DNA from: a virus
DNA: 64,000 nt
IMG/VR virus record: IMGVR_UViG_3300028625_000001
Coordinates: 50,725 to 114,724 of that record
Strand: one strand, 5' to 3'
This document shows, one piece after another, positions 1 to 64,000 of this stretch (positions are counted from its first letter, which is position 1; each line of letters starts with the position of its first letter). The notes beneath the pieces were generated by a model. The model was not told where the DNA came from and did no database searches. It was given only the letters and a program-made list of their open reading frames with translations. The position numbers and the translations under genes are program-made.

Positions 1-37
1 AGAACTCTTCCAAGAATATACAAAAGAAATAGAAGGA

Positions 38-3000
38 ATGGCCTTCTCGGATTATATTGATGCTAATTTTGATATCTCTAACCTAGACTTCGACAATGCA
101 GAAAAACTTATAGAAGCCTTACAGGGAGAAAACACAGAAAGGTCCTTGAAGCAGATTCTTATTTTAAGTGCTGCAATTGGACAGGCCACAAAGAGGATAG
201 AGGGGTTGGGGAACGAGCTCCAGGATGTCGAAATTCCCCAGGATGATCTTGATGCGCTTATAAAGTCTTTCAATATCCAGGAGCAAACAAATGTCCTCGG
301 AGATATAGGAGAGGATATCGAGATCGGTGTTGGTGCAATCAACAAGATTTACTCCGACGTTATGAAGACGATTCTCTCTCTCGATTCATTCAAAGCGCTT
401 GAACAAATTAAGAACTTACAATCTCAGTTCGCGGCGTATCATATGGTCGAGAAAAGTAGCGTTGTTTATGCTCTTGATGACTATTTTCAGACCTTCAAAG
501 ACTTGCAGCCACTGGAACAAGTTCTATCAACCACGTTTGGTAAGACTTCGTGGAAAGGGATGTTAGCCAGACTAAATCTCCTTGAGAGTACGAAAGAGGA
601 GAGTCTAGCCCCGGAAATAATAGGGATCTATAAACCCTTCTTAGAGGATATGGTAGCAATTCAAGAACTTGCTCTTGAATACATAACCAATGAGCTTAAC
701 TCTCTTAAGGAAATTGAGGATGCAACTTTTGCCACGACAGAAGAGGCAATTAACTATCTCTTCAAGACTAATTTTGGAGCCAATTGGGAAGACATAGCCC
801 AGCTTGCTATAGGGCAGCCCGGGGTCAGAGGGGACAAACTTGTTTCTCAGCTAGGAATACTTGTCGGACAGGTAAAGTCGGCGAAACCGGAGGAACTAGA
901 CATAGAATCTCTCTATAAAGACATTATCGGAAACCTCGATATGCTTTCTTCTGAAGAGTTCGCAATAGTTCAGAACATGATCCTTGCCGGTGATAGAAGT
1001 GTTGACTGGATAAAGAAGTATTCCGACATAATCAATAAGAGAGAGGATACGCTTTCTGAGGCGGAATCGGTCATAAGACGTCAACTTGACGAGATGAAGC
1101 TTTCTATGCCAGACACTCAGGTACGCGATCTCCGTTGGTCCGGGGCGTATTCCCCAGACAAAGAAATAGAGATCGTTACTAAATACATAAGTCAAGTCTC
1201 CGCACTTGTTGCTGCTCAGACTAAGGCTTTAGGCATAGAAGACCCATTAATAATAGAAAAGTTGCAGGACGCCTTCGATATCGGCGCCGGGAGTTCTTTT
1301 ATTGAACGTCTTGGTGATTTAGAGCTTCAGATAAAGGAGAATACCGAACAGTTTCTTAGCCAATACCAGAGCGTTCTTGACGGAGTAACTTTCCCAATAG
1401 AGCTGGCGGCAGAAATGCAATCAGACCTGACTAAAAAAGCCGCGGTCATAAGGAATAAGACCAGACATGTTTTTACCACAGTCCCAGAGGTCTTGAAGAC
1501 CTATGTAGATCGATTGATAAATCTCATAGGGTCAAGAGACATGGTATATATCGAGAACGAACTAAACGATATACAGACCAGCCTTAAGGAGATCGACCCG
1601 ACAAGTCTTACTGAACAAGATCTTGATAAACTGTCCGAACTGATGGGATATGTCAATTCATGGTCATCTACCATAGTAGATGCAATCTATGGAAACGTAG
1701 GTTCTACTCAGAAAGAATTAACCAACACCATAAATCTTCTAAGACAGAACCAGAACGAACCCATCTTAGAAGAACAATACCAGAATCTATTCGACGCGAT
1801 CCTTGAAATGTATGATAATATCCTTTCTAATGCCGAATCGATGGAGGATAACCTGGCGATAATCGGGAAAAATACGCTACGGACAACGATTATCTCCACT
1901 ATCGAACAGGCAAAAAAAGAGGTTGAAGCGATTGCCAAGCAAGGGACGGGCGCCGATCTCAATAAACTCCAATCCCTCCTTGATCTATCCTCTGTCCTAC
2001 AGGCTAGAATTGATAGCTACAATGAACTCTCGGCTAGTATAGAAGCCGGGATTAGCATGTATGACAAGAACGAAACCATACAATTGATAGTGAATGGTAT
2101 GGAGGAGATTTTTGAGCGCGGGGAGAAGAGGCTTGCCGAGTCTCTAACAATCAGGGTAGAAGACATATACGCAATAATGAGTTCCTTGATAAGCGGAGAT
2201 ACCGCCGGACTAGCTTTCAGCGAAGATGTGTCTGGACTCATAGCCTCTCTTAATGCCGATCAGAGAAAAGCTGTGTACGATAGATTCAATAGAGAGGTTC
2301 AAAAAACCAGATTTGGCGCTCAACAGAACATCGAAGCTCTCTTAAACCAGACACAGTACGGTCAGTTTACCGACCAGATAACCAGCATAGAGAATCTCTT
2401 GGGCCTAAACCGTGAACTTGGCGGGACTGGACTCGCAAAGCTTATACAGACCTCTTTAGATCAATTATACGGTGATATATATGCTTCGATAATAGGGGTT
2501 GTAGCTTCTGTGGATTCAGATATCCAATCTTATATAGACTCCGGTTTTGCGGCGGAATATCTTCCCGATCTGACTCTTCTTAAAAACAGACTTATTTCCT
2601 TTTTGGAAACACCTATAACTACTCTTGAAGAGGCAAAAGAGGCGGCAGTAGAGTTAGAAAAGTTTACAGATGAGTTTGACAGGATCTCGACCGCAACAGC
2701 TTCAAGAAGAACCGAAGCACAAAGAGAGGCAGAAAGAATATTAGAGTCGATTGACACAATTATAGGCTCGGATAATGAGTCGATTGAAGTATATAGACGT
2801 GCTTTGCAAGAGATGCGAACTCTCGATATAACCGATCCATTTGTCAAAAGCCTACTTTCAAAAGAACTCGCTCAAAGAGAGAAAGAGTACAACGCGGCTA
2901 TAGCAGATTACTTTGTTATGAATACCGATAACACAGTCTCCAGAGTCATAGAGGAAATAGAGATATATTCAAGAGCCGAAAGAGGACAGAGAGAGTACGA

Positions 3001-6000
3001 CTATATCGACGACCAGGTAATCGGCTTGAAGGATAATCTAACCTCTCTCCGCGAGACTATAAATGAAGCTTTACAGTATGGCATCTCTGCCCCTGAAACA
3101 ATTAGAAAGCTGGATGAATACATTTCGGGGCTAGATTCTATAACTAAAGAGAACCTTCTTGACCAGGGAGTCGAAATCCTTGCGAGGTTAGACCTAGAAT
3201 TAAAGTTTATAACTGATACGTCCAGAGAGGTTAGAGAAGAACAAACTCGCTTCTTGGGGCAATACGAGGGGTATTTTGACCGTTTCTCCGAACTCTCCCT
3301 TGATACGGTTGAAAACATTCGCAAGTACCGTGAGGTATATGAGCAAGCAAGGGCTGAAATCGATACTTCAATCCCCTTTCTTGCCGAAGGGATGAGGAAT
3401 GTCGAGGAGAATATTCTATCGGCTTACGAACCACAACTAGACCTCATTAAGAGTCTAGCCGACCTTCATTTCGATTACTGGCTTATGGGCTATGGTGGTC
3501 CCGAATACGACAAGATCAAAGAGTATATAAAGCAGCTTGAAGCCATGCCTGCACAGGCGACGGCTCCCGGAGAGGTTTTTACCTACCTCGAAGACATCTT
3601 GACCATAAGAGAGTCTGTGGATCTCTGGACTGACGAGTTTAACTCTCTTTCCAACGAATATACCAAGCAGTTCAGAGACTATCAGAAGAGGTTTGATGAA
3701 GTGAGCTCGATGACCTCGATCTATGAGCAAGCCCGTGCAGCGGGACAGCTCAGGGACGAATTAAAGGCTCAAATGCAGATCCTTCAGACAAAAGAAGTCT
3801 CTGCCTATAGCACATATGCTATAAACAATCTGACTGAAATGTTCAATTCCCTTACTGAAATAGTCGATGACTACGGTACTCAGTTTAAGATGGACTACCT
3901 CGGTTCCTTCAAACAAATGGTGATAGAAAGGACCGACACTTCTCAATTCAGGGAACGAATGATCGATCAATCACTTGATTGGTTGAGCACTCTTTATGGC
4001 TATCGTCAGCAATTGACAGAGGCAATGCCGTGGGGATGGGAAGACAGAGGAGGACTACTCTCTTTAATCGATGAGGCTGTCGCCGCTTTAAGAGGAGAAA
4101 TTACAGGGACCGATTTCCTTGAAGAAGGAGACTTAAACAATCTCGAAGCCATCATAGCTAAAATGAAGCAAGCGCTAGTAGATTTGTCTGAGGTCCAGAA
4201 CGACTTTACTCAAAGATTCGGTTTGACTATAGAACAAATTGGAGAAATATCGCTCAACACCGCAATCTCTCTCCAGGACTACAACGATAGGCTCATTCAG
4301 TTGAAGGCGGATATATCTGAGCATTACGAGGGACAGATCCCGCAAAACGTATTAGAAATCATAGAAGGGCTTGAAAAGAGTTATGTCAATGCTAAGACCT
4401 CTCTTATAGAATCGATTAAGAAGGACGCGGAAAATCTAGCCCTTGGAGAATATTCAAGTATCCTCCTTTCTCTTTCCGCTGTGGTTGGCGATAACAGGTT
4501 GCCCGGGGCGGAAGACGCCCAAGCCATGATAGAAGGATCTTTAACCAAAGAATTGAAGTCTATGTTTAAGAGTAATATCTATCAAATGAGGACCGATCTT
4601 ATATCCAGAAGAAGATGGTTGACGACCCAACCGAACGCAGGCAAAGACATCGAGACTATCGATGCACTCCTCTCTGATTTAGCTTCTATCAATTTTGCAG
4701 AAGCTACAGACTTGGCCTCTTTAACTAACGTAGCCAAAAGAGTGGTGGTACTTTCTTCAAACATCAAAGACCTTCTCGATGGTTACGATAGGATTGAGGA
4801 AGAGATTGAGTCTAACACTATTCTTCAGGATCTCCAGGCTGAATTGGAAACGATAAAAGGAGAGAAGGATGTAATAGTCCAATACCAATTAGCTCAAAAA
4901 TTCAAAGGAAAGTTGGCCGCGGCAAGCCTCTTCGCCAGCAACATTATCGGGGGTATAATGGGAGACCTCATAGCCCAACAGATAAATATGTGGCTTAGAG
5001 AACTCACCGACATGACTAATATAGACATAAGAGACTCCGAAATAGTCAACATTATCGATATGATAAGGCAAGTCCAGACTGGATATCCTCATTCACAATC
5101 GATGGTTCGAACAACACTTAGAGATTATGTGCTCGGTCTTAGCAGTAATGTATCTATGATAAATGAAGCTGCCAGCTATGGAATCGGCGGGACTGAACAA
5201 GTCTTGTTAGGGATAGAAGAGATAGCGAGGTTGATAGATCAGGCGATAAGCGATCCCAGCTCAGTTAGCCTGACTGATCTTGAAAACAAGATCGAAGAAG
5301 TCAAAGAACGTATAGACAATATAAAGACCTTCTCTGAAGATGCCCAAAGAAAGTTCTCTTCAAAATACGGATTCGCAGTAGAGGAGCTTCAACAGAGGGA
5401 TGTGTCTGACTTAACTGCCGCTTTAGACTTCTTAAATGATTATGTCGAGTTAAGAGACTTGATACTAAGCGATGCGGATTATGCCAACGCTCCGGCTATA
5501 CAAAGTTTGCTTAATAGCTTAAAAGCACGCGTTACAGACAGCACGGCTTTGTCCGCATTTAATATCCAGGAGAACCTTCTCTGGAAACTGAAGACGACTC
5601 AAGAAAACGTCCTCTCGATGACTGGAACTTCAGACCCACAACAGAGATATAAGATGGTCCTGGATATACTCGATCAGTTAGCTTTTATTGAATCGACGGC
5701 TCCGGTGGGGTTTAAGACTAGCTTGACTAAAGGGTTATCCGCTCCATACGCATTGGCCAACGTTGGTAGTTTTCAGGACGCTTTAGCCTTTAGACTTGCA
5801 AATATCATAAACGAGATAGCTTCACCGGAATATCTCAGCGCACTCGCCGCAGATCTTTTTGCAGAAGAAGAGAATAAGACTTATAAAGACAGCCTAAGCG
5901 CGAGCATAAGGGGGAAACTCGCCGACGTAAAACTTCTCTATGACGAGATAGGCTCCCTTGCCGGAGAATACGTTGTGACTAACTTCTCCCTTCAGACAGA

Positions 6001-7183
6001 AGAGATGACGAACACTTTCTACGACTATATCTCTAGCGTCAAGAATATCTATGACCAGATGAAAGAAGTAGGACTCATAGATAGAGGTTGGTGGGATGAA
6101 AATGTTGCCCCGATGTTGGCAACGATGGAGATCCCGGACGGGGAAGTTACCGCCGAACAATTTGTTGCTTTCTATGAAAAGATTATATCCTTCATAACCA
6201 TGTTCGAGGAACAAGGGATCGGTGAAGGCGGCTATATCTACCAGAGTATGCTGGATTACATCTCGGAGATAGAAAATGCACTTGCACTAGAACCAGAATC
6301 GACCTTTGAGGCGAATCTAAAGCGGACAGCACAGGGCTTGCTTGCAGAGAAAAATAAGATAGACTTCGTGAAGTCTATGGGCTTTAATACAGAAAGATTG
6401 CAACAACTCTGGCTGGAGAAGGTTTTAGAACAGGCTAATAAGGGAGTAGAGGATTACAAAACCTTACTTGAGGAATATCAAGAGGGTTTAGGATTCTATG
6501 AAATAGAAGACCCGCAGTATAAGGCGGCACTAGAAAAGGCAATTCAGGAACTTGAGAAGATCGATTCCTTCCCTGAGATGGTGGAGAAGATGGCTGAGAT
6601 ATTCTCCCTCATTGCCGAAGCGGGGGGCTCCCTTGAAAAATTAAACAACGAGATTGAAAAGACAGCCGCCATTGATGAATTGAGAGAAGCGATAGGCACC
6701 GGGCTCGGAGGTATTGCCGGGTCTGTGTCTCATCCAGCCTTCAAAGGATTCTTTAACCTACTTTCAGATGCGACAAAGTTCCTTGACCCGAAGATAACCG
6801 AGCAACAAATGAAGGAAGCTTACTCTCTTATGGCGGAGAATTTCATAAACATATTTACTGGACTATTCGATCAAGACCAGGGTTGGGTAAAGGGAATGAA
6901 TATAGGAGCTCAATTCGGTCAGACAGTTGGCCCGGCTCTAACTTCGATGATAGCAAGTATGGGATATTCCAATCCTATGATCTCCTTTGGAACCGTTATA
7001 GTCTCGGCGCTCGCCGGGGCAATAATCGGTTCTCTTACAGACAATTCAGAAAGTACAAGAGACAATACAGAGGCAATAAGAGAACTTACAAGGACTATGA
7101 AAGAGTTTAAGTTGCAGACCTTTGCTATGCCGGACGCTTTTTATATGTACGGCATCAATATTCAACGCGGATATTCTAGTTAA
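38..7183 (+). CDS. Putative tail tape measure protein, 2381 aa
   Basis: Uninterrupted 7.1-kb ORF with a GAAGGA SD just upstream of ATG 38. The body is E/L/K/Q-rich and helical. The C-terminus has Gly/Ala/Ser-rich hydrophobic segments (GTGLGGIAGSV; GPALTSMIASMGYSNPMISFGTVIVSALAGAIIGSL) typical of tape measure proteins. It lies directly upstream of tail-tip and fibre genes. Confidence 0.6.
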   Translation: MAFSDYIDANFDISNLDFDNAEKLIEALQGENTERSLKQILILSAAIGQATKRIEGLGNELQDVEIPQDDLDALIKSFNIQEQTNVLGDIGEDIEIGVGAINKIYSDVMKTILSLDSFKALEQIKNLQSQFAAYHMVEKSSVVYALDDYFQTFKDLQPLEQVLSTTFGKTSWKGMLARLNLLESTKEESLAPEIIGIYKPFLEDMVAIQELALEYITNELNSLKEIEDATFATTEEAINYLFKTNFGANWEDIAQLAIGQPGVRGDKLVSQLGILVGQVKSAKPEELDIESLYKDIIGNLDMLSSEEFAIVQNMILAGDRSVDWIKKYSDIINKREDTLSEAESVIRRQLDEMKLSMPDTQVRDLRWSGAYSPDKEIEIVTKYISQVSALVAAQTKALGIEDPLIIEKLQDAFDIGAGSSFIERLGDLELQIKENTEQFLSQYQSVLDGVTFPIELAAEMQSDLTKKAAVIRNKTRHVFTTVPEVLKTYVDRLINLIGSRDMVYIENELNDIQTSLKEIDPTSLTEQDLDKLSELMGYVNSWSSTIVDAIYGNVGSTQKELTNTINLLRQNQNEPILEEQYQNLFDAILEMYDNILSNAESMEDNLAIIGKNTLRTTIISTIEQAKKEVEAIAKQGTGADLNKLQSLLDLSSVLQARIDSYNELSASIEAGISMYDKNETIQLIVNGMEEIFERGEKRLAESLTIRVEDIYAIMSSLISGDTAGLAFSEDVSGLIASLNADQRKAVYDRFNREVQKTRFGAQQNIEALLNQTQYGQFTDQITSIENLLGLNRELGGTGLAKLIQTSLDQLYGDIYASIIGVVASVDSDIQSYIDSGFAAEYLPDLTLLKNRLISFLETPITTLEEAKEAAVELEKFTDEFDRISTATASRRTEAQREAERILESIDTIIGSDNESIEVYRRALQEMRTLDITDPFVKSLLSKELAQREKEYNAAIADYFVMNTDNTVSRVIEEIEIYSRAERGQREYDYIDDQVIGLKDNLTSLRETINEALQYGISAPETIRKLDEYISGLDSITKENLLDQGVEILARLDLELKFITDTSREVREEQTRFLGQYEGYFDRFSELSLDTVENIRKYREVYEQARAEIDTSIPFLAEGMRNVEENILSAYEPQLDLIKSLADLHFDYWLMGYGGPEYDKIKEYIKQLEAMPAQATAPGEVFTYLEDILTIRESVDLWTDEFNSLSNEYTKQFRDYQKRFDEVSSMTSIYEQARAAGQLRDELKAQMQILQTKEVSAYSTYAINNLTEMFNSLTEIVDDYGTQFKMDYLGSFKQMVIERTDTSQFRERMIDQSLDWLSTLYGYRQQLTEAMPWGWEDRGGLLSLIDEAVAALRGEITGTDFLEEGDLNNLEAIIAKMKQALVDLSEVQNDFTQRFGLTIEQIGEISLNTAISLQDYNDRLIQLKADISEHYEGQIPQNVLEIIEGLEKSYVNAKTSLIESIKKDAENLALGEYSSILLSLSAVVGDNRLPGAEDAQAMIEGSLTKELKSMFKSNIYQMRTDLISRRRWLTTQPNAGKDIETIDALLSDLASINFAEATDLASLTNVAKRVVVLSSNIKDLLDGYDRIEEEIESNTILQDLQAELETIKGEKDVIVQYQLAQKFKGKLAAASLFASNIIGGIMGDLIAQQINMWLRELTDMTNIDIRDSEIVNIIDMIRQVQTGYPHSQSMVRTTLRDYVLGLSSNVSMINEAASYGIGGTEQVLLGIEEIARLIDQAISDPSSVSLTDLENKIEEVKERIDNIKTFSEDAQRKFSSKYGFAVEELQQRDVSDLTAALDFLNDYVELRDLILSDADYANAPAIQSLLNSLKARVTDSTALSAFNIQENLLWKLKTTQENVLSMTGTSDPQQRYKMVLDILDQLAFIESTAPVGFKTSLTKGLSAPYALANVGSFQDALAFRLANIINEIASPEYLSALAADLFAEEENKTYKDSLSASIRGKLADVKLLYDEIGSLAGEYVVTNFSLQTEEMTNTFYDYISSVKNIYDQMKEVGLIDRGWWDENVAPMLATMEIPDGEVTAEQFVAFYEKIISFITMFEEQGIGEGGYIYQSMLDYISEIENALALEPESTFEANLKRTAQGLLAEKNKIDFVKSMGFNTERLQQLWLEKVLEQANKGVEDYKTLLEEYQEGLGFYEIEDPQYKAALEKAIQELEKIDSFPEMVEKMAEIFSLIAEAGGSLEKLNNEIEKTAAIDELREAIGTGLGGIAGSVSHPAFKGFFNLLSDATKFLDPKITEQQMKEAYSLMAENFINIFTGLFDQDQGWVKGMNIGAQFGQTVGPALTSMIASMGYSNPMISFGTVIVSALAGAIIGSLTDNSESTRDNTEAIRELTRTMKEFKLQTFAMPDAFYMYGINIQRGYSS

Positions 7184-7185
7184 TT

Positions 7186-7223
7186 AGAGGGCGGGGATAT
7201 CCCCCGCTCTCCTTCTTCTTTTT
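7186..7223 (+). terminator. Candidate intrinsic terminator/attenuator after the tape-measure gene
   Basis: GC-rich hairpin centred on the perfect palindrome GGGGATATCCCC with flanking GC pairs. It is followed by the T-rich run CTCCTTCTTCTTTTT, just after the TAA at 7181-7183. Confidence 0.35.
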
Positions 7224-7238
7224 GAGAGGAGGATCATC

Positions 7239-7682
7239 ATGACCTATAAATGGTTAATTACATACACAGAGGGCAGCGAACAAAAAAACAAAGAACTGAA
7301 AGTAAACCCGACCTCGATGCGAGATGGTTCTTCAGTCTCGGTCCAGAAAGATATCGATTTGAAGAATCAACCCATGACAATTATTATTGGCGATTACCAG
7401 AGAACTTCTTTCACGGCCGAAATCCTTTATGGCGATGAAGAAGAACTCTTGTTTTGGAATACCCTAGCAGCTATGCAAACGGTCTTTACAATAAAGGATC
7501 ATGTGTATCGCAGAGCCGAAAGCGACGGAGTATTTCCCGTGGGTGTAACTACTCTTACAGAGCTGGAACCGTTACACAAACACCAGTGCGTGTTATCCAA
7601 CATAAGTCACACCTATATAACGCGGACTGTCCCCCAGAGATACAACATTACCCTGACTTTTGAGCCTGTGGTGACGTCATGA
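7239..7682 (+). CDS. Hypothetical tail-tip protein (occupies the distal-tail-protein position), 147 aa
   Basis: GAGAGGAGGA SD upstream of the ATG. Its stop overlaps the next start (ATGA). Function is inferred only from position after the tape measure. Confidence 0.5.
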   Translation: MTYKWLITYTEGSEQKNKELKVNPTSMRDGSSVSVQKDIDLKNQPMTIIIGDYQRTSFTAEILYGDEEELLFWNTLAAMQTVFTIKDHVYRRAESDGVFPVGVTTLTELEPLHKHQCVLSNISHTYITRTVPQRYNITLTFEPVVTS

Positions 7683-10600
7683 CGTATATAGGGACTCAGA
7701 ATTTCTTCAATCTAAAGTATAAGGTCGAAGTATATGATGGTGCTTCTTGGGTAGAAGTCCGCCTGGGGACAGGGACTCTCGACAGAGACGTCGATTATAT
7801 CTCTTCGACTCTAACTCTTCAAGGGATAGACGGTGCTTATTGGTATAGAAACTCCGACCCTATTCTGGGAGCCGATGATGAGCCTTTATTGAAGGCTGGA
7901 AGACGGATAAGGGTAATGAGAATTTGGGGCAAGACCAACCCAATAAGCGAACAACGTTTCGTCGGCTATATAGGGACGCCGAAATACGATGCAAAAACAA
8001 GAAAAGTCTCTGTAGAGGCTTATTGTGATCTATATTGGGTCTTAAGGTCGGAAGTCGTCTTCGATACGATTAATAGAAACAACAGCACTAAACGGGTCGT
8101 TTCTTTCAATGGAGCTTATGATGAAACTAAGACTTTACTGTATTCAGAGACGACTAATTGGTATGACTTTGCGGGGCCTACCGGCGGCTTAATTCGCCCG
8201 CGGATACAACTTACCATTCCTTCGGCTTATTCTACAAAGCCTTATATATTAGGAAGACTATCCAATATAAAGCTTGAGATAAAGAACCCCGGCCCATTTC
8301 TGAACGATCAGGTCAATATAGAGATGACTACCTTTCTTTATGTCAATGGAGATGAAGACGCACGCGTAGCGGAAGTGAAGACGACCATCAATAAGTCCGC
8401 AAAACCGAATGATGTAATAGAAATTTCCCTGGGGGATATCTCCTTCGCGCTAACTTCTTATCCTAGTCAAATACATCTTGGTGCGGATTTTGAACTGCTT
8501 GAAGGTTGTGCAATTTTCACTTCTTTAATCCCTGGCCTGGGGAATATCCTTGCGGGCTGTCTTTATAGATATAGCTATGATCTGTTTATCACGGGGTATG
8601 AAACGACAGACGACATAATAACAGTAGATAAAACGGTAGTTGGAGACGGAATAGTCTTGACTATACAAGACTCATCAGGCAGTCCGAAAACGATAGATGA
8701 GTCTATGTTCGTGGGCGTAAAGATCCTTTCCCCATTCATAAACCCAAAGACAAAAGATTGGTTCACTACAGAAGAATTGACAGATGAACAGCCGACTCCG
8801 ACAGGGCTTATATCGGAAAAGGAGGTCCTGCCGGGGGACCAGGGCTTTGTTTTGGGTGCACTAAAGGGACAGATCATTTTACCAAGCACAACAATTCCCA
8901 ATCATATAAGAGATTACGTAGTCTATCAGAAAGAATGGCTTCTCTCAGACATTATAAAGAACGCCATTATCACGGCTTATCTCATAGATTCCAACTATTC
9001 CCTTCAAGAACTCCTGACCGATCTATTGACCAGGAGCGGCGCGAGCAACTTGAGCCTAACCTCCACTTATCCTACTCTTGTAAAGGTTGGAAGCTATTCG
9101 ATCGCTAAGAGGACGAAGTTTGAAGATATTCTACGCGAGCTGAAGGGCGGCGTCTTGCCGCGGAGTTATGTCCTTTATTCCGATACGAGCGGACAGGTCA
9201 AAGACGATGTTTATTCCGTTTCTTCTGCAAGTCTAAGACAGTTTTCAAGGGCAAAAAACAGGACCCCCGCGGAGAGATCCCCCGACGAGCTGGTGACTGC
9301 CTATCAGATAACGGTAGGTAAGGTAGACTCCTTAGAAATACTGAAAAATAAGTCGTACTATGTCGGATTAGACTCGGATAATGAATCTTTTCTAAAGTCG
9401 GTCAACAACTATGGAGATTCCTTATTCGAAAAAGACTTGGGTGGAGAGACAACATTATACGCCTTCTTACAACCGGACGTCATTCCAAGATACATCGATC
9501 TTCAGTTCGAATATATTCAGAACGACGATCCTGTAGAAGTTTCGTCTCAAGTATTCGTAGCTCTTTGGGAAGACTTGATGGACCTGTCAGGTCCTCTTTC
9601 TTTCAGCGATCTCCCCTGGAAGAATGTCGGCGGGCAAGGCAGCAACACTTATCTCGGGAGTGGATTAAGTACGATAGATATAAGCGGGATGATAAGCAGA
9701 CCGGTAGCAGCGATTAAGATCGTCCTTGACATAAAAGGAACGGTAGCCTTCAAAAGGTGGTTCCTATACGAGGACACAGAGACTAAGCACGTTGAGCTCT
9801 CCCCTTATCCGCAAAATGTCCCTGTAAAAGTTGCTAAATATGTTTGGAATGGAGACGAAGAACCGACGGGTGACGACGTATCAAATATTGCAGCGACCGG
9901 ATATATTGACCCGATACCAGGTTCTACGACCTATAAATTGATAGCCACAAAACACTTCCTTTATTCTCCATCATTAAGCAGGTTCGAGATAGATACCGAT
10001 AGACCTGTGGTAGGAACCTCGAATAAAAACATCCTATTGCCCTATGAAGGACTTGCCGTATCAAACGAGAAGTATATGGCAGCGCCTTTTGCCGACAACT
10101 GCAACCGGAACGAGGCACAATACGGTCTTGCTTGCGGAATATTCAAGGCTCGCGGAGAAGGATTGCCCAGAGCGACGATAAGTCAGATAGATGTCTGGAG
10201 AGTCGGTCATATGGCAGACCAGGAACAATACACTTTCCCGACAAAAGGCGACCTCTCCGGGACTCCGAAAGGAGTCTTGATATTTACCAACGAGTCTTCC
10301 GACGACTCGGGAATAGACCATGACATAATATATATAGAGTCGGCCAATATGACTTATACAGCTAAAAAAATAAGCTTCACTCTACCGACGATGGTTCATA
10401 TATTGTTGGTGTCAAGCAACCTTCCGGGAGTTTTAGATAAGAAGGTCAATGCTATTGCGGCTTTCAACTATACTTCATCGCAAATCCCCTATATCTCCAG
10501 AGATTTAGGCAGAAACGACGCTTTCTTGGTGGATGACGGGATAATGCGATATCTCATGACTTATGCCGCGTTTGATACTATTACTTTCAATAAAGAGTCT

Positions 10601-10777
10601 TGTCCGGTTACGGTCCCTATAGACGATTCGGGCAATATTGTTGATTTCTTAGATCGAGTCGATATCTATGACCCCGACCTTGATGATTATGTAGCGTCGG
10701 TAGTCCTGGCAACGCGAGAAAACTTCAGCGGGGAGTCGATAACGTTCAATTTTGATTTTGGCGTTTTGATTGAATAA
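7679..10777 (+). CDS. Large tail-tip/baseplate-hub-like structural protein, 1032 aa
   Basis: Translationally coupled (ATGA) to the upstream gene. Size and position (tape measure, small protein, ~1000-aa protein) match Tal/hub-type tail proteins. I recognised no catalytic motif. Confidence 0.5.
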   Translation: MTYIGTQNFFNLKYKVEVYDGASWVEVRLGTGTLDRDVDYISSTLTLQGIDGAYWYRNSDPILGADDEPLLKAGRRIRVMRIWGKTNPISEQRFVGYIGTPKYDAKTRKVSVEAYCDLYWVLRSEVVFDTINRNNSTKRVVSFNGAYDETKTLLYSETTNWYDFAGPTGGLIRPRIQLTIPSAYSTKPYILGRLSNIKLEIKNPGPFLNDQVNIEMTTFLYVNGDEDARVAEVKTTINKSAKPNDVIEISLGDISFALTSYPSQIHLGADFELLEGCAIFTSLIPGLGNILAGCLYRYSYDLFITGYETTDDIITVDKTVVGDGIVLTIQDSSGSPKTIDESMFVGVKILSPFINPKTKDWFTTEELTDEQPTPTGLISEKEVLPGDQGFVLGALKGQIILPSTTIPNHIRDYVVYQKEWLLSDIIKNAIITAYLIDSNYSLQELLTDLLTRSGASNLSLTSTYPTLVKVGSYSIAKRTKFEDILRELKGGVLPRSYVLYSDTSGQVKDDVYSVSSASLRQFSRAKNRTPAERSPDELVTAYQITVGKVDSLEILKNKSYYVGLDSDNESFLKSVNNYGDSLFEKDLGGETTLYAFLQPDVIPRYIDLQFEYIQNDDPVEVSSQVFVALWEDLMDLSGPLSFSDLPWKNVGGQGSNTYLGSGLSTIDISGMISRPVAAIKIVLDIKGTVAFKRWFLYEDTETKHVELSPYPQNVPVKVAKYVWNGDEEPTGDDVSNIAATGYIDPIPGSTTYKLIATKHFLYSPSLSRFEIDTDRPVVGTSNKNILLPYEGLAVSNEKYMAAPFADNCNRNEAQYGLACGIFKARGEGLPRATISQIDVWRVGHMADQEQYTFPTKGDLSGTPKGVLIFTNESSDDSGIDHDIIYIESANMTYTAKKISFTLPTMVHILLVSSNLPGVLDKKVNAIAAFNYTSSQIPYISRDLGRNDAFLVDDGIMRYLMTYAAFDTITFNKESCPVTVPIDDSGNIVDFLDRVDIYDPDLDDYVASVVLATRENFSGESITFNFDFGVLIE

Positions 10778-10790
10778 GGGGGGATGGGTA

Positions 10791-13700
10791 ATGAACACCC
10801 TTGATAAATATGTTCAAAAACATATAGTGAAATACAGTGGCGCAGGCCCGATAAGTAAAGGCGGCGGGGCTTCTTCTAATCTATCTATGAGTCTTGACAC
10901 TGCCGCACTCGCGGGCAGGATAGACGATATTGAAGAACAACTCAAGCTGATTGCCGCATCTCTTAAGAATTATCATACGCTTTCAATTACTTTCGAGAAT
11001 ATAGACCTCCCACTGGTAGATATACATGTCAGCGGAGGAATGGCGGTCTTAAGTGGCTATACAGAAGTTATACCTGAGACTACGATAACCGTAGACACTT
11101 CTTTGTGGGTTGCAGGAGTCAACAAGTATATCGTTTGGTATAACGGGACGATCGTTGTTGCCGATGAAATACTTGAGGGATATAAGTTACTTGCCTACAT
11201 AATAATTCCCGAAGATTGGGACGGAACGGTAAGTAATTCATATAAAGACGGCGCGGCTTATATTTCTATTGCCGGACCGATAGATGAACTCGATCCCTAT
11301 TATGGAGAGGTACTGATCCTTGAGCTCGATGCGGAGGCCGGTCCTTTCTTCTGTATTGTCCATGCTTCGTGGGACCCCCTTGGATCTCCCGATGTTTCTC
11401 ACTATATCCTTTCTTATACAATAGACGGGAATAACTGGGAGAATATAAGCACGGCGAACCCCGCGGCAAGCTTCGAGGCCCCGCACAACATCCAAGTCGC
11501 AGCCAAGGTCCAGGCCGTGTTCAATAATGGAAGAAAAACTCATTGGTCGGCGACAGAAATTATTCAGACCCCCGGCGACGACACCATTCCCCTGCCTGTA
11601 ACAGGTCTTGAGGTCACAAGTCAGTTTGGAATAATTAAAGCTATCTGGGATGAGAGTACAGATATAGACTTTGATACGTTTGAAATACAGGTAGCTAGAG
11701 ACGATCAATTCACAGACCCGGAAGTCACTTTTACCACAAACACCAGCTATGCCTTTGCGGGAGAACCGGAAGCTACTTACTATATAAGGGTAAGAGTTAT
11801 AGACTACTCTAGCAATACTTCTTTGTGGTCTGACACTATAGAGATTGAAACGGTTATGGGCGACGGGAATACTCCCGCGGCCCCCACTGGGCTAACCCTC
11901 GTCCCAATTCTTGAAGACGAGACTTCATACATAACTGCTACGTGGGATAGGAACGAAGAATTAGATATAGTCAGTTATGAATTAGCTATCAGCTATGACC
12001 AGACTAATTGGGTAGACTACCAGACGCCAAAAACAACCAAGACCATAGAAGTAGTCGGCGGAGTCACCCTTTACGCAAAAGTAAGGGCTTTAGACAATGA
12101 GGGGTTAGTCTCTGCATGGTCCGATATTGTAGAAACAACCACAGCACATGACACTGAAGCGCCTAATATTCCAGTAGGATTAACTATTACCAATAGTTTT
12201 GGTATAGTGTACTTTACCTGGACTGCCAATGGAGAAGCCGACTTTAGTCATTATATAATTCAGATATCTCAAACCGATCAATTCTCTACCTATGACGAGG
12301 TTATCCAAAGGACAAATAGCTATAGTTTCTCAGGAATCCCGGGGACAACTTATTATGTAAGAATTAAGTCTGTGGATTACTCCGGGAATGAGTCAGACTG
12401 GTCTTCAATCGCAAGCACGACGGTAACAGCCGGAGACGGGCAGCCGCCCGCGACCCCCACGGGGCTTAGTCTGACAACCTATCTTCAATCTTATAGCAGC
12501 TATATAGAAGCGACATGGGATGAGAACGAAGAGGTAGACTTACTCGGTTATCAAATAGCCTGGTCGCTCGACCAGTTGAAATGGAATATACTGTCTGTCA
12601 ATTCTCCAGAAGCAAATTTTTCTGTCCCGGGCAACAGCACAATCTATGTTAAGGTCAAAGCGCTTGATGTCGAAGGGTTGGCCTCTCAATGGAGCGACGC
12701 AGAAAGCATAACCAGCACAGAGGACGAAGAAGCCCCGGCAACCCCCGTTCTCTTATCAAACATTCCCCTTTACGCTAGGGCGTTGATAGAGATAGAAGAG
12801 CAGGAAGAGTCAGACTTTAGTCACTTTCTTGTCTCTTATAAAGATAGGAGCTTTACGACTTCTACAACCAACATCGAGATTCCCCTAGACCCTGGAGAAT
12901 CAGGGGTGTCCGTCTCTATTAAAGCCGTCGATCTTAGCGGAAACGAGTCCCCGGCACTCGCGGTGTCCGCCTCCGCCAGAACATTGTCGGAAGCTGAAGA
13001 AGAGTTCTTTGAACTAATCAACAAGGTTCATGGAGGATCTACCAATACAGAGACTATAGCCTATATAACCGACGATCTGGTAGACCATATGAACATCACA
13101 AAGCCGACGGCTTTTGATCGCTCCGGGCTACTTAAAGACGATGTATACGACACTATCGACAGGATAGACAACATAGATTATGGAGATTTAACCCTCCCGA
13201 TGGAAAGCGTCTTTGAGAGAATCGATACCGATTTTATAAGTGTCGGCAGCTCACTATTCGAGGCCCGCTCAAAGATATTCGATATAGAGATCGGTGGAGA
13301 AATAAAGAATATAGACGAGTGGGTCGGAGTAATAAACACCGACGTTTCAGATATTACAACCAGGATAGACTTCATAAACTATGGCGAACTGACAGGGACA
13401 ATAGAAACCGTTCTCGGTTCCGTTTATTCGAATGTCTCCGCTATATCCGAGAAAATCTACGACATAGTTATCGGAGAAATAACTCTTGATATAGATGAAT
13501 GGATAGACCAGATCAATAGTGATCTATCGGGAGTTATGACAAGAATAAATGCGGTAGTCTATGGCTCTCTTACCGACACTATTGAAGATGTCCTCGCCGC
13601 CGTGCATGGAGATATATCAGGGATAGAGACAAAGGTTTTCGACATTGAGATCGGCGAAGTAACTCACGACATAGATGAGTGGATGGGGTTGCTTAACGGA

Positions 13701-16700
13701 GACGTCGCGGGAATTATCAGCCGCCTTGAGAATGTGTCATATAACGAAACCATAGACACGATCGAGACGCAGATCGCCGCAATAGCCCTCGACATCAACG
13801 GGTTAAGCTCAATCGTCTATGACATTACAATAGACGAAACGACTCAAGATGTGAATCAATGGATCTCCACCTTGAGCCAAAGGGCAGATTCCATCGAACT
13901 ATCCATCTCTGGGATAAGCCAGACTGTAGGTGAGCACACTTCTTCAATTTCGCAAATGTCTATCGATATAAGCGGGATTGAAGCCGTGGTGTATAACATA
14001 ACCATTGATACCGTTACTCAAGATGTAGACCAGTGGGTTACGCAAATCAAGCAAGAGGCAGACGCTATCACCTTGCGGCTGGATCACGTCGTCATCGACG
14101 AAGACGATCAAACTCTTGAGCAACACGTATCTCAAATAAAGCTTGACATTTCGGGAATAGAATCGGTTGTCTATGATATAACGATTGATACTGTTACGCA
14201 GGATATAAATCAGTGGGTTTCCACCCTTAGCCAAAGGTCAGATTCAATAGAGCTATCGGTCCAGGGACTTTCTCAAACTGTAGGCGAACATTCCAGCTCG
14301 CTATCTCAATTAACCATAGACGTCAGTGGAATAGAGGGAGTCGTTTACAACATCCAGATTGGAGAAGATGCTCAAGATGTTGACCAATGGATCTCTACTC
14401 TCAGCCAAAGAGCCGACTCTATCGAGTTATCTGTGTCTGGTTTGAGTTCAGATGTCGGGGAGAACTCAGCGAGTATCAGTCAATTAGTCATTGATGTAAG
14501 CGGGATCGAGGGTGTCGTCTATGATATTACGGTGGGGGAAGCCACACAAAACGTTGACCAGTGGGTTTCTCAGATAAAACAGGAAGCCGACGCAATTACC
14601 CTTAGATTAGACCATGTCGTTATTGACGAAGACGATCTGACTCTCGAACAACACGTTTCCCAGATAAAACTAGATATAAACGGCATAGAGTCAGTTGTCT
14701 ACGATATTCAAATTGGGGAAACTACTCAAGACATTAATCAGTGGATATCTACTCTTAGTCAAAGAGCGGATTCTATAGAGCTTAATGTGTCTGGCCTATC
14801 TCAAACAGTCAGCACGCATACAACAAATATCAGCTCGCTTCAGTTAGACGTAAGCGGGATTGAAGCAATAGTCAAAGATATTACCATCGGCACCGTTACT
14901 CAAGATGTAAATGAATGGGTAAGCCAGATAAAACAAGAAGCCGACGCCATCACTTTGAGGCTAGATAATGTAGTGGTGGACGAATCAACAAAGACAGTAG
15001 AACAACATCTCTCTCAGATCGTTTTAGATATAGATGGGATAGAGGCTATTGTTAAAGACATAACCATTGATGAAGTTACACAAGATGTTGATTTGTGGAT
15101 CTCAACACTTAGCCAGAGAGCCGATTCAATTGAATTGTCGGTTCAGACCGTTAGCCAGACAGTAGAAGGACACACAACAACGATATCCCAACTTTCAATA
15201 GATGTCAGCGGAATAGAAGGGATCGTCTACAACATCGAGATCGGAGAGGATCAATACGATGTCGATCAATGGATATCGGTCCTCAGCCAGCGGGCAGACT
15301 CTATTGAGCTGTCTGTAACCAACCTAAGTGGTGATGTAGGAACTAATACGGCAAGCATTGGGCAGCTTACTATAGACGTCGAAGGTATAAAAACCCTTGT
15401 TTATGATGTTACGGTCGGTGATGTTACTCATGATATAGATGAGTGGTTAAGTGCCCTTTCCCAGGAAGATATTTCCATTAAACAGGATTTAGAGGCCGCG
15501 GCGCTGGCCCTGAGAAGTAAAATAGAGTCAGAGTTCACCAATGCAGAAACAGTATTGTATATTGTCGGAGATCCGCTTGACCATCAGACAGACACAGCGC
15601 CCATTAACTATGATAGAACAACTTCTATCTTCGACATAACTTACGACACCTTTGAAAGGCTCAATAACTTCGAGATAGACGGGGTTACAGGGACAATAGA
15701 GTATTGGGCCAGTAGCATAAGCCAGACTACTCAAAATATTACCCTTAGAATAGACGGCATAGTCTATGATGGTGAGCAAAAGACTCTTGAACAAGCCTTT
15801 AGTGCAATAGAGATGAATATAGACGGCATAACTTCTACTGTCTATGACCTTGAGATCGACGGCACCACACAAAACATCGATCAGTGGGTCTCCCAAATAA
15901 AACAGGAAACAGATAACATCACATTCCGACTGGATCACTTTGTTATAGACCAGGAAGATATGACCGCGGAGCAACACGTTTCACAGTTGAAGTTAAGCAT
16001 AGACGGCTTAGAGTCGGTTGTGTACTCGATTCAAGTCGATGAAATAACCCAAGACGTCGATTTATGGATCTCCACTTTAAGTCAAAGGGCCGACGGAATA
16101 GAGCTCAATGTTTCTACTCTTTCCAGCACAGTAGATGGTCATACAAGTAGTATCAGCTCCATTCAGTTGGATGTAGGCGCAATAGAACTGATTGTAAAAG
16201 ACATAACTGTAGACGAAACGACTCAAGATGCCGACGAATGGATATCTCAGATCAAGCAAGAAGCTGACGCTATCACTTTAAGACTTGACCATGTCATCAT
16301 AGACGAAGATGACCAAACTTTTGAGCAACACATAAGCCAGTTCCGATTAGATATCGACGGAATAACCTCTATAGTCACCGATATAACTGTTGGAGAAGAG
16401 ACTCAAGATGTTGACCAATGGGTTTCTACCCTCAGTCAGAGAGCGGATTCAATAGAATTAAGTATTACCGGGCTCACTTCAGACGTGGGGACAAATACTT
16501 CTAACATATCGCAACTTCTAATAGATGTTTCCGGTATCGAATTGATCGTAAAATCCCATACAATTGGCGAAACGACTCAAGACCTTGACTTATGGGTTAC
16601 GCAAATCAAGCAAGAGGCAGACGCTATCACGCTTAGATTAGATGGCATCGAGATTGACGAAGAGACTAAGACTATAGAACAACATCTTGCTCAAATAGTC

Positions 16701-19700
16701 CTGGATATTGATGGTATCGAGTCTATTGTTTACAACATCACCATAGGCGAAGACCAGTATGATGTCGATGGCTGGATCTCTGTATTAAGCCAGCGCGCGG
16801 ACGCTATCGAACTATCGGTATCTACCCTTGAAGACAATACGACGACTTCGCTATCTGCTTTAAGCATACAAGTCGGTGAGATCGAGGCTATTGTCTATGA
16901 TATAGAAATTGGAGAAGATACCTATGATGTGAAAGAATGGGTAACTCTCCTGAAGCAGACAACAAATAGTATTTCTCTTGCTGTTGAAGGACTTGAAACC
17001 GATCTTGGAACTGCCGAATCAAACATCTCGCAGCTTCAAATTAGTGTCGGGTCAATTTCCTCAATAGTCCAGAATGTCGAGATCGAAGGAGTAACGAAAA
17101 ACCTTGACGTCTGGGTGTCTGAGGTTAAACAAACTGCCGAAGGAATACTGGCGCGGGTAGACGCCATTTCCTACAATGGGGAAGAGGGCACTATTGAAGA
17201 GCAGTTCGCCGCGCTATCGCTTGATATTTCTGGATTATCCTCAAAAGTCTACTCGATCAATATAGATGGAAACGTTCAGGATATAGACGAATGGTTAGCC
17301 ACCCTCAATACTCAAGATGAAACTCTTGAAGAGTCTATAGACGACGCCGTAGATAGCTTAAGGATAAAGATAAACTCAGAGTTTGCCGATGCCAGCACCT
17401 TAATGTATATTGCCGGAGACCTTCAGGACCATCAATCTCTTCTATCACCTATTAGTTATGACAGGGTAGATTCTATATTTGATGTTGCATATAACACTCT
17501 CGATAGACTAAACCTCTTTGAAGTCAACGGGATAACCGACACAATAGAGTATTGGGTGAGCAGCATTAACCAGACGGCAAACAATATAGAACTCAGGGTA
17601 GACGGCATAACTTATAATGGCGAGACAAAGACTCTTGAGCAAGCCTTCAGTGCAATAGAACTGGATATAGATGGGATTACGTCAACAGTCTATAATATCG
17701 AGATCGACGGGACCACCCAGGACATCGATCAATGGATCTCCCAGATTAAACAAGAAGCGGACAACATCACCCTTAGACTGGATCATGTGGTTATCGACGA
17801 GAACGATCAAACCCTTGAACAACATATCAGCCTTTTAAAGATTGATGTCGATGGCATAACTTCAATAGTTACCGACATCACCATTGATGAAGAAACCTAT
17901 GATGTAAATCAGTGGGTATCGGTTTTGAGCCAGAGATCAGACGCTATAGAGTTGTCCGTGTCTACCCTTTCCGGGGACGTCGCCTCGGCTATTTCTCAAC
18001 TAACCATCGACGTAAGCGGTATAGAAGGCGTGGTTTATAATATCACGATTGATGAGACTACCCAAAACATCGATGAATGGGTTTCTCAGATAAAACAAGA
18101 GGCAGATGCAATAACTCTTCGTCTCGACCACGTTGTCATCGGCGAGGACGACCAGACTCTCGAACAACATGTGTCTCAGATAAAGATAGATATTGGCGGA
18201 GTAGAATCGATTGTTTACGATATCCAAATCGGAGAAACTACCCAAGACGTCAATGAGTGGGTCTCTCAGATAAAACAGGAATCTGACGCCATTGAATTAA
18301 GGGTCGAAACCGCGGAAGGAACTATAACATCTCATTCATCTTCCATTAGTTCATTAAACCTTTCGGTAGATGGCATAGAAGCAGTCGTCTACAACATTGC
18401 AGTAGAAGAAGAAGGCGACACCCACGACGTAGACGAATGGCTTGCCTTATTCCATATTAGAGAAAATGCGATAGAGCTGTCTGTTACAAACCTTTCAACC
18501 ACTGTATCTTCTAATACTCAATCCATCTCTTCTATTGAGGTTGACGTAGGCGCTATAGACTTAAGAGTCCAAACGGTTGAAAGCACCACATCAACCCACA
18601 CGACACAAATCTCCGACCTCGACATTGCGCTAGGCACAATCACGGCGACAGTCGGGAGCATAGAAGATACGGTAGATGGACATACAAGCAGTATAAGCCA
18701 AATAGAACTTGACATTAGTGGAATTACCAGCACGGTTCAAACGATAAGCGATACCGTGGGCGGCCATACTTCTCAGATATCACAGATAAACCAGGATATA
18801 GGCTCTATAGAACTTGCCGTACAGGAAGTCGAAGAGGATGTCGGGACAAATACGTCAGCAATAGCCCAGATAGAATTGAGTATTGACGGGATAACCACCT
18901 CAATAAGCACGTTGGAGACTACCGTCGGTGGACATACCTCTCAGATATCTCAAATTGAACTAGATATAGGGACAATCGAACTAAGTGTATTGTCTATTTC
19001 TTCTACCGTAGGGCAACACACGATCGACATTTCGGCAATTAACGTCTCTCTCGGAGAGATAACTACAATTGTTGGGACGATAGAAGAAGACCTCGACCAA
19101 GAAGGCGACCCCTTAACACAGACCTATAACTACTCTTTATTCCAGCAACTTGCCGATTCTATCGCTTTGAGAGTTGTCGCAGTTGATGAGTTTGGGGACC
19201 CGCAAGCCACGGAACTCATTATTGAAGACGGACTCGTAACTATCGCCGCGGACCAATTTAGAGTGCATGGCGACGCAATGATAAACGGGAGTGTCAGCGG
19301 CGATAAGCTCAAGGCAAACAGTGTTGAGACCAACAAGTTAATTGTTTGGCCCGACATACCCATAGACGACGAGACGGCGGAATATTGGGGGACTTCATTA
19401 TTAGGCGCCCTGGGGATTACACTCCCCGACGGTATGGACGAGGTTACAAAAGAAAACCTAGCCGATCTACTTCCCCCAGGGACCATACTTGCCGAATATT
19501 TTGCAGTCGGTCAAAAGATGGTTGTCGGAAATAAGGTAGTTATCGAAAGGGACTTAGACGACTATGGTCATATGACCGTCTTCGATAGCGACTATGAAAT
19601 TGTCGTCAAAGTAGGAGAAAATGCGACTCCTGATGGCCGCGACGGAATGTTTATTAATACCGGCGGCGCTTTCCAAGTTGGTCAACTTGTAGATCCTAAC

Positions 19701-22700
19701 TATCTAAGATACTATAACGGCATACTGACTATTAAAGGAGTAATAGAAGCTACCGGCGGTTTCTTCGATGAGGTTGTTTATGTCGGAGTCGAAGAAGGCG
19801 AGCGAATACTTCTTGATGGAGTTAATAAGCTGATAAGGTCTGAGAACTACCAGGCGGGAACTGCCGGGTTCGAATTGAACGGCGATGGTACTGCCGAGTT
19901 CAATAACATAACTGTCCGCGGGAGCGTCCACGCCAGCGAAGGTTCGATAGACGGTGTTATGACGATCGGAGATATAGAGATCGGAGTCGGAGTCAACGAA
20001 GGCGCGGGCACTGGCTGGTTCGTTGATGAGAATAATTACTGGTACTCTAATCTAGGTTTCTCAATAGGCAATGGCACTACAAATAAGTTCCAGTATTCGC
20101 CGGAAGGCGGGCTAGAAATAGTTACCACTAAGATTTTAGTAGATATAGACGAGAACATCTTAATCGATAGTGAAAACAAGGTTATTGCTATCGGTACGAT
20201 GACCGGATTCGATACTGCCAGCGGGAACGGTGTCTTTACAGGAATGTATAATAGCAAGCCCTCTTTTAAGGTGGGGCAGAATGATCCCGACGGAGACCTT
20301 CAGAAAGGGATCTCTTATTATGACGGCGTCTTTAGCTTTATGGGAGCCGTTATATCTATGGAGAACCTTGATGACCCGACCCAAGAAGCGTTATCAGGCT
20401 ATGAAGTAATGATCTCTCCCGCGGGAGATAGCGTCTATAATGACGGAACCACAAGAACTCCGGCATCAATAAACTTCACAGCGACGCTACTAAGAAAAGT
20501 AGATAACACATTAGTTTCAAGCGGACTCGCTTATTACTGGACTGTGGAAACCGATGGCGGTATAACCATACCATCCGGCGCGCTAACCGCAACGGCAACG
20601 GTCAATACGTCAAATATGACCGGTCCGTCGGTTATAAAAGTCAAAGTCACTTACCAGGAGAAAGACTATTATGGTTATGCAAGTCTAGCCTATTCCGAAA
20701 AAGGAACCGGCGGAGACGATGCGGTGATCTACTGGCTTACTTCCAGTAAGGAGAAAGTAGTTTACAATCCGAACACCGGGCAGTACGATGGAGGAGCGAG
20801 CTCAAGTATAGTCTTTACCGCAAAAGAAGCCGTTGGACAGGTTGTACAAAATAAGACTGGTTTATACTGGAAGGTCAACGGAGTTAATGCGGAACCTGAC
20901 GCTAATGGTTATCAAAAGACTGTTGCGGTAAGCAGTCAGACTACAACGACGATAGAGATATATGCCGACTTTGCCAGAGAACAATTACTAGATACCTTTA
21001 CTGTTCCTGTCATAACTGAAGGTTCTGACTCATACTCGATTATTCTGTCGAATGAACATCAGACAGTTGAGTCTAATTATGACGGTACTTCTCCAACCCC
21101 TGCTAGTATCTCCACTCAGGTAAAGCTTTATAAGGGAACGACGGAGATAACTTCGTTTACAGTCGAGGCGACCGGAGCAACAGTAGATGGAAAAACAGTC
21201 ACTGTAACTATCCCTTCTAGTTCTACTATGGCAGGTTCTCAAGACATAACCGTCAAAATAGACAGTACGATAATTGGCGTAAAAACTCTCACCTGGTCTA
21301 AGTCTCCGCAAGGAGAGCCGGGAATCGGCGGGGAAGATGCTCAAGCATTATTCCTTACGGCGGACGCTCAGATATTCAAGGCAGATCAGGACAACACAAT
21401 CACCTCTGGAGATATTACTCTTGAAGCTTTCCTTCAGAATCTGTCCGGCACTATTACCTGGACTGCAAAGAACCAGAGTAATAATGACATCACACTAACC
21501 GGAACGGGGAGTACCAGAACCCTTACCGCAGCCAACTTTGGTGCAAGCGATTGGGTTAAGATAACTGTTTCTCTCGGTGGATTGAGCGATTCCATAACCA
21601 TTGTCAGAGTTAAGGAAGGGTCTAATGCGATAGTAGGTTTCCTAACCAACGAGTCGCATAATGTGCCTTGTGACTCTGACGGTTCTAATCCAGACTTCAC
21701 GGGAGCTTCTTCTATTCTTAAGATATTTAGGGGGAACACGCAAGAGACTTCTGGTTGGTCATGTTCCTGGTCTTTGATTACAGGTACGGCGACCGGGCAG
21801 GCAAGTACGACAACCCTGACTAACGACACAATTACTATACAGTCGCTTTCAACCGACGTGGCCGTTTATAGATGTACCGCCACGAAGTCCGGGCAATCAT
21901 CAGTTGTAAAAGACTTTACCATAACTAAGTCTTATGCCGGAGACCCTGGAGATCCTGGCGCGGACGCGACATCTTATTACATCACTTCAACAAAGGACAA
22001 GATTGTTTACGATCCCGGGACAGGGCAGTATGACGGCGGGGCCACAACAACCGTTACCCTCTCTGGTTGGAGAAAGGAAGGCACTAACTCTCCACAGGCG
22101 ACAAGCTTCTACTGGAAACGGGGAGCAACTGCTTTAGGAGCAGCCACATCCAAAACAATTACCGTGCCTACCGATACAAGTTCTTCATTCACAATGACAG
22201 CTTATATCGATTCTAGTTACACCTATCTAGCGGCCTCCTTTACTGTCGCTATCGTTGCTTCTGGCGAACCCGGAGACCCTGGTGGAGACGGAGTGACAAG
22301 ATATATTTCCGCGACAAAGGATAAGGTAGTCTATGACCCGAACACGGGGTTATACGATGGTTCGGCTTCGACAACAATAACGTTTACGGCCAAAAAGGTA
22401 GTTGGTGACGGAAGCCCTGCTAACGAGACAGTTTACTGGAAAAGAGGGAGTAGCGCATTAGGTTCTGGCACGAGCAAATCGGTGGTTGTGCCGACGGATA
22501 CGAACACCTCATTTACTATGTATACTTATGCGGACTCGGGTTATACCATACTTTTGAGTTCGTTTACGGTATCGGTAGTTACTTCCGGGGCCAGTATCTA
22601 CGCCTTGCCGACGGCAAGTGCTTATCACGTAGAATACAACGGTTCGTCTTACTCGCCGTCCTCAGTAACCATCACTCCGGCATTGAAACAGGGTACAACT

Positions 22701-24335
22701 TCATTGTCTTTTACCAACTGGAGGATTAAGTATATAAACATCAGTGGGGACTTAATAACGATCAATAGGAGTACGTCATCCGCTTATAGCTTCAGTATGT
22801 CTCTAGCTCAGTTTATAGTACCAAAAACCGACGTAGTACTCATCATCGAGATCGATTATGGCGGGGTAACATATACTGCCAGACTAATAATCGTTGTCGA
22901 GGACACCAGGTATGGTTGGCTGTCACAATGGACCGGGACAACACTGATCGGTGGAACGTATATCGTAACTCCCACTGCCTTCATGGGAACCGACGCTAAT
23001 AATGGAGTCCTCATAGACGCTAACGGTATTCTTGGAAAGAAGAGCGGGGCAAAAACTTTTGAGCTTACAGATGATGGGGATCTTGATGTCGCTTCAGGTC
23101 GGATAGGAGGATCTTCCGGCTGGTTAATTGAAACTCTTTCAGGAAAAGGAAGAATTTCAAGTACGGGAATAGAGTTAGTCTCCGGTGATGACGCATATAT
23201 TCAGGCCGGTAGTTCGGAGGAGAACTATCGAATGAACGCAAATGGGCTTGAGTATCGGCGGCTTATAAAAGCCAGGATCAATAATATAAAGGCTTATGCT
23301 GAATGTGACGCCTCGGCTTCAGCGATAATAGAAGTTTGGTATCGCTGGACTGAAAATTATTCCGACGCATCGCCCACCTGGTCTGGTTGGCAACACCCGG
23401 ACGACTTGAACTTTTCGGCTTCTTTTACCTGGTATATATCTCCGACAGATCCAATTTACGGCGCCGATATGACAGACTTTGCAATGCAATTTAAGTTTGT
23501 CATATACTCAACTTCTGTATTCAAGGCCAAGCTCCAGAAATGGAATGTATATATTAACGACGAACCAAGCCTAACAGTCGAAATAGACACTATGGAACAA
23601 TTCCAAGCACATGCAGACGCTACAACGAGCGGGATCACTTATAGTAGTGGCGGCTATGTCCAACCAACAAGCTATTCCAGCTCTGGAACTTACGTCACAA
23701 AGGCAAGCTCTATCAGAGAAGAGATCGAACCAGGCACAGATATTTCAAAAGTTCTACACTCTATCCATAAAGGGACAATCTATTTTGATGGAACTAGCGG
23801 AGATATGTCTAAAAGAATCCAACATAACAAGCATATTATGCCAACCCGGTACGACGTAATTTTAAACGAAAGCAACTCCCAAATATGGAAAAGTAGCTTT
23901 AGCACCGGGACTAACTACACCCGAAAGATAGAAGTGACTAAAGCAGAAGATTATTTCGACATCTTGTTTTGTGCTGAAGAAGGAACCACCAGTACAAACA
24001 TTGGGACTATCGGTATGCAATCAAACAACACTTGGTTAATCCTTGCAAACGTAGCTAATTGTTCGAAAATCGAGTTTGATGTTTATCATTGGGGCGGCTT
24101 CCGCATATTTAAAGAACACGTTTCGTACAGTTTTTCATCTCCGTATACAGGAGATATTGGATATAAATACTATGACGGCGTTCTTTACTTAAGTTGGAAC
24201 GGGGACACAACCTCCGAATATCAAATAGAGGGGCTTGTTGGGATGGTTGCTGCCAGAGATATTATTAAATGGACTTCAGGAACGAGATACCCACTCACAG
24301 GGAATTTCAACTACGAAATCCAGGTTTGGCAATAA
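10791..24335 (+). CDS. Giant tail fibre/adhesin-like structural protein, 4514 aa
   Basis: Single 13.5-kb ORF. ATG 10791 is preceded by an AAGGGGGGA SD (the track start 10770 is TTG with no SD). It contains FN3-like modules, about 29 units of 55-61 aa, about 7 units of 28 aa, and Ig-like/collagen-like C-terminal modules. Confidence 0.8.
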   Translation: MNTLDKYVQKHIVKYSGAGPISKGGGASSNLSMSLDTAALAGRIDDIEEQLKLIAASLKNYHTLSITFENIDLPLVDIHVSGGMAVLSGYTEVIPETTITVDTSLWVAGVNKYIVWYNGTIVVADEILEGYKLLAYIIIPEDWDGTVSNSYKDGAAYISIAGPIDELDPYYGEVLILELDAEAGPFFCIVHASWDPLGSPDVSHYILSYTIDGNNWENISTANPAASFEAPHNIQVAAKVQAVFNNGRKTHWSATEIIQTPGDDTIPLPVTGLEVTSQFGIIKAIWDESTDIDFDTFEIQVARDDQFTDPEVTFTTNTSYAFAGEPEATYYIRVRVIDYSSNTSLWSDTIEIETVMGDGNTPAAPTGLTLVPILEDETSYITATWDRNEELDIVSYELAISYDQTNWVDYQTPKTTKTIEVVGGVTLYAKVRALDNEGLVSAWSDIVETTTAHDTEAPNIPVGLTITNSFGIVYFTWTANGEADFSHYIIQISQTDQFSTYDEVIQRTNSYSFSGIPGTTYYVRIKSVDYSGNESDWSSIASTTVTAGDGQPPATPTGLSLTTYLQSYSSYIEATWDENEEVDLLGYQIAWSLDQLKWNILSVNSPEANFSVPGNSTIYVKVKALDVEGLASQWSDAESITSTEDEEAPATPVLLSNIPLYARALIEIEEQEESDFSHFLVSYKDRSFTTSTTNIEIPLDPGESGVSVSIKAVDLSGNESPALAVSASARTLSEAEEEFFELINKVHGGSTNTETIAYITDDLVDHMNITKPTAFDRSGLLKDDVYDTIDRIDNIDYGDLTLPMESVFERIDTDFISVGSSLFEARSKIFDIEIGGEIKNIDEWVGVINTDVSDITTRIDFINYGELTGTIETVLGSVYSNVSAISEKIYDIVIGEITLDIDEWIDQINSDLSGVMTRINAVVYGSLTDTIEDVLAAVHGDISGIETKVFDIEIGEVTHDIDEWMGLLNGDVAGIISRLENVSYNETIDTIETQIAAIALDINGLSSIVYDITIDETTQDVNQWISTLSQRADSIELSISGISQTVGEHTSSISQMSIDISGIEAVVYNITIDTVTQDVDQWVTQIKQEADAITLRLDHVVIDEDDQTLEQHVSQIKLDISGIESVVYDITIDTVTQDINQWVSTLSQRSDSIELSVQGLSQTVGEHSSSLSQLTIDVSGIEGVVYNIQIGEDAQDVDQWISTLSQRADSIELSVSGLSSDVGENSASISQLVIDVSGIEGVVYDITVGEATQNVDQWVSQIKQEADAITLRLDHVVIDEDDLTLEQHVSQIKLDINGIESVVYDIQIGETTQDINQWISTLSQRADSIELNVSGLSQTVSTHTTNISSLQLDVSGIEAIVKDITIGTVTQDVNEWVSQIKQEADAITLRLDNVVVDESTKTVEQHLSQIVLDIDGIEAIVKDITIDEVTQDVDLWISTLSQRADSIELSVQTVSQTVEGHTTTISQLSIDVSGIEGIVYNIEIGEDQYDVDQWISVLSQRADSIELSVTNLSGDVGTNTASIGQLTIDVEGIKTLVYDVTVGDVTHDIDEWLSALSQEDISIKQDLEAAALALRSKIESEFTNAETVLYIVGDPLDHQTDTAPINYDRTTSIFDITYDTFERLNNFEIDGVTGTIEYWASSISQTTQNITLRIDGIVYDGEQKTLEQAFSAIEMNIDGITSTVYDLEIDGTTQNIDQWVSQIKQETDNITFRLDHFVIDQEDMTAEQHVSQLKLSIDGLESVVYSIQVDEITQDVDLWISTLSQRADGIELNVSTLSSTVDGHTSSISSIQLDVGAIELIVKDITVDETTQDADEWISQIKQEADAITLRLDHVIIDEDDQTFEQHISQFRLDIDGITSIVTDITVGEETQDVDQWVSTLSQRADSIELSITGLTSDVGTNTSNISQLLIDVSGIELIVKSHTIGETTQDLDLWVTQIKQEADAITLRLDGIEIDEETKTIEQHLAQIVLDIDGIESIVYNITIGEDQYDVDGWISVLSQRADAIELSVSTLEDNTTTSLSALSIQVGEIEAIVYDIEIGEDTYDVKEWVTLLKQTTNSISLAVEGLETDLGTAESNISQLQISVGSISSIVQNVEIEGVTKNLDVWVSEVKQTAEGILARVDAISYNGEEGTIEEQFAALSLDISGLSSKVYSINIDGNVQDIDEWLATLNTQDETLEESIDDAVDSLRIKINSEFADASTLMYIAGDLQDHQSLLSPISYDRVDSIFDVAYNTLDRLNLFEVNGITDTIEYWVSSINQTANNIELRVDGITYNGETKTLEQAFSAIELDIDGITSTVYNIEIDGTTQDIDQWISQIKQEADNITLRLDHVVIDENDQTLEQHISLLKIDVDGITSIVTDITIDEETYDVNQWVSVLSQRSDAIELSVSTLSGDVASAISQLTIDVSGIEGVVYNITIDETTQNIDEWVSQIKQEADAITLRLDHVVIGEDDQTLEQHVSQIKIDIGGVESIVYDIQIGETTQDVNEWVSQIKQESDAIELRVETAEGTITSHSSSISSLNLSVDGIEAVVYNIAVEEEGDTHDVDEWLALFHIRENAIELSVTNLSTTVSSNTQSISSIEVDVGAIDLRVQTVESTTSTHTTQISDLDIALGTITATVGSIEDTVDGHTSSISQIELDISGITSTVQTISDTVGGHTSQISQINQDIGSIELAVQEVEEDVGTNTSAIAQIELSIDGITTSISTLETTVGGHTSQISQIELDIGTIELSVLSISSTVGQHTIDISAINVSLGEITTIVGTIEEDLDQEGDPLTQTYNYSLFQQLADSIALRVVAVDEFGDPQATELIIEDGLVTIAADQFRVHGDAMINGSVSGDKLKANSVETNKLIVWPDIPIDDETAEYWGTSLLGALGITLPDGMDEVTKENLADLLPPGTILAEYFAVGQKMVVGNKVVIERDLDDYGHMTVFDSDYEIVVKVGENATPDGRDGMFINTGGAFQVGQLVDPNYLRYYNGILTIKGVIEATGGFFDEVVYVGVEEGERILLDGVNKLIRSENYQAGTAGFELNGDGTAEFNNITVRGSVHASEGSIDGVMTIGDIEIGVGVNEGAGTGWFVDENNYWYSNLGFSIGNGTTNKFQYSPEGGLEIVTTKILVDIDENILIDSENKVIAIGTMTGFDTASGNGVFTGMYNSKPSFKVGQNDPDGDLQKGISYYDGVFSFMGAVISMENLDDPTQEALSGYEVMISPAGDSVYNDGTTRTPASINFTATLLRKVDNTLVSSGLAYYWTVETDGGITIPSGALTATATVNTSNMTGPSVIKVKVTYQEKDYYGYASLAYSEKGTGGDDAVIYWLTSSKEKVVYNPNTGQYDGGASSSIVFTAKEAVGQVVQNKTGLYWKVNGVNAEPDANGYQKTVAVSSQTTTTIEIYADFAREQLLDTFTVPVITEGSDSYSIILSNEHQTVESNYDGTSPTPASISTQVKLYKGTTEITSFTVEATGATVDGKTVTVTIPSSSTMAGSQDITVKIDSTIIGVKTLTWSKSPQGEPGIGGEDAQALFLTADAQIFKADQDNTITSGDITLEAFLQNLSGTITWTAKNQSNNDITLTGTGSTRTLTAANFGASDWVKITVSLGGLSDSITIVRVKEGSNAIVGFLTNESHNVPCDSDGSNPDFTGASSILKIFRGNTQETSGWSCSWSLITGTATGQASTTTLTNDTITIQSLSTDVAVYRCTATKSGQSSVVKDFTITKSYAGDPGDPGADATSYYITSTKDKIVYDPGTGQYDGGATTTVTLSGWRKEGTNSPQATSFYWKRGATALGAATSKTITVPTDTSSSFTMTAYIDSSYTYLAASFTVAIVASGEPGDPGGDGVTRYISATKDKVVYDPNTGLYDGSASTTITFTAKKVVGDGSPANETVYWKRGSSALGSGTSKSVVVPTDTNTSFTMYTYADSGYTILLSSFTVSVVTSGASIYALPTASAYHVEYNGSSYSPSSVTITPALKQGTTSLSFTNWRIKYINISGDLITINRSTSSAYSFSMSLAQFIVPKTDVVLIIEIDYGGVTYTARLIIVVEDTRYGWLSQWTGTTLIGGTYIVTPTAFMGTDANNGVLIDANGILGKKSGAKTFELTDDGDLDVASGRIGGSSGWLIETLSGKGRISSTGIELVSGDDAYIQAGSSEENYRMNANGLEYRRLIKARINNIKAYAECDASASAIIEVWYRWTENYSDASPTWSGWQHPDDLNFSASFTWYISPTDPIYGADMTDFAMQFKFVIYSTSVFKAKLQKWNVYINDEPSLTVEIDTMEQFQAHADATTSGITYSSGGYVQPTSYSSSGTYVTKASSIREEIEPGTDISKVLHSIHKGTIYFDGTSGDMSKRIQHNKHIMPTRYDVILNESNSQIWKSSFSTGTNYTRKIEVTKAEDYFDILFCAEEGTTSTNIGTIGMQSNNTWLILANVANCSKIEFDVYHWGGFRIFKEHVSYSFSSPYTGDIGYKYYDGVLYLSWNGDTTSEYQIEGLVGMVAARDIIKWTSGTRYPLTGNFNYEIQVWQ
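11340..12990 (+). repeat. About 6 fibronectin-type-III-like modules within the giant fibre gene
   Basis: Recurrent ~90-aa pattern: P(A/T)xPTGL...(A/F)TWD/WT..(E/D)xD(F/I)xxY.(I/L)....(D/Q)...W...........Y(Y/V)(V/I)(R/K)(V/I)(R/K)(A/S)(V/L)D..GN.S.WS. Confidence 0.6.
13300..18540 (+). repeat. About 29 tandem 55-61-aa units (165-183 bp) in three blocks
   Basis: Two alternating unit types: ..TQDVDQWISTLSQRADSIELSVSGLSxxVGxHTSSISQLxIDVSGIEGVVYDIxIGE and ..TQDVxxWVSQIKQEADAITLRLDHVVIDEDDQTLEQHVSQIKLDIxGIESVVYDIxI. Blocks are separated by homologous ~80-aa linkers at about 12995-13300, 15470-15700 and 17300-17545. Confidence 0.85.
18540..19090 (+). repeat. About 7 tandem 28-aa (84-bp) units
   Basis: Units such as IEDTVDGHTSSISQIELDISGITSTVQT, ISDTVGGHTSQISQINQDIGSIELAVQE and LETTVGGHTSQISQIELDIGTIELSVLS. 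Confidence 0.8.
20700..22590 (+). repeat. Three copies of a ~105-aa module joined by short collagen-like G-x-P-G-D-P-G stretches
   Basis: GGDDAVIYWLTSSKEKVVYNPNTGQYDGGASSSIVFTAK..., GDPGDPGADATSYYITSTKDKIVYDPGTGQYDGGATTTVTLSG... and GEPGDPGGDGVTRYISATKDKVVYDPNTGLYDGSASTTITFTAK... Confidence 0.7.
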
Positions 24336-24345
24336 GGAGGCAGGT

Positions 24346-24570
24346 TTGATACAGAACAATAACATGAACAACCTGAAAGAGGGGGTAAGTTCTGTTTTTC
24401 AGAGTATCGCCGCGGCGAAGAACGCTCTAACCAGTGTCGCTTCGCTTGCGGCACCACTTATAGAACACGCGATAGCGGAACTGGAAAGCAGAATAACCCA
24501 ACTGGAATTAGAAAACCAAAAACTTAGAGAAGAAAACGAAAAGTTGAAAAAAGAGAAAAAACTAGAATAA
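24346..24570 (+). CDS. Small coiled-coil protein, 74 aa
   Basis: AGGAGG at 24335-24340 with an in-frame TTG at 24346 (5-nt spacer); the alternative is ATG 24364. C-terminal heptad-like ELESRITQLELENQKLREENEKLKKEKKLE. Confidence 0.55.
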   Translation: MIQNNNMNNLKEGVSSVFQSIAAAKNALTSVASLAAPLIEHAIAELESRITQLELENQKLREENEKLKKEKKLE

Positions 24571-24613
24571 AAACAACAAGCAACACGCTTTGAAAAGGAG
24601 GCATATTTATTTC

Positions 24614-24952
24614 ATGAACGAAATCTATAGAAACGCTATAGCTAACGCCGGAGCCGCCTTAATAACTCATATCGGGCTTGTTGATGAACTTGGACAAGAA
24701 CTAAGTGGCGGAGAGTATGTAAGACAGCCCGTTGCTTGGAACACGGCAACCGGAGGAGTCATACGTCCAACAGACAACCTAATCTTTCTTATCCCACCGG
24801 GAGTCACTATTGCTGGATGGAGAGGATATTCCGCAATATCCGGCGGGACTAATTATGGTGGCGGCGCCTTATCTTCTCAGACGTTTACAGGCGGCGGGCA
24901 ACTGACTCTTATAGCCGCTAACATGGGAATACTTCATCTAGGCGAGATATAA
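24614..24952 (+). CDS. Hypothetical structural protein, 112 aa
   Basis: AGGAGG at 24596-24601 and ATG at 24614. Lies in the co-directional late-gene array. Confidence 0.55.
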   Translation: MNEIYRNAIANAGAALITHIGLVDELGQELSGGEYVRQPVAWNTATGGVIRPTDNLIFLIPPGVTIAGWRGYSAISGGTNYGGGALSSQTFTGGGQLTLIAANMGILHLGEI

Positions 24953-24967
24953 AGAAGGTGATTAATA

Positions 24968-25396
24968 ATGCGGTTAAAAACAGCAAATAATGCAGGTTCA
25001 ACTTTAATGGCAGCAATCAGCGAATTAGATGTCTCCTTTACGGTGGCTGATGCGTCTTCTTTCCCCGACGTTCCCTTTCGTTGCACAATCCATAAAGGAG
25101 ATCCCGCGCAAGGAGAAATTATTGAAGTAGGAGCTAAAAATGGTAATACATTTTCTTCAATTGATCGAGGTTTAGAAAACACAGTTGCCGCCGCTTGGGA
25201 AATAGGAGACAAGATAGATGTCTTGATTACGGCCGGAATGTGCGAAGAGTTGGTTTCACAAGACGAGATGGAAGCTCATACAGAAGCAGAAAGACCACAT
25301 CAATTGATAGATCAAAGAGATTCAGCCGTTTATAACTATGGACTAAAAATTAACGAAGATGGAGTCTTAACTCTTGTTTTAGAGGAGGTAGTCTAA
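24968..25396 (+). CDS. Hypothetical tail-fibre-associated protein, 142 aa
   Basis: GAAGGTGA SD. The N-terminal pattern (LMAAISELDVSFTVADASSFPDVPF...GEIIEVGAKNGNTFSSIDRGLENT) resembles N-termini I recall from phage fibre proteins. This recognition is weak. Confidence 0.5.
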   Translation: MRLKTANNAGSTLMAAISELDVSFTVADASSFPDVPFRCTIHKGDPAQGEIIEVGAKNGNTFSSIDRGLENTVAAAWEIGDKIDVLITAGMCEELVSQDEMEAHTEAERPHQLIDQRDSAVYNYGLKINEDGVLTLVLEEVV

Positions 25397-25747
25397 ATGC
25401 TCGAAATTCCACTCCCAACAAATGAACAAATAGAGTCGCTTATTAAAATACACGGAATCTCCAGCGCTCCGGTTACTGGAACTAAAACCCTCGTTCCAGG
25501 GGTGGCAACTGAAGTGTTTGCTGGCGCCTCAAAGAAGGCGAATAGAACACTGATGACTATAAAAAACATTAGTAAATATTCTAACCCTTTAAGGCTTAGA
25601 TTAGGTGAGTCAACAGTTTCAGACACAAAGGGTTTTATTATCGAACCTCAAGCAACCTTAGTTTTGTATTTTAACCCAGATGTTGAGACTTCAATTTATG
25701 CAATACCAGAAACTAACGCTCTGTTGATTGAGGTGATCGAGATATGA
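25397..25747 (+). CDS. Hypothetical protein, 116 aa
   Basis: GAGGAGG SD; the start abuts the upstream stop. Confidence 0.6.
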   Translation: MLEIPLPTNEQIESLIKIHGISSAPVTGTKTLVPGVATEVFAGASKKANRTLMTIKNISKYSNPLRLRLGESTVSDTKGFIIEPQATLVLYFNPDVETSIYAIPETNALLIEVIEI

Positions 25748-25965
25748 CTTATAAAATTACAGACTTAGAAGACGGAAGAATAGAAATTGAAATAAGTTTT
25801 TTAGACGAGGATATTGATCTTGTTGGTAAAACGACAATTATTGGCGAAGAAAATGATGCCGAAAAATACCTTCCGTTTTTTGAAAAGGATCTAAGAGTCA
25901 ATTACTCTTATTTATTTCCAACTCCAGAGCCAGAGCTGATATTAGAAGAAGGTGATTTTATATGA
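25744..25965 (+). CDS. Hypothetical protein, 73 aa
   Basis: ATGA overlaps at both ends link it to the neighbouring genes. Confidence 0.55.
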   Translation: MTYKITDLEDGRIEIEISFLDEDIDLVGKTTIIGEENDAEKYLPFFEKDLRVNYSYLFPTPEPELILEEGDFI

Positions 25966-27137
25966 AGTACATCTCCGGCAAATATGTTCAAGGCGAACTC
26001 CTTGAAACCAGCAGGGAGATCGAAGACTGGATAACCGATTACTATGTGGCGAATGGCGCGGTCACCGACGCGACAATAAGAAATGACATGGATAGAAGAA
26101 TTAGAGACGTTTCGTTCGGCAGGAACGCGGTGATGTTTGACAACTCAAACTTTCCGTCGATCATGGTCCGTTTTCCGTTTATGAAGCTGAAAGAAATTGA
26201 TTCTTCGTGGGCTGATTCCCCACATCAGTCATTTATAAAGAACGGAGCTGTGAAGAATGAGTTTTGGGTGGGGAAATATCTCCCGATCGTAAACGGGTCC
26301 GGCGAGTCCGCGCGCGCCGTCTCCTTACGAAGGAGAGATCCGGCAAACAATATCAATTTCGACAACTCAAGACTGGCTTGTACTCAAAAAGGGACTGGCT
26401 GGCACTTGTTGACCAACGCTGAGTGGGCGTTAATTCTCCTTCTCGCTCATAAAAACCAGTTCTTCACTCGTGGAAACAACAGCTACGGGAAGGACTATGT
26501 AAAAACGGGCGAAACTGCCGAGGCAACATATATGAGCGGCGGAACTGTTTATAGAACGGCCACGGGTACGGGGCCGGTGGCATGGTCGCATGACGGAACT
26601 CCGTTCGGTGTCTTCGACCTGAATGGGAATGTCAATAAGTGGGTCGCGGGATTGCGGTTGAATGGCGGAGAGATCCAGATATTTGAGAACAACAACGCTG
26701 CCGACGGGACAAAAAATCATTCCGTTTCTAGCGACCAATGGAAGGCAATTCTCCAAGACGGTTCTCTGGTAGCGCCCGAGACAGAAGGAACATTGAAGAT
26801 GGACGCAACCAACGTAGATGGAAGCGGGAATATCGTCATCGGCACTACTGCCGATAACGTCTCAAACGGAACAACTTACGCGACGACCGCTTTCAAAAAC
26901 ATAGCGGCAAAGGGAGAAACAACCATACCGGCCATCCTGAAGCAGCTCGGTCTATTCCCTCAAAGCGCAAACTATCCGCATGGAACTGGATATATGCGGA
27001 ATCTCGGTGAGCGTTTGCCCTATCGTGGCGGTAACTACAACGGCACGTCCTATGGTGGTTTGTCGAACTTGTATCTCAACTACGACCGCACGAGCGTGCT
27101 TACGATTCTGGGGTTTTCGCTCGCTTGGCAACCGTGA
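25962..27137 (+). CDS. DGR target protein, Mtd-like receptor-binding protein with a C-terminal C-type-lectin/FGE-like fold, 391 aa
   Basis: AGGTGA SD. Motifs GTGWHLLTNAEWALI, GVFDLNGNVNKWVAG and C-terminal YRGGNY....GFSLA are typical of the FGE-sulfatase/CLec fold used by DGR targets. The VR occupies the last ~40 codons. Confidence 0.85.
   Translation: MKYISGKYVQGELLETSREIEDWITDYYVANGAVTDATIRNDMDRRIRDVSFGRNAVMFDNSNFPSIMVRFPFMKLKEIDSSWADSPHQSFIKNGAVKNEFWVGKYLPIVNGSGESARAVSLRRRDPANNINFDNSRLACTQKGTGWHLLTNAEWALILLLAHKNQFFTRGNNSYGKDYVKTGETAEATYMSGGTVYRTATGTGPVAWSHDGTPFGVFDLNGNVNKWVAGLRLNGGEIQIFENNNAADGTKNHSVSSDQWKAILQDGSLVAPETEGTLKMDATNVDGSGNIVIGTTADNVSNGTTYATTAFKNIAAKGETTIPAILKQLGLFPQSANYPHGTGYMRNLGERLPYRGGNYNGTSYGGLSNLYLNYDRTSVLTILGFSLAWQP
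27010..27125 (+). repeat. DGR variable repeat (VR)
   Basis: 116 bp aligning without gaps to 27544-27659. There are 9 mismatches, 8 of them opposite TR adenines. Confidence 0.9.
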
Positions 27138-27213
27138 TCTGTGCTTTGCGCTCTGTAATCTGCAAAAAAACCAAAGGGGGAGGAGCAGCATAGAACTCAA
27201 GATATTACAAAAG

Positions 27214-27522
27214 ATGTATGATCTGATCCTGTATATATACCCCGTACTCGCACAATTCCCGAAATCAGAGAAACATACTCTCGCGGCGGAAATCAAGAAG
27301 ACTTGCTTCGAGATCCTTAAGCTCATCACAAGAGCAAACAAGGAGAAACAGAAGCTCGAACATTTGAGGCAACTCGACGCTAGCCTAGAACTTCTCAGAA
27401 CTCAAGTTAGGTTGAGCGTCGATCTGAAGTTCATACCGACGAAGAAATACGAAGTCATCTCCAGACATCTTGCAGAAGTCGGAAAGATGCTCGGGGGATG
27501 GATAAGGTCATCTAAGTTCTAA
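27214..27522 (+). CDS. avd: DGR accessory variability determinant (Avd-like four-helix-bundle protein), 102 aa from ATG
   Basis: MYDLILYIYPVLAQFPKSEKHTLAAEIKKTCFEILKLITRANKEK... matches the Avd/S23p-like four-helix-bundle pattern. It lies between VR and TR. A possible non-canonical ATA start at 27190 sits 6 nt after GGAGG (27179-27183). Confidence 0.8.
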   Translation: MYDLILYIYPVLAQFPKSEKHTLAAEIKKTCFEILKLITRANKEKQKLEHLRQLDASLELLRTQVRLSVDLKFIPTKKYEVISRHLAEVGKMLGGWIRSSKF

Positions 27523-27543
27523 AGATATGGGAGAGACCCATTT

Positions 27544-27659
27544 AGCGTTTGCCCTATCGTGGCGGTAACTACAACAACACGTCCAATGCTGGTTTGTCGA
27601 ACTTGAATCTCAACAACGACCGCACGAGCGTGAATACGAATCTGGGGTTTTCGCTCGCT
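27544..27659 (+). repeat. DGR template repeat (TR)
   Basis: Non-coding copy of the VR. Read in the VR frame it has 10 AAY codons (RLPYRGGNYNNTSNAGLSNLNLNNDRTSVNTNLGFSLA). Confidence 0.9.
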
Positions 27660-27765
27660 CGTCCAATCCCGAAAAGACAGAAGTTGGAGATTCACGGATC
27701 TCTTTCCAGCGCTTAGAGGAACAAGGGGGTCTCTCCCACGCCAGACGGCGAAAAATCGGACTACT

Positions 27766-27796
27766 CCGCGGCCTATGGCAAAACCATGCGCCGCGG
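27766..27796 (+). promoter_or_regulatory. Stable hairpin in the TR-RT spacer (candidate DGR RNA structural element)
   Basis: CCGCGGC-CT-ATGG-CAAAA-CCAT-GC-GCCGCGG: a 7-bp and a 4-bp stem separated by a 2x2 internal loop, ending 18 nt upstream of the RT start codon at 27815. Confidence 0.5.
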
Positions 27797-27814
27797 TTAT
27801 CTTGAGGTAAAAAG

Positions 27815-28885
27815 ATGAAACGATACAGCAATATATATCCCCTGATATATGACTTCGAATCGTTGCTAACGGCGTATAGAAACGCGAGAAAACTCAAGAG
27901 ATACAGAAATGAGGTGCTTAAGTTCTCCGACAGGCTAGAAGAAAACCTTATTCTTATTCAAAATGAGCTTGTCTGGAAGACATATAAACAATCTCCTTAT
28001 AGAGAGTTCTTTGTAAACGAACCTAAAAGGAGATTGATTATGGCCCTGCCATTCAGAGATAGGGTCGTCCAGTGGTCTATTTATCAGAATCTTTCTCCGA
28101 TGCTTGAGAGGAAATATATCTCCGACAGCTATGCTTGCAGAAAAGGAAAAGGTGCGCATCAAGCTCTCGGCTGCTTACGGGAATGGCTCGGGAGTATTCC
28201 TGACCCAAAGAGATGGTATTACCTGAAACTGGATATTCATAAATACTTTTACCGAGTCAATCACAGAATACTTCTATCTATTTATGAGAAACATTTCCCT
28301 GACGAAGACCTCCTCTGGCTCCTTGAAAAGATTATCACGGCCAATGACGGGAATCTCGGCCTTGTTGACGGAAGCACGGATTATGACAATCGAATATGCG
28401 GCGTCGGGATGGCGGTCGGGAATCTTGTTTCTCAAATGAGTGCGAATGTCTATCTCAACGAGCTGGATCAGTTTGCAAAGAGAGAGCTTCAGATCCCGCA
28501 CTATACCAGGTATATGGATGATGTAATCTGCCTCTCGTCGAGCAAAAGACAGCTCCATGAATGGAGATGGGCGATGGAGGAATTTGTAGAGACGCGTCTG
28601 ACTCTTAGAAGTAACTCAAAGACCCAAATAAGGCCAGTCACAAACGGTATTGATTGGGTGGGTTACAGGCTCTGGCCAAACGTTGTCAGACTTAGGAAAA
28701 GCTCGGCTAAGAGGCTCAGGAGACGGTTAAAGTCTCTTAGGGATAAGTTTGTGAGCGGCACAATCACGTTTCAAGAGTTCGATAGTTCTTTCCAATCATA
28801 TATGGGAATGTTGAAGCACTGTTCAAGTGACGCTTTGAAAGAAAGCATCTGCGAGATGTTGGGAGGTCCGTTTTTATGGAGGTGA
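27815..28885 (+). CDS. DGR reverse transcriptase, 356 aa
   Basis: GAGGT SD. RT motifs include YMDDVICL and the DGR-typical GNLVSQMSANVYLNELD. It lies immediately downstream of the TR. Confidence 0.9.
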   Translation: MKRYSNIYPLIYDFESLLTAYRNARKLKRYRNEVLKFSDRLEENLILIQNELVWKTYKQSPYREFFVNEPKRRLIMALPFRDRVVQWSIYQNLSPMLERKYISDSYACRKGKGAHQALGCLREWLGSIPDPKRWYYLKLDIHKYFYRVNHRILLSIYEKHFPDEDLLWLLEKIITANDGNLGLVDGSTDYDNRICGVGMAVGNLVSQMSANVYLNELDQFAKRELQIPHYTRYMDDVICLSSSKRQLHEWRWAMEEFVETRLTLRSNSKTQIRPVTNGIDWVGYRLWPNVVRLRKSSAKRLRRRLKSLRDKFVSGTITFQEFDSSFQSYMGMLKHCSSDALKESICEMLGGPFLWR

Positions 28886-28888
28886 AAA

Positions 28889-30130
28889 ATGGCTTTTAGA
28901 CTCAATACGACTAAGTTTAACGCTTTAGCATGGATTGTTGCCGAGGATGCTTCAGAAGCATCTCTTTATATAGACGGAGTTTCTAATTATAGATCACTTA
29001 GTTCTGTTTTTAGAGATAAAGTGTCTGGGCAAATAATTTCCTATGATGCGATTTCCACTTTCCCATTTCTAGGTGGGCTTAAAACCAAAAGCGGATATAT
29101 TCACCCGACTGGTCTTCTCTCAGTAACTGCCCGAGATGACGATATCCCGTTTATTGGCATAAAGGGGTTTGGGCTAGAGGATAATACGATAAACCTGCTC
29201 GGGCATAATAACTACTCAACTGACTGGTCTTTATGGCCACACTTTGACCAACTAGAGCTTTGGAGTAATATTTCCCAAACAGAATCTCCAACATTGGGAA
29301 AAGTGTTTGTCGCTAACCCCGCCGCGCTAACAACTAGATTGTATACAGAAAACCTAGAAGACCTGACAGACACTAATCATGTTGCAAGTGTGTATATGCA
29401 AGCAAATAGAGCTATCGAAGTCGAGATGTATGCAACTTTAAACGACATCGAGAGCGATCATCAAACAATAGTCCTATCTCCCTCTTGGAAGAGAGTTCAA
29501 TTTCTATTAGAAAACAACGAGTCTATCTCCTCTGGAGTCTTATCGTTCTTTATTGTGACTCCTTCCATCAACGTTAGATTTATGGCGGCGAAACCTCAAT
29601 TAGAAGAAGGAGAATATGCTTCTTCATTCTGTATGTATGAAAAACCAAAAGACGCCATGTCTTACGGATTAAAATATGACATAGAGGAGCAAGGAACTAT
29701 ATCTTTCTGGCTTAAAAGTACAAAAGGAAACGAAAACGCTAACTTTTTCTCTATCTCGGAAGACACTAATTTATTATCTAATGCGATAAAACTAGACAAG
29801 GTGGCCATTCCCGCCGGAATCCGTTTATCTCAATATAAAGATAATGCGCCAGTTTCTGTCTTTTATCCATTCCCGCACAATAATGTTTATCACCATTACG
29901 CAATCACTTGGTCGGAAGCAAACGGGATTAAGCTTTTTATCGATGGAGATTTTATAGTTGTCATTCCGTATCGAATTATCCCTTTAACATCAATTGTTTT
30001 TGATAAACGAGGTAATAGGCTAATAGCCAACCTAAGAGTGGATAAGCGAGAAGTCCCCGCCGCGGAAATTGCAGAGTGGGCACAAATGGATAGACCATTT
30101 GCAGTGCCAAATAGAGTCCCCGTGTCGTAA
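28889..30130 (+). CDS. LamG/concanavalin-A-like lectin-domain protein, 413 aa
   Basis: GGAGGTGA SD. C-terminal pattern GTISFWLKS...NFFSI...YHHYAITWSEANGIKLFIDGDF is typical of the LamG jelly-roll. Confidence 0.6.
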   Translation: MAFRLNTTKFNALAWIVAEDASEASLYIDGVSNYRSLSSVFRDKVSGQIISYDAISTFPFLGGLKTKSGYIHPTGLLSVTARDDDIPFIGIKGFGLEDNTINLLGHNNYSTDWSLWPHFDQLELWSNISQTESPTLGKVFVANPAALTTRLYTENLEDLTDTNHVASVYMQANRAIEVEMYATLNDIESDHQTIVLSPSWKRVQFLLENNESISSGVLSFFIVTPSINVRFMAAKPQLEEGEYASSFCMYEKPKDAMSYGLKYDIEEQGTISFWLKSTKGNENANFFSISEDTNLLSNAIKLDKVAIPAGIRLSQYKDNAPVSVFYPFPHNNVYHHYAITWSEANGIKLFIDGDFIVVIPYRIIPLTSIVFDKRGNRLIANLRVDKREVPAAEIAEWAQMDRPFAVPNRVPVS

Positions 30131-30173
30131 GATCGGGGGCTCCTTCTCAATTCCAATTAAGGGGGGCTAAGAC

Positions 30174-31073
30174 TTGAATATATCACAGCTTATCGGAGAT
30201 AAACCCGTTACTAAGAAAGCTCCATGGGATCTCTATGACTTGAACGAAGAGATCCCGTATTTCTTCCCGAATATACCACCGGAACTAGACTATATAAACC
30301 TCTTTATCTTTGGAGACTGGCACGTCGAAGCTAATACGTCTGATTGGATTCTTCTGTCTTACATCGTCGAGTTACTAAAAGAACCTCATAACTATCTAAT
30401 AAATCCTGGAGATACCTTCGAGATTCCTTTTGATGACGACGTAGGCACTTTAATGGAGCAAAGAGTAACCACTACACAGGCATATCGGGTGACAAAACAT
30501 ATATTAGCCCCTGTCGCCGATAAGATTCTATTGATGATCGAGGGGAATCACCCGCGACGGGCACGTAAAAGAGCCGGTATAGATATTACAGGTATGCTAT
30601 GCGAAGATTTAGGTATTAACTATTCAAGAGGAAAGGCGGCAGCAACAATTCGCGTAGGGAAAAAGAGTAAGAATGGAAAACCGGCCGCTTATACTTTTGG
30701 AGTGAATCATGGGAGAGGCGGAGGAAGGACAGACGGAGCCAAAGCTCAGGCAAGGTTCTGGGAAAGTGTTACATGGGAAAACGTAGATGCGGTACTTATA
30801 GGCCATATACATACTCCTGGTTACGAATCGAGGGCTAGGGTCAAACCAGACCCACAGAATAAGAGCGTCAAGGCTAAAGAGTATATACAGATATCCGCTC
30901 CGTCCGCTATGAAGTTCGCCGAATATGCACAGACCGGCGGCTATTCCCCGCCGACTTTCAGGATTCCTATACTAAAGTTGAGCGGTAAGGAGAAAAAGAT
31001 CGATATCGAGTTTCCTGACTTTAACTCGGGGATTCGAGACTTCTACCAGAAGAACAAGAAATTCTTCAAGTAA
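30174..31073 (+). CDS. Calcineurin-like metallophosphoesterase, 299 aa
   Basis: TTG start 7 nt after AAGGGGGG. Ordered motifs GDWH, PGDTFE, EGNHP, NHGRGG and LIGHIHTP. Confidence 0.7.
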   Translation: MNISQLIGDKPVTKKAPWDLYDLNEEIPYFFPNIPPELDYINLFIFGDWHVEANTSDWILLSYIVELLKEPHNYLINPGDTFEIPFDDDVGTLMEQRVTTTQAYRVTKHILAPVADKILLMIEGNHPRRARKRAGIDITGMLCEDLGINYSRGKAAATIRVGKKSKNGKPAAYTFGVNHGRGGGRTDGAKAQARFWESVTWENVDAVLIGHIHTPGYESRARVKPDPQNKSVKAKEYIQISAPSAMKFAEYAQTGGYSPPTFRIPILKLSGKEKKIDIEFPDFNSGIRDFYQKNKKFFK

Positions 31074-31121
31074 TCCCTTTCAATCAACGGCGAAGGATAT
31101 TCTGTAAGGGGGATTAAAAAT

Positions 31122-31559
31122 ATGCCACTGACACAAGAAGACACGAAACAAGTAGAACAAATTGCAGAAATAGTGGCTACAAAGGTGGCCGCGGGTATGA
31201 TGAACCAGTATAAGACCGAAGCGACGGTTGAAGCTGCTGAAATGCGAAAAAGCATTAATAAACTAATAGATATGTTCAGCAATGGGCAATTAGAAGCTAA
31301 GATCGAGTCGTCTTTCAAAGCCAGCCTATCCGATCCGGTGTTTGAAAATAAACTTAAAGGCTTTGTAGACGGCAAGATAGAGAGTTCGGAAACAGCCAAA
31401 AAAATCCGCACTGTTGTGCGAGAAGAATTGAATAGCGAAGAGTATGAGCGGAAGATTAAAGGAATGATGGTTGCATACTTTTCTACTTCTATCTGGAAAT
31501 ACATCCTGACGATAGGGATCTCCGTTCTAGGGACTTTGCTGGTTCAATTCTTTATATAA
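31122..31559 (+). CDS. C-terminally membrane-anchored protein, 145 aa
   Basis: TAAGGGGGA SD. Helical body with a C-terminal hydrophobic segment (ILTIGISVLGTLLVQFFI). Confidence 0.6.
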   Translation: MPLTQEDTKQVEQIAEIVATKVAAGMMNQYKTEATVEAAEMRKSINKLIDMFSNGQLEAKIESSFKASLSDPVFENKLKGFVDGKIESSETAKKIRTVVREELNSEEYERKIKGMMVAYFSTSIWKYILTIGISVLGTLLVQFFI

Positions 31560-31574
31560 CGGAGGACAAAACAT

Positions 31575-31883
31575 ATGGACAATCTTTTAAGTTGGGCCCT
31601 TGGTGTGGCCCTTCCTGCATTGATAGTGTTTCTTCTTGAGAAGTTTGCACCAGGGAGTGCTGTAAAACTGATAAACAAATTTCTCTCCAGCACCATAAAA
31701 CAAAAGGGAGCCGTGAACAAGATCGAAAACGCGGTCGCTCTCAAGACTATGGATTTAGGTCTTGAGATGTATACATGTACTCCTGACACACCAGAGGAGA
31801 TAGACTCGGCTCTAACTTCCCTCGAAGACAAGAAACAAAAGCTCCTGGCACTGAAAGTTACCGCCGGGGAAAATCCCTCCTGA
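31575..31883 (+). CDS. N-terminal transmembrane protein (holin-like position), 102 aa
   Basis: GGAGGA SD. N-terminal TM segment LSWALGVALPALIVFLL. Ends at a TGA that is followed by an open in-frame extension. Confidence 0.6.
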   Translation: MDNLLSWALGVALPALIVFLLEKFAPGSAVKLINKFLSSTIKQKGAVNKIENAVALKTMDLGLEMYTCTPDTPEEIDSALTSLEDKKQKLLALKVTAGENPS

Positions 31884-32055
31884 AAGCAACACGTTACGGA
31901 ACTGACCGTAAAAACTGCCGTATCACTAGGGATAAAGGGAATCTTCTCCCTGCTCGTCAAGAAAAACACTTACGTAAATATTTTTCTCAAGGGCGTCGAA
32001 CTCCTACAGAAGCTAGGGCATTTGCCTAAGAACCTGTGGGACATTGTAAAAAAGT

Positions 32056-32081
32056 AAAGGGGGCAAAAGCCCCCTTTTTTT
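32056..32081. terminator. Bidirectional rho-independent terminator
   Basis: AAAGGGGGC-AAAA-GCCCCCTTT stem-loop, flanked by an A-run upstream and T7 downstream. It sits between convergent gene sets and overlaps the nrdG stop. Confidence 0.85.
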
Positions 32082-32772
32082 ATCTCACGATGACCTCTTG
32101 TAGCTTATGTAGCCCGTATTTGCTTTCATCCTTTAATTCCTCTGCAAGCTTTTTTATGTCGTTGTATGGAACGGTCTGATCTCCCGGCTGTGGGTTGTAT
32201 TGTTGTAGCACTATCCTCTTTGCCCACCCTAATATGGTGGTTATTTTATAGAACTCTTCAGGCGAGACGTATCCAGGATACATAGTTATCCTGAACTCAT
32301 AGTCTTTGGCATACTTTATGACTGTTTTGACTGATTGACACAGGTCATAGCCGCTCATTACTCTATCCGGTTGAAAAACCCCGTCGGAATAGATCTCCAT
32401 CGGTCCTTTGATGTCCATAGCCACATAGTCTATGAAGGGCAATATCTCCTTCAATATCTGAGTGTCGGAACCGTTAGTGTCTACCTTTATCAAAAGACCA
32501 GGGACTTCCTTTTTAATAGCCCAGATATACTTGAGTAGGTCTTTGTTTATTGTAGGCTCGCCGCCGGAGAACACGACGGCCTCAATCTTATTCTCCCGAC
32601 TCTTCAAGTAATCAAGAATCTCTATAAAAGGAACCTCTTCCCCACTACTATCCCAAAGATGTTTGTTGTGGCAATACTTACAGGCAAAATTACACCCGTA
32701 GGAAAAGATTGTTGTTGCTATCTTCCCCGGGTAATCCACCAGGCTTACTTTCTCGTACCCTGCTATCTTCAT
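32080..32772 (-). CDS. nrdG: Anaerobic ribonucleotide reductase activating protein (radical SAM), 230 aa
   Basis: CNFACKYCHN radical-SAM cluster motif near the N-terminus. The ATG at 32772 is preceded by GGGAGAGG. The longer track ORF (to 32937) is an out-of-frame run through the nrdD 3' end. Confidence 0.85.
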   Translation of the reverse strand: MKIAGYEKVSLVDYPGKIATTIFSYGCNFACKYCHNKHLWDSSGEEVPFIEILDYLKSRENKIEAVVFSGGEPTINKDLLKYIWAIKKEVPGLLIKVDTNGSDTQILKEILPFIDYVAMDIKGPMEIYSDGVFQPDRVMSGYDLCQSVKTVIKYAKDYEFRITMYPGYVSPEEFYKITTILGWAKRIVLQQYNPQPGDQTVPYNDIKKLAEELKDESKYGLHKLQEVIVR

Positions 32773-34585
32773 GTAACCTCTCCCTTCCCGGCAGGTAGGT
32801 TCTTCTTTCCTTAAATTCCTCCTGTTTCCCTTTGTTCCAGTTCTGAACTGGACGATAATATCCAGTAATCCTCGAATAGACTTCTGTCTCTCTCCCACAT
32901 ATAGGACATTCATATTGCTCGCCGTTGATATATCCATGATCTGGGCAAACAGAATACGTAGGTGAGATCGTTATATACGGGATTCGATAATTGGTAAGTA
33001 TTTTCCTTACCAATCCCATTGTAGTTCGCCAATCTGTTATCTTTTCCCCCAAGAAGGTATGAAAAACGGTACCGCCTGTATAAAGTGTCTGAAGTTCTTC
33101 CTGTAGGTCTAAAGCTTCGAATACATCGCTGGTGAAACCGACCGGCAAATGGGTTGAGTTAGTGTAATACGGATCTCTCTGTCCCGCGGTAATGATCTCG
33201 GGATATTTCATTTTGTCTATCCTGGCTAATCTATAAGCCGTAGACTCCGCGGGAGTCGCTTCGAGGTTATATAGATTCCCCGTGCTCTCCTGATAATCCC
33301 CCAGCTTAGTTCTCATGAAGTCTAAGACTCTGACGGCGAAAATCCTCGACTCCTCTTTATAGATCGGCTGCCTTACCCATTTAGCATTGAGACATGCTTC
33401 GTTCATTCCGACTAGTCCTATAGTCGAGAAGTGATTGTCATAATGCTGAAGATATCTCTTCGTGTATGGATACAACCCTCGCTGGTTAAACCGGTTTATT
33501 GTTTCTCTTTTTACTTCAAGGGAGTCTTTGGCTAGATTCATCAAAACGTCTAGTTTGTTGAAAAACTCCACTTCGTTTTCACTAAGATATGCTAGTCGCG
33601 GCAAATTGATGGTGACTACTCCAATAGACCCGGTAAAAGCATCCGACCCGAACAATCCCCCGCCTCGTCTCTTCAATTCTCGACGGTCTAGGGTCAATCT
33701 ACAACAAAGACTCCTTACATCGTCGGGATTAAGATCGGAGTTTATAAAGTTTTGGAAATAGGGGGTCCCATATTTGCCCGTTATTTCAAAAAGGAGCCGG
33801 GTGTTTTGGTTGTCCCAATCAAAATCTTTCCCGATATTGTACGTCGGGATAGGATATTGAAAGCCGCGGCCATTAGCGTCTCCTTCGTCGTATAGCTCCA
33901 GGAGAGCCCTATTTATCATATCCGATTCTCTTTGACAGGACCCATATGTAAAGCTTTGTTCTTTTCCGCCTATTATTGCCGGTTTCTCTTTATAGCTCTC
34001 TGGTATTGTCCAGTTAAGAGTTATGTTGGAAAAGGGAGATTGTGTCCCCCAGCGAGAGGGTGTATTCAGTCCGAATAGGAATGATTGTATGCACTGTTTG
34101 ACTTCTTTATAAGATAGGTTGTCTATCTTGACGAAGGGGGCAAGATAAGTGTCGAAACCGGAGAAAGCCTGCGCACCGGCCCATTCGTTTTGCATAATCC
34201 CCATAAAGTTGACCATCTGGTTTATAAGCGTGGATAAGTGTTTCGCCGGAGAGCTGGACAGTTTCTGAGAAACGCCGCCTAATCCTTCGCGTATGAGTTG
34301 TTCGAGGTCCCACCCGGCGCAATAACCCGAAAGCATTGAAAGGTCATGTATATGAAAGTCTCCATTCCTATGCGCATTGGCAATATCTTCGTTGTAAACC
34401 TTACCCAGCCAGTAATTAGCCGTCATTGCACCTGCTTCATGGAGGATAAGTCCTCCAATCGAGTAAGTGACAGTCGAACTTTCCTTAGTCCTCCAATCGG
34501 TTTCAGTCAAATAACCATCAATAACTTTTTCGACATCTATAGTCTTTTTGTCTTCCATAGAAAAAGTCGGCCCGTAGGCCGACAT
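32690..34585 (-). CDS. nrdD: Anaerobic (class III) ribonucleoside-triphosphate reductase, 631 aa
   Basis: GGGAGGTGA SD. C-terminal Zn-ribbon CPDHG...CPICG and glycyl-radical region SRITGYYRPVQNWNKGKQEEF. No ATP-cone seen. Confidence 0.88.
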   Translation of the reverse strand: MSAYGPTFSMEDKKTIDVEKVIDGYLTETDWRTKESSTVTYSIGGLILHEAGAMTANYWLGKVYNEDIANAHRNGDFHIHDLSMLSGYCAGWDLEQLIREGLGGVSQKLSSSPAKHLSTLINQMVNFMGIMQNEWAGAQAFSGFDTYLAPFVKIDNLSYKEVKQCIQSFLFGLNTPSRWGTQSPFSNITLNWTIPESYKEKPAIIGGKEQSFTYGSCQRESDMINRALLELYDEGDANGRGFQYPIPTYNIGKDFDWDNQNTRLLFEITGKYGTPYFQNFINSDLNPDDVRSLCCRLTLDRRELKRRGGGLFGSDAFTGSIGVVTINLPRLAYLSENEVEFFNKLDVLMNLAKDSLEVKRETINRFNQRGLYPYTKRYLQHYDNHFSTIGLVGMNEACLNAKWVRQPIYKEESRIFAVRVLDFMRTKLGDYQESTGNLYNLEATPAESTAYRLARIDKMKYPEIITAGQRDPYYTNSTHLPVGFTSDVFEALDLQEELQTLYTGGTVFHTFLGEKITDWRTTMGLVRKILTNYRIPYITISPTYSVCPDHGYINGEQYECPICGRETEVYSRITGYYRPVQNWNKGKQEEFKERRTYLPGRERLHEDSRVRESKPGGLPGEDSNNNLFLRV

Positions 34586-34624
34586 TCACCTCCCTGGGAT
34601 TTTATATTGTTTTGGTTAGGAGAA

Positions 34625-34909
34625 TCAACTAGGGACTATAACCGGATCAGCGACTTTCCGTTTCTCATAAGGAATACTCTTCACGAACTCCTTATAAGTC
34701 GCCAGGTTCTGTCCAGTCCTAATTTTGTTTAAAAGGTAGTCTACAAAAAGACTACATAATTCCCGGTTGGGGAATTGTTCTATGAGTCGGTCGTCCGCCA
34801 CCACAAAGGAGTCGTCTAATGCCGTCTTTCCCTCTCTTACTTCAAAGCCTCTTAATTGTGAGAAGTTAAAGCATTGTCCTTTCTTATTGTGATGCCACAT
34901 AACGATCAC
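34625..34909 (-). CDS. Hypothetical protein, 94 aa
   Basis: GTG start overlapping the upstream TGA (GTGA). In the co-directional array. Confidence 0.5.
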   Translation of the reverse strand: MIVMWHHNKKGQCFNFSQLRGFEVREGKTALDDSFVVADDRLIEQFPNRELCSLFVDYLLNKIRTGQNLATYKEFVKSIPYEKRKVADPVIVPS

Positions 34910-36081
34910 GTCTTCTTCTTTCGCATACTGATATACGGTTTGGAATATTTTATAGTGAAGATTTCTTCATCTGTAGTCCCTATTTTTCTTAGCAATGCAG
35001 CTACTATCTGGTCTGTGGTACTAGCTTCAGGGACGCCAAGTCGTTCCGCCGCGAGATTTGTGTTTATGGGTTTCATCTCTTTTTGATTTATAGAGAAGTT
35101 GTGCGTGTCCGTCGCAAAAGGTTTCCCACCGGCGTGTTCAATAAGTTGCTGTTGGAGTTCGCCAAGCTCCCTATCCAGCCAACCCGCTTTCAGCTTGTAT
35201 TGTATATATTTTTCAATAGGGCTGACTTCTTCTTTGATGTCGAAGTTGTACGCCGGACATTTCGCTTTATGCCCGCACCAGTAACAGAGATTGTCGGGAT
35301 TAGTCTCGAACGACTCTTCAGAATCTCCGAATAAAGTAACCAATGACCAAAGGTAGCTCAGGTACTCTTTGAAAATCTCCATCTGAGAATCGGAATATCT
35401 TGTCTCGACTCTTTTATCAAGCCAGAGATAATCGAGAGCAACCATTATGTTAGGAACTTGATCGAAAGAAAGGATGAAACTCTTATTCATCTCAGACAAA
35501 GGACCATAGAGATCAGTAACTACCTCTATCATTTTTTCTCTCTGCGCCATAGTCATCTTGGCTATTTCGGTTATGGCTAGTTGATACATCTTCAACTGGA
35601 TATCGTGTTTGATATCCTCGTCGGTCAAGGCAGTCTTCGAGGTCTTGAAGTCGTTTATGAGTAGATATCCGTCTTCTTGATATATCAAGTCGATCTTCCC
35701 GCCGACATTGACTCCGTTGTCGAGGGTTATCTCGAAGGGGAGTTCTACCGCCAAGCAACGTTCTTTACTATACTCGATCGGCCTCTGAAGAAGCGAGTAA
35801 GCTTTATGAAACGAGACCCAATCAGTGACCTTCAATCCAGTCATGTCTATTGACTGAGGAAGTTCTTCAGTCAGGTTCTTTTCCATATATTCATGGACCA
35901 GGGAGCCGATCAGTAAGGGACCGGTAGATTTCGATCTTTCTCTACTATCGTAATAGAACCTCCGCGGGCAAGTCGCAAGAGTCTTTACGTTGCTGGCAGT
36001 TAGATGTCTTACCACCCGACCATCATAGATTTTAGGATCTTCTACTATCTTATCTTCAGTTTCCAATACTTCTTCTTCCAT
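34906..36081 (-). CDS. PD-(D/E)XK nuclease, Cas4/AddB-like with Fe-S cysteines, 391 aa
   Basis: N-terminal CPRRFYYD, core GGKIDLIYQEDGYLLINDFKTSK (D...D/E-x-K) and C-terminal CYWCGHKAKCP. Confidence 0.75.
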   Translation of the reverse strand: MEEEVLETEDKIVEDPKIYDGRVVRHLTASNVKTLATCPRRFYYDSRERSKSTGPLLIGSLVHEYMEKNLTEELPQSIDMTGLKVTDWVSFHKAYSLLQRPIEYSKERCLAVELPFEITLDNGVNVGGKIDLIYQEDGYLLINDFKTSKTALTDEDIKHDIQLKMYQLAITEIAKMTMAQREKMIEVVTDLYGPLSEMNKSFILSFDQVPNIMVALDYLWLDKRVETRYSDSQMEIFKEYLSYLWSLVTLFGDSEESFETNPDNLCYWCGHKAKCPAYNFDIKEEVSPIEKYIQYKLKAGWLDRELGELQQQLIEHAGGKPFATDTHNFSINQKEMKPINTNLAAERLGVPEASTTDQIVAALLRKIGTTDEEIFTIKYSKPYISMRKKKT

Positions 36082-36656
36082 TACTCTTCTCCTTTTATCG
36101 AGTCATAAATTGCAATCACGTCTCTGTAATAAGGGGTATCGCCACGGCCACCCTGGTAACTGGCAATAGCCTGGTCGATGTCCCCGGCCCACCAATAAAC
36201 AGTCATCATATACATATAGCGGAAGGCCATTCTGGTCTGTAACTCTATATCTGAAAGCAAAGCCTCATGATATGGGAGTTGATTATAAGCCTCTTCTATA
36301 TCGTCGAAAAACATACAGAGATAATCGACTGCAACCTTCTGTATCTGGAAATATCCTATAGAGCCTCCGTCATCACCGGTGACGTTTTGCAAGGCAGTCT
36401 CTCTATATCCTACGGCAACCATTAGCAAGGGGTCTACCGTGCCGAATCGTCCGTATTCATCCAGAAGGGTCAGAGATATAATGATCGCGTTTTCCTCTGG
36501 TATGTCGGGGCTGAGTTCATATATAGAGTTGTATATATTAAGGAAACTACCTGGCAACACGGGGGAATCGGCACCGGCGAGAATTACGAAGACAAGAGCA
36601 AGGACAGTCCAGAACCGACTTATATTCAAGTATGCTCCTTCAGGAGTCCCCGCCAC
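36081..36656 (-). CDS. Lytic transglycosylase (SLT)-like protein with an N-terminal TM/signal anchor, 191 aa
   Basis: Hydrophobic N-terminus FWTVLALVFVILAG. YRETAL...GGSIGYFQIQ resembles the SLT catalytic Glu and GLMQ motifs. Confidence 0.5.
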   Translation of the reverse strand: MAGTPEGAYLNISRFWTVLALVFVILAGADSPVLPGSFLNIYNSIYELSPDIPEENAIIISLTLLDEYGRFGTVDPLLMVAVGYRETALQNVTGDDGGSIGYFQIQKVAVDYLCMFFDDIEEAYNQLPYHEALLSDIELQTRMAFRYMYMMTVYWWAGDIDQAIASYQGGRGDTPYYRDVIAIYDSIKGEE

Positions 36657-36979
36657 TCCATATAGCTCATCTTCCCAAAGATGAATATCTTAGCCGCCGT
36701 GGTTATTATCCCTATACCTAACCCATTGATAGATAAATGCGCACTGAACCCGTATTTCGCCCTTAACCTCACCAGGAAGAAAGGAGAGATACTTACTTTG
36801 TCTAAATTGCGGGTGTCGATTTCTTTTCCTTTGTGAGTTATAGAGAAGAGCCGTGTCCCTGGAGTAAAAGAGAGAACGAACTCTTCATCGGGTATTGTAA
36901 GGATATAGGCGTCGAGAGGTTGTTTTTGCAGAATGAACCCCGGCAAAGACTTAGGTTTCTGTTTTAGAAAATTGAACAT
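36626..36979 (-). CDS. Hypothetical protein, 117 aa
   Basis: ATG 36979 is preceded by AGGAGGTAAC. The longer track start lacks an SD. Confidence 0.55.
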   Translation of the reverse strand: MFNFLKQKPKSLPGFILQKQPLDAYILTIPDEEFVLSFTPGTRLFSITHKGKEIDTRNLDKVSISPFFLVRLRAKYGFSAHLSINGLGIGIITTAAKIFIFGKMSYMEWRGLLKEHT

Positions 36980-36987
36980 GTTACCTC

Positions 36988-37365
36988 CTAGCTCTTCAGA
37001 CCTGGCCTCCAGGAGAAAAGCTCCAACTTTTGGCAAGTCTCTTTGATTTTTTCGATTCTTTCCGGTATGTTAGAACTCCATTTGAAGATGCGGTAGAGCG
37101 ACAATAATCCTTTTGGGGTCTGGGAGTATATCATTACCTGGACTCCTAGCGAGTCGTCTTCTTTGAACTTCTTCCAGGATAACATCGTATGTGGATTACT
37201 TACGACAAGGTTTATTTGTTCTTCTAGTTTCTGGATGATGGACTCGACAGTTTCTCCCGCCGGAGGGTTGTTAATCCTGCCGTTTTCGATGCAAACCGCC
37301 GTTTCGGCTTCTTTAGAAAGGAGGTCGCTTTTTGCCAGACCTCCTTCAAAGGTGATAATAGACAT
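36988..37365 (-). CDS. Hypothetical protein, 125 aa
   Basis: ORF in the co-directional operon. Confidence 0.5.
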   Translation of the reverse strand: MSIITFEGGLAKSDLLSKEAETAVCIENGRINNPPAGETVESIIQKLEEQINLVVSNPHTMLSWKKFKEDDSLGVQVMIYSQTPKGLLSLYRIFKWSSNIPERIEKIKETCQKLELFSWRPGLKS

Positions 37366-37370
37366 GTATT

Positions 37371-38507
37371 CTATTTCAGATCCCTCCCGAACCAGTAAGT
37401 CGGCGTGGGGATATGATCCCCTGTGGTTATGGTAGACAGCACAAGCCCAAGATTAGCAACAAAACCCGTCGATTTATTCGTTGTATTGCAGGACACAGAG
37501 GTTGCGGGATGTTCTTCTTTTATGACATAGCTATCTATGACCGGGATATATATAAAATACAACAAGTGGTGAAGCAACGAGTAAAGCTGTGCCGTCTCTG
37601 GCGAGTAGGACCAGCGGATGACTTCTTTCAAGACAACCTGCAAAGAGGTTTTGAAGTCGTGAAAATTATCCCAGGGCAATTCTCGAAACATTTTAGGCAA
37701 TACAAACGAGATGTCTAAGACTGGATAATCCGGCGAAACCGTACCCTTCTTTTTGGTCATATACGGTACGTAAATATGAGTCCCGTCAAGTTTAGGAGGA
37801 TACCCCACCAGGAAGGTCAGATAGAAATATTGAGCTTCAGTAAGGGGGTATAGCATAGCCAGGTCCGATTCGTTCTCCGTCTCTGTCCCATACATGTATC
37901 TAATCATGTTATAGTGAGCATGTCTCTTTAACGAAGCGATCATGGGGAACGACCGCCGCTGGGGGGTCTCTCCGATCAAAAGACTTAAGATTTCGTTGTC
38001 CTCTCCGGGGAGTAAAGACTTAAAAGTATCCCCTTTCCATGAAAGACCTCTCAGTTTCACAGGGATTCTCCAGGGAGATTTCATCTTATGTGTTATAAAG
38101 TCGTAGTCAAAGAACTGCGCCGACAAAACATCAAGATGAGGGCGCCCAACATTAATATCTGTGTTATCTGAGTCAAGCCGACTTTTTTGACTCAGATAAG
38201 GAGTTCGGTACTTCATGTCAAGCGAAGTCATAAAACCCACGTTTTTGGCTTCATAACTCTTAACCATCATAGGGAACCCCATTACTAAAGACTGAACTCT
38301 CGAAGAATAGGGAATAGCAATCTTAGCTCCGTTGGCGAGACAAAGAACCGTCCACAAAGTCTCTTTTCTCCGGGAAAAGAAAAAATTTACAAAGTCCATG
38401 GCTGTGTTATACATCCCGATTCCTCTTTCACGGACTTTTTCACGGATAAGGTATGAGGCAAGACTATACATAGTTATAAACAGCGGAGAGTCGGCAAACA
38501 GAATCAA
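37371..38507 (-). CDS. Hypothetical protein, 378 aa
   Basis: TTG start 5 nt after GAAGGAG. No motif recognised. Confidence 0.6.
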   Translation of the reverse strand: MILFADSPLFITMYSLASYLIREKVRERGIGMYNTAMDFVNFFFSRRKETLWTVLCLANGAKIAIPYSSRVQSLVMGFPMMVKSYEAKNVGFMTSLDMKYRTPYLSQKSRLDSDNTDINVGRPHLDVLSAQFFDYDFITHKMKSPWRIPVKLRGLSWKGDTFKSLLPGEDNEILSLLIGETPQRRSFPMIASLKRHAHYNMIRYMYGTETENESDLAMLYPLTEAQYFYLTFLVGYPPKLDGTHIYVPYMTKKKGTVSPDYPVLDISFVLPKMFRELPWDNFHDFKTSLQVVLKEVIRWSYSPETAQLYSLLHHLLYFIYIPVIDSYVIKEEHPATSVSCNTTNKSTGFVANLGLVLSTITTGDHIPTPTYWFGRDLK

Positions 38508-38866
38508 GCTAACTCCTTCGAATACGAGCTATGTAACGACCTATACCAGGCCAACATTTCCGTCACCATTTCATGGTAATGCACAGCTCTCTCTATGGCA
38601 GTCTCAAGAGTCTCAACGTCGTTGTCGTGTCTTAAAGCTTCTTTTGCATCTGTTTTTGTGGACGCCTGCCGCGCATATTCCGCCTTCTTGTTGTTATAGA
38701 CAATTGTCCTCTTAGTCTTTAGCCTGGAAATGACGTCTATCAACTGGTCTTGTGCGACGAAAAGTTTTTCCACATCGCCTCTTACCTCTGATATGGATGA
38801 AGGAGTACGTATCGGGATTTCGACATTGTACTGTAGGTCGGAATCGATCTTAAAATTCCGAATCAC
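38504..38866 (-). CDS. Hypothetical protein, ~120 aa
   Basis: GTG at 38866 lies 9 nt after AAGGAGG. The track start (TTG 38875) abuts the SD. Confidence 0.5.
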   Translation of the reverse strand: MIRNFKIDSDLQYNVEIPIRTPSSISEVRGDVEKLFVAQDQLIDVISRLKTKRTIVYNNKKAEYARQASTKTDAKEALRHDNDVETLETAIERAVHYHEMVTEMLAWYRSLHSSYSKELA

Positions 38867-39242
38867 GGCGGGCAACCTCCTTCTTTAGCAATTCAATTAG
38901 TCCCATTTCATCAATACTCATGGCTTCTTTATAGTCCAGGATTATCAATCCAAGACCGTATTCTGTAAGCTCTCGCTTTATCCGGTCTCTTTCTTTCTGG
39001 TTAGAAAAATTAATCTTCCTGACCTCTTCAGAATTACCATGGAAGAACGGGACTTCTTCGTAATGCTGGTCTCCCTGTATCTCAATCGCTACCTTAAAAG
39101 TAGGAAGGTAGAGGTCGAAAAACAACCTCTGACCTTCCGTTTTGACAAAGTATTCAGTTTCGATCGCCGTAGAAGGGAGAGCCTTGGATAGCAGTTTGTA
39201 GATACGTCTTTCGGCTTTAGACCTAAATCCCTTCGCTGGCAC
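38850..39242 (-). CDS. Restriction-endonuclease-fold (DUF559/Vsr-like) endonuclease, 130 aa
   Basis: FFDLYLPTFKVAIEIQGDQH matches the D...(E/Q)xK-type core pattern of small stand-alone PD-(D/E)XK endonucleases. Confidence 0.55.
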   Translation of the reverse strand: MPAKGFRSKAERRIYKLLSKALPSTAIETEYFVKTEGQRLFFDLYLPTFKVAIEIQGDQHYEEVPFFHGNSEEVRKINFSNQKERDRIKRELTEYGLGLIILDYKEAMSIDEMGLIELLKKEVARRDSEF

Positions 39243-39245
39243 GAC

Positions 39246-39518
39246 TTACTCCTTGGTGAGCCGTTTCTTTTTCCCCTGAATCAGTTCCCAGATACCTTCG
39301 AGGTATTTCTCGCAAGCTTCCTTGCTTCCCGCGAAAAGGAGCTGTGAATTGACATTTTTCTCGTCGATCTTCGACCTCCACCACGCAATCACGGTGTGGA
39401 TTTCTTTTGCCTCTTCTTCAGGGTTCTCCTTGTTTTTAAGCTTCCCTTTGGTAATTTGTAGCCCGTCGAAGTTGGCAATATTTACCATATTCTTTTGCTG
39501 ATCTCTGATATAAAACAT
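39246..39518 (-). CDS. Hypothetical protein, 90 aa
   Basis: AGGAGGAC SD. Confidence 0.55.
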   Translation of the reverse strand: MFYIRDQQKNMVNIANFDGLQITKGKLKNKENPEEEAKEIHTVIAWWRSKIDEKNVNSQLLFAGSKEACEKYLEGIWELIQGKKKRLTKE

Positions 39519-39532
39519 GCGTCCTCCTTAAT

Positions 39533-39931
39533 CTAAGTGTTGCGAAGAGCGTTTACGACCGCCCTGAACAAGTGATCTTTGACTTTTTCCGTCTCAGGCA
39601 AGTCTTTGTATGGGATCAGAGACGGATGTGTTTTCTTATCGATGTTCTTTTCTTCCCCATATGTCCAGCCAGTGCCTAGTTTGAAATATACCCAATTATC
39701 ATGAAGTTCCTCCGGCGATATCTCCGGGTAGTTTAATGCCTGCTCCACTCCGACCTTTGTAGAACCGGTTTGCCAGCTCGGAGCATCTTCCCATGAAGGA
39801 ACGTCCTCCCCTGTAATAGCCTTGATATAGGCTCTATTGACTTCATGGCAAACCTTTGCTATCTGCTCGATCTTGTCTAGCCGCTTTTCTTCTTTGGTCT
39901 TTTCTCTTACTTGTTCACAAGTCTCGTCCAT
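39533..39931 (-). CDS. RyR-domain protein, 132 aa
   Basis: HDNWVYFKLGTGWTYGEEKNIDKKTHPSLIPYKDLPETEKVKDHLFRAVVNAL matches the ryanodine-receptor Ryr repeat pattern (W..K...GW.YG......K.HP.L.PY..L.E..K..D). Confidence 0.65.
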   Translation of the reverse strand: MDETCEQVREKTKEEKRLDKIEQIAKVCHEVNRAYIKAITGEDVPSWEDAPSWQTGSTKVGVEQALNYPEISPEELHDNWVYFKLGTGWTYGEEKNIDKKTHPSLIPYKDLPETEKVKDHLFRAVVNALRNT

Positions 39932-39941
39932 TTACTGCTCC

Positions 39942-40391
39942 CTATTTGCCTGAGCTACCGAAACCTTTAGTTCCGCGTTCGGTGTTTTCAATTTTGTCTA
40001 TCGGTAAGTATTCATCATCTGTCAAGCAGGGGATTACAATAAGCTGTGCGACTTTATCTCCTTTGGAGATGTATACGGGCGTGTGCGACGCGTTATAAAG
40101 TATTACCCGGACCTCCCCTCTATAATCGGAGTCTATTACCCCTGCCCTAGTGTCAAGTTTCTGTTTTACTGCCAGTCCGCTTCTTGGTTTTATTAGCCCT
40201 ACGTACCCGGTAGGAATAGCTAAATACACCTTTGTAGAGATTATTGCCTGGTCAAAAGGAAGTATTTTGTAGCTCATCGTGCTATACAGGTCTAGTCCCG
40301 CGGCTTCTTCATACGCCCTGCTTGGCTTTATTGCTCCTTCTTCTAGGTATATTTTCAGTTTTGGTCTCTTTCTCCAATTCCACAATCTCAT
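39942..40391 (-). CDS. dut: dUTP diphosphatase, 149 aa
   Basis: Motifs AAGLDLYS, RSGLAVK, GVIDSDYRGEV, GDKVAQLIV and RGTKGFGSSG. ATG 40391 is preceded by GAGGAGGTGG. Confidence 0.88.
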   Translation of the reverse strand: MRLWNWRKRPKLKIYLEEGAIKPSRAYEEAAGLDLYSTMSYKILPFDQAIISTKVYLAIPTGYVGLIKPRSGLAVKQKLDTRAGVIDSDYRGEVRVILYNASHTPVYISKGDKVAQLIVIPCLTDDEYLPIDKIENTERGTKGFGSSGK

Positions 40392-41310
40392 TAACCACCT
40401 CCTCTTCCGGGTATTGTTTTTTGACTTCATTCATAAAGGTGTCAACATCGCCATACTTCTCTTTCAAAAGCGAAACGAAGCCAAGCTGACCATGGGCTCT
40501 ATATTCCTCTTCTTCAATCTTGATCGAGTAATAAGAACCTCCCCGCTTAAGAAGGTCTCTGGTACTTATATAATCGACGGCAGACAACCAGCGTGAATAC
40601 GGCCCCGTCCTCGATTTATACAATGCGACCTCAGCACCTTCGGTGTTTAGTCTCGACTTCTTGACTGCGACATTGATGTATTTGAAGTCTTTATTTCCCT
40701 TAGCTCTGTCTTCCTTCATATATAGGACATGAGAGGAATAGAACTCGATAGCCGCCCCGCCGGGCATATGCTTGCCGTGATAACCAATATTCTCCCTAAG
40801 TTGGTTTATCAACAAGATAATCATTCTTTTCTTGTTGGCTATGGGGGTGAAGCGCTGGAGCATACTGGTTGCTAACTTTGCCAGCGAGGCTACCTTATCC
40901 CCTTCTTGAAAACTTCTACTAAGTGCGTCCTGGGGAGTCATGGCGGCAACTGAGTCAATTATCAAGATGTAGTAGTCTTCTAGTAGGATTTTCTTCTGTA
41001 TCTCATCCAACATTTCTTCGGCTGCGCCTTCGGGAATAAGGATAGAAAAGTCCTTGTTTTTAACCACTCCCAAAGACTCCATGTATTGTAAATGTGGGCG
41101 GGCTTCGATAGAAACATAAAGAGTCTTTTTGCCTCGTTTCTGTGCTAACGCCGCAAAGTGCACACAAAAACTACTCTTACCGGATTTGGCTTCTCCAACG
41201 ATAGTGTTGGAAGAACCTTCTATGAATCCCCCGCCCATTGCATAATCAAGATTAGGGAATCCGGTAGAGACTTTTTTAATATCTTCGTATTCGTCAAGAG
41301 TTATTATCAC
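40309..41310 (-). CDS. RecA-family recombinase/ATPase, 333 aa
   Basis: GTG start after GGTGGAGG. Collinear with RecA: STGFPNLDYAMGGG, Walker A GEAKSGKS, IIDSVAAM, ILLINQLRENIG and MPGGAAIEFYSS. Confidence 0.8.
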   Translation of the reverse strand: MIITLDEYEDIKKVSTGFPNLDYAMGGGFIEGSSNTIVGEAKSGKSSFCVHFAALAQKRGKKTLYVSIEARPHLQYMESLGVVKNKDFSILIPEGAAEEMLDEIQKKILLEDYYILIIDSVAAMTPQDALSRSFQEGDKVASLAKLATSMLQRFTPIANKKRMIILLINQLRENIGYHGKHMPGGAAIEFYSSHVLYMKEDRAKGNKDFKYINVAVKKSRLNTEGAEVALYKSRTGPYSRWLSAVDYISTRDLLKRGGSYYSIKIEEEEYRAHGQLGFVSLLKEKYGDVDTFMNEVKKQYPEEEVVNEIVELEKETKTENIPRRRSNKAKQGV

Positions 41311-42154
41311 CGTTCCGCCTCCACCAATCCCGTAAATAAGCTATCGCGTCCCACTCGCTATACCCCTTCGATTCCGTTATTATGTCGATAACATCACGTC
41401 CCTTCTTGCGGCAACCTTCGGCAAAACAGATATATAGCCAGCCATCGATGTTGTTGTATATCGCCGCCGAAGGTCGGGAATCTTCATGAAAGAGACACCT
41501 GAATTGCCTCCTCTCAGGAACGTATATCCCGAACTCGCTTTTAATTAGGTCTTGCATATTGATTGTTTTTCTGACTTTTTCTCTCGTGGATTGCCGGGCC
41601 TCTTCTTCGGGGGTCAATTCTTTTTCCGGTTTGGGTTCTCTCTTCCCTAAACCATACACCGAGTCTATATCGACATAAGAGTAGGTAAAAGGAGAGGGTT
41701 TGCCGCTCTGGTCGAGGAAACAGCTCCATTTTCCCCATCGATGTTTACCAAGGGGGAGTTTAATAAGAGAGCCAAGAGATCCCGGAGCAATCAAGTTCTG
41801 TTTCGGAAATATCTCACAGGAGACTTGTCCCCTGACTGGAGGTCGTAAATGTTCGGGCAGAACATAGTAAAGTGCTTCACGCCATACAACCGCGGGGAGC
41901 GGCCTTTCGGCAAAGAACCAGAGATGAAAACCTCGACGGCCCGAGAACTCTAAAGAAGAAGGCAACCCCAACACATCAAATCTTTTCTGGATTATTTTGG
42001 CTATTTCAAAAGTCTCCCTTAAGTCTATCTCCGTGTCTATGTCTATAACAGCGCTGGAAGTAAGCTGTTCGTGGACCAGATAACAACCGACTGTTTCCAG
42101 CCCACGAACATGCCTGAGTAGAACTTCTTTGGTTAAAGGTTCCCTGACGGCCAT
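41294..42154 (-). CDS. Archaeo-eukaryotic-type primase (prim-pol) fused to a CHC2 zinc finger, 286 aa
   Basis: AEP motifs AVIDID (DxD), SGRRGFHLWFF (sGxGxH) and IKLPLGKH. C-terminal CLFHEDSRPSAAIY...CFAEGC is a DnaG-type CHC2 finger. Confidence 0.7.
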   Translation of the reverse strand: MAVREPLTKEVLLRHVRGLETVGCYLVHEQLTSSAVIDIDTEIDLRETFEIAKIIQKRFDVLGLPSSLEFSGRRGFHLWFFAERPLPAVVWREALYYVLPEHLRPPVRGQVSCEIFPKQNLIAPGSLGSLIKLPLGKHRWGKWSCFLDQSGKPSPFTYSYVDIDSVYGLGKREPKPEKELTPEEEARQSTREKVRKTINMQDLIKSEFGIYVPERRQFRCLFHEDSRPSAAIYNNIDGWLYICFAEGCRKKGRDVIDIITESKGYSEWDAIAYLRDWWRRNGDNNS

Positions 42155-42227
42155 ATAGCCGTGTTCAGGACGCTGAATGGCATACGAATCTAGTCTGGGA
42201 GAAAGAACTTCTATAAAACGCTGGAAC

Positions 42228-42647
42228 TCAAAAAGGCAGGGTGTCTCCTCCGTCGTCTCCGTCTTCGCCTATATCGAAGTCGTCTTCAACGCTGGCTTGT
42301 GCGGACTCCTGCGATCTATAACCGGAGTTATATCCTCCGCCACCAGACCTTGGTTTCTCCGCAGGCGACTCGCCACTGACTCTAGGGTTAACCCCTAGGA
42401 CATCTATTTCATCGACGAAGTGAGTGATTTGTCCGTTCTTGCTGGGACCTGGTTCGTCATAACTCCTGATCGATACGACATATCCAACTTTCAATTTTAG
42501 TTTGGGGTTCATCTGGATAACGTTGATCGATTTTGCGACACCTTTGCGGTTCTTCGCCTCAAGAGTTATCAAGGCCATAGGTGTCCCATTCTTCGATTTT
42601 GCGGATCTTACGTTGGTTATTACCCCTGAATATTCATTTAGTATCAA
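42228..42647 (-). CDS. ssb: Single-stranded DNA-binding protein, 139 aa
   Basis: TTG start 7 nt after AAGGAGG. OB-fold-sized N-terminal domain, Gly-rich linker and acidic tail ending DDGGDTLPF. Confidence 0.75.
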   Translation of the reverse strand: MILNEYSGVITNVRSAKSKNGTPMALITLEAKNRKGVAKSINVIQMNPKLKLKVGYVVSIRSYDEPGPSKNGQITHFVDEIDVLGVNPRVSGESPAEKPRSGGGGYNSGYRSQESAQASVEDDFDIGEDGDDGGDTLPF

Positions 42648-42659
42648 GGTATTGCCTCC

Positions 42660-43880
42660 TTAGACGTTAATAGTGTCCGTTCTAGCGAGGTCTTCGTCGG
42701 CCTCGACAATTGTAAAGGTGGGAAGGTTCAGCTCAAAATCTAACAGTCCGGTTCCTCCGCCCCTGTTTTTCGCTACTATGAGTTCGAGAGGTACTATTTC
42801 CTCTTCTGTCAGTCTCATAGATTCAAAGTCGAAGTAATCATCTCTGTGTAAGAGAAATATCATGTAGGCCGCTTGTTCAATCGCGCCGGACTCTCTCAGG
42901 TCCGACATCTTGGGTCTTTTGTCCGTTCGTTTTGAGTAATCCCTGTTGAGTTGGGATATAAGTATCATGGGAACATCAAAGTCTTTGGCTATGGCCTTCA
43001 AGCCATAGGTTATTCTCCCGATTCGCAACGCTTCAGATTCATTCTTTTTGGCCGGGTCGTTCATAAGTTGGAGGTAGTCTACTATGACTAAACCTGGTTT
43101 CTGTTTTCGGCAAAAGCTCGATAGCCTTGCTCGCACTTGCCCGACCGTAAGCTGAGAGGAGTCATCGCAGTATATATTTCTAATACACGTCTTATAAAGA
43201 CGGTCAATATCCTCTTTTTTCAGCCGGTGGGCTTTAATTTCCCGATGGGGTATGCCCGACCTAATACTTAGAGTTCTTTCAAATAGTTCCCTTTTTGTCA
43301 TCTCGATGCTAAAAAATAGCACCGGCTTTTGTGAACGGATCGCAACGTTAAGTCCAAATGTAGTTTTTCCTAGTCCTGGAGCGGCTGCTACAATTATCAG
43401 TTGTCCTCTTGGCATACCTAATGTGAATTTATCAAGAAGGTCATAACCAAAAGGTAAAGTTTCAATAAGTTGGGGGACCGCATACTCGTCAAGGATTTTT
43501 TCTTTGAGATCTTCGAGGTTGACCACTTCTTCAGTTCTTTCCTGAAGTATCTGGTCTATGTAAGACTGAACCGATGTCAGGTCGTCCACTTCGTCTATGT
43601 ATTCCCGGAGCTTTTGTCGATGAAAGTCTTGTCTGAACTCACCGACCAACCAGGAAAAGTCAACAGGCCCGTATTGTTCGTTTAGGGGTTCTTCCAACCA
43701 CTTAACGGTAATCTTCTCTTTGACCTTATTTCTGACTTGTTCGAGTGTTGACGACGTGGATATCGCCTCGGGGAACTCATGGTATATTCCAAGCGATTGC
43801 GGCGGCAGGGACAACAGACTTGTCAGATCAATCTTGTTGCGGTATTGCCATGCCAGTTTTAAGAGTTCAACAGCGTTCAT
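42660..43880 (-). CDS. dnaB: Replicative DNA helicase DnaB-type, 406 aa
   Basis: ATG 43880 is preceded by AGGAGGCTTA. Walker A AAPGLGKTTF, IVDYLQLM and PMILISQLNR. Confidence 0.88.
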   Translation of the reverse strand: MNAVELLKLAWQYRNKIDLTSLLSLPPQSLGIYHEFPEAISTSSTLEQVRNKVKEKITVKWLEEPLNEQYGPVDFSWLVGEFRQDFHRQKLREYIDEVDDLTSVQSYIDQILQERTEEVVNLEDLKEKILDEYAVPQLIETLPFGYDLLDKFTLGMPRGQLIIVAAAPGLGKTTFGLNVAIRSQKPVLFFSIEMTKRELFERTLSIRSGIPHREIKAHRLKKEDIDRLYKTCIRNIYCDDSSQLTVGQVRARLSSFCRKQKPGLVIVDYLQLMNDPAKKNESEALRIGRITYGLKAIAKDFDVPMILISQLNRDYSKRTDKRPKMSDLRESGAIEQAAYMIFLLHRDDYFDFESMRLTEEEIVPLELIVAKNRGGGTGLLDFELNLPTFTIVEADEDLARTDTINV

Positions 43881-44178
43881 TAAGCCTCCTGAATTGGAGC
43901 TGTGTCTTCTTCTTGAGAAATTCTCTTTGCCTTTTAGCCGTCTCTTGGATCTCAAGTTGTTCTTTCGCTTCCTGAATAAGGCTGATGAAGAGCCCGCGGA
44001 GTCCTTCAGGGGGATAGAGTCTCGCAACCCTTTCCAGAGTCATCAAAGCCCGTCTTACCGGCGCTTCTCCGTGTTCATTCAAGAGCTTGCCGACAAAACC
44101 GTAATCGGCCCTGGCGTTTTGCCAACCATCGACTGTCCTCAACATTTCAACAAGCTTGGCTATGAGTTCTTTGCTCAA
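43867..44178 (-). CDS. Hypothetical protein next to the helicase, 103 aa
   Basis: ORF overlaps both neighbours by a few nt. No motif recognised. Confidence 0.5.
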   Translation of the reverse strand: MSKELIAKLVEMLRTVDGWQNARADYGFVGKLLNEHGEAPVRRALMTLERVARLYPPEGLRGLFISLIQEAKEQLEIQETAKRQREFLKKKTQLQFRRLNERC

Positions 44179-44486
44179 GAGTTCTCCTTCCCGAGCTCGA
44201 TCTCGATGTCAATATCGACTTGTTCAGGGAGCTTGCGCCGATTGCTGGCAGTTGCATAACTCTTTTTCGGATGAATCTCCCGTAACTCCTTCGGCAAATA
44301 CCATGTCACCCGACCATTGCGAACCTTGAACGCTCCGAGGTACGGCACAGAAACCGTATTACCCGTCTTGACCAGAAACGATATGTCTTTGAAGGTTGCA
44401 TAGAGAACTTCCCGGACTTTCTCCGCCGCCACCCCCGAAAGAATAGCTATCCGGTCCACATAATTCACAAAGGACGAATTTCTCAA
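44175..44486 (-). CDS. HU/IHF-like DNA-binding protein, 103 aa
   Basis: FVNYVDRIAILSGVAAEKVREVLYATFKDISFLVKTGNTVSVPYLGAFKV follows the HU fold pattern (helix-helix, then G..V.L.GFG.F.V). TTG start. First gene downstream of the leftward promoter. Confidence 0.55.
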   Translation of the reverse strand: MRNSSFVNYVDRIAILSGVAAEKVREVLYATFKDISFLVKTGNTVSVPYLGAFKVRNGRVTWYLPKELREIHPKKSYATASNRRKLPEQVDIDIEIELGKENS

Positions 44487-44535
44487 ATGTGCACCGCCTA
44501 TTCGAATGTCAATGACCTCGCATCGCTACAAACCC

Positions 44536-44564
44536 ATCATAGCATGGAGGTCTAAATCTGTCAA
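44536..44564 (-). promoter_or_regulatory. Leftward sigma70-type promoter
   Basis: On the minus strand: CTTGACAGATT...; -35 TTGACA (44564-44559), 17-nt spacer, TGC-TATGAT extended -10 (44541-44536). About 45 nt upstream of the HU-like gene start. Confidence 0.7.
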
Positions 44565-44644
44565 GTCATATGTCAAAAATTCTTTTGTGCCTTTGTTTGT
44601 GCGGGTTGTATGCAATTCTGTCAAATAATCTTTTCTGAGAAGTC

Positions 44645-45046
44645 AAAAGTGATTTTTGCGATGGATAATTATCAGTTCGACCACAGTACCCTCAAATTCG
44701 CAAAATTTTGCCCCGCCATTGCATTTATACCCCCTAACCCATAACTTCTTACCCCCTTAAGTCAAAAATGCAAATACGAGGCATTTAATTGCGAAATAAA
44801 GGGTATTGATGTTTTTGTTGGTTTTTGCCTATGGCAGGTGGTCAAAAAAGTCAAATGTCTTCAAGTCGATTATCAGTTTCGGCAAGATACCCCCTAATTC
44901 GTGAAATATTGCCCCGTATTTGCAAGTTTACCCCCGAACCCTAGTATTTCTACCCCCGGAGGTAAAAAATGCAAAATTGAGGCATTATTTTGCGAATTTC
45001 AAGGTATCGGCTTTTTCGGCCCGGGTCGCTCGCGCGTTTTTCTTCC
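44645..45046 (+). repeat. Two tandem copies of a 201-bp non-coding unit
   Basis: Gapless register of 201 bp (for example ATTATCAGTT at 44668 and 44869; ATGCAAA at 44768 and 44969; TTGCGAA at 44789 and 44990). Roughly 70 percent identity over the ~150-bp core, with conserved blocks TACCCCC, TTGCCCCG, AAAAATGCAAA and GAGGCATT. Confidence 0.8.
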
Positions 45047-45057
45047 CCGTCAAAAGG

Positions 45058-45124
45058 TTTCTTCCCCTCCTCCCTCCCTCCCTTCTCCTTTCCCCCACAC
45101 CCCCTTTTCTTTGTCTTCTCTCCT
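45058..45124 (+). repeat. Polypyrimidine (C/T) tract
   Basis: 67 nt with only 3 purines, including a 39-nt uninterrupted run (45058-45096) with overlapping CCTCC motifs. Confidence 0.85.
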
Positions 45125-45202
45125 ACTGTCCTAACTTCCAAAAGTCAAAAAAGACAGTCAGTTCAAATAGTCGATAGTCAAGTGTAAGTGGGGATATGTT
45201 TT

Positions 45203-45221
45203 CCCCCGAAGGGGTTTTTTT
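45203..45221 (+). terminator. Weak candidate intrinsic terminator
   Basis: CCCC-CGAA-GGGG hairpin followed by T7. The T-run follows the hairpin only on the plus strand. Confidence 0.3.
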
Positions 45222-45334
45222 GCCTCTTAGTCTATTCTTGCCTTTACTTGGTTTCATTTTCTCTACCTGTCATTGCCTTACTTGGTTGGTTTTCCCTTTT
45301 ACGCCTGTTAATTTCACAGGGTTGGTTCGTCTTT

Positions 45335-45497
45335 TTGACTATCTTCTTTTGACTGTCTTCTTGGCTATTGACTGTCTAGTTCTTGACTGTCTTTTTTTTT
45401 GACAGTTCCTTCTTTTGACTTTTGACTGTTTGTTCTTTTGACTGTTTGTTCTTAGACAGTCTTTTGTCTTGTCTTTTGACGGTTCTTTTTGACTGTC
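45335..45497 (+). repeat. Array of 10 direct TTGAC(T/A/G)NT(C/T) motifs (iteron-like)
   Basis: Copies start at 45335, 45349, 45368, 45383, 45399, 45415, 45422, 45438, 45476 and 45489. The consensus is TTGACTGTC and spacing is mostly 14-19 bp. Confidence 0.8.
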
Positions 45498-45530
45498 TTT
45501 GTTTTAGTTCGTTTTGTCAACTTTTGGCTA

Positions 45531-45626
45531 GGTTCTTAAAGAGACTAAAGACGAACAAGATCTTAGTGAGTCTTTAGGATCTTTAAGAACCGTAAGATCT
45601 TGTTCTTTAAGATCTTGTCTAAGATC
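45531..45626. promoter_or_regulatory. Cluster of AAGATCTT palindromes (5 GATC sites) bracketed by an 11-bp inverted repeat
   Basis: GATC at 45559, 45578, 45596, 45611 and 45623. GGTTCTTAAAG (45531-45541) pairs with CTTTAAGAACC (45581-45591). Confidence 0.75.
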
Positions 45627-45762
45627 TTGGTATGTTTTATTTAGTTATAACCCTTCCTTATATGGTTTCCCTTGCAAGGGGACTGGCCGCCGCACGGCAT
45701 ATTTGCCATTTGCTGCTATAACTGTTTATAAAAGCCAAAAAGGATTAAATTTACTGTATGAC

Positions 45763-45791
45763 TTGACAGATTACAACTGATGTGTTAGCAT
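45763..45791 (+). promoter_or_regulatory. Rightward sigma70-type promoter
   Basis: CTTGACAGATT...; -35 TTGACA (45763-45768), 17-nt spacer, TGT-TAGCAT extended -10 (45786-45791). It shares the 11-mer CTTGACAGATT with the leftward promoter. Confidence 0.65.
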
Positions 45792-45836
45792 CGTTTTGTG
45801 TTGCTAAGGCAAAAAACTAAAGTTAGGAGGCCCGTT

Positions 45837-48791
45837 TTGTTTGTTTCCCTGCATAACCACAGTGAATATTCAGCACAAGACGCCGTTCCGAAGATAAAAG
45901 AGTATGTTGAGGCAGCCGAAAGGCTAGGCATTGACGCATTGACTATCAACGATCACGGAACGATGGCTGGTATGTACGACCTTTTGGGTCTTCAACCGCA
46001 AACAAAAGTCAAACTTATTCCCGGAGTTGAGGCTTATGCTTACATTGGAGAGGCCAGTAGGAAGTCGATCGGTCATGTCACTTTGACGGCGCCTAACCAG
46101 AGAGCCTACGAACAACTTATCGAATTACATGCAGAAGCATCGAAGACTGTGTTTAACGGTTCTCCCGCTTTAGATATGCACCTTTTGCTCGAAGACAGGT
46201 TTAGAGAGATTATTGTTTCCACAGCCTGTATGAAGTCTATCTTCCTGATCGACGAGAGTTTGTTCCCGGCGTTTGCTGCCCGGGGCAATTTCTTCGTCGA
46301 GATCATGAACCACTACATTCCCGGAGAAGCGGAGGCCATGAACACCCTTCTTACCATGGCGACGAAACACAAAGTTCCGGTCGTGGCTACCAACGATGCT
46401 CATTACCTTCGTCCTGAAGACAGTTTGTTGCACAACAAGATAAAATCTATCGCTTACTCGAAACAGATCGAAATGGACACCAACGAACTCTGGTTAAAAG
46501 ACAGGACTTCTTTACTCAAGGCTGTTCTGGACGAGAAATGGGTCAAGAACACTGCCTTGCTTCTGGACAATTACGAACCTTTAGCCCTGCCGTCTATTCC
46601 CCCGCAGCTCCCGGTGATCCCAGGTTCAAAAGAAATCATAGATCGGGAGATCGGAATCTTTCTGGACCGGATCAACAATCCAGAAGACCAGAAGAAATAC
46701 AAGACTCGCATCAAGTATGAACGGGAACAAATTTACAAATATGGGTTCGATTCATACTTCGCCTTTTTGCATGAGCTCATCAGGGAGATGCGGACCAAGG
46801 GGATCAAGCCGGGGCATGGAAGGGGCAGCGCCGCCGGGTCTTTGCTTTCGTATGTTCTAGGCATAACGGGGATAGATCCTTTGAAATTTAATCTCCAGTT
46901 TGAAAGATTCTTGAATCCAGGAAGGATAAAGATCAAAGCCGACGGTTCAATTGCGGCAAAAGACTTTCCTGACATCGACCTGGACATTCCCGACGACAGA
47001 AGGGTGGAAGTTTTTGAGATGTTCAAACAGAAGTTCGGGGAAGCCAACGTCTCAAGAGTGGGGACCGTTATCAAATATCAGCCTAAGCTGGCGCTTAGAG
47101 ACTCTTTGAGATATTTCGGCATCAGTCCCGCAGAGATCAACGACCTCCTGAAGGAATGTGACCCCTTTGCCACGTCTTTTGACGAACTCATGACCCCGAA
47201 GATAAAGAGCCTTCTTAACAAATTCGACAAGGGAGAGTTGGCGCGTTCTCTCGAAGGAAAGGTGCGGACTATAGGTATCCACGCCTGTGGTGTTATAGTG
47301 TCTGAATTTACCCGGCTGTTACCAAAAAGATGGGACGCAGAATCAAAAGTTTGGGCGACTGAGTTCGATCTCGACGCCGTTCAAAACTTAAATTTCGTAA
47401 AGTTCGATATATTGGGACTTAAAGAGCTTTCAAGACGAGAGGAGATGCTTAATAATATTTTTACAATAACAGGCAAAAACCTCACTTTAAGGCTCAATGA
47501 CAAGAGAATTTACGATTTGATTTCTAAAGGGGATGTTACAGGTGCATTTCAATTAAGTAGTTACGGAATGAGGAACACGCTTAAGGCGATTAGTGTTTCT
47601 AACTTCTATGAGCTGTCCGATGCGGTAGCATTATTCCGACCCGGCACAAAAGAGTTTATAGAGCAATACGCAGAAGCCAAAAAGACTAGAAAAATCAAAC
47701 TTCTGGGTGTTAAAGAGGTAGACAGTATCATTAAGTCAACCAAAGGAGTTTTGATTTACCAGGAGCAAGTCCTTGAAATATTTGCCAACTTCGGATTTAC
47801 CTTATCAGAAGCCGACAACATCCGTAGAGCCATTGGCAAGAAAGATGCGGTGTTAATGGAGTCATTCAAAGAGAAGTTCCGCGAGAAGGTCCTGGCAAAA
47901 GGTTACGAGGTAGGGGTCGCGGATAAGGTTTGGGGATGGGTCGAAGCGTTCGCAGGGTATGGATTCAATAAGTCGCACAGTGTATGCTATGCACTACACA
48001 GCTTAAAAGACATGGTGATAAAGAAGTCTTATCCCAATATCTATTATGCGTCTTTATTGAATTACGCTACTGATGCAGAAGAACAACGCAGTTTTCTTTA
48101 TGAATGGGGGAATTTAGGGCAGATTGTTACCCCTCGATTCGATCTTTTTTCAGATAGGTTTAAGCCGCTCCCGCCCGATGAGATACTTTTTGGCTTGAAG
48201 GGTGTAAAAGGATTCTCTGAGAAGAAGGTCGAGAAAGTTATAGAGCTGGCAAAATCGATCCCGTATTTAGAGAGAAAGAGGATTAGCGAACTCAAAGATC
48301 CTTATGAGAAGGTTTCGTCTTTGATGATTGCCGGATATGGCTCGCTTCCTAAAAGTATAAAAAACATTCTTGCTACGATAGGTTTCTTCGGGCCTCCTGA
48401 ACTTATCCTGGATAAAGACTTAAAAGACTTGATGCGGGAGCAAACAGAACTCCTGGGATTTCCCGTCTCTCCCTGGAATCGTGATAGTTATGCCATGTAC
48501 CGGGCCGCCAAAGACGAGTTCGAATACCAATACGACTTCTACCCTGTATATGTGCTTAAGGAGACGAAGGGTACTTTTGGATATATATTATTGCTCAAAT
48601 TCCCTTTTGGAGGGGAGATGAAATACATGAAAGTCGACAAAGGCGTCAATTATATTCCCGGGACGTTGATCCTATGGCAGCCGAAGAAAGCACCTCATAA
48701 AGTTATGCCAAGGATCTCTATTGGTCACTCATACAATAATAATGAATGGATAAAGACTAACGAAAAAGGAGTAGAAGCATGGATGAAGTGA
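45837..48791 (+). CDS. dnaE: DNA polymerase III alpha subunit (DnaE-type, PHP domain), ~984 aa
   Basis: TTG 45837 lies 6 nt after AGGAGG (the track GTG 45798 sits at the predicted transcription start). PHP motif FVSLHNHSEYS, then GRGSAAGSLLSYVLGITGIDPL, PDIDLDIP and GYGFNKSHSVCYA. Confidence 0.9.
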   Translation: MFVSLHNHSEYSAQDAVPKIKEYVEAAERLGIDALTINDHGTMAGMYDLLGLQPQTKVKLIPGVEAYAYIGEASRKSIGHVTLTAPNQRAYEQLIELHAEASKTVFNGSPALDMHLLLEDRFREIIVSTACMKSIFLIDESLFPAFAARGNFFVEIMNHYIPGEAEAMNTLLTMATKHKVPVVATNDAHYLRPEDSLLHNKIKSIAYSKQIEMDTNELWLKDRTSLLKAVLDEKWVKNTALLLDNYEPLALPSIPPQLPVIPGSKEIIDREIGIFLDRINNPEDQKKYKTRIKYEREQIYKYGFDSYFAFLHELIREMRTKGIKPGHGRGSAAGSLLSYVLGITGIDPLKFNLQFERFLNPGRIKIKADGSIAAKDFPDIDLDIPDDRRVEVFEMFKQKFGEANVSRVGTVIKYQPKLALRDSLRYFGISPAEINDLLKECDPFATSFDELMTPKIKSLLNKFDKGELARSLEGKVRTIGIHACGVIVSEFTRLLPKRWDAESKVWATEFDLDAVQNLNFVKFDILGLKELSRREEMLNNIFTITGKNLTLRLNDKRIYDLISKGDVTGAFQLSSYGMRNTLKAISVSNFYELSDAVALFRPGTKEFIEQYAEAKKTRKIKLLGVKEVDSIIKSTKGVLIYQEQVLEIFANFGFTLSEADNIRRAIGKKDAVLMESFKEKFREKVLAKGYEVGVADKVWGWVEAFAGYGFNKSHSVCYALHSLKDMVIKKSYPNIYYASLLNYATDAEEQRSFLYEWGNLGQIVTPRFDLFSDRFKPLPPDEILFGLKGVKGFSEKKVEKVIELAKSIPYLERKRISELKDPYEKVSSLMIAGYGSLPKSIKNILATIGFFGPPELILDKDLKDLMREQTELLGFPVSPWNRDSYAMYRAAKDEFEYQYDFYPVYVLKETKGTFGYILLLKFPFGGEMKYMKVDKGVNYIPGTLILWQPKKAPHKVMPRISIGHSYNNNEWIKTNEKGVEAWMK

Positions 48792-49222
48792 AGAAAAAGT
48801 TATCAATGGAAGTCAGTGTTACTAAAAAGGTTGACGAAGACTGGTTGAAGGTAACAACCATAATTGGTGGCGAGTCGATAGAAGAGTTTGACGCAAACAT
48901 ACTGGCAATGCAGGAAAGGCTTGAGAAGATTAGAGACTTCGCGTTAGGAACTTATCAGCGTTTTCCCAATACTGCCAAAGGGCTTAAGTTATACGAACCC
49001 ATACCACAAACATCACAGGGAGAAACTGAAGATATTTCCCTATTACTCGAAGAGGTTTTTGAATTAAGGAAAAGCGCCGACTCAAAGTTCCTTGACTCAG
49101 AGGGCATAAAAAAGGTAAAATTGTTCGAGAAAAAGATCGCTGTTAAGAGGATAAGCGGAGCGGAATTACAGGAATACATAAATATACTAAAGGCAATACA
49201 GAAGGAAATTCCCCTGGAGTAA
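48779..49222 (+). CDS. Hypothetical protein, 147 aa
   Basis: AAGGAG SD; overlaps the dnaE 3' end. Confidence 0.55.
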   Translation: MDEVKKKLSMEVSVTKKVDEDWLKVTTIIGGESIEEFDANILAMQERLEKIRDFALGTYQRFPNTAKGLKLYEPIPQTSQGETEDISLLLEEVFELRKSADSKFLDSEGIKKVKLFEKKIAVKRISGAELQEYINILKAIQKEIPLE

Positions 49223-49224
49223 TA

Positions 49225-49692
49225 ATGGTTAATTCTTATCGCAAGGGATACCGCGGCGAGAACCAACTTGTTCACATCTTCAAGGAGAGCGGGATAGAAG
49301 CGAAGAGAGTACCGATGAGCGGGGGGACACAATTTGCCAAAGGAGACATCCACATATCTCATAACGGCAAGGTTTTGAAGGTTGAAGTAAAAATCAGGAA
49401 AGACGCTTTTAAACTTTTGTATGCCTTAATTGATGTTAACAAGCATAACACGATATTAGTACGGCAAGATAACGAACTAACCCTTATCCTTATGAGATTG
49501 ACTGATTTTATTGAGTTCTTATGTGGGGGAATTACTCTTCAAGAGCTTCAAGAGATAGAACCAATAAATTTCAAGAGAGGCTTGAAGAAAGTCTACGAAT
49601 ATCTTGAGGGCAACGATATATTGATCGTCAAGGCAAATAGACGGGAGTATCTTGTTTTGACTCCCTGCAATCATTGGGTAAATCTACTATAG
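49225..49692 (+). CDS. Hjc-type (archaeal-like) Holliday junction resolvase, 155 aa
   Basis: YRKGYRGENQLVHIFKESGIEAKRVPMSGG...GDIHIS...LKVEVKIRKD is collinear with Hjc (YRKG..aE..L......G....R.aGS...DlvA....l.IEVK..K). Confidence 0.65.
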   Translation: MVNSYRKGYRGENQLVHIFKESGIEAKRVPMSGGTQFAKGDIHISHNGKVLKVEVKIRKDAFKLLYALIDVNKHNTILVRQDNELTLILMRLTDFIEFLCGGITLQELQEIEPINFKRGLKKVYEYLEGNDILIVKANRREYLVLTPCNHWVNLL

Positions 49693-49702
49693 GAGGCTTT
49701 GT

Positions 49703-50023
49703 ATGAAGGTGTTTTTTCCGTCTAGCAATTGTGTTGTTATTGCAAGGGCCGACAATGAAGAGGGAATTAGAAGCTTCTGTGCGAACGAAGAAGTTTTTAG
49801 TGTCTTGCCGGAGGACGAGTATTATATCTTTGTCCTGGGGAACGTTTCGGTTCTTGAGAGTGGGTTTATGCCAGTAAGTGAAGCAAAAGTCGTTAACGTA
49901 ATTGAAGAGGGGGGCAAGCAATTCGTTATTCCGATAGCCTCGAAGGTGCTTGACCTTCGCCGCTGGGCAATCAGAGAGCGAACGCTCGCCCAAGACTATA
50001 TGGATGTTCCGTCCAGCAATTGA
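49703..50023 (+). CDS. Hypothetical protein, 106 aa
   Basis: TAGGAGG SD. Converges on and overlaps the ruvB-like 3' end by 53 nt. Confidence 0.5.
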   Translation: MKVFFPSSNCVVIARADNEEGIRSFCANEEVFSVLPEDEYYIFVLGNVSVLESGFMPVSEAKVVNVIEEGGKQFVIPIASKVLDLRRWAIRERTLAQDYMDVPSSN

Positions 50024-50888
50024 TGTTTGCTACCGACTGACCGATCAGATACTTTATAGAGTCTTCAGTCATCGAGTCAGTCAGTTCTAGTGTCCTCAAA
50101 CCCCATTCCGTTATCTGCCTGCCTCTGGGGGTCGACACGATGAATCCTTGTCTTAAGAGATAGGGTTCAACATCGATCTCCAGAGTGCTTCTTTTTTCAT
50201 TCACTATCCCGGAGATCCTGCTGACTCCCATCGGTTTGCCGTGGGCTATAGCTTTCAGGTATGCCCGGCTTCTTCTATCGATTCCTAAGACGTTTGTACT
50301 CATCATCAGAATCGATTGGATCTTTTTTTCGAGCGTAGCTTGTTCGAGGGCAAGCGTTCTTAATATCTTTGCCGCCGCTAAGATCTTCCTGGGAACTAAT
50401 TGACCTATATGGACGGCGAACCAGGCTAACTCATTGTCCGACGTCTCCTTCAAAGCTATATTTACCAACTCGATTAGGGAGTAAGACTCTAATTCGAGAG
50501 TAACCGTAAACCTATTTCTTAACGGCTCTTTTAATAGATCAAGATCGGTTGTGGCGCCGATAAACAGGTTCCTTCCGGTATCCAGGTGCTTATATAGCTT
50601 CTCTTGACTGTCGAGGGGGATTAAGTGAATTTCATCTATAAATATTACACCTTCTACCCCATTTTGCAAAGCAATAACCAGACTGTCGATATCGCTTCCA
50701 AGACATTCGATGGTTTCCATTTCCAATTGACGTGCAAAATAATACGCTAGGTTTGTCTTTCCGTGCCCAGAAGGACCTAGGAGCATCAAATGGAGTCTAT
50801 TTTCAATTGCTCCGGCGGACAGTCTGTCCAGGAGTAGTCGGTTGTTTTGCTGACCGATAACGGTGATGGTTGACATATCGACGGACAT
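49971..50888 (-). CDS. ruvB: RuvB-like AAA+ Holliday junction branch-migration ATPase, 305 aa
   Basis: LLGPSGHGKTNLA (Walker A), IFIDEIHL, sensor RNRF and C-terminal winged helix VEPYLLRQGFIVSTPRGRQIT. Confidence 0.8.
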   Translation of the reverse strand: MSVDMSTITVIGQQNNRLLLDRLSAGAIENRLHLMLLGPSGHGKTNLAYYFARQLEMETIECLGSDIDSLVIALQNGVEGVIFIDEIHLIPLDSQEKLYKHLDTGRNLFIGATTDLDLLKEPLRNRFTVTLELESYSLIELVNIALKETSDNELAWFAVHIGQLVPRKILAAAKILRTLALEQATLEKKIQSILMMSTNVLGIDRRSRAYLKAIAHGKPMGVSRISGIVNEKRSTLEIDVEPYLLRQGFIVSTPRGRQITEWGLRTLELTDSMTEDSIKYLIGQSVANINCWTEHPYSLGRAFAL

Positions 50889-50890
50889 TA

Positions 50891-51676
50891 TTATTCACCA
50901 AACACATGGGCGACCGCCTTTATCCTATCCGACATGTCGGCGTGGACATATCGCTCCGTCACCTTCACATCTTGATGTCCCAAAAGGTCTTTGATGGTGA
51001 AGACGCTTATGTTTGCCTTCACCATTTGGGTGGCGTATGTATGACGTATCATATGCGGGTGAATATGGACCCCCATCTTCTTCCCGGCGCGGAGGAGCGC
51101 TATCCTATATGCGTCGTAGTTGGTCGAAAAGATATTTCCTTCCCGACCAAAGGCAACCTCTTTGAGTTCTACCCATATTTCCTTTGGAACCGGGACCATT
51201 CGGTCCATTCTCGTCTTCGTGTTCCTGATATTGATGTAATACCCATTTTCGTCTTTCATCAAGTCTCGCCCGCGCAACTTCAGGGCTTCCCCTATCCTTG
51301 CTCCACTAAAGAATAGTAATTTAGTCAGCAACTGATGTTGTCCCGATAGAAGGTTCAATAGAGTCTCTATCTGTTTTCGAGAAAGAGCCTCAATTGCCCG
51401 GCTATCTTCCTTCAATCTCTTGAAAGCGACGGCTTTCCCCTGGAATTTCCCTATTTCTACCACGGTCGAGGCTTCTCTATTCAAGGTCGAGGCCGATATA
51501 ATCCCTTTTTTGTACCTTTCCCACAGCCCGGAAAGCAACACATCCGCGTCTAAGGAATCGACATTTTCAATCACGGGGAGAAGACCGTTCATCCTTCGTA
51601 ATACTGTAGAGTATGACCAACCCTTAGCTCGTTGGACTTTTTCCATAACTTCCCTTAACGCTGCAAGTTTATCCAT
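50891..51676 (-). CDS. Tyrosine recombinase/integrase (XerC/D-like), 261 aa
   Basis: ATG 51676 lies 9 nt after AGAGGAGG and overlaps the upstream TAA (TAATG). Catalytic pattern: ARIGEAL (R), HPHMIRHTYAT (HxxR), LLGHQD (H) and TERYVH (Y). Confidence 0.85.
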   Translation of the reverse strand: MDKLAALREVMEKVQRAKGWSYSTVLRRMNGLLPVIENVDSLDADVLLSGLWERYKKGIISASTLNREASTVVEIGKFQGKAVAFKRLKEDSRAIEALSRKQIETLLNLLSGQHQLLTKLLFFSGARIGEALKLRGRDLMKDENGYYINIRNTKTRMDRMVPVPKEIWVELKEVAFGREGNIFSTNYDAYRIALLRAGKKMGVHIHPHMIRHTYATQMVKANISVFTIKDLLGHQDVKVTERYVHADMSDRIKAVAHVFGE

Positions 51677-51909
51677 TACATCCAACCTCCTCTAAAAAAC
51701 ATTTCAATTTTGTTTATGGCTAAAAGTAGACTATCTACATCTATTATAACCCCTAGTGGGTCTGACAGATAAGGATAGCCGCTAATGTCGTAGATATACC
51801 AGACATTTCCAACTTGCCCAACGGTGTAATTTGGCCTATGCTTTTTTAAGTTGTATTCAAGTACATGTTGCACTTCAGACATTGAAAAGTAAATATAAAC
51901 CACTCCCAT
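51676..51909 (-). CDS. Hypothetical protein, 77 aa
   Basis: ORF immediately upstream of the recombinase. No clear SD. Confidence 0.4.
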   Translation of the reverse strand: MGVVYIYFSMSEVQHVLEYNLKKHRPNYTVGQVGNVWYIYDISGYPYLSDPLGVIIDVDSLLLAINKIEMFFRGGWM

Positions 51910-51956
51910 CAATGTTAGGCTTTAAGTGATGATAATACAGAAAGGAGGCGAAACAG

Positions 51957-52628
51957 ATGATTGTTTTAGAGAATGTCAGCGTACTAGCCAAGCGATATCA
52001 CATACCCGAAGAAGAGATAAAGAGGATTTTTGATCTAAATAAGGTCCTGATCCATAGGATAGGCCGATCAATAGATAATCTCATGGTCAAGATCCCTGAT
52101 GCCGAAGACGCTCTCGTTAAGCACGCCGCCATGATTTGCGGCCCTGAATACTATATTAGAAGCGTTGGCTATGAGCATATCGATCTTGAGGAATATAAGC
52201 AATCGCTCCGATTGCTCGACGGGATATCTAAGACCGTTATTAAACACTCTCTTCTCTCTTCGATAGGGAAGGTGCTTGGGGACTATGAGTGCGAATTATG
52301 GCTCACCTCCGGCGGGCCCCTCTTCTACTTCTACAGGAACGAAGAAGGTTTTGTCGTGTCTGACTTGTTTGCTTTAATCTCCCGGCTCCCCGACGACATC
52401 AAGGAGTATATCAAAAACATCCTGGAAAAAGAGGTCGGGCAGCTCTTTACTCTTATGCGACGTCCGATAGTCGTTCTGAATGATGACAGTATCATAGTCA
52501 GGTATTTTAGGGAAACGACTATTCGGGAGCGCTGGTTTGTCAAAGACCTTGTGTACAATATAATATACGACCATCTAAACACAGGGATTAAATCAGAGTT
52601 CAAAAACGACACTACGATTGAGGAATAG
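51957..52628 (+). CDS. Hypothetical protein, 223 aa
   Basis: AAAGGAGG SD. It is the lone plus-strand gene in a minus-strand region. Confidence 0.6.
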   Translation: MIVLENVSVLAKRYHIPEEEIKRIFDLNKVLIHRIGRSIDNLMVKIPDAEDALVKHAAMICGPEYYIRSVGYEHIDLEEYKQSLRLLDGISKTVIKHSLLSSIGKVLGDYECELWLTSGGPLFYFYRNEEGFVVSDLFALISRLPDDIKEYIKNILEKEVGQLFTLMRRPIVVLNDDSIIVRYFRETTIRERWFVKDLVYNIIYDHLNTGIKSEFKNDTTIEE

Positions 52629-53238
52629 ACTCCATTAGCTTTGTGTATAACTCTTTTAATGTCAAGGGGTCTGTAGTTATCGAACGGGTTAGGTATAACA
52701 TTTCTTCGACTGTAAAGTCTCCTTGTCTGACCCGGATTAGAAACGAGTTTTTCCATTGAGAAAACCTGGTGGCTATCCCCAGTTCTTTTTTTATCATAGT
52801 AGACACTACGTGTCCATTCTTAGGGAATAGGCTGTCTAGGTTTTCTTCTCTTTGGAAGGTCATATACCAGCGCATTGCCTCCGGTAATAGGATCTTTTGA
52901 TCTCCCACGATCAAGGAATTTTCTTCTTTGTTGTAGTGTTCCCATCGTAGTTCTTGGAGATCGCACTTATCCAAGCCGATATTGAAGGCAAGAGCGACGG
53001 ATGGGATCATATACTCTCTTCCGCTCTCTTCTAGTAACTCTATGGCCTTGTGAAACGTTTCCGGCGGCAATCCATTCTTTGCCGAAACGACCGTATCCTC
53101 CGCCAGATCGCTTATCCTTGACTTAACCACAGTCCAGGTCAAGTCTTTAATCAACCCTCTCTCTTTTGCATAGTCTAAGAGGTATAAGACTTTCTGGACC
53201 TCTTCAGTTGAGACTTTATTATGGTACAACTTTGGCAT
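52612..53238 (-). CDS. Hypothetical protein with a degenerate tyrosine-recombinase-like segment, 208 aa
   Basis: GGAGGAG SD. VALAFNIGLDKCDLQELRWEHYNKEENSLIV resembles the recombinase box-I region (L..TG.R..EL..L.W.D.D) but lacks the Arg, and I found no HxxR/Y. Confidence 0.5.
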   Translation of the reverse strand: MPKLYHNKVSTEEVQKVLYLLDYAKERGLIKDLTWTVVKSRISDLAEDTVVSAKNGLPPETFHKAIELLEESGREYMIPSVALAFNIGLDKCDLQELRWEHYNKEENSLIVGDQKILLPEAMRWYMTFQREENLDSLFPKNGHVVSTMIKKELGIATRFSQWKNSFLIRVRQGDFTVEEMLYLTRSITTDPLTLKELYTKLMESIPQS

Positions 53239-53259
53239 TGAGACTCCTCCTTTCGATCA

Positions 53260-53287
53260 AACATAACATATTAGACTTTTTTGTCAA
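53260..53287 (-). promoter_or_regulatory. Candidate sigma70-type promoter
   Basis: On the minus strand: TTGACA (53287-53282), 16-nt spacer, TGT-TATGTT (-10 at 53265-53260). The predicted start is a few nt upstream of the GGAGGAG SD. Confidence 0.4.
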
Positions 53288-53298
53288 GTCTCTAATAG

Positions 53299-53322
53299 GA
53301 GCCCCGACAATCGTCGGAGCTC
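53299..53322 (-). promoter_or_regulatory. Intergenic stem-loop (no U-tract)
   Basis: 10-bp stem GAGCCCCGAC/GTCGGAGCTC. Its single non-Watson-Crick position is G-U only in the minus-sense RNA. Confidence 0.55.
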
Positions 53323-53332
53323 TTATAGATGT

Positions 53333-53587
53333 TTAGTAGATCTTTCCAAATTGCTCATATAGCCACATCAAAACGGCTATACGGTCATAATCTTCCCAAT
53401 CATAGACTCTCTCTTTTATTTCCTCATGTTCCTTTAACCACTTTTTAGGGATCATTTCGCGGGCTTCGCCCCAGAGATCTTCTTTATCCAAGACGGTCAT
53501 GATGGGCGCTTCAAGATCAGTCTCAGGTCCCCAATTCTCTCTTTCTTTCTTAATCTTCTCAATTAACTGACTTTTAGTTAAAGCCAT
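53333..53587 (-). CDS. Hypothetical protein, 84 aa
   Basis: GGGAGGTTAAGG SD. Confidence 0.6.
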   Translation of the reverse strand: MALTKSQLIEKIKKERENWGPETDLEAPIMTVLDKEDLWGEAREMIPKKWLKEHEEIKERVYDWEDYDRIAVLMWLYEQFGKIY

Positions 53588-53589
53588 CC

Positions 53590-53802
53590 TTAACCTCCCA
53601 CTTTAGACTTCTCACCCATAACGCTTATTACATGGTTTTTCTTATTGATTATAGCCGTGATCTTTTCTTTTCCGCCGCGAACGGTAATCATTTTCTGTTT
53701 ACGGTTCAAGTTTATAGCATTTGTCAGGATACAGGGCTTACCCTCGAAGTAAACCCCGTCCCCGATCTTTGCCGTCCAGTAATTTACAGTGAAGTCACTC
53801 AT
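53590..53802 (-). CDS. Hypothetical protein, 70 aa
   Basis: AAAGGAGGAGG SD. Confidence 0.6.
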   Translation of the reverse strand: MSDFTVNYWTAKIGDGVYFEGKPCILTNAINLNRKQKMITVRGGKEKITAIINKKNHVISVMGEKSKVGG

Positions 53803-53816
53803 CCAACCTCCTCCTT

Positions 53817-54968
53817 TCAGATCAACCTTATAGGCATTATTATCTGCCTGAACCCCGGTACGTCGCTACTTTCAAGCATCATCGGATTACCCGCTTCTAC
53901 GAACTTCATTGTGACCGATTCGGCCTTTTCGCCCTTTAGAAGGTTAAGGGCCTCAATTACGAACTTTGAATTGAAGCCTATTGTAATGTCTTTTCCTTCC
54001 TTTACCCCATCCATGGTCTCTATCATTTCGCCATAGTCGGGGGTGCGCGCAATCAATTTCACTTCTCCATTTATAGCGAATTTGACCATATCTGAACCAA
54101 GCTTCGCTATGGTTTGCATCCTCTTCATTGAATCCAGGAGATCGGTAGCGCTCTCAAGTTCGACGGTGGTATAGACTGTATGGGGGATAACCTTTTTATA
54201 CTCTGGATAATCCGCATCGACAGCTTTTGTCAGAAGCGCCGTCTCCCCACTTTTGAATATTACGCGCTCTCCGTTGCTTTCAATAACCATTTCACTTTCC
54301 AAGAGATCGTTTTTATACAGCTTCAACAATGCGTTAATCGATCTGAGGTTAATCACCACCGATCTCTCCGGTCTATTGCCGGTGTATGCGACAGGCATTA
54401 TATTCATCCTGAACCCGTCGGCACCTACGATCTCGACCATGCCCTCTTCAGTCGCTTCCTGAAAGGCGAAGTATACTGAGTTTAGATTTCTCATAAACTC
54501 GTCTCTCGCCGCCATGGGTGACACCTTTTCGATGGCGGACATGAGTTCTTTAGTGTTCATAACGATGTCTGTCGAGTCTTCCATTTCGGACACGTCGAAC
54601 TCCGGGAACTCCTCTGGGTCCATGTCGGGCATATTAAACAACTTCGTCCTATCCATCTGGAAGGTGCACGTTTCTTCTTTTCTTTCCAGGAGGAATTTAT
54701 CAACCTTTAAACTCTTGTAAGACTCCATTATATTCGTCGTCTGTTTGTGATTGACCACGATCTCTCCCGGGGAATGTACGAAGGCCGGAATCTTTGTGAC
54801 TATTGCCGTTTCAAGATTATTTGCCTTGATGGTGAGGCTGTCTCTTTGCCCGATTAACATAACCCCTTCAAAGATAGGCTTCGTCCCCATTTTACAGACT
54901 GCCCCTTCAACTCCCTTCAATGCCTTTACGAACTCTTTGTAACTGACATGACTTGCCAACATTACCAT
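53817..54968 (-). CDS. dnaN: DNA polymerase III beta sliding clamp, ~383 aa
   Basis: Size, N-terminal pattern (F..ALK.V..A......PIFEGVML......L.I.A..LE.AI) and C-terminal IIMPIRL typical of DnaN. AAGGAG SD. Confidence 0.8.
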   Translation of the reverse strand: MVMLASHVSYKEFVKALKGVEGAVCKMGTKPIFEGVMLIGQRDSLTIKANNLETAIVTKIPAFVHSPGEIVVNHKQTTNIMESYKSLKVDKFLLERKEETCTFQMDRTKLFNMPDMDPEEFPEFDVSEMEDSTDIVMNTKELMSAIEKVSPMAARDEFMRNLNSVYFAFQEATEEGMVEIVGADGFRMNIMPVAYTGNRPERSVVINLRSINALLKLYKNDLLESEMVIESNGERVIFKSGETALLTKAVDADYPEYKKVIPHTVYTTVELESATDLLDSMKRMQTIAKLGSDMVKFAINGEVKLIARTPDYGEMIETMDGVKEGKDITIGFNSKFVIEALNLLKGEKAESVTMKFVEAGNPMMLESSDVPGFRQIIMPIRLI

Positions 54969-55054
54969 CACGCTCCTTAATTGTCAAATAATTGTTTTCT
55001 TAAAAAGGCAGGCAGGGAACAACCAGGGGGTAAGGGCTCCCCGCCCAAAAACCA

Positions 55055-57022
55055 TCACTTCTCGTGGGGGATTATTATTTTCCTTCTCTCTCTTTTCTCT
55101 CCATTGGTGGTTTTCGACACTACCCTTTCTTTTATACCCAACAGGTCCAGGATCTCTTCGTCGATAGTGTCTTGCCCCACCAGGAACCAGGCGGTAACGG
55201 CGTTTTTCTGACCGATTCTATGGGTCCTGTCTATTGCTTGCTCAAGATCGGCCGGTGTCCATGGATATTCAAGGAATAGGACGTTTGACGACGCTGTAAG
55301 GGTTAAGCCTACTCCTCCTGCCTTGATGTTGAGAACAATTATCTTTGTATCTGGATTATTCTGAAAGTCCTCAACGATCTTCTGTCTCTCTATCGCTGGC
55401 GTATCGCCCATTATCTTGCGGCATTTGAACTCTTGGGCGATCTCGTTAACCACCGCCTTATGTGTCGCAAAGACCACAAGCTTTTCGCCAGACTCGATGA
55501 AGTCAGAGATCCATTCCTTGGCTTGCTTCATCTTGCCTTTTGCTGTTAGTTGCTTAAGGGCTTCGATTCTAACCAGATATTCGGCTCTCTCCGCCCTTTT
55601 TTCGGCGTCCATTTGCCATTCTCCCATTCTCCTTTCTCTTTCTTCCCATGGAAGATGAGCAATGCTTTCTAAGAACGCTTTATCTTTCAAGGCGTTGTTG
55701 CCGACCCATTCGATCAAGTCTTTTTCTGCCTGGTCGTATTCTTTGCGGTTATCGATCTCGATCGGCATGGTGACTTTTCGCTTGTCTGGGAGTTCTTTCA
55801 TTACTTCTTTCTTCTCACGTCTGATTAAACAACTCCCGCGGAGTCTTTCGTTGAGTTCTTTAAGGTTTTGTGCGCCGCTTACATCGAGACCAAATCTTGT
55901 ATATTCGGCCCCGCAATATCTTTGTACAAACTGCCAGAATCCTCCGAACTCTTTAAGCCGTCCCATTATGTTTAGTTGACTGACAAGCTCAACCGGTCTA
56001 TTGACGATCGGGGTCCCGGTTAAGAGAAGCCGATATCTAATCTCCTCGACCAGGTTAAGCGCGGCGACGGTCCGCTGTGCCTTCTTATTCTTGAGATAGT
56101 GACTTTCATCAAAAACCACTATCTTAAATCCTATTGCTTTGAGGTCAGGTAATCTCTTCTTCAACATGTCGTAGTTGATAACGACTACCTCCGCCGGATC
56201 TCCCTTCCCGTTCCAGACAGAGATAGACTTATCGGGAGCCCAGGTGTTCCATTCCTTTTCCCAATTGAATTTTAAGGAGGCAGGGCAAACGACCAACGCC
56301 GGGTAAGCTGCCAACTTCTGAATAGTCGCTATTGCCTGGACCGTCTTTCCTAACCCCATCTCGTCAGCTATAAAAACTCTTTCGTTCTTCACAGCGTAAG
56401 CTACCCCGGCTTTCTGGAAAGGATAGAGTTCGAGAGCCAGCCCGGGGACTTCTATTTCCGCGTCGCTGGCCGCCGACGCTTCAAGATTGCTCTCGAACTC
56501 CTCCATTTCCTCTTGCATAGCGATATAAACGTCTTCTGAAACATCGAAGCCATAATTTTGAACGAACTTCGATATCCCTTCTAAATTTTCGGCCAGCTTA
56601 GGAATAGGGACACGCCAAACCTTCTTTTGGCCGTCCCACTTCCGCCCGGGCAATTGCTTGATGGCATCTACCAGCATCGGGTCATAGGGGAAAGAGAACA
56701 CAAACTCATGCCCCTCTATTTCGACAATCTTCTTCTTTATTGCTGTTTGTGTAGAAATGGCTTTCTTTTCGGAGGGCTTTTCTTGGGCCGGGATTTGACT
56801 AAAGTCGATACCGCCTTCTGATAATTGACTCCGATATTTTTTGAGCATTTTGTATGCGATGTATCGCATCTTTGGAGACCAGTTCTCATATGGTTTTTGA
56901 GCAAGTATATGCCCCATATAAGCGTCTCCTCCGTTGAATCCCTGGTGGTCTTTCGACGTTGCTCCGTCGCATCTTGCCGCCAGGAAGTCAATTGCTTCTT
57001 TCAAAAGGCGGTTCTCTGCCAT
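55055..57022 (-). CDS. SNF2-family helicase, 655 aa
   Basis: DEMGLGKTVQAIA, VFDESHYLKN, LLLTGTPIVNRPVEL and QAIDRTHRIGQKN. GAGGAGGG SD. Confidence 0.88.
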   Translation of the reverse strand: MAENRLLKEAIDFLAARCDGATSKDHQGFNGGDAYMGHILAQKPYENWSPKMRYIAYKMLKKYRSQLSEGGIDFSQIPAQEKPSEKKAISTQTAIKKKIVEIEGHEFVFSFPYDPMLVDAIKQLPGRKWDGQKKVWRVPIPKLAENLEGISKFVQNYGFDVSEDVYIAMQEEMEEFESNLEASAASDAEIEVPGLALELYPFQKAGVAYAVKNERVFIADEMGLGKTVQAIATIQKLAAYPALVVCPASLKFNWEKEWNTWAPDKSISVWNGKGDPAEVVVINYDMLKKRLPDLKAIGFKIVVFDESHYLKNKKAQRTVAALNLVEEIRYRLLLTGTPIVNRPVELVSQLNIMGRLKEFGGFWQFVQRYCGAEYTRFGLDVSGAQNLKELNERLRGSCLIRREKKEVMKELPDKRKVTMPIEIDNRKEYDQAEKDLIEWVGNNALKDKAFLESIAHLPWEERERRMGEWQMDAEKRAERAEYLVRIEALKQLTAKGKMKQAKEWISDFIESGEKLVVFATHKAVVNEIAQEFKCRKIMGDTPAIERQKIVEDFQNNPDTKIIVLNIKAGGVGLTLTASSNVLFLEYPWTPADLEQAIDRTHRIGQKNAVTAWFLVGQDTIDEEILDLLGIKERVVSKTTNGEKRERRKIIIPHEK

Positions 57023-57054
57023 TCAATACCCTCCTCTCGTCTTTCTCTAATACT

Positions 57055-57083
57055 AAACTACCATATATTTCTGGTTTTGTCAA
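57055..57083 (-). promoter_or_regulatory. Candidate sigma70-type promoter upstream of the SNF2 gene
   Basis: On the minus strand: TTGACA (57083-57078), 17-nt spacer, TGG-TAGTTT. Confidence 0.4.
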
Positions 57084-57394
57084 GAGGTATATTTAGAATT
57101 TTTGAATATTGACCTCTTTTCTTTTGCCCATCTTTTATAGGTCTCAATAAAGGTTTCAGACCCCAAAATGGGCGCGTCGGGGTCGAATTTCCGGGGAATA
57201 GTCACCGATCTTATAACCTCCCCTTCTTTAGTACACATAAGCCAAAGGGTCTTTGACTTGTTTTGAAGGCAAAAAGACTTTACGTCCAGGGGAAAGACGA
57301 AATAGTTCCTTACCCGCCATTCCTCCCCCATATATCGAACTATATCGTTCAGATCCTTTTGCCATACTTCAGTGACCGTCATGTTTTCTATCAC
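57080..57394 (-). CDS. Hypothetical protein, 104 aa
   Basis: ORF in the co-directional array. GTG start (alternative ATG 57382). Confidence 0.5.
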   Translation of the reverse strand: MIENMTVTEVWQKDLNDIVRYMGEEWRVRNYFVFPLDVKSFCLQNKSKTLWLMCTKEGEVIRSVTIPRKFDPDAPILGSETFIETYKRWAKEKRSIFKNSKYTS

Positions 57395-57410
57395 TCTTCA
57401 CTCTCTCTTT

Positions 57411-58067
57411 CTAGTCTTCAGTTTTTCCTATCTTCATTATTAGAAGATAGTCTTGTTTTTCCTTGAACATCATTTTGCCGATATGCCTAAGCTCTTCCTG
57501 GATATCTTCCGGAACCTGTATATCCTCATCTTCTATCTTCATCCAAAGCTTTCCAATATCGACAAATATAACCATTGTCCCCTCAATAGGCATCATATGT
57601 TGCATTGTTTTGTCAGACTTTGCCATTGCATTGACCTCGAAGAAGTCTACCAGTTTACTTGACAACTGGTTTGAATATAACGCAAGACCCTTGAATTCCT
57701 GATCGTATCTTAAGCCGCCAGGAGATACAGGTTGTTTTTGATAGACTTTGATTTCCTGATAATCTGTCCCCTCAATTTCTTCGATCACAACGATGTATGA
57801 ATCTGTTAGAGGTTCATAATCTTTGATTTGCTTGTGGCTTAGTTGAGTTACTTTGCCCCGTTTACTAATTTCCAAGACTCTTGAGTAATGCTCTGGGGTA
57901 TTATATAGGTTCCTTCGGACCATGTTTTTGTGATCGTCCCAATCCCGGACGCTTTCTCCATACAAAACAAAGCTTCCATCGTCCTCTATTAAGTAACTAA
58001 GTTTATTCCGGAAGAAGTCCAAGACTTTCTTCCATGCAACATCACTCAATTCTATGAATCTACCCAT
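57411..58067 (-). CDS. Hypothetical protein, 218 aa
   Basis: GAGGAGGTTAGAGC SD. Confidence 0.65.
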   Translation of the reverse strand: MGRFIELSDVAWKKVLDFFRNKLSYLIEDDGSFVLYGESVRDWDDHKNMVRRNLYNTPEHYSRVLEISKRGKVTQLSHKQIKDYEPLTDSYIVVIEEIEGTDYQEIKVYQKQPVSPGGLRYDQEFKGLALYSNQLSSKLVDFFEVNAMAKSDKTMQHMMPIEGTMVIFVDIGKLWMKIEDEDIQVPEDIQEELRHIGKMMFKEKQDYLLIMKIGKTED

Positions 58068-58070
58068 GCT

Positions 58071-58301
58071 CTAACCTCCTCTCTCAAGAGAGTTTAATTC
58101 CTCTCTAATCTTTTCTATAGCCTTTTCGGCTTCCTCTTCAGAGGACACCATATCAATTGCTCTTGACTCACCGGTATCTAATCTGGCAAAGATTCCCCAT
58201 AGTTCGTTTCTGTCCTCTGGGGATTCATTTTTCGTTCTTTCCATATAGATTTCATTGATCTTTGAGGTCCTGATCGCCCCGTCTGGGGTTTTTATAAACA
58301 C
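58071..58301 (-). CDS. Hypothetical protein, 76 aa
   Basis: GTG start after GAGGAGGAG. Confidence 0.6.
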   Translation of the reverse strand: MFIKTPDGAIRTSKINEIYMERTKNESPEDRNELWGIFARLDTGESRAIDMVSSEEEAEKAIEKIREELNSLERGG

Positions 58302-58303
58302 GT

Positions 58304-58627
58304 TTACTCCTCCTCTCCTAAGATTGCTTCGGTGTTAATCCCGAACATTTCGTATAGCCAAAGCGTTATGGCCCAACAACGCTCATCGTCTGGTTGCTTG
58401 GCTATTGCCCTTTCGATTATAGCTTTGTTCTTCTCTTTCCAAGCGATGGGAATAACCTGATATAAATTATCCAGGTCTTGGCCATCTTCTGGAACGGCAT
58501 ACCTCATCGCCTGGAAACCCTCAAGGTTGGACAACATACCCTCTCTGATATTTGAGAACAAGTTTATAAGAGAAGGCAAAGCGTTCATTATTATTCCCCT
58601 AGCATAGAAAGTCTCTGGTATAGTCAT
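58304..58627 (-). CDS. Hypothetical protein, ~107 aa
   Basis: ATG 58627 overlaps the upstream TGA (ATGA). Alternative ATG 58588 follows AGGGGA. Confidence 0.5.
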   Translation of the reverse strand: MTIPETFYARGIIMNALPSLINLFSNIREGMLSNLEGFQAMRYAVPEDGQDLDNLYQVIPIAWKEKNKAIIERAIAKQPDDERCWAITLWLYEMFGINTEAILGEEE

Positions 58628-58986
58628 TCCTCCTCTTGTTCGGCCCAATCAACGGACCAGACTTCACGATCGTTTTGTGCATCATCGGCAATAACCCATA
58701 GACTATAAGTATCCAAAGGTCCTGTAATAACAAGCCTATAGACTGCTTCTGCTTCATTCCCTATGGTTTCTTCATCGTACCTGTAGTCGTATACAACGAT
58801 AAGTCCATCATCTACCATCTGATCTATTCGATCATGTAAGACTTTATCCCCAGCTCTGAGATAGTTGAATCCAAAGCCCTCTAGTGCCGAATAAGCCTTC
58901 TGTCTGGAATCCTTGTCTGTACTCTCTAGTGCAAGTCTATGAACTGTCTTTAGCAAGAAATAATTTATTGCCTCTATTTTTGTCAT
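58624..58986 (-). CDS. Hypothetical protein, 120 aa
   Basis: GAGGAGGAATAACG SD. Confidence 0.6.
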   Translation of the reverse strand: MTKIEAINYFLLKTVHRLALESTDKDSRQKAYSALEGFGFNYLRAGDKVLHDRIDQMVDDGLIVVYDYRYDEETIGNEAEAVYRLVITGPLDTYSLWVIADDAQNDREVWSVDWAEQEEE

Positions 58987-58988
58987 CG

Positions 58989-59243
58989 TTATTCCTCCTC
59001 TCCTTCTTTGTCTTCTATCACTCTTGAGAATGCGTATTTAGAGATTTGTATGTGGATAGGGTCAATAAGCAGGGATTCTATTTCTAATTCCCCTATATAA
59101 ACCCCAGGCTGCAAATACTCCATAGCTTCTGCTTCTGTAAAGAATATGCCATGTAAGCGATCATCATCACTAAAAACACCGTCGGGTTGCTCTTCAATCA
59201 CGAAATATAGCTTTGTTATGCCTTCCTTAGTTCTTTCTTCCAT
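58989..59243 (-). CDS. Hypothetical protein, 84 aa
   Basis: GAGGAGGGG SD. Confidence 0.6.
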   Translation of the reverse strand: MEERTKEGITKLYFVIEEQPDGVFSDDDRLHGIFFTEAEAMEYLQPGVYIGELEIESLLIDPIHIQISKYAFSRVIEDKEGEEE

Positions 59244-59245
59244 CT

Positions 59246-59479
59246 TTACCCCTCCTCATAGAGAATTTTGTCCGACCATTCATCAAACTCCTGGTCGGTT
59301 TTGATGCCTAGGTTTTCCTTTAGTTCTGTTATATCTACCGGGTCTTGCCCTACGGTAGATTGTATAGGAGCATTACTTGCCCCTATGGATTCTAAGTGTT
59401 TTATCATTTTCCATCGGCGGGTAGGAATCCCACCGTATACGATATACTCGTTCATATAGTTGCTTAACCTTCTCATCAT
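59246..59479 (-). CDS. Hypothetical protein, 77 aa
   Basis: ATG after AAGGGTAGG. Confidence 0.55.
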   Translation of the reverse strand: MMRRLSNYMNEYIVYGGIPTRRWKMIKHLESIGASNAPIQSTVGQDPVDITELKENLGIKTDQEFDEWSDKILYEEG

Positions 59480-59483
59480 CAAC

Positions 59484-59924
59484 CTACCCTTTCAAGAAGG
59501 TTCTTCCGGCTTCAAAGCTGTAGTATGAACCTTCCCCGATTATCACGTGGTCAATCAGCTTTATTCCAAGCACTTTCCCAGCCTCTCTCATTTGTTCGGT
59601 GATGTTATGGTCCTCTTCGCTTGGAGAGGGGTCGCCGGACGGGTGATTATGGACCAGGATTATGCCTGATGCGTTTGCCAATATCGCTGGTCTAAATACC
59701 TCTCTGGCGTGAAGCAGAGAAGCATTTACAAGTCCTCTGGAGACGTTAGTTATCCCGGCAACGTTTAACTTAACGTCTAGGGCAAATACAAGGACGTTCT
59801 CCTGTGCTTCGCCTTCCAAGATTTCAGACGCTATGTTATACACAACCTCTGGTTCGTCAGCCTTACGGAAATACTCGTAAGACTCTTCACGAACCATCTT
59901 CCAGTTAATCCTTGTTGCCACCAT
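59484..59924 (-). CDS. RadC-like JAB/MPN-domain protein, ~146 aa
   Basis: HNHPSGDPSPSEEDHNITEQMREAGKVLGIKLIDHVIIG is the JAMM motif as in RadC. ATG 59924 lies 8 nt after GAGGAGG (the track start 59954 is possible). Confidence 0.8.
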   Translation of the reverse strand: MVATRINWKMVREESYEYFRKADEPEVVYNIASEILEGEAQENVLVFALDVKLNVAGITNVSRGLVNASLLHAREVFRPAILANASGIILVHNHPSGDPSPSEEDHNITEQMREAGKVLGIKLIDHVIIGEGSYYSFEAGRTFLKG

Positions 59925-59955
59925 CTTATCAACCTCCTCTCTCTCAACTAACATA

Positions 59956-60114
59956 TTATTTGCCCTTTGTCAAATGGCTGATTGTGTTTTTTCTTTGATA
60001 CACAATCCCGCACTTAGGACATATTGCCCTGATCGGCCTCAAGGCTCCATGAACGAATTCGTAGTATGTTTGGAGCCTTGAATTGCATATAGGGCATCTG
60101 TAAATTTCAGTCAT
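59956..60114 (-). CDS. Small zinc-ribbon protein, 52 aa
   Basis: CPICN...CPKCG. ATG 60114 is preceded by GAAGGTGG. Confidence 0.55.
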   Translation of the reverse strand: MTEIYRCPICNSRLQTYYEFVHGALRPIRAICPKCGIVYQRKNTISHLTKGK

Positions 60115-60145
60115 ACAACCACCTTCTTTAACAAGGCTCATAGAG

Positions 60146-60165
60146 GGGGACGTGTAAACGTCCCC
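60146..60165 (-). promoter_or_regulatory. Intergenic stem-loop
   Basis: GGGGACG-TGTAAA-CGTCCCC, flanked by an outer ACAAGG/CCTTGT inverted repeat (60131-60136 / 60175-60180). Confidence 0.5.
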
Positions 60166-60189
60166 TACCATCAACCTTGTTCGCCCCTC

Positions 60190-60510
60190 CTATTCGTGAG
60201 GCTCCACAAGGCTCTTCGCCTTGTGTACGGCCTCGTAATAGTTTTCGTACTGACCCACAGGGTCCAGATCGCTGCTGCTATCACAGCAGAACTCGACCTG
60301 GAATTTGCCGGCCTCAGGGATATACTTTATCCCTGCCCAGCAATCTTCCCCGTCGTAATGATCGACGTATCCATCTAATACGCCGTCACCAGTTTCTGGT
60401 GCTAAGGCTATGACTGGTTTTCCGGCAAAGTCCTGAATCACTTCGCCGATTGTGTCCGGTTCCCCCCAGCCAAGGTAGTCACCGGATTCAGCGTTTACTA
60501 TAACTATCAT
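60190..60510 (-). CDS. Hypothetical protein, 106 aa
   Basis: AAAGGAGAA SD. Confidence 0.6.
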   Translation of the reverse strand: MIVIVNAESGDYLGWGEPDTIGEVIQDFAGKPVIALAPETGDGVLDGYVDHYDGEDCWAGIKYIPEAGKFQVEFCCDSSSDLDPVGQYENYYEAVHKAKSLVEPHE

Positions 60511-60524
60511 TTGCTATTCTCCTT

Positions 60525-60866
60525 TTATGGTTTTTGGAAGCGGGTTACTGCAATTATTTGTCCTGCTTCATTTCTTATGGCCGTAGGCCCTGTATCAGGG
60601 CTTACAACATCTTCTCTCTCTGGGACTCTTGAGGCCACAAGAGATGAGGTAATGTAAATATGATTACCTGTCTTTTGTGGTAGTCCTGTAATTTCCCCAT
60701 ATTCAGTTTTCACTACGGGGATTCCATTCGCATAACCCAATTCCCTTTGTTTAACTTCATATCTTGCGATATTGCCAGATGGTTTTATTCTTACCTCGTT
60801 GTCGTTAACCCTTACCACAATTTCATGCGGGGTAAGGTTAACAAATTCAAACTGTAGTTCGTCCAT
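60525..60866 (-). CDS. Hypothetical protein, 113 aa
   Basis: GAGGAGGTAGATAT SD. Confidence 0.6.
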   Translation of the reverse strand: MDELQFEFVNLTPHEIVVRVNDNEVRIKPSGNIARYEVKQRELGYANGIPVVKTEYGEITGLPQKTGNHIYITSSLVASRVPEREDVVSPDTGPTAIRNEAGQIIAVTRFQKP

Positions 60867-60941
60867 ATATCTACCTCCTCAGAGTTTATAATCACACTTT
60901 TTGCATTAGAGATTGAAAGCGTGACGGTATGTGGCTTCTGG

Positions 60942-61310
60942 TTAGCAGTTTTCTTTCGTAACTCTCTTTCCTTTAATCTCTGTACTCCATGTGAGTCTCT
61001 CTTCTGCTAACTTTACTAAGTAGTAGTTGTCATAGAGCTTGTTTGCCTTATGGACAAGTTTTTGTCCTTTGTAGAAGCGGACCTCACGGACCACTTCATT
61101 ATCGTAATCATGCCTTGTCCATTCTGTGTCGTATTCGAATGTTTCGGCCCCTAAGAATTTTGCCACGTCCATTTCAAGTTCGGCTGCAAGTTTTTCTAGG
61201 GCTTCGGTAGAGGTATCTTCGATCTCTGCGAAGCCGTAATCTCCACAGGCAAGGTCCCATGCTTTTCTGGTCAGCATGGAAGCCAATTTGGAACACTTTT
61301 TGAGCATCAT
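60942..61310 (-). CDS. Hypothetical protein, ~122 aa
   Basis: ATG 61310 lies 6-7 nt after GAAGGAGGG. The longer track ORF reads through an intergenic hairpin (translated as GPGTTPPPGP). Confidence 0.55.
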   Translation of the reverse strand: MMLKKCSKLASMLTRKAWDLACGDYGFAEIEDTSTEALEKLAAELEMDVAKFLGAETFEYDTEWTRHDYDNEVVREVRFYKGQKLVHKANKLYDNYYLVKLAEERLTWSTEIKGKRVTKENC

Positions 61311-61365
61311 TAGCATCCCTCCTTCAAGGTGTATAATCACACTTTTTTCTAAGCCCTTGCTAAGG

Positions 61366-61394
61366 GGTCCCGGCGGGGGGGTAGTACCGGGACC
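61366..61394 (-). promoter_or_regulatory. Intergenic stem-loop (GGTCCCGG/CCGGGACC family)
   Basis: 8-bp GC-rich stem with a 13-nt loop, between the stop at 61426 and the next SD. Confidence 0.6.
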
Positions 61395-61425
61395 ATAAAG
61401 CAAAGGTTCAGAGTTTTTCGCTTTG

Positions 61426-61587
61426 CTATTCCTCCAATGTTTCCTCAATAGCCTGGCGTGCTTTTTCAAGAGGCTTAATTGCGTCCTCTAAACATTCCTT
61501 AATGTCATAACCATCTGTAAGACCCATTGAACTGTTAATCACGTCCTGTGCCTCTTTGATAAAATTCACTGCATCTCTTAAAGTCAT
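61426..61587 (-). CDS. Small hypothetical protein, 53 aa (below the ORF-track cutoff)
   Basis: Hand translation gives MTLRDAVNFIKEAQDVINSSMGLTDGYDIKECLEDAIKPLEKARQAIEETLEE. The ATG lies 4 nt after the upstream TGA and fills an otherwise empty gap. Confidence 0.45.
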   Translation of the reverse strand: MTLRDAVNFIKEAQDVINSSMGLTDGYDIKECLEDAIKPLEKARQAIEETLEE

Positions 61588-61591
61588 TTAT

Positions 61592-61798
61592 TCACACTCT
61601 CCTCCAATCCGGGTGTATAGGTTCTGGTTTGTACTTTCTCCATCGGTCACACTTACTTATGCTAAGTGCACTTTTCTTATGAACCATGCAGATACCGACG
61701 TTTAGAATATCAGGTCGGGCTCGTCTGATTGGTTCATATTTGCCGCCTTGCTTCGCCTTCCAGGCGTTGCAGGTTAAGCAGATTTTCCTATCGGTCAT
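61592..61798 (-). CDS. Small Cys-containing protein, 68 aa
   Basis: GAGGTAAAGGA SD. Contains CLTC...C..H....C. Confidence 0.55.
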   Translation of the reverse strand: MTDRKICLTCNAWKAKQGGKYEPIRRARPDILNVGICMVHKKSALSISKCDRWRKYKPEPIHPDWRRV

Positions 61799-62273
61799 TG
61801 TCCTTTACCTCGTCCAAATATGTGTTCAGTTTGTCAACCAGTTCTTCATAGAAAGCATCGAAGGTCTTGACCTTCTTTGCTATTTCTCTAAGGTCCTCAA
61901 TCTCAATTTCCTCATCTCTTTCGTCTATAACCGGGACCGGATAGTAATACTTTCTGGTTTCATCCCGCCTTCTGTCATACTCTGTGCTCTCTGTGTATAG
62001 TTCTATATGTCCCCCGGACCTTCCGGTCTGGAAAATCTTCAGGGGACGGTTTTCTTTCTCGAATTTACTTACTAAATGCTCGAAGTACGCGAAAACTTCA
62101 TCGAAATACTTATAAGCCTTGTCACGGTTCCTGGCTTTGATTACGTCCCGAACCCTTACGTCATGGGCATATGCTTGCGGCGTATTAAAATCGCCGTGTT
62201 TCTTATGTTCTATGAGGAATTCAAACATTGAATCCCTCTTCCTCAAATCAACGTCCATAAGCATATCAGGCAT
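61788..62273 (-). CDS. Hypothetical protein, 161 aa
   Basis: GAGGAGGAAAGAAC SD. Confidence 0.6.
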   Translation of the reverse strand: MPDMLMDVDLRKRDSMFEFLIEHKKHGDFNTPQAYAHDVRVRDVIKARNRDKAYKYFDEVFAYFEHLVSKFEKENRPLKIFQTGRSGGHIELYTESTEYDRRRDETRKYYYPVPVIDERDEEIEIEDLREIAKKVKTFDAFYEELVDKLNTYLDEVKDNDR

Positions 62274-62290
62274 GTTCTTTCCTCCTCTCT

Positions 62291-62920
62291 TTATCTACCC
62301 TCTATTATGTTAAAGAGGGTTACAATTAACTCTTGGCCAAATTTCTTACCTTCGATGGTCCCGGTCCAGAACGGTTTGCTGTCTATAGTAATGCTTGCGT
62401 TTACACCGTTCTCAGCTCCTCTTGTTTGTATGTCTATGGTCCTTCCTTTCCAATCTAGGAATCCGATATCATAATTTCCAATATGCCGGTAATCCTCGTC
62501 AAGTTCTTCTTTATCTTTGAGAAGTGCATAATCATATTCTTTGAGTTTTGTTTGTCGCCCGATAACTGCATCGGGTGAAACATGGACACCAACATAGTAA
62601 CTAGCATCGTGATAATCTGCTTCGCTTATAGTTTCTTGTCGGTTCCATTGGTTTGCTATCTCCTCGATTCTCTTCTGTAGTTCTAGGTATTCTTCTGAAT
62701 ACCTTATCCTTCCAGTATTTGCCCTACTGTTAATTATCAGTTCTGAATAGGGCATCTTGTTTATGGTGATTCTAATAGACCTACTCAAAGAGGTTTTCTT
62801 TGACGTTACCCCGACCGTTACCCCTTCGAGGCTGTTGTTTATTTCTTCTTTGATAAGCCTAGCAATTTCTGTAATACTTGCTGGTCTTTCTTTATACCGT
62901 GTTCCCTCGAATACGGCCAC
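62291..62920 (-). CDS. Hypothetical protein, 209 aa
   Basis: GTG start 6 nt after GAGGAGGGG. Confidence 0.6.
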   Translation of the reverse strand: MAVFEGTRYKERPASITEIARLIKEEINNSLEGVTVGVTSKKTSLSRSIRITINKMPYSELIINSRANTGRIRYSEEYLELQKRIEEIANQWNRQETISEADYHDASYYVGVHVSPDAVIGRQTKLKEYDYALLKDKEELDEDYRHIGNYDIGFLDWKGRTIDIQTRGAENGVNASITIDSKPFWTGTIEGKKFGQELIVTLFNIIEGR

Positions 62921-62921
62921 G

Positions 62922-63179
62922 TTATCCCCTCCTCAGAGCCCCGTTGAAGGACTCTTCCAGTTCCCGGACCTTTTCTTTTGCTTCTTTCCGACTAAAAGCC
63001 AGGACTTTGCCTTTGTCGGCTTTTATGATAGCGTTCTCAGGTTTCGGACCGCCAAATCTAAGTGGTATCCAGTTCCCATCATTATCTATTGCTAGGTAGT
63101 CCCAGCGGCCCCTTCCATCGCCGCCGTTATACACGAATTTCTCAAGCTTTCCTTTGTCGTTTAACTTTTTCCAATCCAT
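62922..63179 (-). CDS. Hypothetical protein, 85 aa
   Basis: GAGGAGGGATAGAAC SD. Confidence 0.6.
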   Translation of the reverse strand: MDWKKLNDKGKLEKFVYNGGDGRGRWDYLAIDNDGNWIPLRFGGPKPENAIIKADKGKVLAFSRKEAKEKVRELEESFNGALRRG

Positions 63180-63194
63180 GTTCTATCCCTCCTC

Positions 63195-63446
63195 TCAAAC
63201 CTGTATATCATCAGGTTCTATGTCGGACCTATGTATCACGTAGTAGTCACCATCGCCGGTTTTATTGCATATAAGGCCGACCTTTGATAACTCTTTGTAG
63301 ACTGCATCTATATTGTCTGTTTTGTTCCACAATCGCCCTATGTCGCCAACTGGTTTGTTTGTTATATAGTTATACACAGGGATAAAGCCTTGTTCTTTAC
63401 AGATCGGTAATGCCATATCAACTATGTTCTTTGCGTTATAATCCAT
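63195..63446 (-). CDS. Hypothetical protein, 83 aa
   Basis: GGGGGTTAGAACA SD/leader, shared with other cassettes. Confidence 0.6.
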   Translation of the reverse strand: MDYNAKNIVDMALPICKEQGFIPVYNYITNKPVGDIGRLWNKTDNIDAVYKELSKVGLICNKTGDGDYYVIHRSDIEPDDIQV

Positions 63447-63467
63447 TGTTCTAACCCCCTTTCAGTA

Positions 63468-63491
63468 GGTCCCGGCGTTACCACCGGGACC
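63468..63491 (-). promoter_or_regulatory. Intergenic stem-loop (GGTCCCGG/CCGGGACC family)
   Basis: 8-bp stem with an 8-nt loop, located between the stop at 63495-63497 and the next SD. Confidence 0.6.
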
Positions 63492-63494
63492 GTT

Positions 63495-63665
63495 CTAATC
63501 TCTTTCCATATCTAATATCTCAGGTTCATCAATGCCGTGCATACGGCATATGAACCCGAAGTAATCTCCTGCATCGCTTGTGCTCATAGCGTTGACAAGT
63601 TCTTCAAGAAGCGTTTCAGGTTCAAAGTATTGGAGCATAGTATCCAACATGTCATTTCGGCCCAT
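63495..63665 (-). CDS. Small hypothetical protein, 56 aa (below the ORF-track cutoff)
   Basis: Hand translation gives MGRNDMLDTMLQYFEPETLLEELVNAMSTSDAGDYFGFICRMHGIDEPEILDMERD. GGGGGGGTTAAGAGA SD. Confidence 0.5.
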   Translation of the reverse strand: MGRNDMLDTMLQYFEPETLLEELVNAMSTSDAGDYFGFICRMHGIDEPEILDMERD

Positions 63666-63685
63666 TCTCTTAACCCCCCCTTATA

Positions 63686-63708
63686 GGCCCCGGCGTTATG
63701 CCGGGACC
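63686..63708 (-). promoter_or_regulatory. Intergenic stem-loop (same family)
   Basis: 9-position stem with a 5-nt loop. The single non-Watson-Crick position (63688/63706) is G-U only in the minus-sense RNA. Confidence 0.6.
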
Positions 63709-63711
63709 GTT

Positions 63712-63990
63712 CTATCTTTCGAGAGTGACACTGTTACTCTCGAAGGTATGTTCTTCCCCTCGATAGCTTACGTACCAGTCAAAGTTTTTCTGGTAGACCG
63801 TATATCCAAGCCCATACTCTTTACTAGCTTGGTTCATACGGTTCTTTGTGGTACTGGTTCGCCACCCACCAGCGTTTAGAATTATCTTCTTATCGCTATA
63901 CCTTACAATCGGTGTACTGTATAGGACCACTACAGTTTCACCGTTCAAATATGTTACGGTAGTGGCTTTCTTTCTCTTTAATGCGACCAT
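63712..63990 (-). CDS. Hypothetical protein, 92 aa
   Basis: The ATG is preceded by GGTTAGAACA, identical to the leader at 63447-63456. The upstream sequence is cut by the window edge. Confidence 0.6.
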   Translation of the reverse strand: MVALKRKKATTVTYLNGETVVVLYSTPIVRYSDKKIILNAGGWRTSTTKNRMNQASKEYGLGYTVYQKNFDWYVSYRGEEHTFESNSVTLER

Positions 63991-64000
63991 TGTTCTAACC

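Follow-up and report, generated by a model that had tools for sequence, protein, structure and literature searches.

Does the segment at 25962-28885 of a 64,000-nucleotide stretch of viral DNA (the window; positions 50,725 to 114,724 of IMG/VR record IMGVR_UViG_3300028625_000001) contain a complete diversity-generating retroelement (DGR), does that element act, and on what kind of protein? A preliminary description made from the sequence alone proposed a complete element carrying out mutagenic retrohoming in a phage tail module, aimed at an Mtd-like C-type-lectin receptor-binding protein. The list of open reading frames together with the repeat comparison places the components on the + strand in the order target (containing VR), avd, TR, spacer and reverse transcriptase (RT), none of them (repeats, Avd, RT and target) is missing, and each was confirmed by an independent test. 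These component tests and the adenine-site variation of VR among relatives support the proposal, and we are highly confident that the segment is a complete and functional DGR, positioned where the tail-fibre module of a large phage (genome at least 114 kb) ends. It is a canonical DGR, a well-known system, and not a novel kind of system. Its features are:

25962-27137, + strand: target gene, 391 aa, predicted TaqVP-type FGE-subtype C-type-lectin fold with VR at the C-terminus
27010-27125, + strand: VR, target residues 351-388, up to 17 changeable codons
27107-27125, + strand: adenine-free 3' end of VR at the IMH position, 19 nt, identical to TR 27641-27659
27126-27189, + strand: VR-specific downstream flank, with the target stop codon (27135-27137), the motif CTGTAATCTGC and the avd ribosome-binding site
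27190-27522, + strand: avd, NCBIfam NF033474, first ATG at 27214
27544-27659, + strand: TR, 28 adenines, 10 AAY codons
27660-27814, + strand: spacer RNA, with a putative divergent RT-14-type structured RNA at 27664-27796
27815-28885, + strand: DGR reverse transcriptase, 356 aa, Pfam RVT_1 and PHROG 1423 (E 1.6e-128)

A repeat search finds VR and TR as a single 116-nt direct repeat, gapless, 92% identical and with a spacing of 534 nt, and a base-by-base comparison agrees with the preliminary description in the coordinates, the alignment and the mismatches. There are nine differences, eight of them at TR adenines (27576, 27577, 27585, 27606, 27615, 27633, 27634 and 27640), and the ninth is a C-to-G change at a non-adenine position (TR 27589, VR 27055); with 28 adenines in 116 nt, the hypergeometric P for eight or more of nine mismatches at A is 3.7e-5. 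All eight lie in the first or second position of AAY codons, and six of the ten AAY codons of the TR frame are altered in VR, in exact agreement with what had been described, the translated strings included. Substitution of the adenines in TR can reach no stop codon, and the protein repertoire from adenine mutagenesis is 9.45e15. The end of VR and the target stop codon are 12 nt apart, and a search of both strands of the window with the A positions as wildcards found no further TR-like copies or VRs.

The target has matches to Pfam FGE-sulfatase (25.1 bits, cutoff 23.3) and PHROG 2889 (E 8.6e-101), and its residues 39-376 align with residues 9-370 of TaqVP (PDB 5vf4, E 2.6e-60), a solved DGR variable protein (PMC6328139). 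The VR region aligns gaplessly with the TaqVP VR (residues 320-376) at the homologous C-terminal position, and homology to 5vf4 predicts an FGE-type C-type-lectin fold for the protein. A single-sequence AlphaFold2 model of the target was discarded (mean pLDDT 31.3, pTM 0.18). The term Mtd-like is apt for the fold class, a C-type lectin, but not for the sequence: BLASTP against Mtd reveals no sequence similarity (E 0.67), the target being of the TaqVP type, and the tblastn matches listed for it (15 of 53 records) name no Bordetella phage. It is the gene neighbourhood that suggests virion location and binding. A fibre-like ORF (24590-24952) and a PHROG tail-fibre ORF (24968-25396) lie directly upstream, a giant structural ORF lies on the tail-fibre side (the neighbouring giant ORFs are of 2,381 and 4,521 aa), and a ConA-like lectin ORF lies downstream. 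The DGR could be real and its target nonetheless a lectin-fold protein of some other role, either non-virion or enzyme-like with an FGE fold, as TaqVP is monomeric, single-domain and bacterial-chromosomal, has no known ligand and lacks the trimerising domains of Mtd (PMC6328139), and PHROG 2889 is annotated 'unknown function'. We regard this as unlikely, given that the gene comes directly after the tail-fibre-like and giant structural ORFs and before the lectin ORF, that its homologues in isolated phages come after baseplate genes, that large surveys find phage DGRs mainly diversifying host-attachment proteins (PMC8144416), and that the N-terminus has, by eye, no obvious hydrophobic signal sequence. 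The target is more plausibly a receptor-binding tail protein, and recoding of VR is likely to alter the adsorption specificity of the phage.

The preliminary description had proposed mapping population reads to VR and asking whether variation is confined to positions opposite TR adenines. We ran this check on natural relatives from other metagenomes, with activity judged at the level of the lineage, and VR is hypervariable only at those positions. (A metagenome scan with a 22-mer from the VR junction gave four contigs, three of which duplicate IMG/VR loci.) Six independent TR/VR pairs have 63 of 66 mismatches at TR adenines. Columns that are A in all TRs are polymorphic among the VRs in 18 of 20 cases, compared with 2 of 79 invariant non-A columns (Fisher P 1.4e-15), and where the TRs differ from one another, VR agrees with the TR of the same element in 47 of 48 non-A cells. 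Two contigs (L003 and L014) share one TR sequence and have VRs that differ at 19 positions, all in TR-A columns, with only two substitutions beyond VR in 3,435 nt downstream. At the protein level, 14 alleles yield 13 distinct VR peptides, and the 14 columns of highest entropy among 391 are all TR-A codons (2.05 vs 0.09 bits, P 2.8e-23, 14 protein alleles). Natural VR variation at the lineage level has the exact signature of TR-to-VR transfer with adenine mutagenesis. Within the window's own strain no VR heterogeneity was observed: an exact-protein contig look-up returned two further contigs (L048 and L049) that are identical to the window, sharing its VR allele.

At its 3' end VR closes with 19 adenine-free nucleotides (TCTGGGGTTTTCGCTCGCT) that are the same in TR and are kept in all relatives, the one exception (L001) having a single G-to-A change in TR and VR alike. 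The observation that the last 19 bp are identical and the flanks diverge was borne out, the flanks on both sides being unrelated. Describing this segment as IMH-like is correct for its position and absence of adenine; because it is identical in TR and VR, however, it cannot by itself tell donor from recipient. With the terminal 19 nt identical and no cruciform present, the direction of transfer would have to come from the VR-specific flank, from 27126 onward, and 27126-27189, with the conserved motif CTGTAATCTGC at 27153-27163, is a candidate for making this distinction.

BPP-1 needs a hairpin downstream of VR for efficient homing (PMC3240598). Taking as the criterion a GC-rich inverted repeat with a 7-10 bp stem and a GRNA tetraloop 4-34 bp downstream of VR, we found no such hairpin in the ~100 nt scanned 3' of VR, and neither a stem of at least 5 bp nor one of at least 6 bp with one mismatch; the DNA fold z-score of this region is +2.05. 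The scan detected its positive controls, which were the BPP-1 hairpin and those of the sister lineages L006-L009 and L012, where GC stems of 7-8 bp lie downstream of VR. Five other contigs of the window's clade also lack the hairpin. The missing hairpin combined with an identical IMH and IMH* was considered as a novelty and dropped, as a downstream repeat was found in 34% of 372 surveyed DGRs and identical IMH/IMH* has been reported for some DGRs (Wu et al., PMC5758913). A second departure concerns avd, whose homologous start is ATA at 27190, with no ATG, GTG or TTG, where relatives have GTG or TTG. ATA is common to four of the five other clade contigs, the remaining one (L005) having GTG, and with this start Avd may be translated poorly.

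The absent hairpin, the ATA start and the same VR allele on two further contigs of the strain could together indicate that the lineage was once active and that the window's copy is now inactive or nearly so, its VR allele frozen. This reading is very unlikely. The five other hairpin-less contigs of the clade, four of them with ATA, have A-site VR alleles that differ and that follow the respective TRs; L003 and L014 combine their VR differences with hardly any other divergence; RT and avd are intact and are under purifying selection (dN/dS 0.04-0.09 for RT and 0.10 or less for avd); and a repeat of this kind is present in only 34% of the surveyed DGRs (PMC5758913).

The Avd-like gene that had been noted between VR and TR ends at 27522 and passes NCBIfam NF033474, a curated DGR-Avd equivalog (132.8 bits, cutoff 80), the model aligning from residue 3 of a translation begun at 27190. 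It also matches Pfam bAvd (E 2.3e-34) and PDB entries 4dwl and 8ub7_B, and a member of its cluster (90% identity) has already been named 'diversity-generating retroelement protein Avd' by the NCBI pipeline. The RT gene after TR contains both of the motifs attributed to it: VGNLVSQ (residues 201-207, 28415-28435), which fits the [I/V/L]GxxxSQ signature of DGR RTs (PMC7826257), and YMDD (residues 233-236, 28511-28522). R73 aligns with R74 of bRT, this arginine being conserved, and the best solved relative is the BPP-1 DGR RT (8ub7_A, E 7.6e-46), with group II intron and retron RTs at about 1e-19 (4e-19 or weaker). A disabled RT combined with a lack of VR heterogeneity, or an RT belonging with retrons or group II introns, had been named beforehand as contrary evidence; besides being intact and under purifying selection, the RT groups with neither of these classes, scoring 119.5 bits with the NCBIfam group II intron RT/maturase model, under its cutoff of 300, and 34.1 bits with retron St85, under its cutoff of 235. 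The RT, Avd and A-mismatch tests refute the alternative in which the repeats are a plain duplication, separated since by point mutation or recombination, and the RT is of retron, group II intron or defence type; it can be set aside with near certainty. In its favour, the group II model comes top among the NCBIfam RT models, a result of that library containing none for DGR RTs; some sources call cluster members 'retron-type reverse transcriptase'; and PADLOC yields generic RT matches only, assigning neither Avd nor the target to a defence system. Against it, the BPP-1 DGR RT scores far better, the motif is GxxxSQ and not QGxxxSP, the two repeats flank a curated Avd, and the statistics of mismatches at A rule out neutral divergence.

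The spacer between TR and RT aligns over the full length of Rfam RF02921 (RT-14; model positions 1-144), in the expected place and on the expected strand, at 27.2 bits (E 0.08-0.23), below the gathering score of 48.1. In L006-L008 the equivalent position matches the same family at 60-66 bits and so passes the gathering score. Compensatory changes support four helices, in which 85% of cells are paired compared with 41-59% in slid controls, and the spacer is 95.5-98.7% conserved among close relatives. Judged by this alignment, the spacer is a divergent relative of RT-14 and not a curated member. RNAalifold predicts pairing between the TR 3' end and the spacer, in a part where the alignment is unreliable. 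A role of the spacer in RT-Avd binding and self-priming is suggested by Bordetella phage BPP-1, for which self-primed, adenine-mutagenic cDNA synthesis by RT-Avd on TR-spacer RNA is known (PMC6182149). By homology with that phage, an RT-Avd complex would bind an RNA spanning the 3' end of avd, TR and the structured spacer; the RT would prime itself from the spacer and begin copying near the adenine-free 3' end of TR; it would then traverse TR, misincorporating specifically opposite template adenines, and the resulting cDNA would replace VR. Up to 17 codons of the C-terminal ligand-binding face, ten of them AAY, would be recoded in this manner, giving about 9e15 proteins and never a stop codon. 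Scanning 25700-30300 for promoters and terminators gave counts at background level (9 vs 6.6 expected and 6 vs 4.3 expected).

The cassette has been exchanged between different phage backbones. Over 2.94 kb it is 92-94% identical between backbones whose flanks are ~67% identical or unalignable, its ends are sharp (on the left the ribosome-binding site of the target, on the right 18 nt before the RT stop codon), and its phylogeny conflicts with that of the backbones. We give scant credence to the idea that the cassette might spread by an RT-dependent route, in which a cassette-length transcript is reverse-transcribed and integrated, and not by mosaic recombination, and that it might home cruciform-free through the conserved linear motif downstream of VR.

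The catalogue of DGRs from IMG metagenomes exceeds 31,000 entries, with three major lineages being phage-borne and aimed at host-attachment proteins (PMC8144416), and the value of this locus is as a well-documented example and not as a discovery. It offers an unusually clean case of natural activity, seen in the many VR alleles, in the agreement of each VR with its own TR and in a near-identical contig pair whose differences are almost all at TR-adenine positions of VR. Diversification occurs here in a clade that lost the hairpin kept by its sister clade, which bears on cruciform-free target recognition. RT-9 and RT-18 motifs are present in the TR-RT spacers of relatives. A link between RT-14-type motifs and DGRs was only speculated upon by the authors of the motifs (Weinberg et al. 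2017), and the locus ties the orphan Rfam motif RT-14, as its relatives do RT-9 and RT-18, to the DGR TR-RT spacer.

In comparison with known systems, the prototype BPP-1 DGR (mtd-avd-TR-brt) has the same gene order and strand logic. Its RT, Brt, is 33% identical (E 5e-53) and its Avd 29% identical (E 1e-10) to those of the window, and the two elements share a VR at the extreme C-terminus of the target, AAY-centred mutagenesis, an adenine-free VR end and TR-RT spacers of similar length (144 nt in BPP-1, 155 nt in the window). They differ in that the window's TR is 116 nt long and that of BPP-1 134; that BPP-1 has an 8-bp GC hairpin with a GAAA loop downstream of VR, which the window lacks; that the window, unlike BPP-1, has no IMH/IMH* difference inside the repeat; and that the spacer RNA is of the RT-14 type in the window and RT-10 in BPP-1. 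Mtd of BPP-1 contains, ahead of its lectin domain, N-terminal trimerising domains (a beta-prism and a beta-sandwich) that are missing from the window's target, and the BPP-1 genome is of 42 kb, far below that of the window's phage. TaqVP of Thermus aquaticus (PDB 5VF4) is a full-length homologue of the target with an FGE-subtype fold and the same C-terminal VR position, but it is encoded in a bacterial chromosome, whereas the target gene of the window is part of a tail-fibre module in a phage. DGR cassettes are also present in the isolated Faecalibacterium phage FP_Lagaffe, Clostridium phage Saumur, Bacillus phage BalMu-1 and Pseudomonas phage Bise. The RTs of FP_Lagaffe, Saumur and BalMu-1 are 46-49% identical to that of the window, the targets of the isolated phages, which likewise belong to the TaqVP type, share 33-40% identity with the window's, and FP_Lagaffe has the same target-Avd-RT order following baseplate genes. 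A megablast search with 24500-30200 found no match among 50,697 phage records, and the window's phage therefore has no close isolated relative; all of the isolated-phage relatives are below 50% identity and have genomes of 38-48 kb, whereas the window's phage is much larger and carries its cassette near giant ORFs.

The window holds a single long direct repeat (116 nt, gap-free, 92% identity), which pairs the template repeat (TR) of a diversity-generating retroelement (DGR) with the variable repeat (VR) at the 3' end of its target gene; no further VR-like copy was found on either strand of the window. The parts of the cassette are as follows:

25962-27137, target gene, encoding a 391-aa variable protein
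27010-27125, VR
between VR and TR, avd
27544-27659, TR
27815-28885, reverse transcriptase (RT) gene

Base-by-base comparison of the two repeats bears out the preliminary description: there are nine mismatches, eight of them at TR adenines (27576, 27577, 27585, 27606, 27615, 27633, 27634 and 27640), and, read in frame with the 25962-27137 ORF, each of these eight changes the first or second base of an AAY codon. Six of the ten AAY codons of the TR are changed in the VR, and the two repeats translate as had been reported. With 28 adenines in the 116 nt of the TR, the probability of at least eight of nine mismatches falling at A is 3.7e-5. The final 19 nt are the same in TR and VR, with divergent flanks on both sides of the repeats, again as described, and this end is immune to mutagenesis because it contains no adenine. 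The ninth mismatch is a C at TR 27589 read as G at VR 27055 (Ala365Gly). It is peculiar to this strain, since C stands here in every other TR and VR, and Ala in the remaining protein alleles; it is either a rare non-A error of the RT or a later point mutation. A-mutagenesis of the TR can reach ~9.45e15 protein variants, with no stop codons among them.

The target matches PHROG 2889 strongly and Pfam FGE-sulfatase narrowly over the cutoff, and its 90%-identity cluster has 37 members. It had been described as an Mtd-like C-type lectin. Assignment as a C-type-lectin DGR target stands, since its sole solved relative (5vf4, E 2.6e-60, residues 39-376 aligned) is TaqVP, the variable protein of a Thermus aquaticus DGR; this monomeric protein consists of one domain with an FGE-subtype C-type-lectin fold and carries its VR at the very C-terminal end (PMC6328139). 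Sequence similarity to Mtd, the target in Bordetella phage BPP-1, is absent (E 0.67), and the likeness to Mtd goes no further than fold class.

The ORF between VR and TR scores 132.8 bits (cutoff 80) against NCBIfam NF033474, 'diversity-generating retroelement protein Avd', and also matches Pfam bAvd (E 2.3e-34) and the solved BPP-1 Avd (4dwl, 8ub7_B). Its start differs between gene callers (102 aa from the first ATG at 27214; 106 aa by PGAP, implying ATA at 27202), and coverage by the curated Avd model starts 5' of that ATG. At the homologous start position the window and the related contigs L001, L003, L004 and L014 have ATA, with GGGGGAGGAG just before it (window region 27190-27216), L005 and P0032 have GTG, and the more distant relatives L006-L008 have TTG; a weak or non-canonical start may limit Avd levels. 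Two alternative Avd C-termini occur among cluster members, ...SSKF* and ...SSNINNSRAYGIICL* (window 27511-27543, immediately before the TR), and the avd/TR junction therefore varies among relatives.

The RT matches RVT_1 and PHROG 1423, and among solved structures the BPP-1 DGR RT is the best match (8ub7_A, E 7.6e-46), with retron-type and group II RTs at 4e-19 or weaker; by BLASTP it is 33% identical to the BPP-1 enzyme Brt (E 5e-53). Scores against the curated group II model (119.5 bits, cutoff 300) and the curated retron model (34 bits, cutoff 235) are far below threshold. The enzyme has YMDD and a VGNLVSQ segment that fits the DGR signature [I/V/L]GxxxSQ, and R73 aligns to bRT R74; in BPP-1, R74 and the first residue of the signature promote adenine mutagenesis (PMC7826257). 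Purifying selection acts on both RT and avd (dN/dS 0.04-0.10).

Natural relatives show the same pattern of variation. An RT-based scan of IMG/VR gave five contigs with RTs 94-98% identical, and a VR-junction pattern search of metagenomes added one independent contig, L014. Across six independent TR/VR pairs, TR adenines account for 63 of 66 mismatches, with positions and substitutions differing from pair to pair; the first five pairs have 24 A>G, 22 A>T and 7 A>C substitutions. The VR is polymorphic in 18 of the 20 columns with A in all TRs, compared with 2 of 79 columns sharing the same non-A base (Fisher P 1.4e-15). Where the TRs themselves differ, the VR has the base of its own TR in 47 of 48 non-A cells, which is the signature of ongoing TR-to-VR copying. 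L003 and L014 align without gaps over 4,424 bases, with no difference between their TRs, and all 19 of their VR differences lie at TR-A columns, against two differences in the 3,435 nt downstream of the VR (avd, TR, spacer and RT). The protein alleles agree: 13 distinct VR peptides are found among the 14 alleles that include the C-terminus, and when the 391 columns are ranked by entropy, the top 14 are TR-A codons without exception (2.05 vs 0.09 bits, Mann-Whitney P 2.8e-23). Two further contigs, L048 and L049, match the window sequence exactly, VR included, so VR heterogeneity is not seen within this strain, the one limit of the comparison.

Within the target gene body, L003 (1-158 and 608-824) and L014 differ by 49 substitutions in two patches, mostly at every third base, and are near-identical downstream, which suggests recombination mosaics within the gene, outside the VR. 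Many independent contigs begin or terminate within the target gene or avd, in the stretch from VR to TR (L002, L003, L004, L048 and L049 start at window equivalents 26058-27304), which fits assembly breaks due to the 116-nt near-repeat or to VR microdiversity.

The 155-nt spacer between TR and RT aligns over the full length of Rfam RT-14 (RF02921), in the right place and orientation; its 27.2 bits fall short of the gathering score (48.1). In L006-L008, whose RTs are ~50% identical and whose TR/VR pairs are A-biased too, RT-14 is found at the same position with 60-66 bits, and the spacers of L011 and L012 match RT-9 and RT-18 at the same place:

window 27664-27796; L006 3827-3969; L007 3830-3977; L008 3830-3971: RT-14-type spacer RNA
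L011 3872-3965: RT-9
L012 3912-3988: RT-18

An alignment of eight spacers has four helices with compensatory changes (paired cells 85%, vs 41-59% with partners slid; covariation score 0.51 vs <=0.20). RT-10 was the one motif that Weinberg et al. tied to the BPP-1 spacer, and a connection of other RT motifs, including these three, to DGRs was speculation on the part of their discoverers (PMC5737381). The placement exactly between TR and RT, next to A-biased TR/VR pairs, identifies the orphan families RT-14, RT-9 and RT-18 as DGR spacer RNAs. The BPP-1 spacer recruits RT-Avd and provides the priming 2'-OH at Sp A56 (PMC6182149), and by analogy we infer that the window spacer would serve in recruitment and priming.

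DNA folding and stem scans found no GC-rich hairpin downstream of the VR (window 27126-27189), and the fold of this region is weaker than that of shuffles (z +2.05). The scans recovered, as positive controls, the BPP-1 hairpin (8 bp, GAAA loop), the canonical stems of L006-L009 (7-8 bp, GATA or GGTA loop) and the stem of L012 (8 bp, CGCA loop). The GATA-loop hairpins compared with the window region are:

L006 3276-3295
L007 3283-3300
L008 3276-3295

The motif CTGTAATCTGC (27153-27163) is kept in the window's clade; in the sister DGRs L006-L008 it immediately precedes the hairpin, and in the window an A-run comes next, and then the avd ribosome-binding site. The six contigs of this clade are without a hairpin, yet their VRs are clearly diversified. 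Hairpin repeats occur in only 34% of 372 DGRs, and IMH and IMH* (the 3' ends of VR and TR) are identical in some DGRs (PMC5758913); the missing hairpin and the identical repeat ends here fall within known variation.

Upstream of the cassette are an ORF of 4,521 aa and small ORFs that match tail-fibre entries of PHROG and Pfam, and downstream a ConA-like lectin ORF is followed by a replication and repair module (exonuclease, NrdD, DnaB-type helicase and DNA polymerase). The exact window RT is present on a 114,738 bp contig, and a relative on a 359,628 bp contig. Three giant ORFs precede the cassette:

38-7183, 2,381 aa
7679-10777, 1,032 aa
10770-24335, 4,521 aa

None of the three has a PHROG match and Pfam matches are almost lacking; the largest, of 4,521 aa, shows weak matches to Laminin_II and Ig-like domains and by eye is highly repetitive, with recurring ...IDVSGIE.VVY.I.IGE.TQDVDQW.S.LSQRADSIELSV... 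units. A Thermotogota MAG bin holds a 9-kb contig with the cassette (MDI9374566-8), whose Avd is named by NCBI as a DGR protein, and the window encodes the anaerobic ribonucleotide reductase NrdD (32690-34585); the binning and NrdD hint weakly at an anaerobic host, possibly one of the Thermotogota.

In three of the relatives (L001/L015, L004/L016 and L014), 92-94% similarity to the window is limited to the cassette (25926/25932-28867):

window 25926-28867; L001 2119-5053; L016 5788-8732; L014 3110-6053: cassette-only similarity block

In their flanks the upstream ORF is ~67% identical and the downstream gene is unalignable, and the edges are sharp, at the ribosome-binding site of the target on the left and, on the right, at a point 18 nt short of the RT stop codon. 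Synteny extends through the flanks only in L005/L017, whereas the window RT is closer in nucleotide identity to the non-syntenic group (~94%) than to L005 (87.5%). Because similarity stops at the cassette edges and the RT groups with the non-syntenic contigs, these comparisons suggest that the cassette has been exchanged as a module between phage backbones, most likely by ordinary phage mosaic recombination.

The same cassette type is present in the isolated phages BalMu-1, Saumur, FP_Lagaffe and Bise, with RT identity below 50% in all of them among the matches listed; in FP_Lagaffe the cassette has the same order as in the window and follows the baseplate genes. The TR/VR pair, Avd, RT, target and variation in relatives confirm the complete DGR of the preliminary description and support its interpretation, and the locus is evidently a canonical, active DGR of a well-known kind, more than 31,000 of which large surveys have catalogued in IMG metagenomes, with broad activity demonstrated (PMC8144416).
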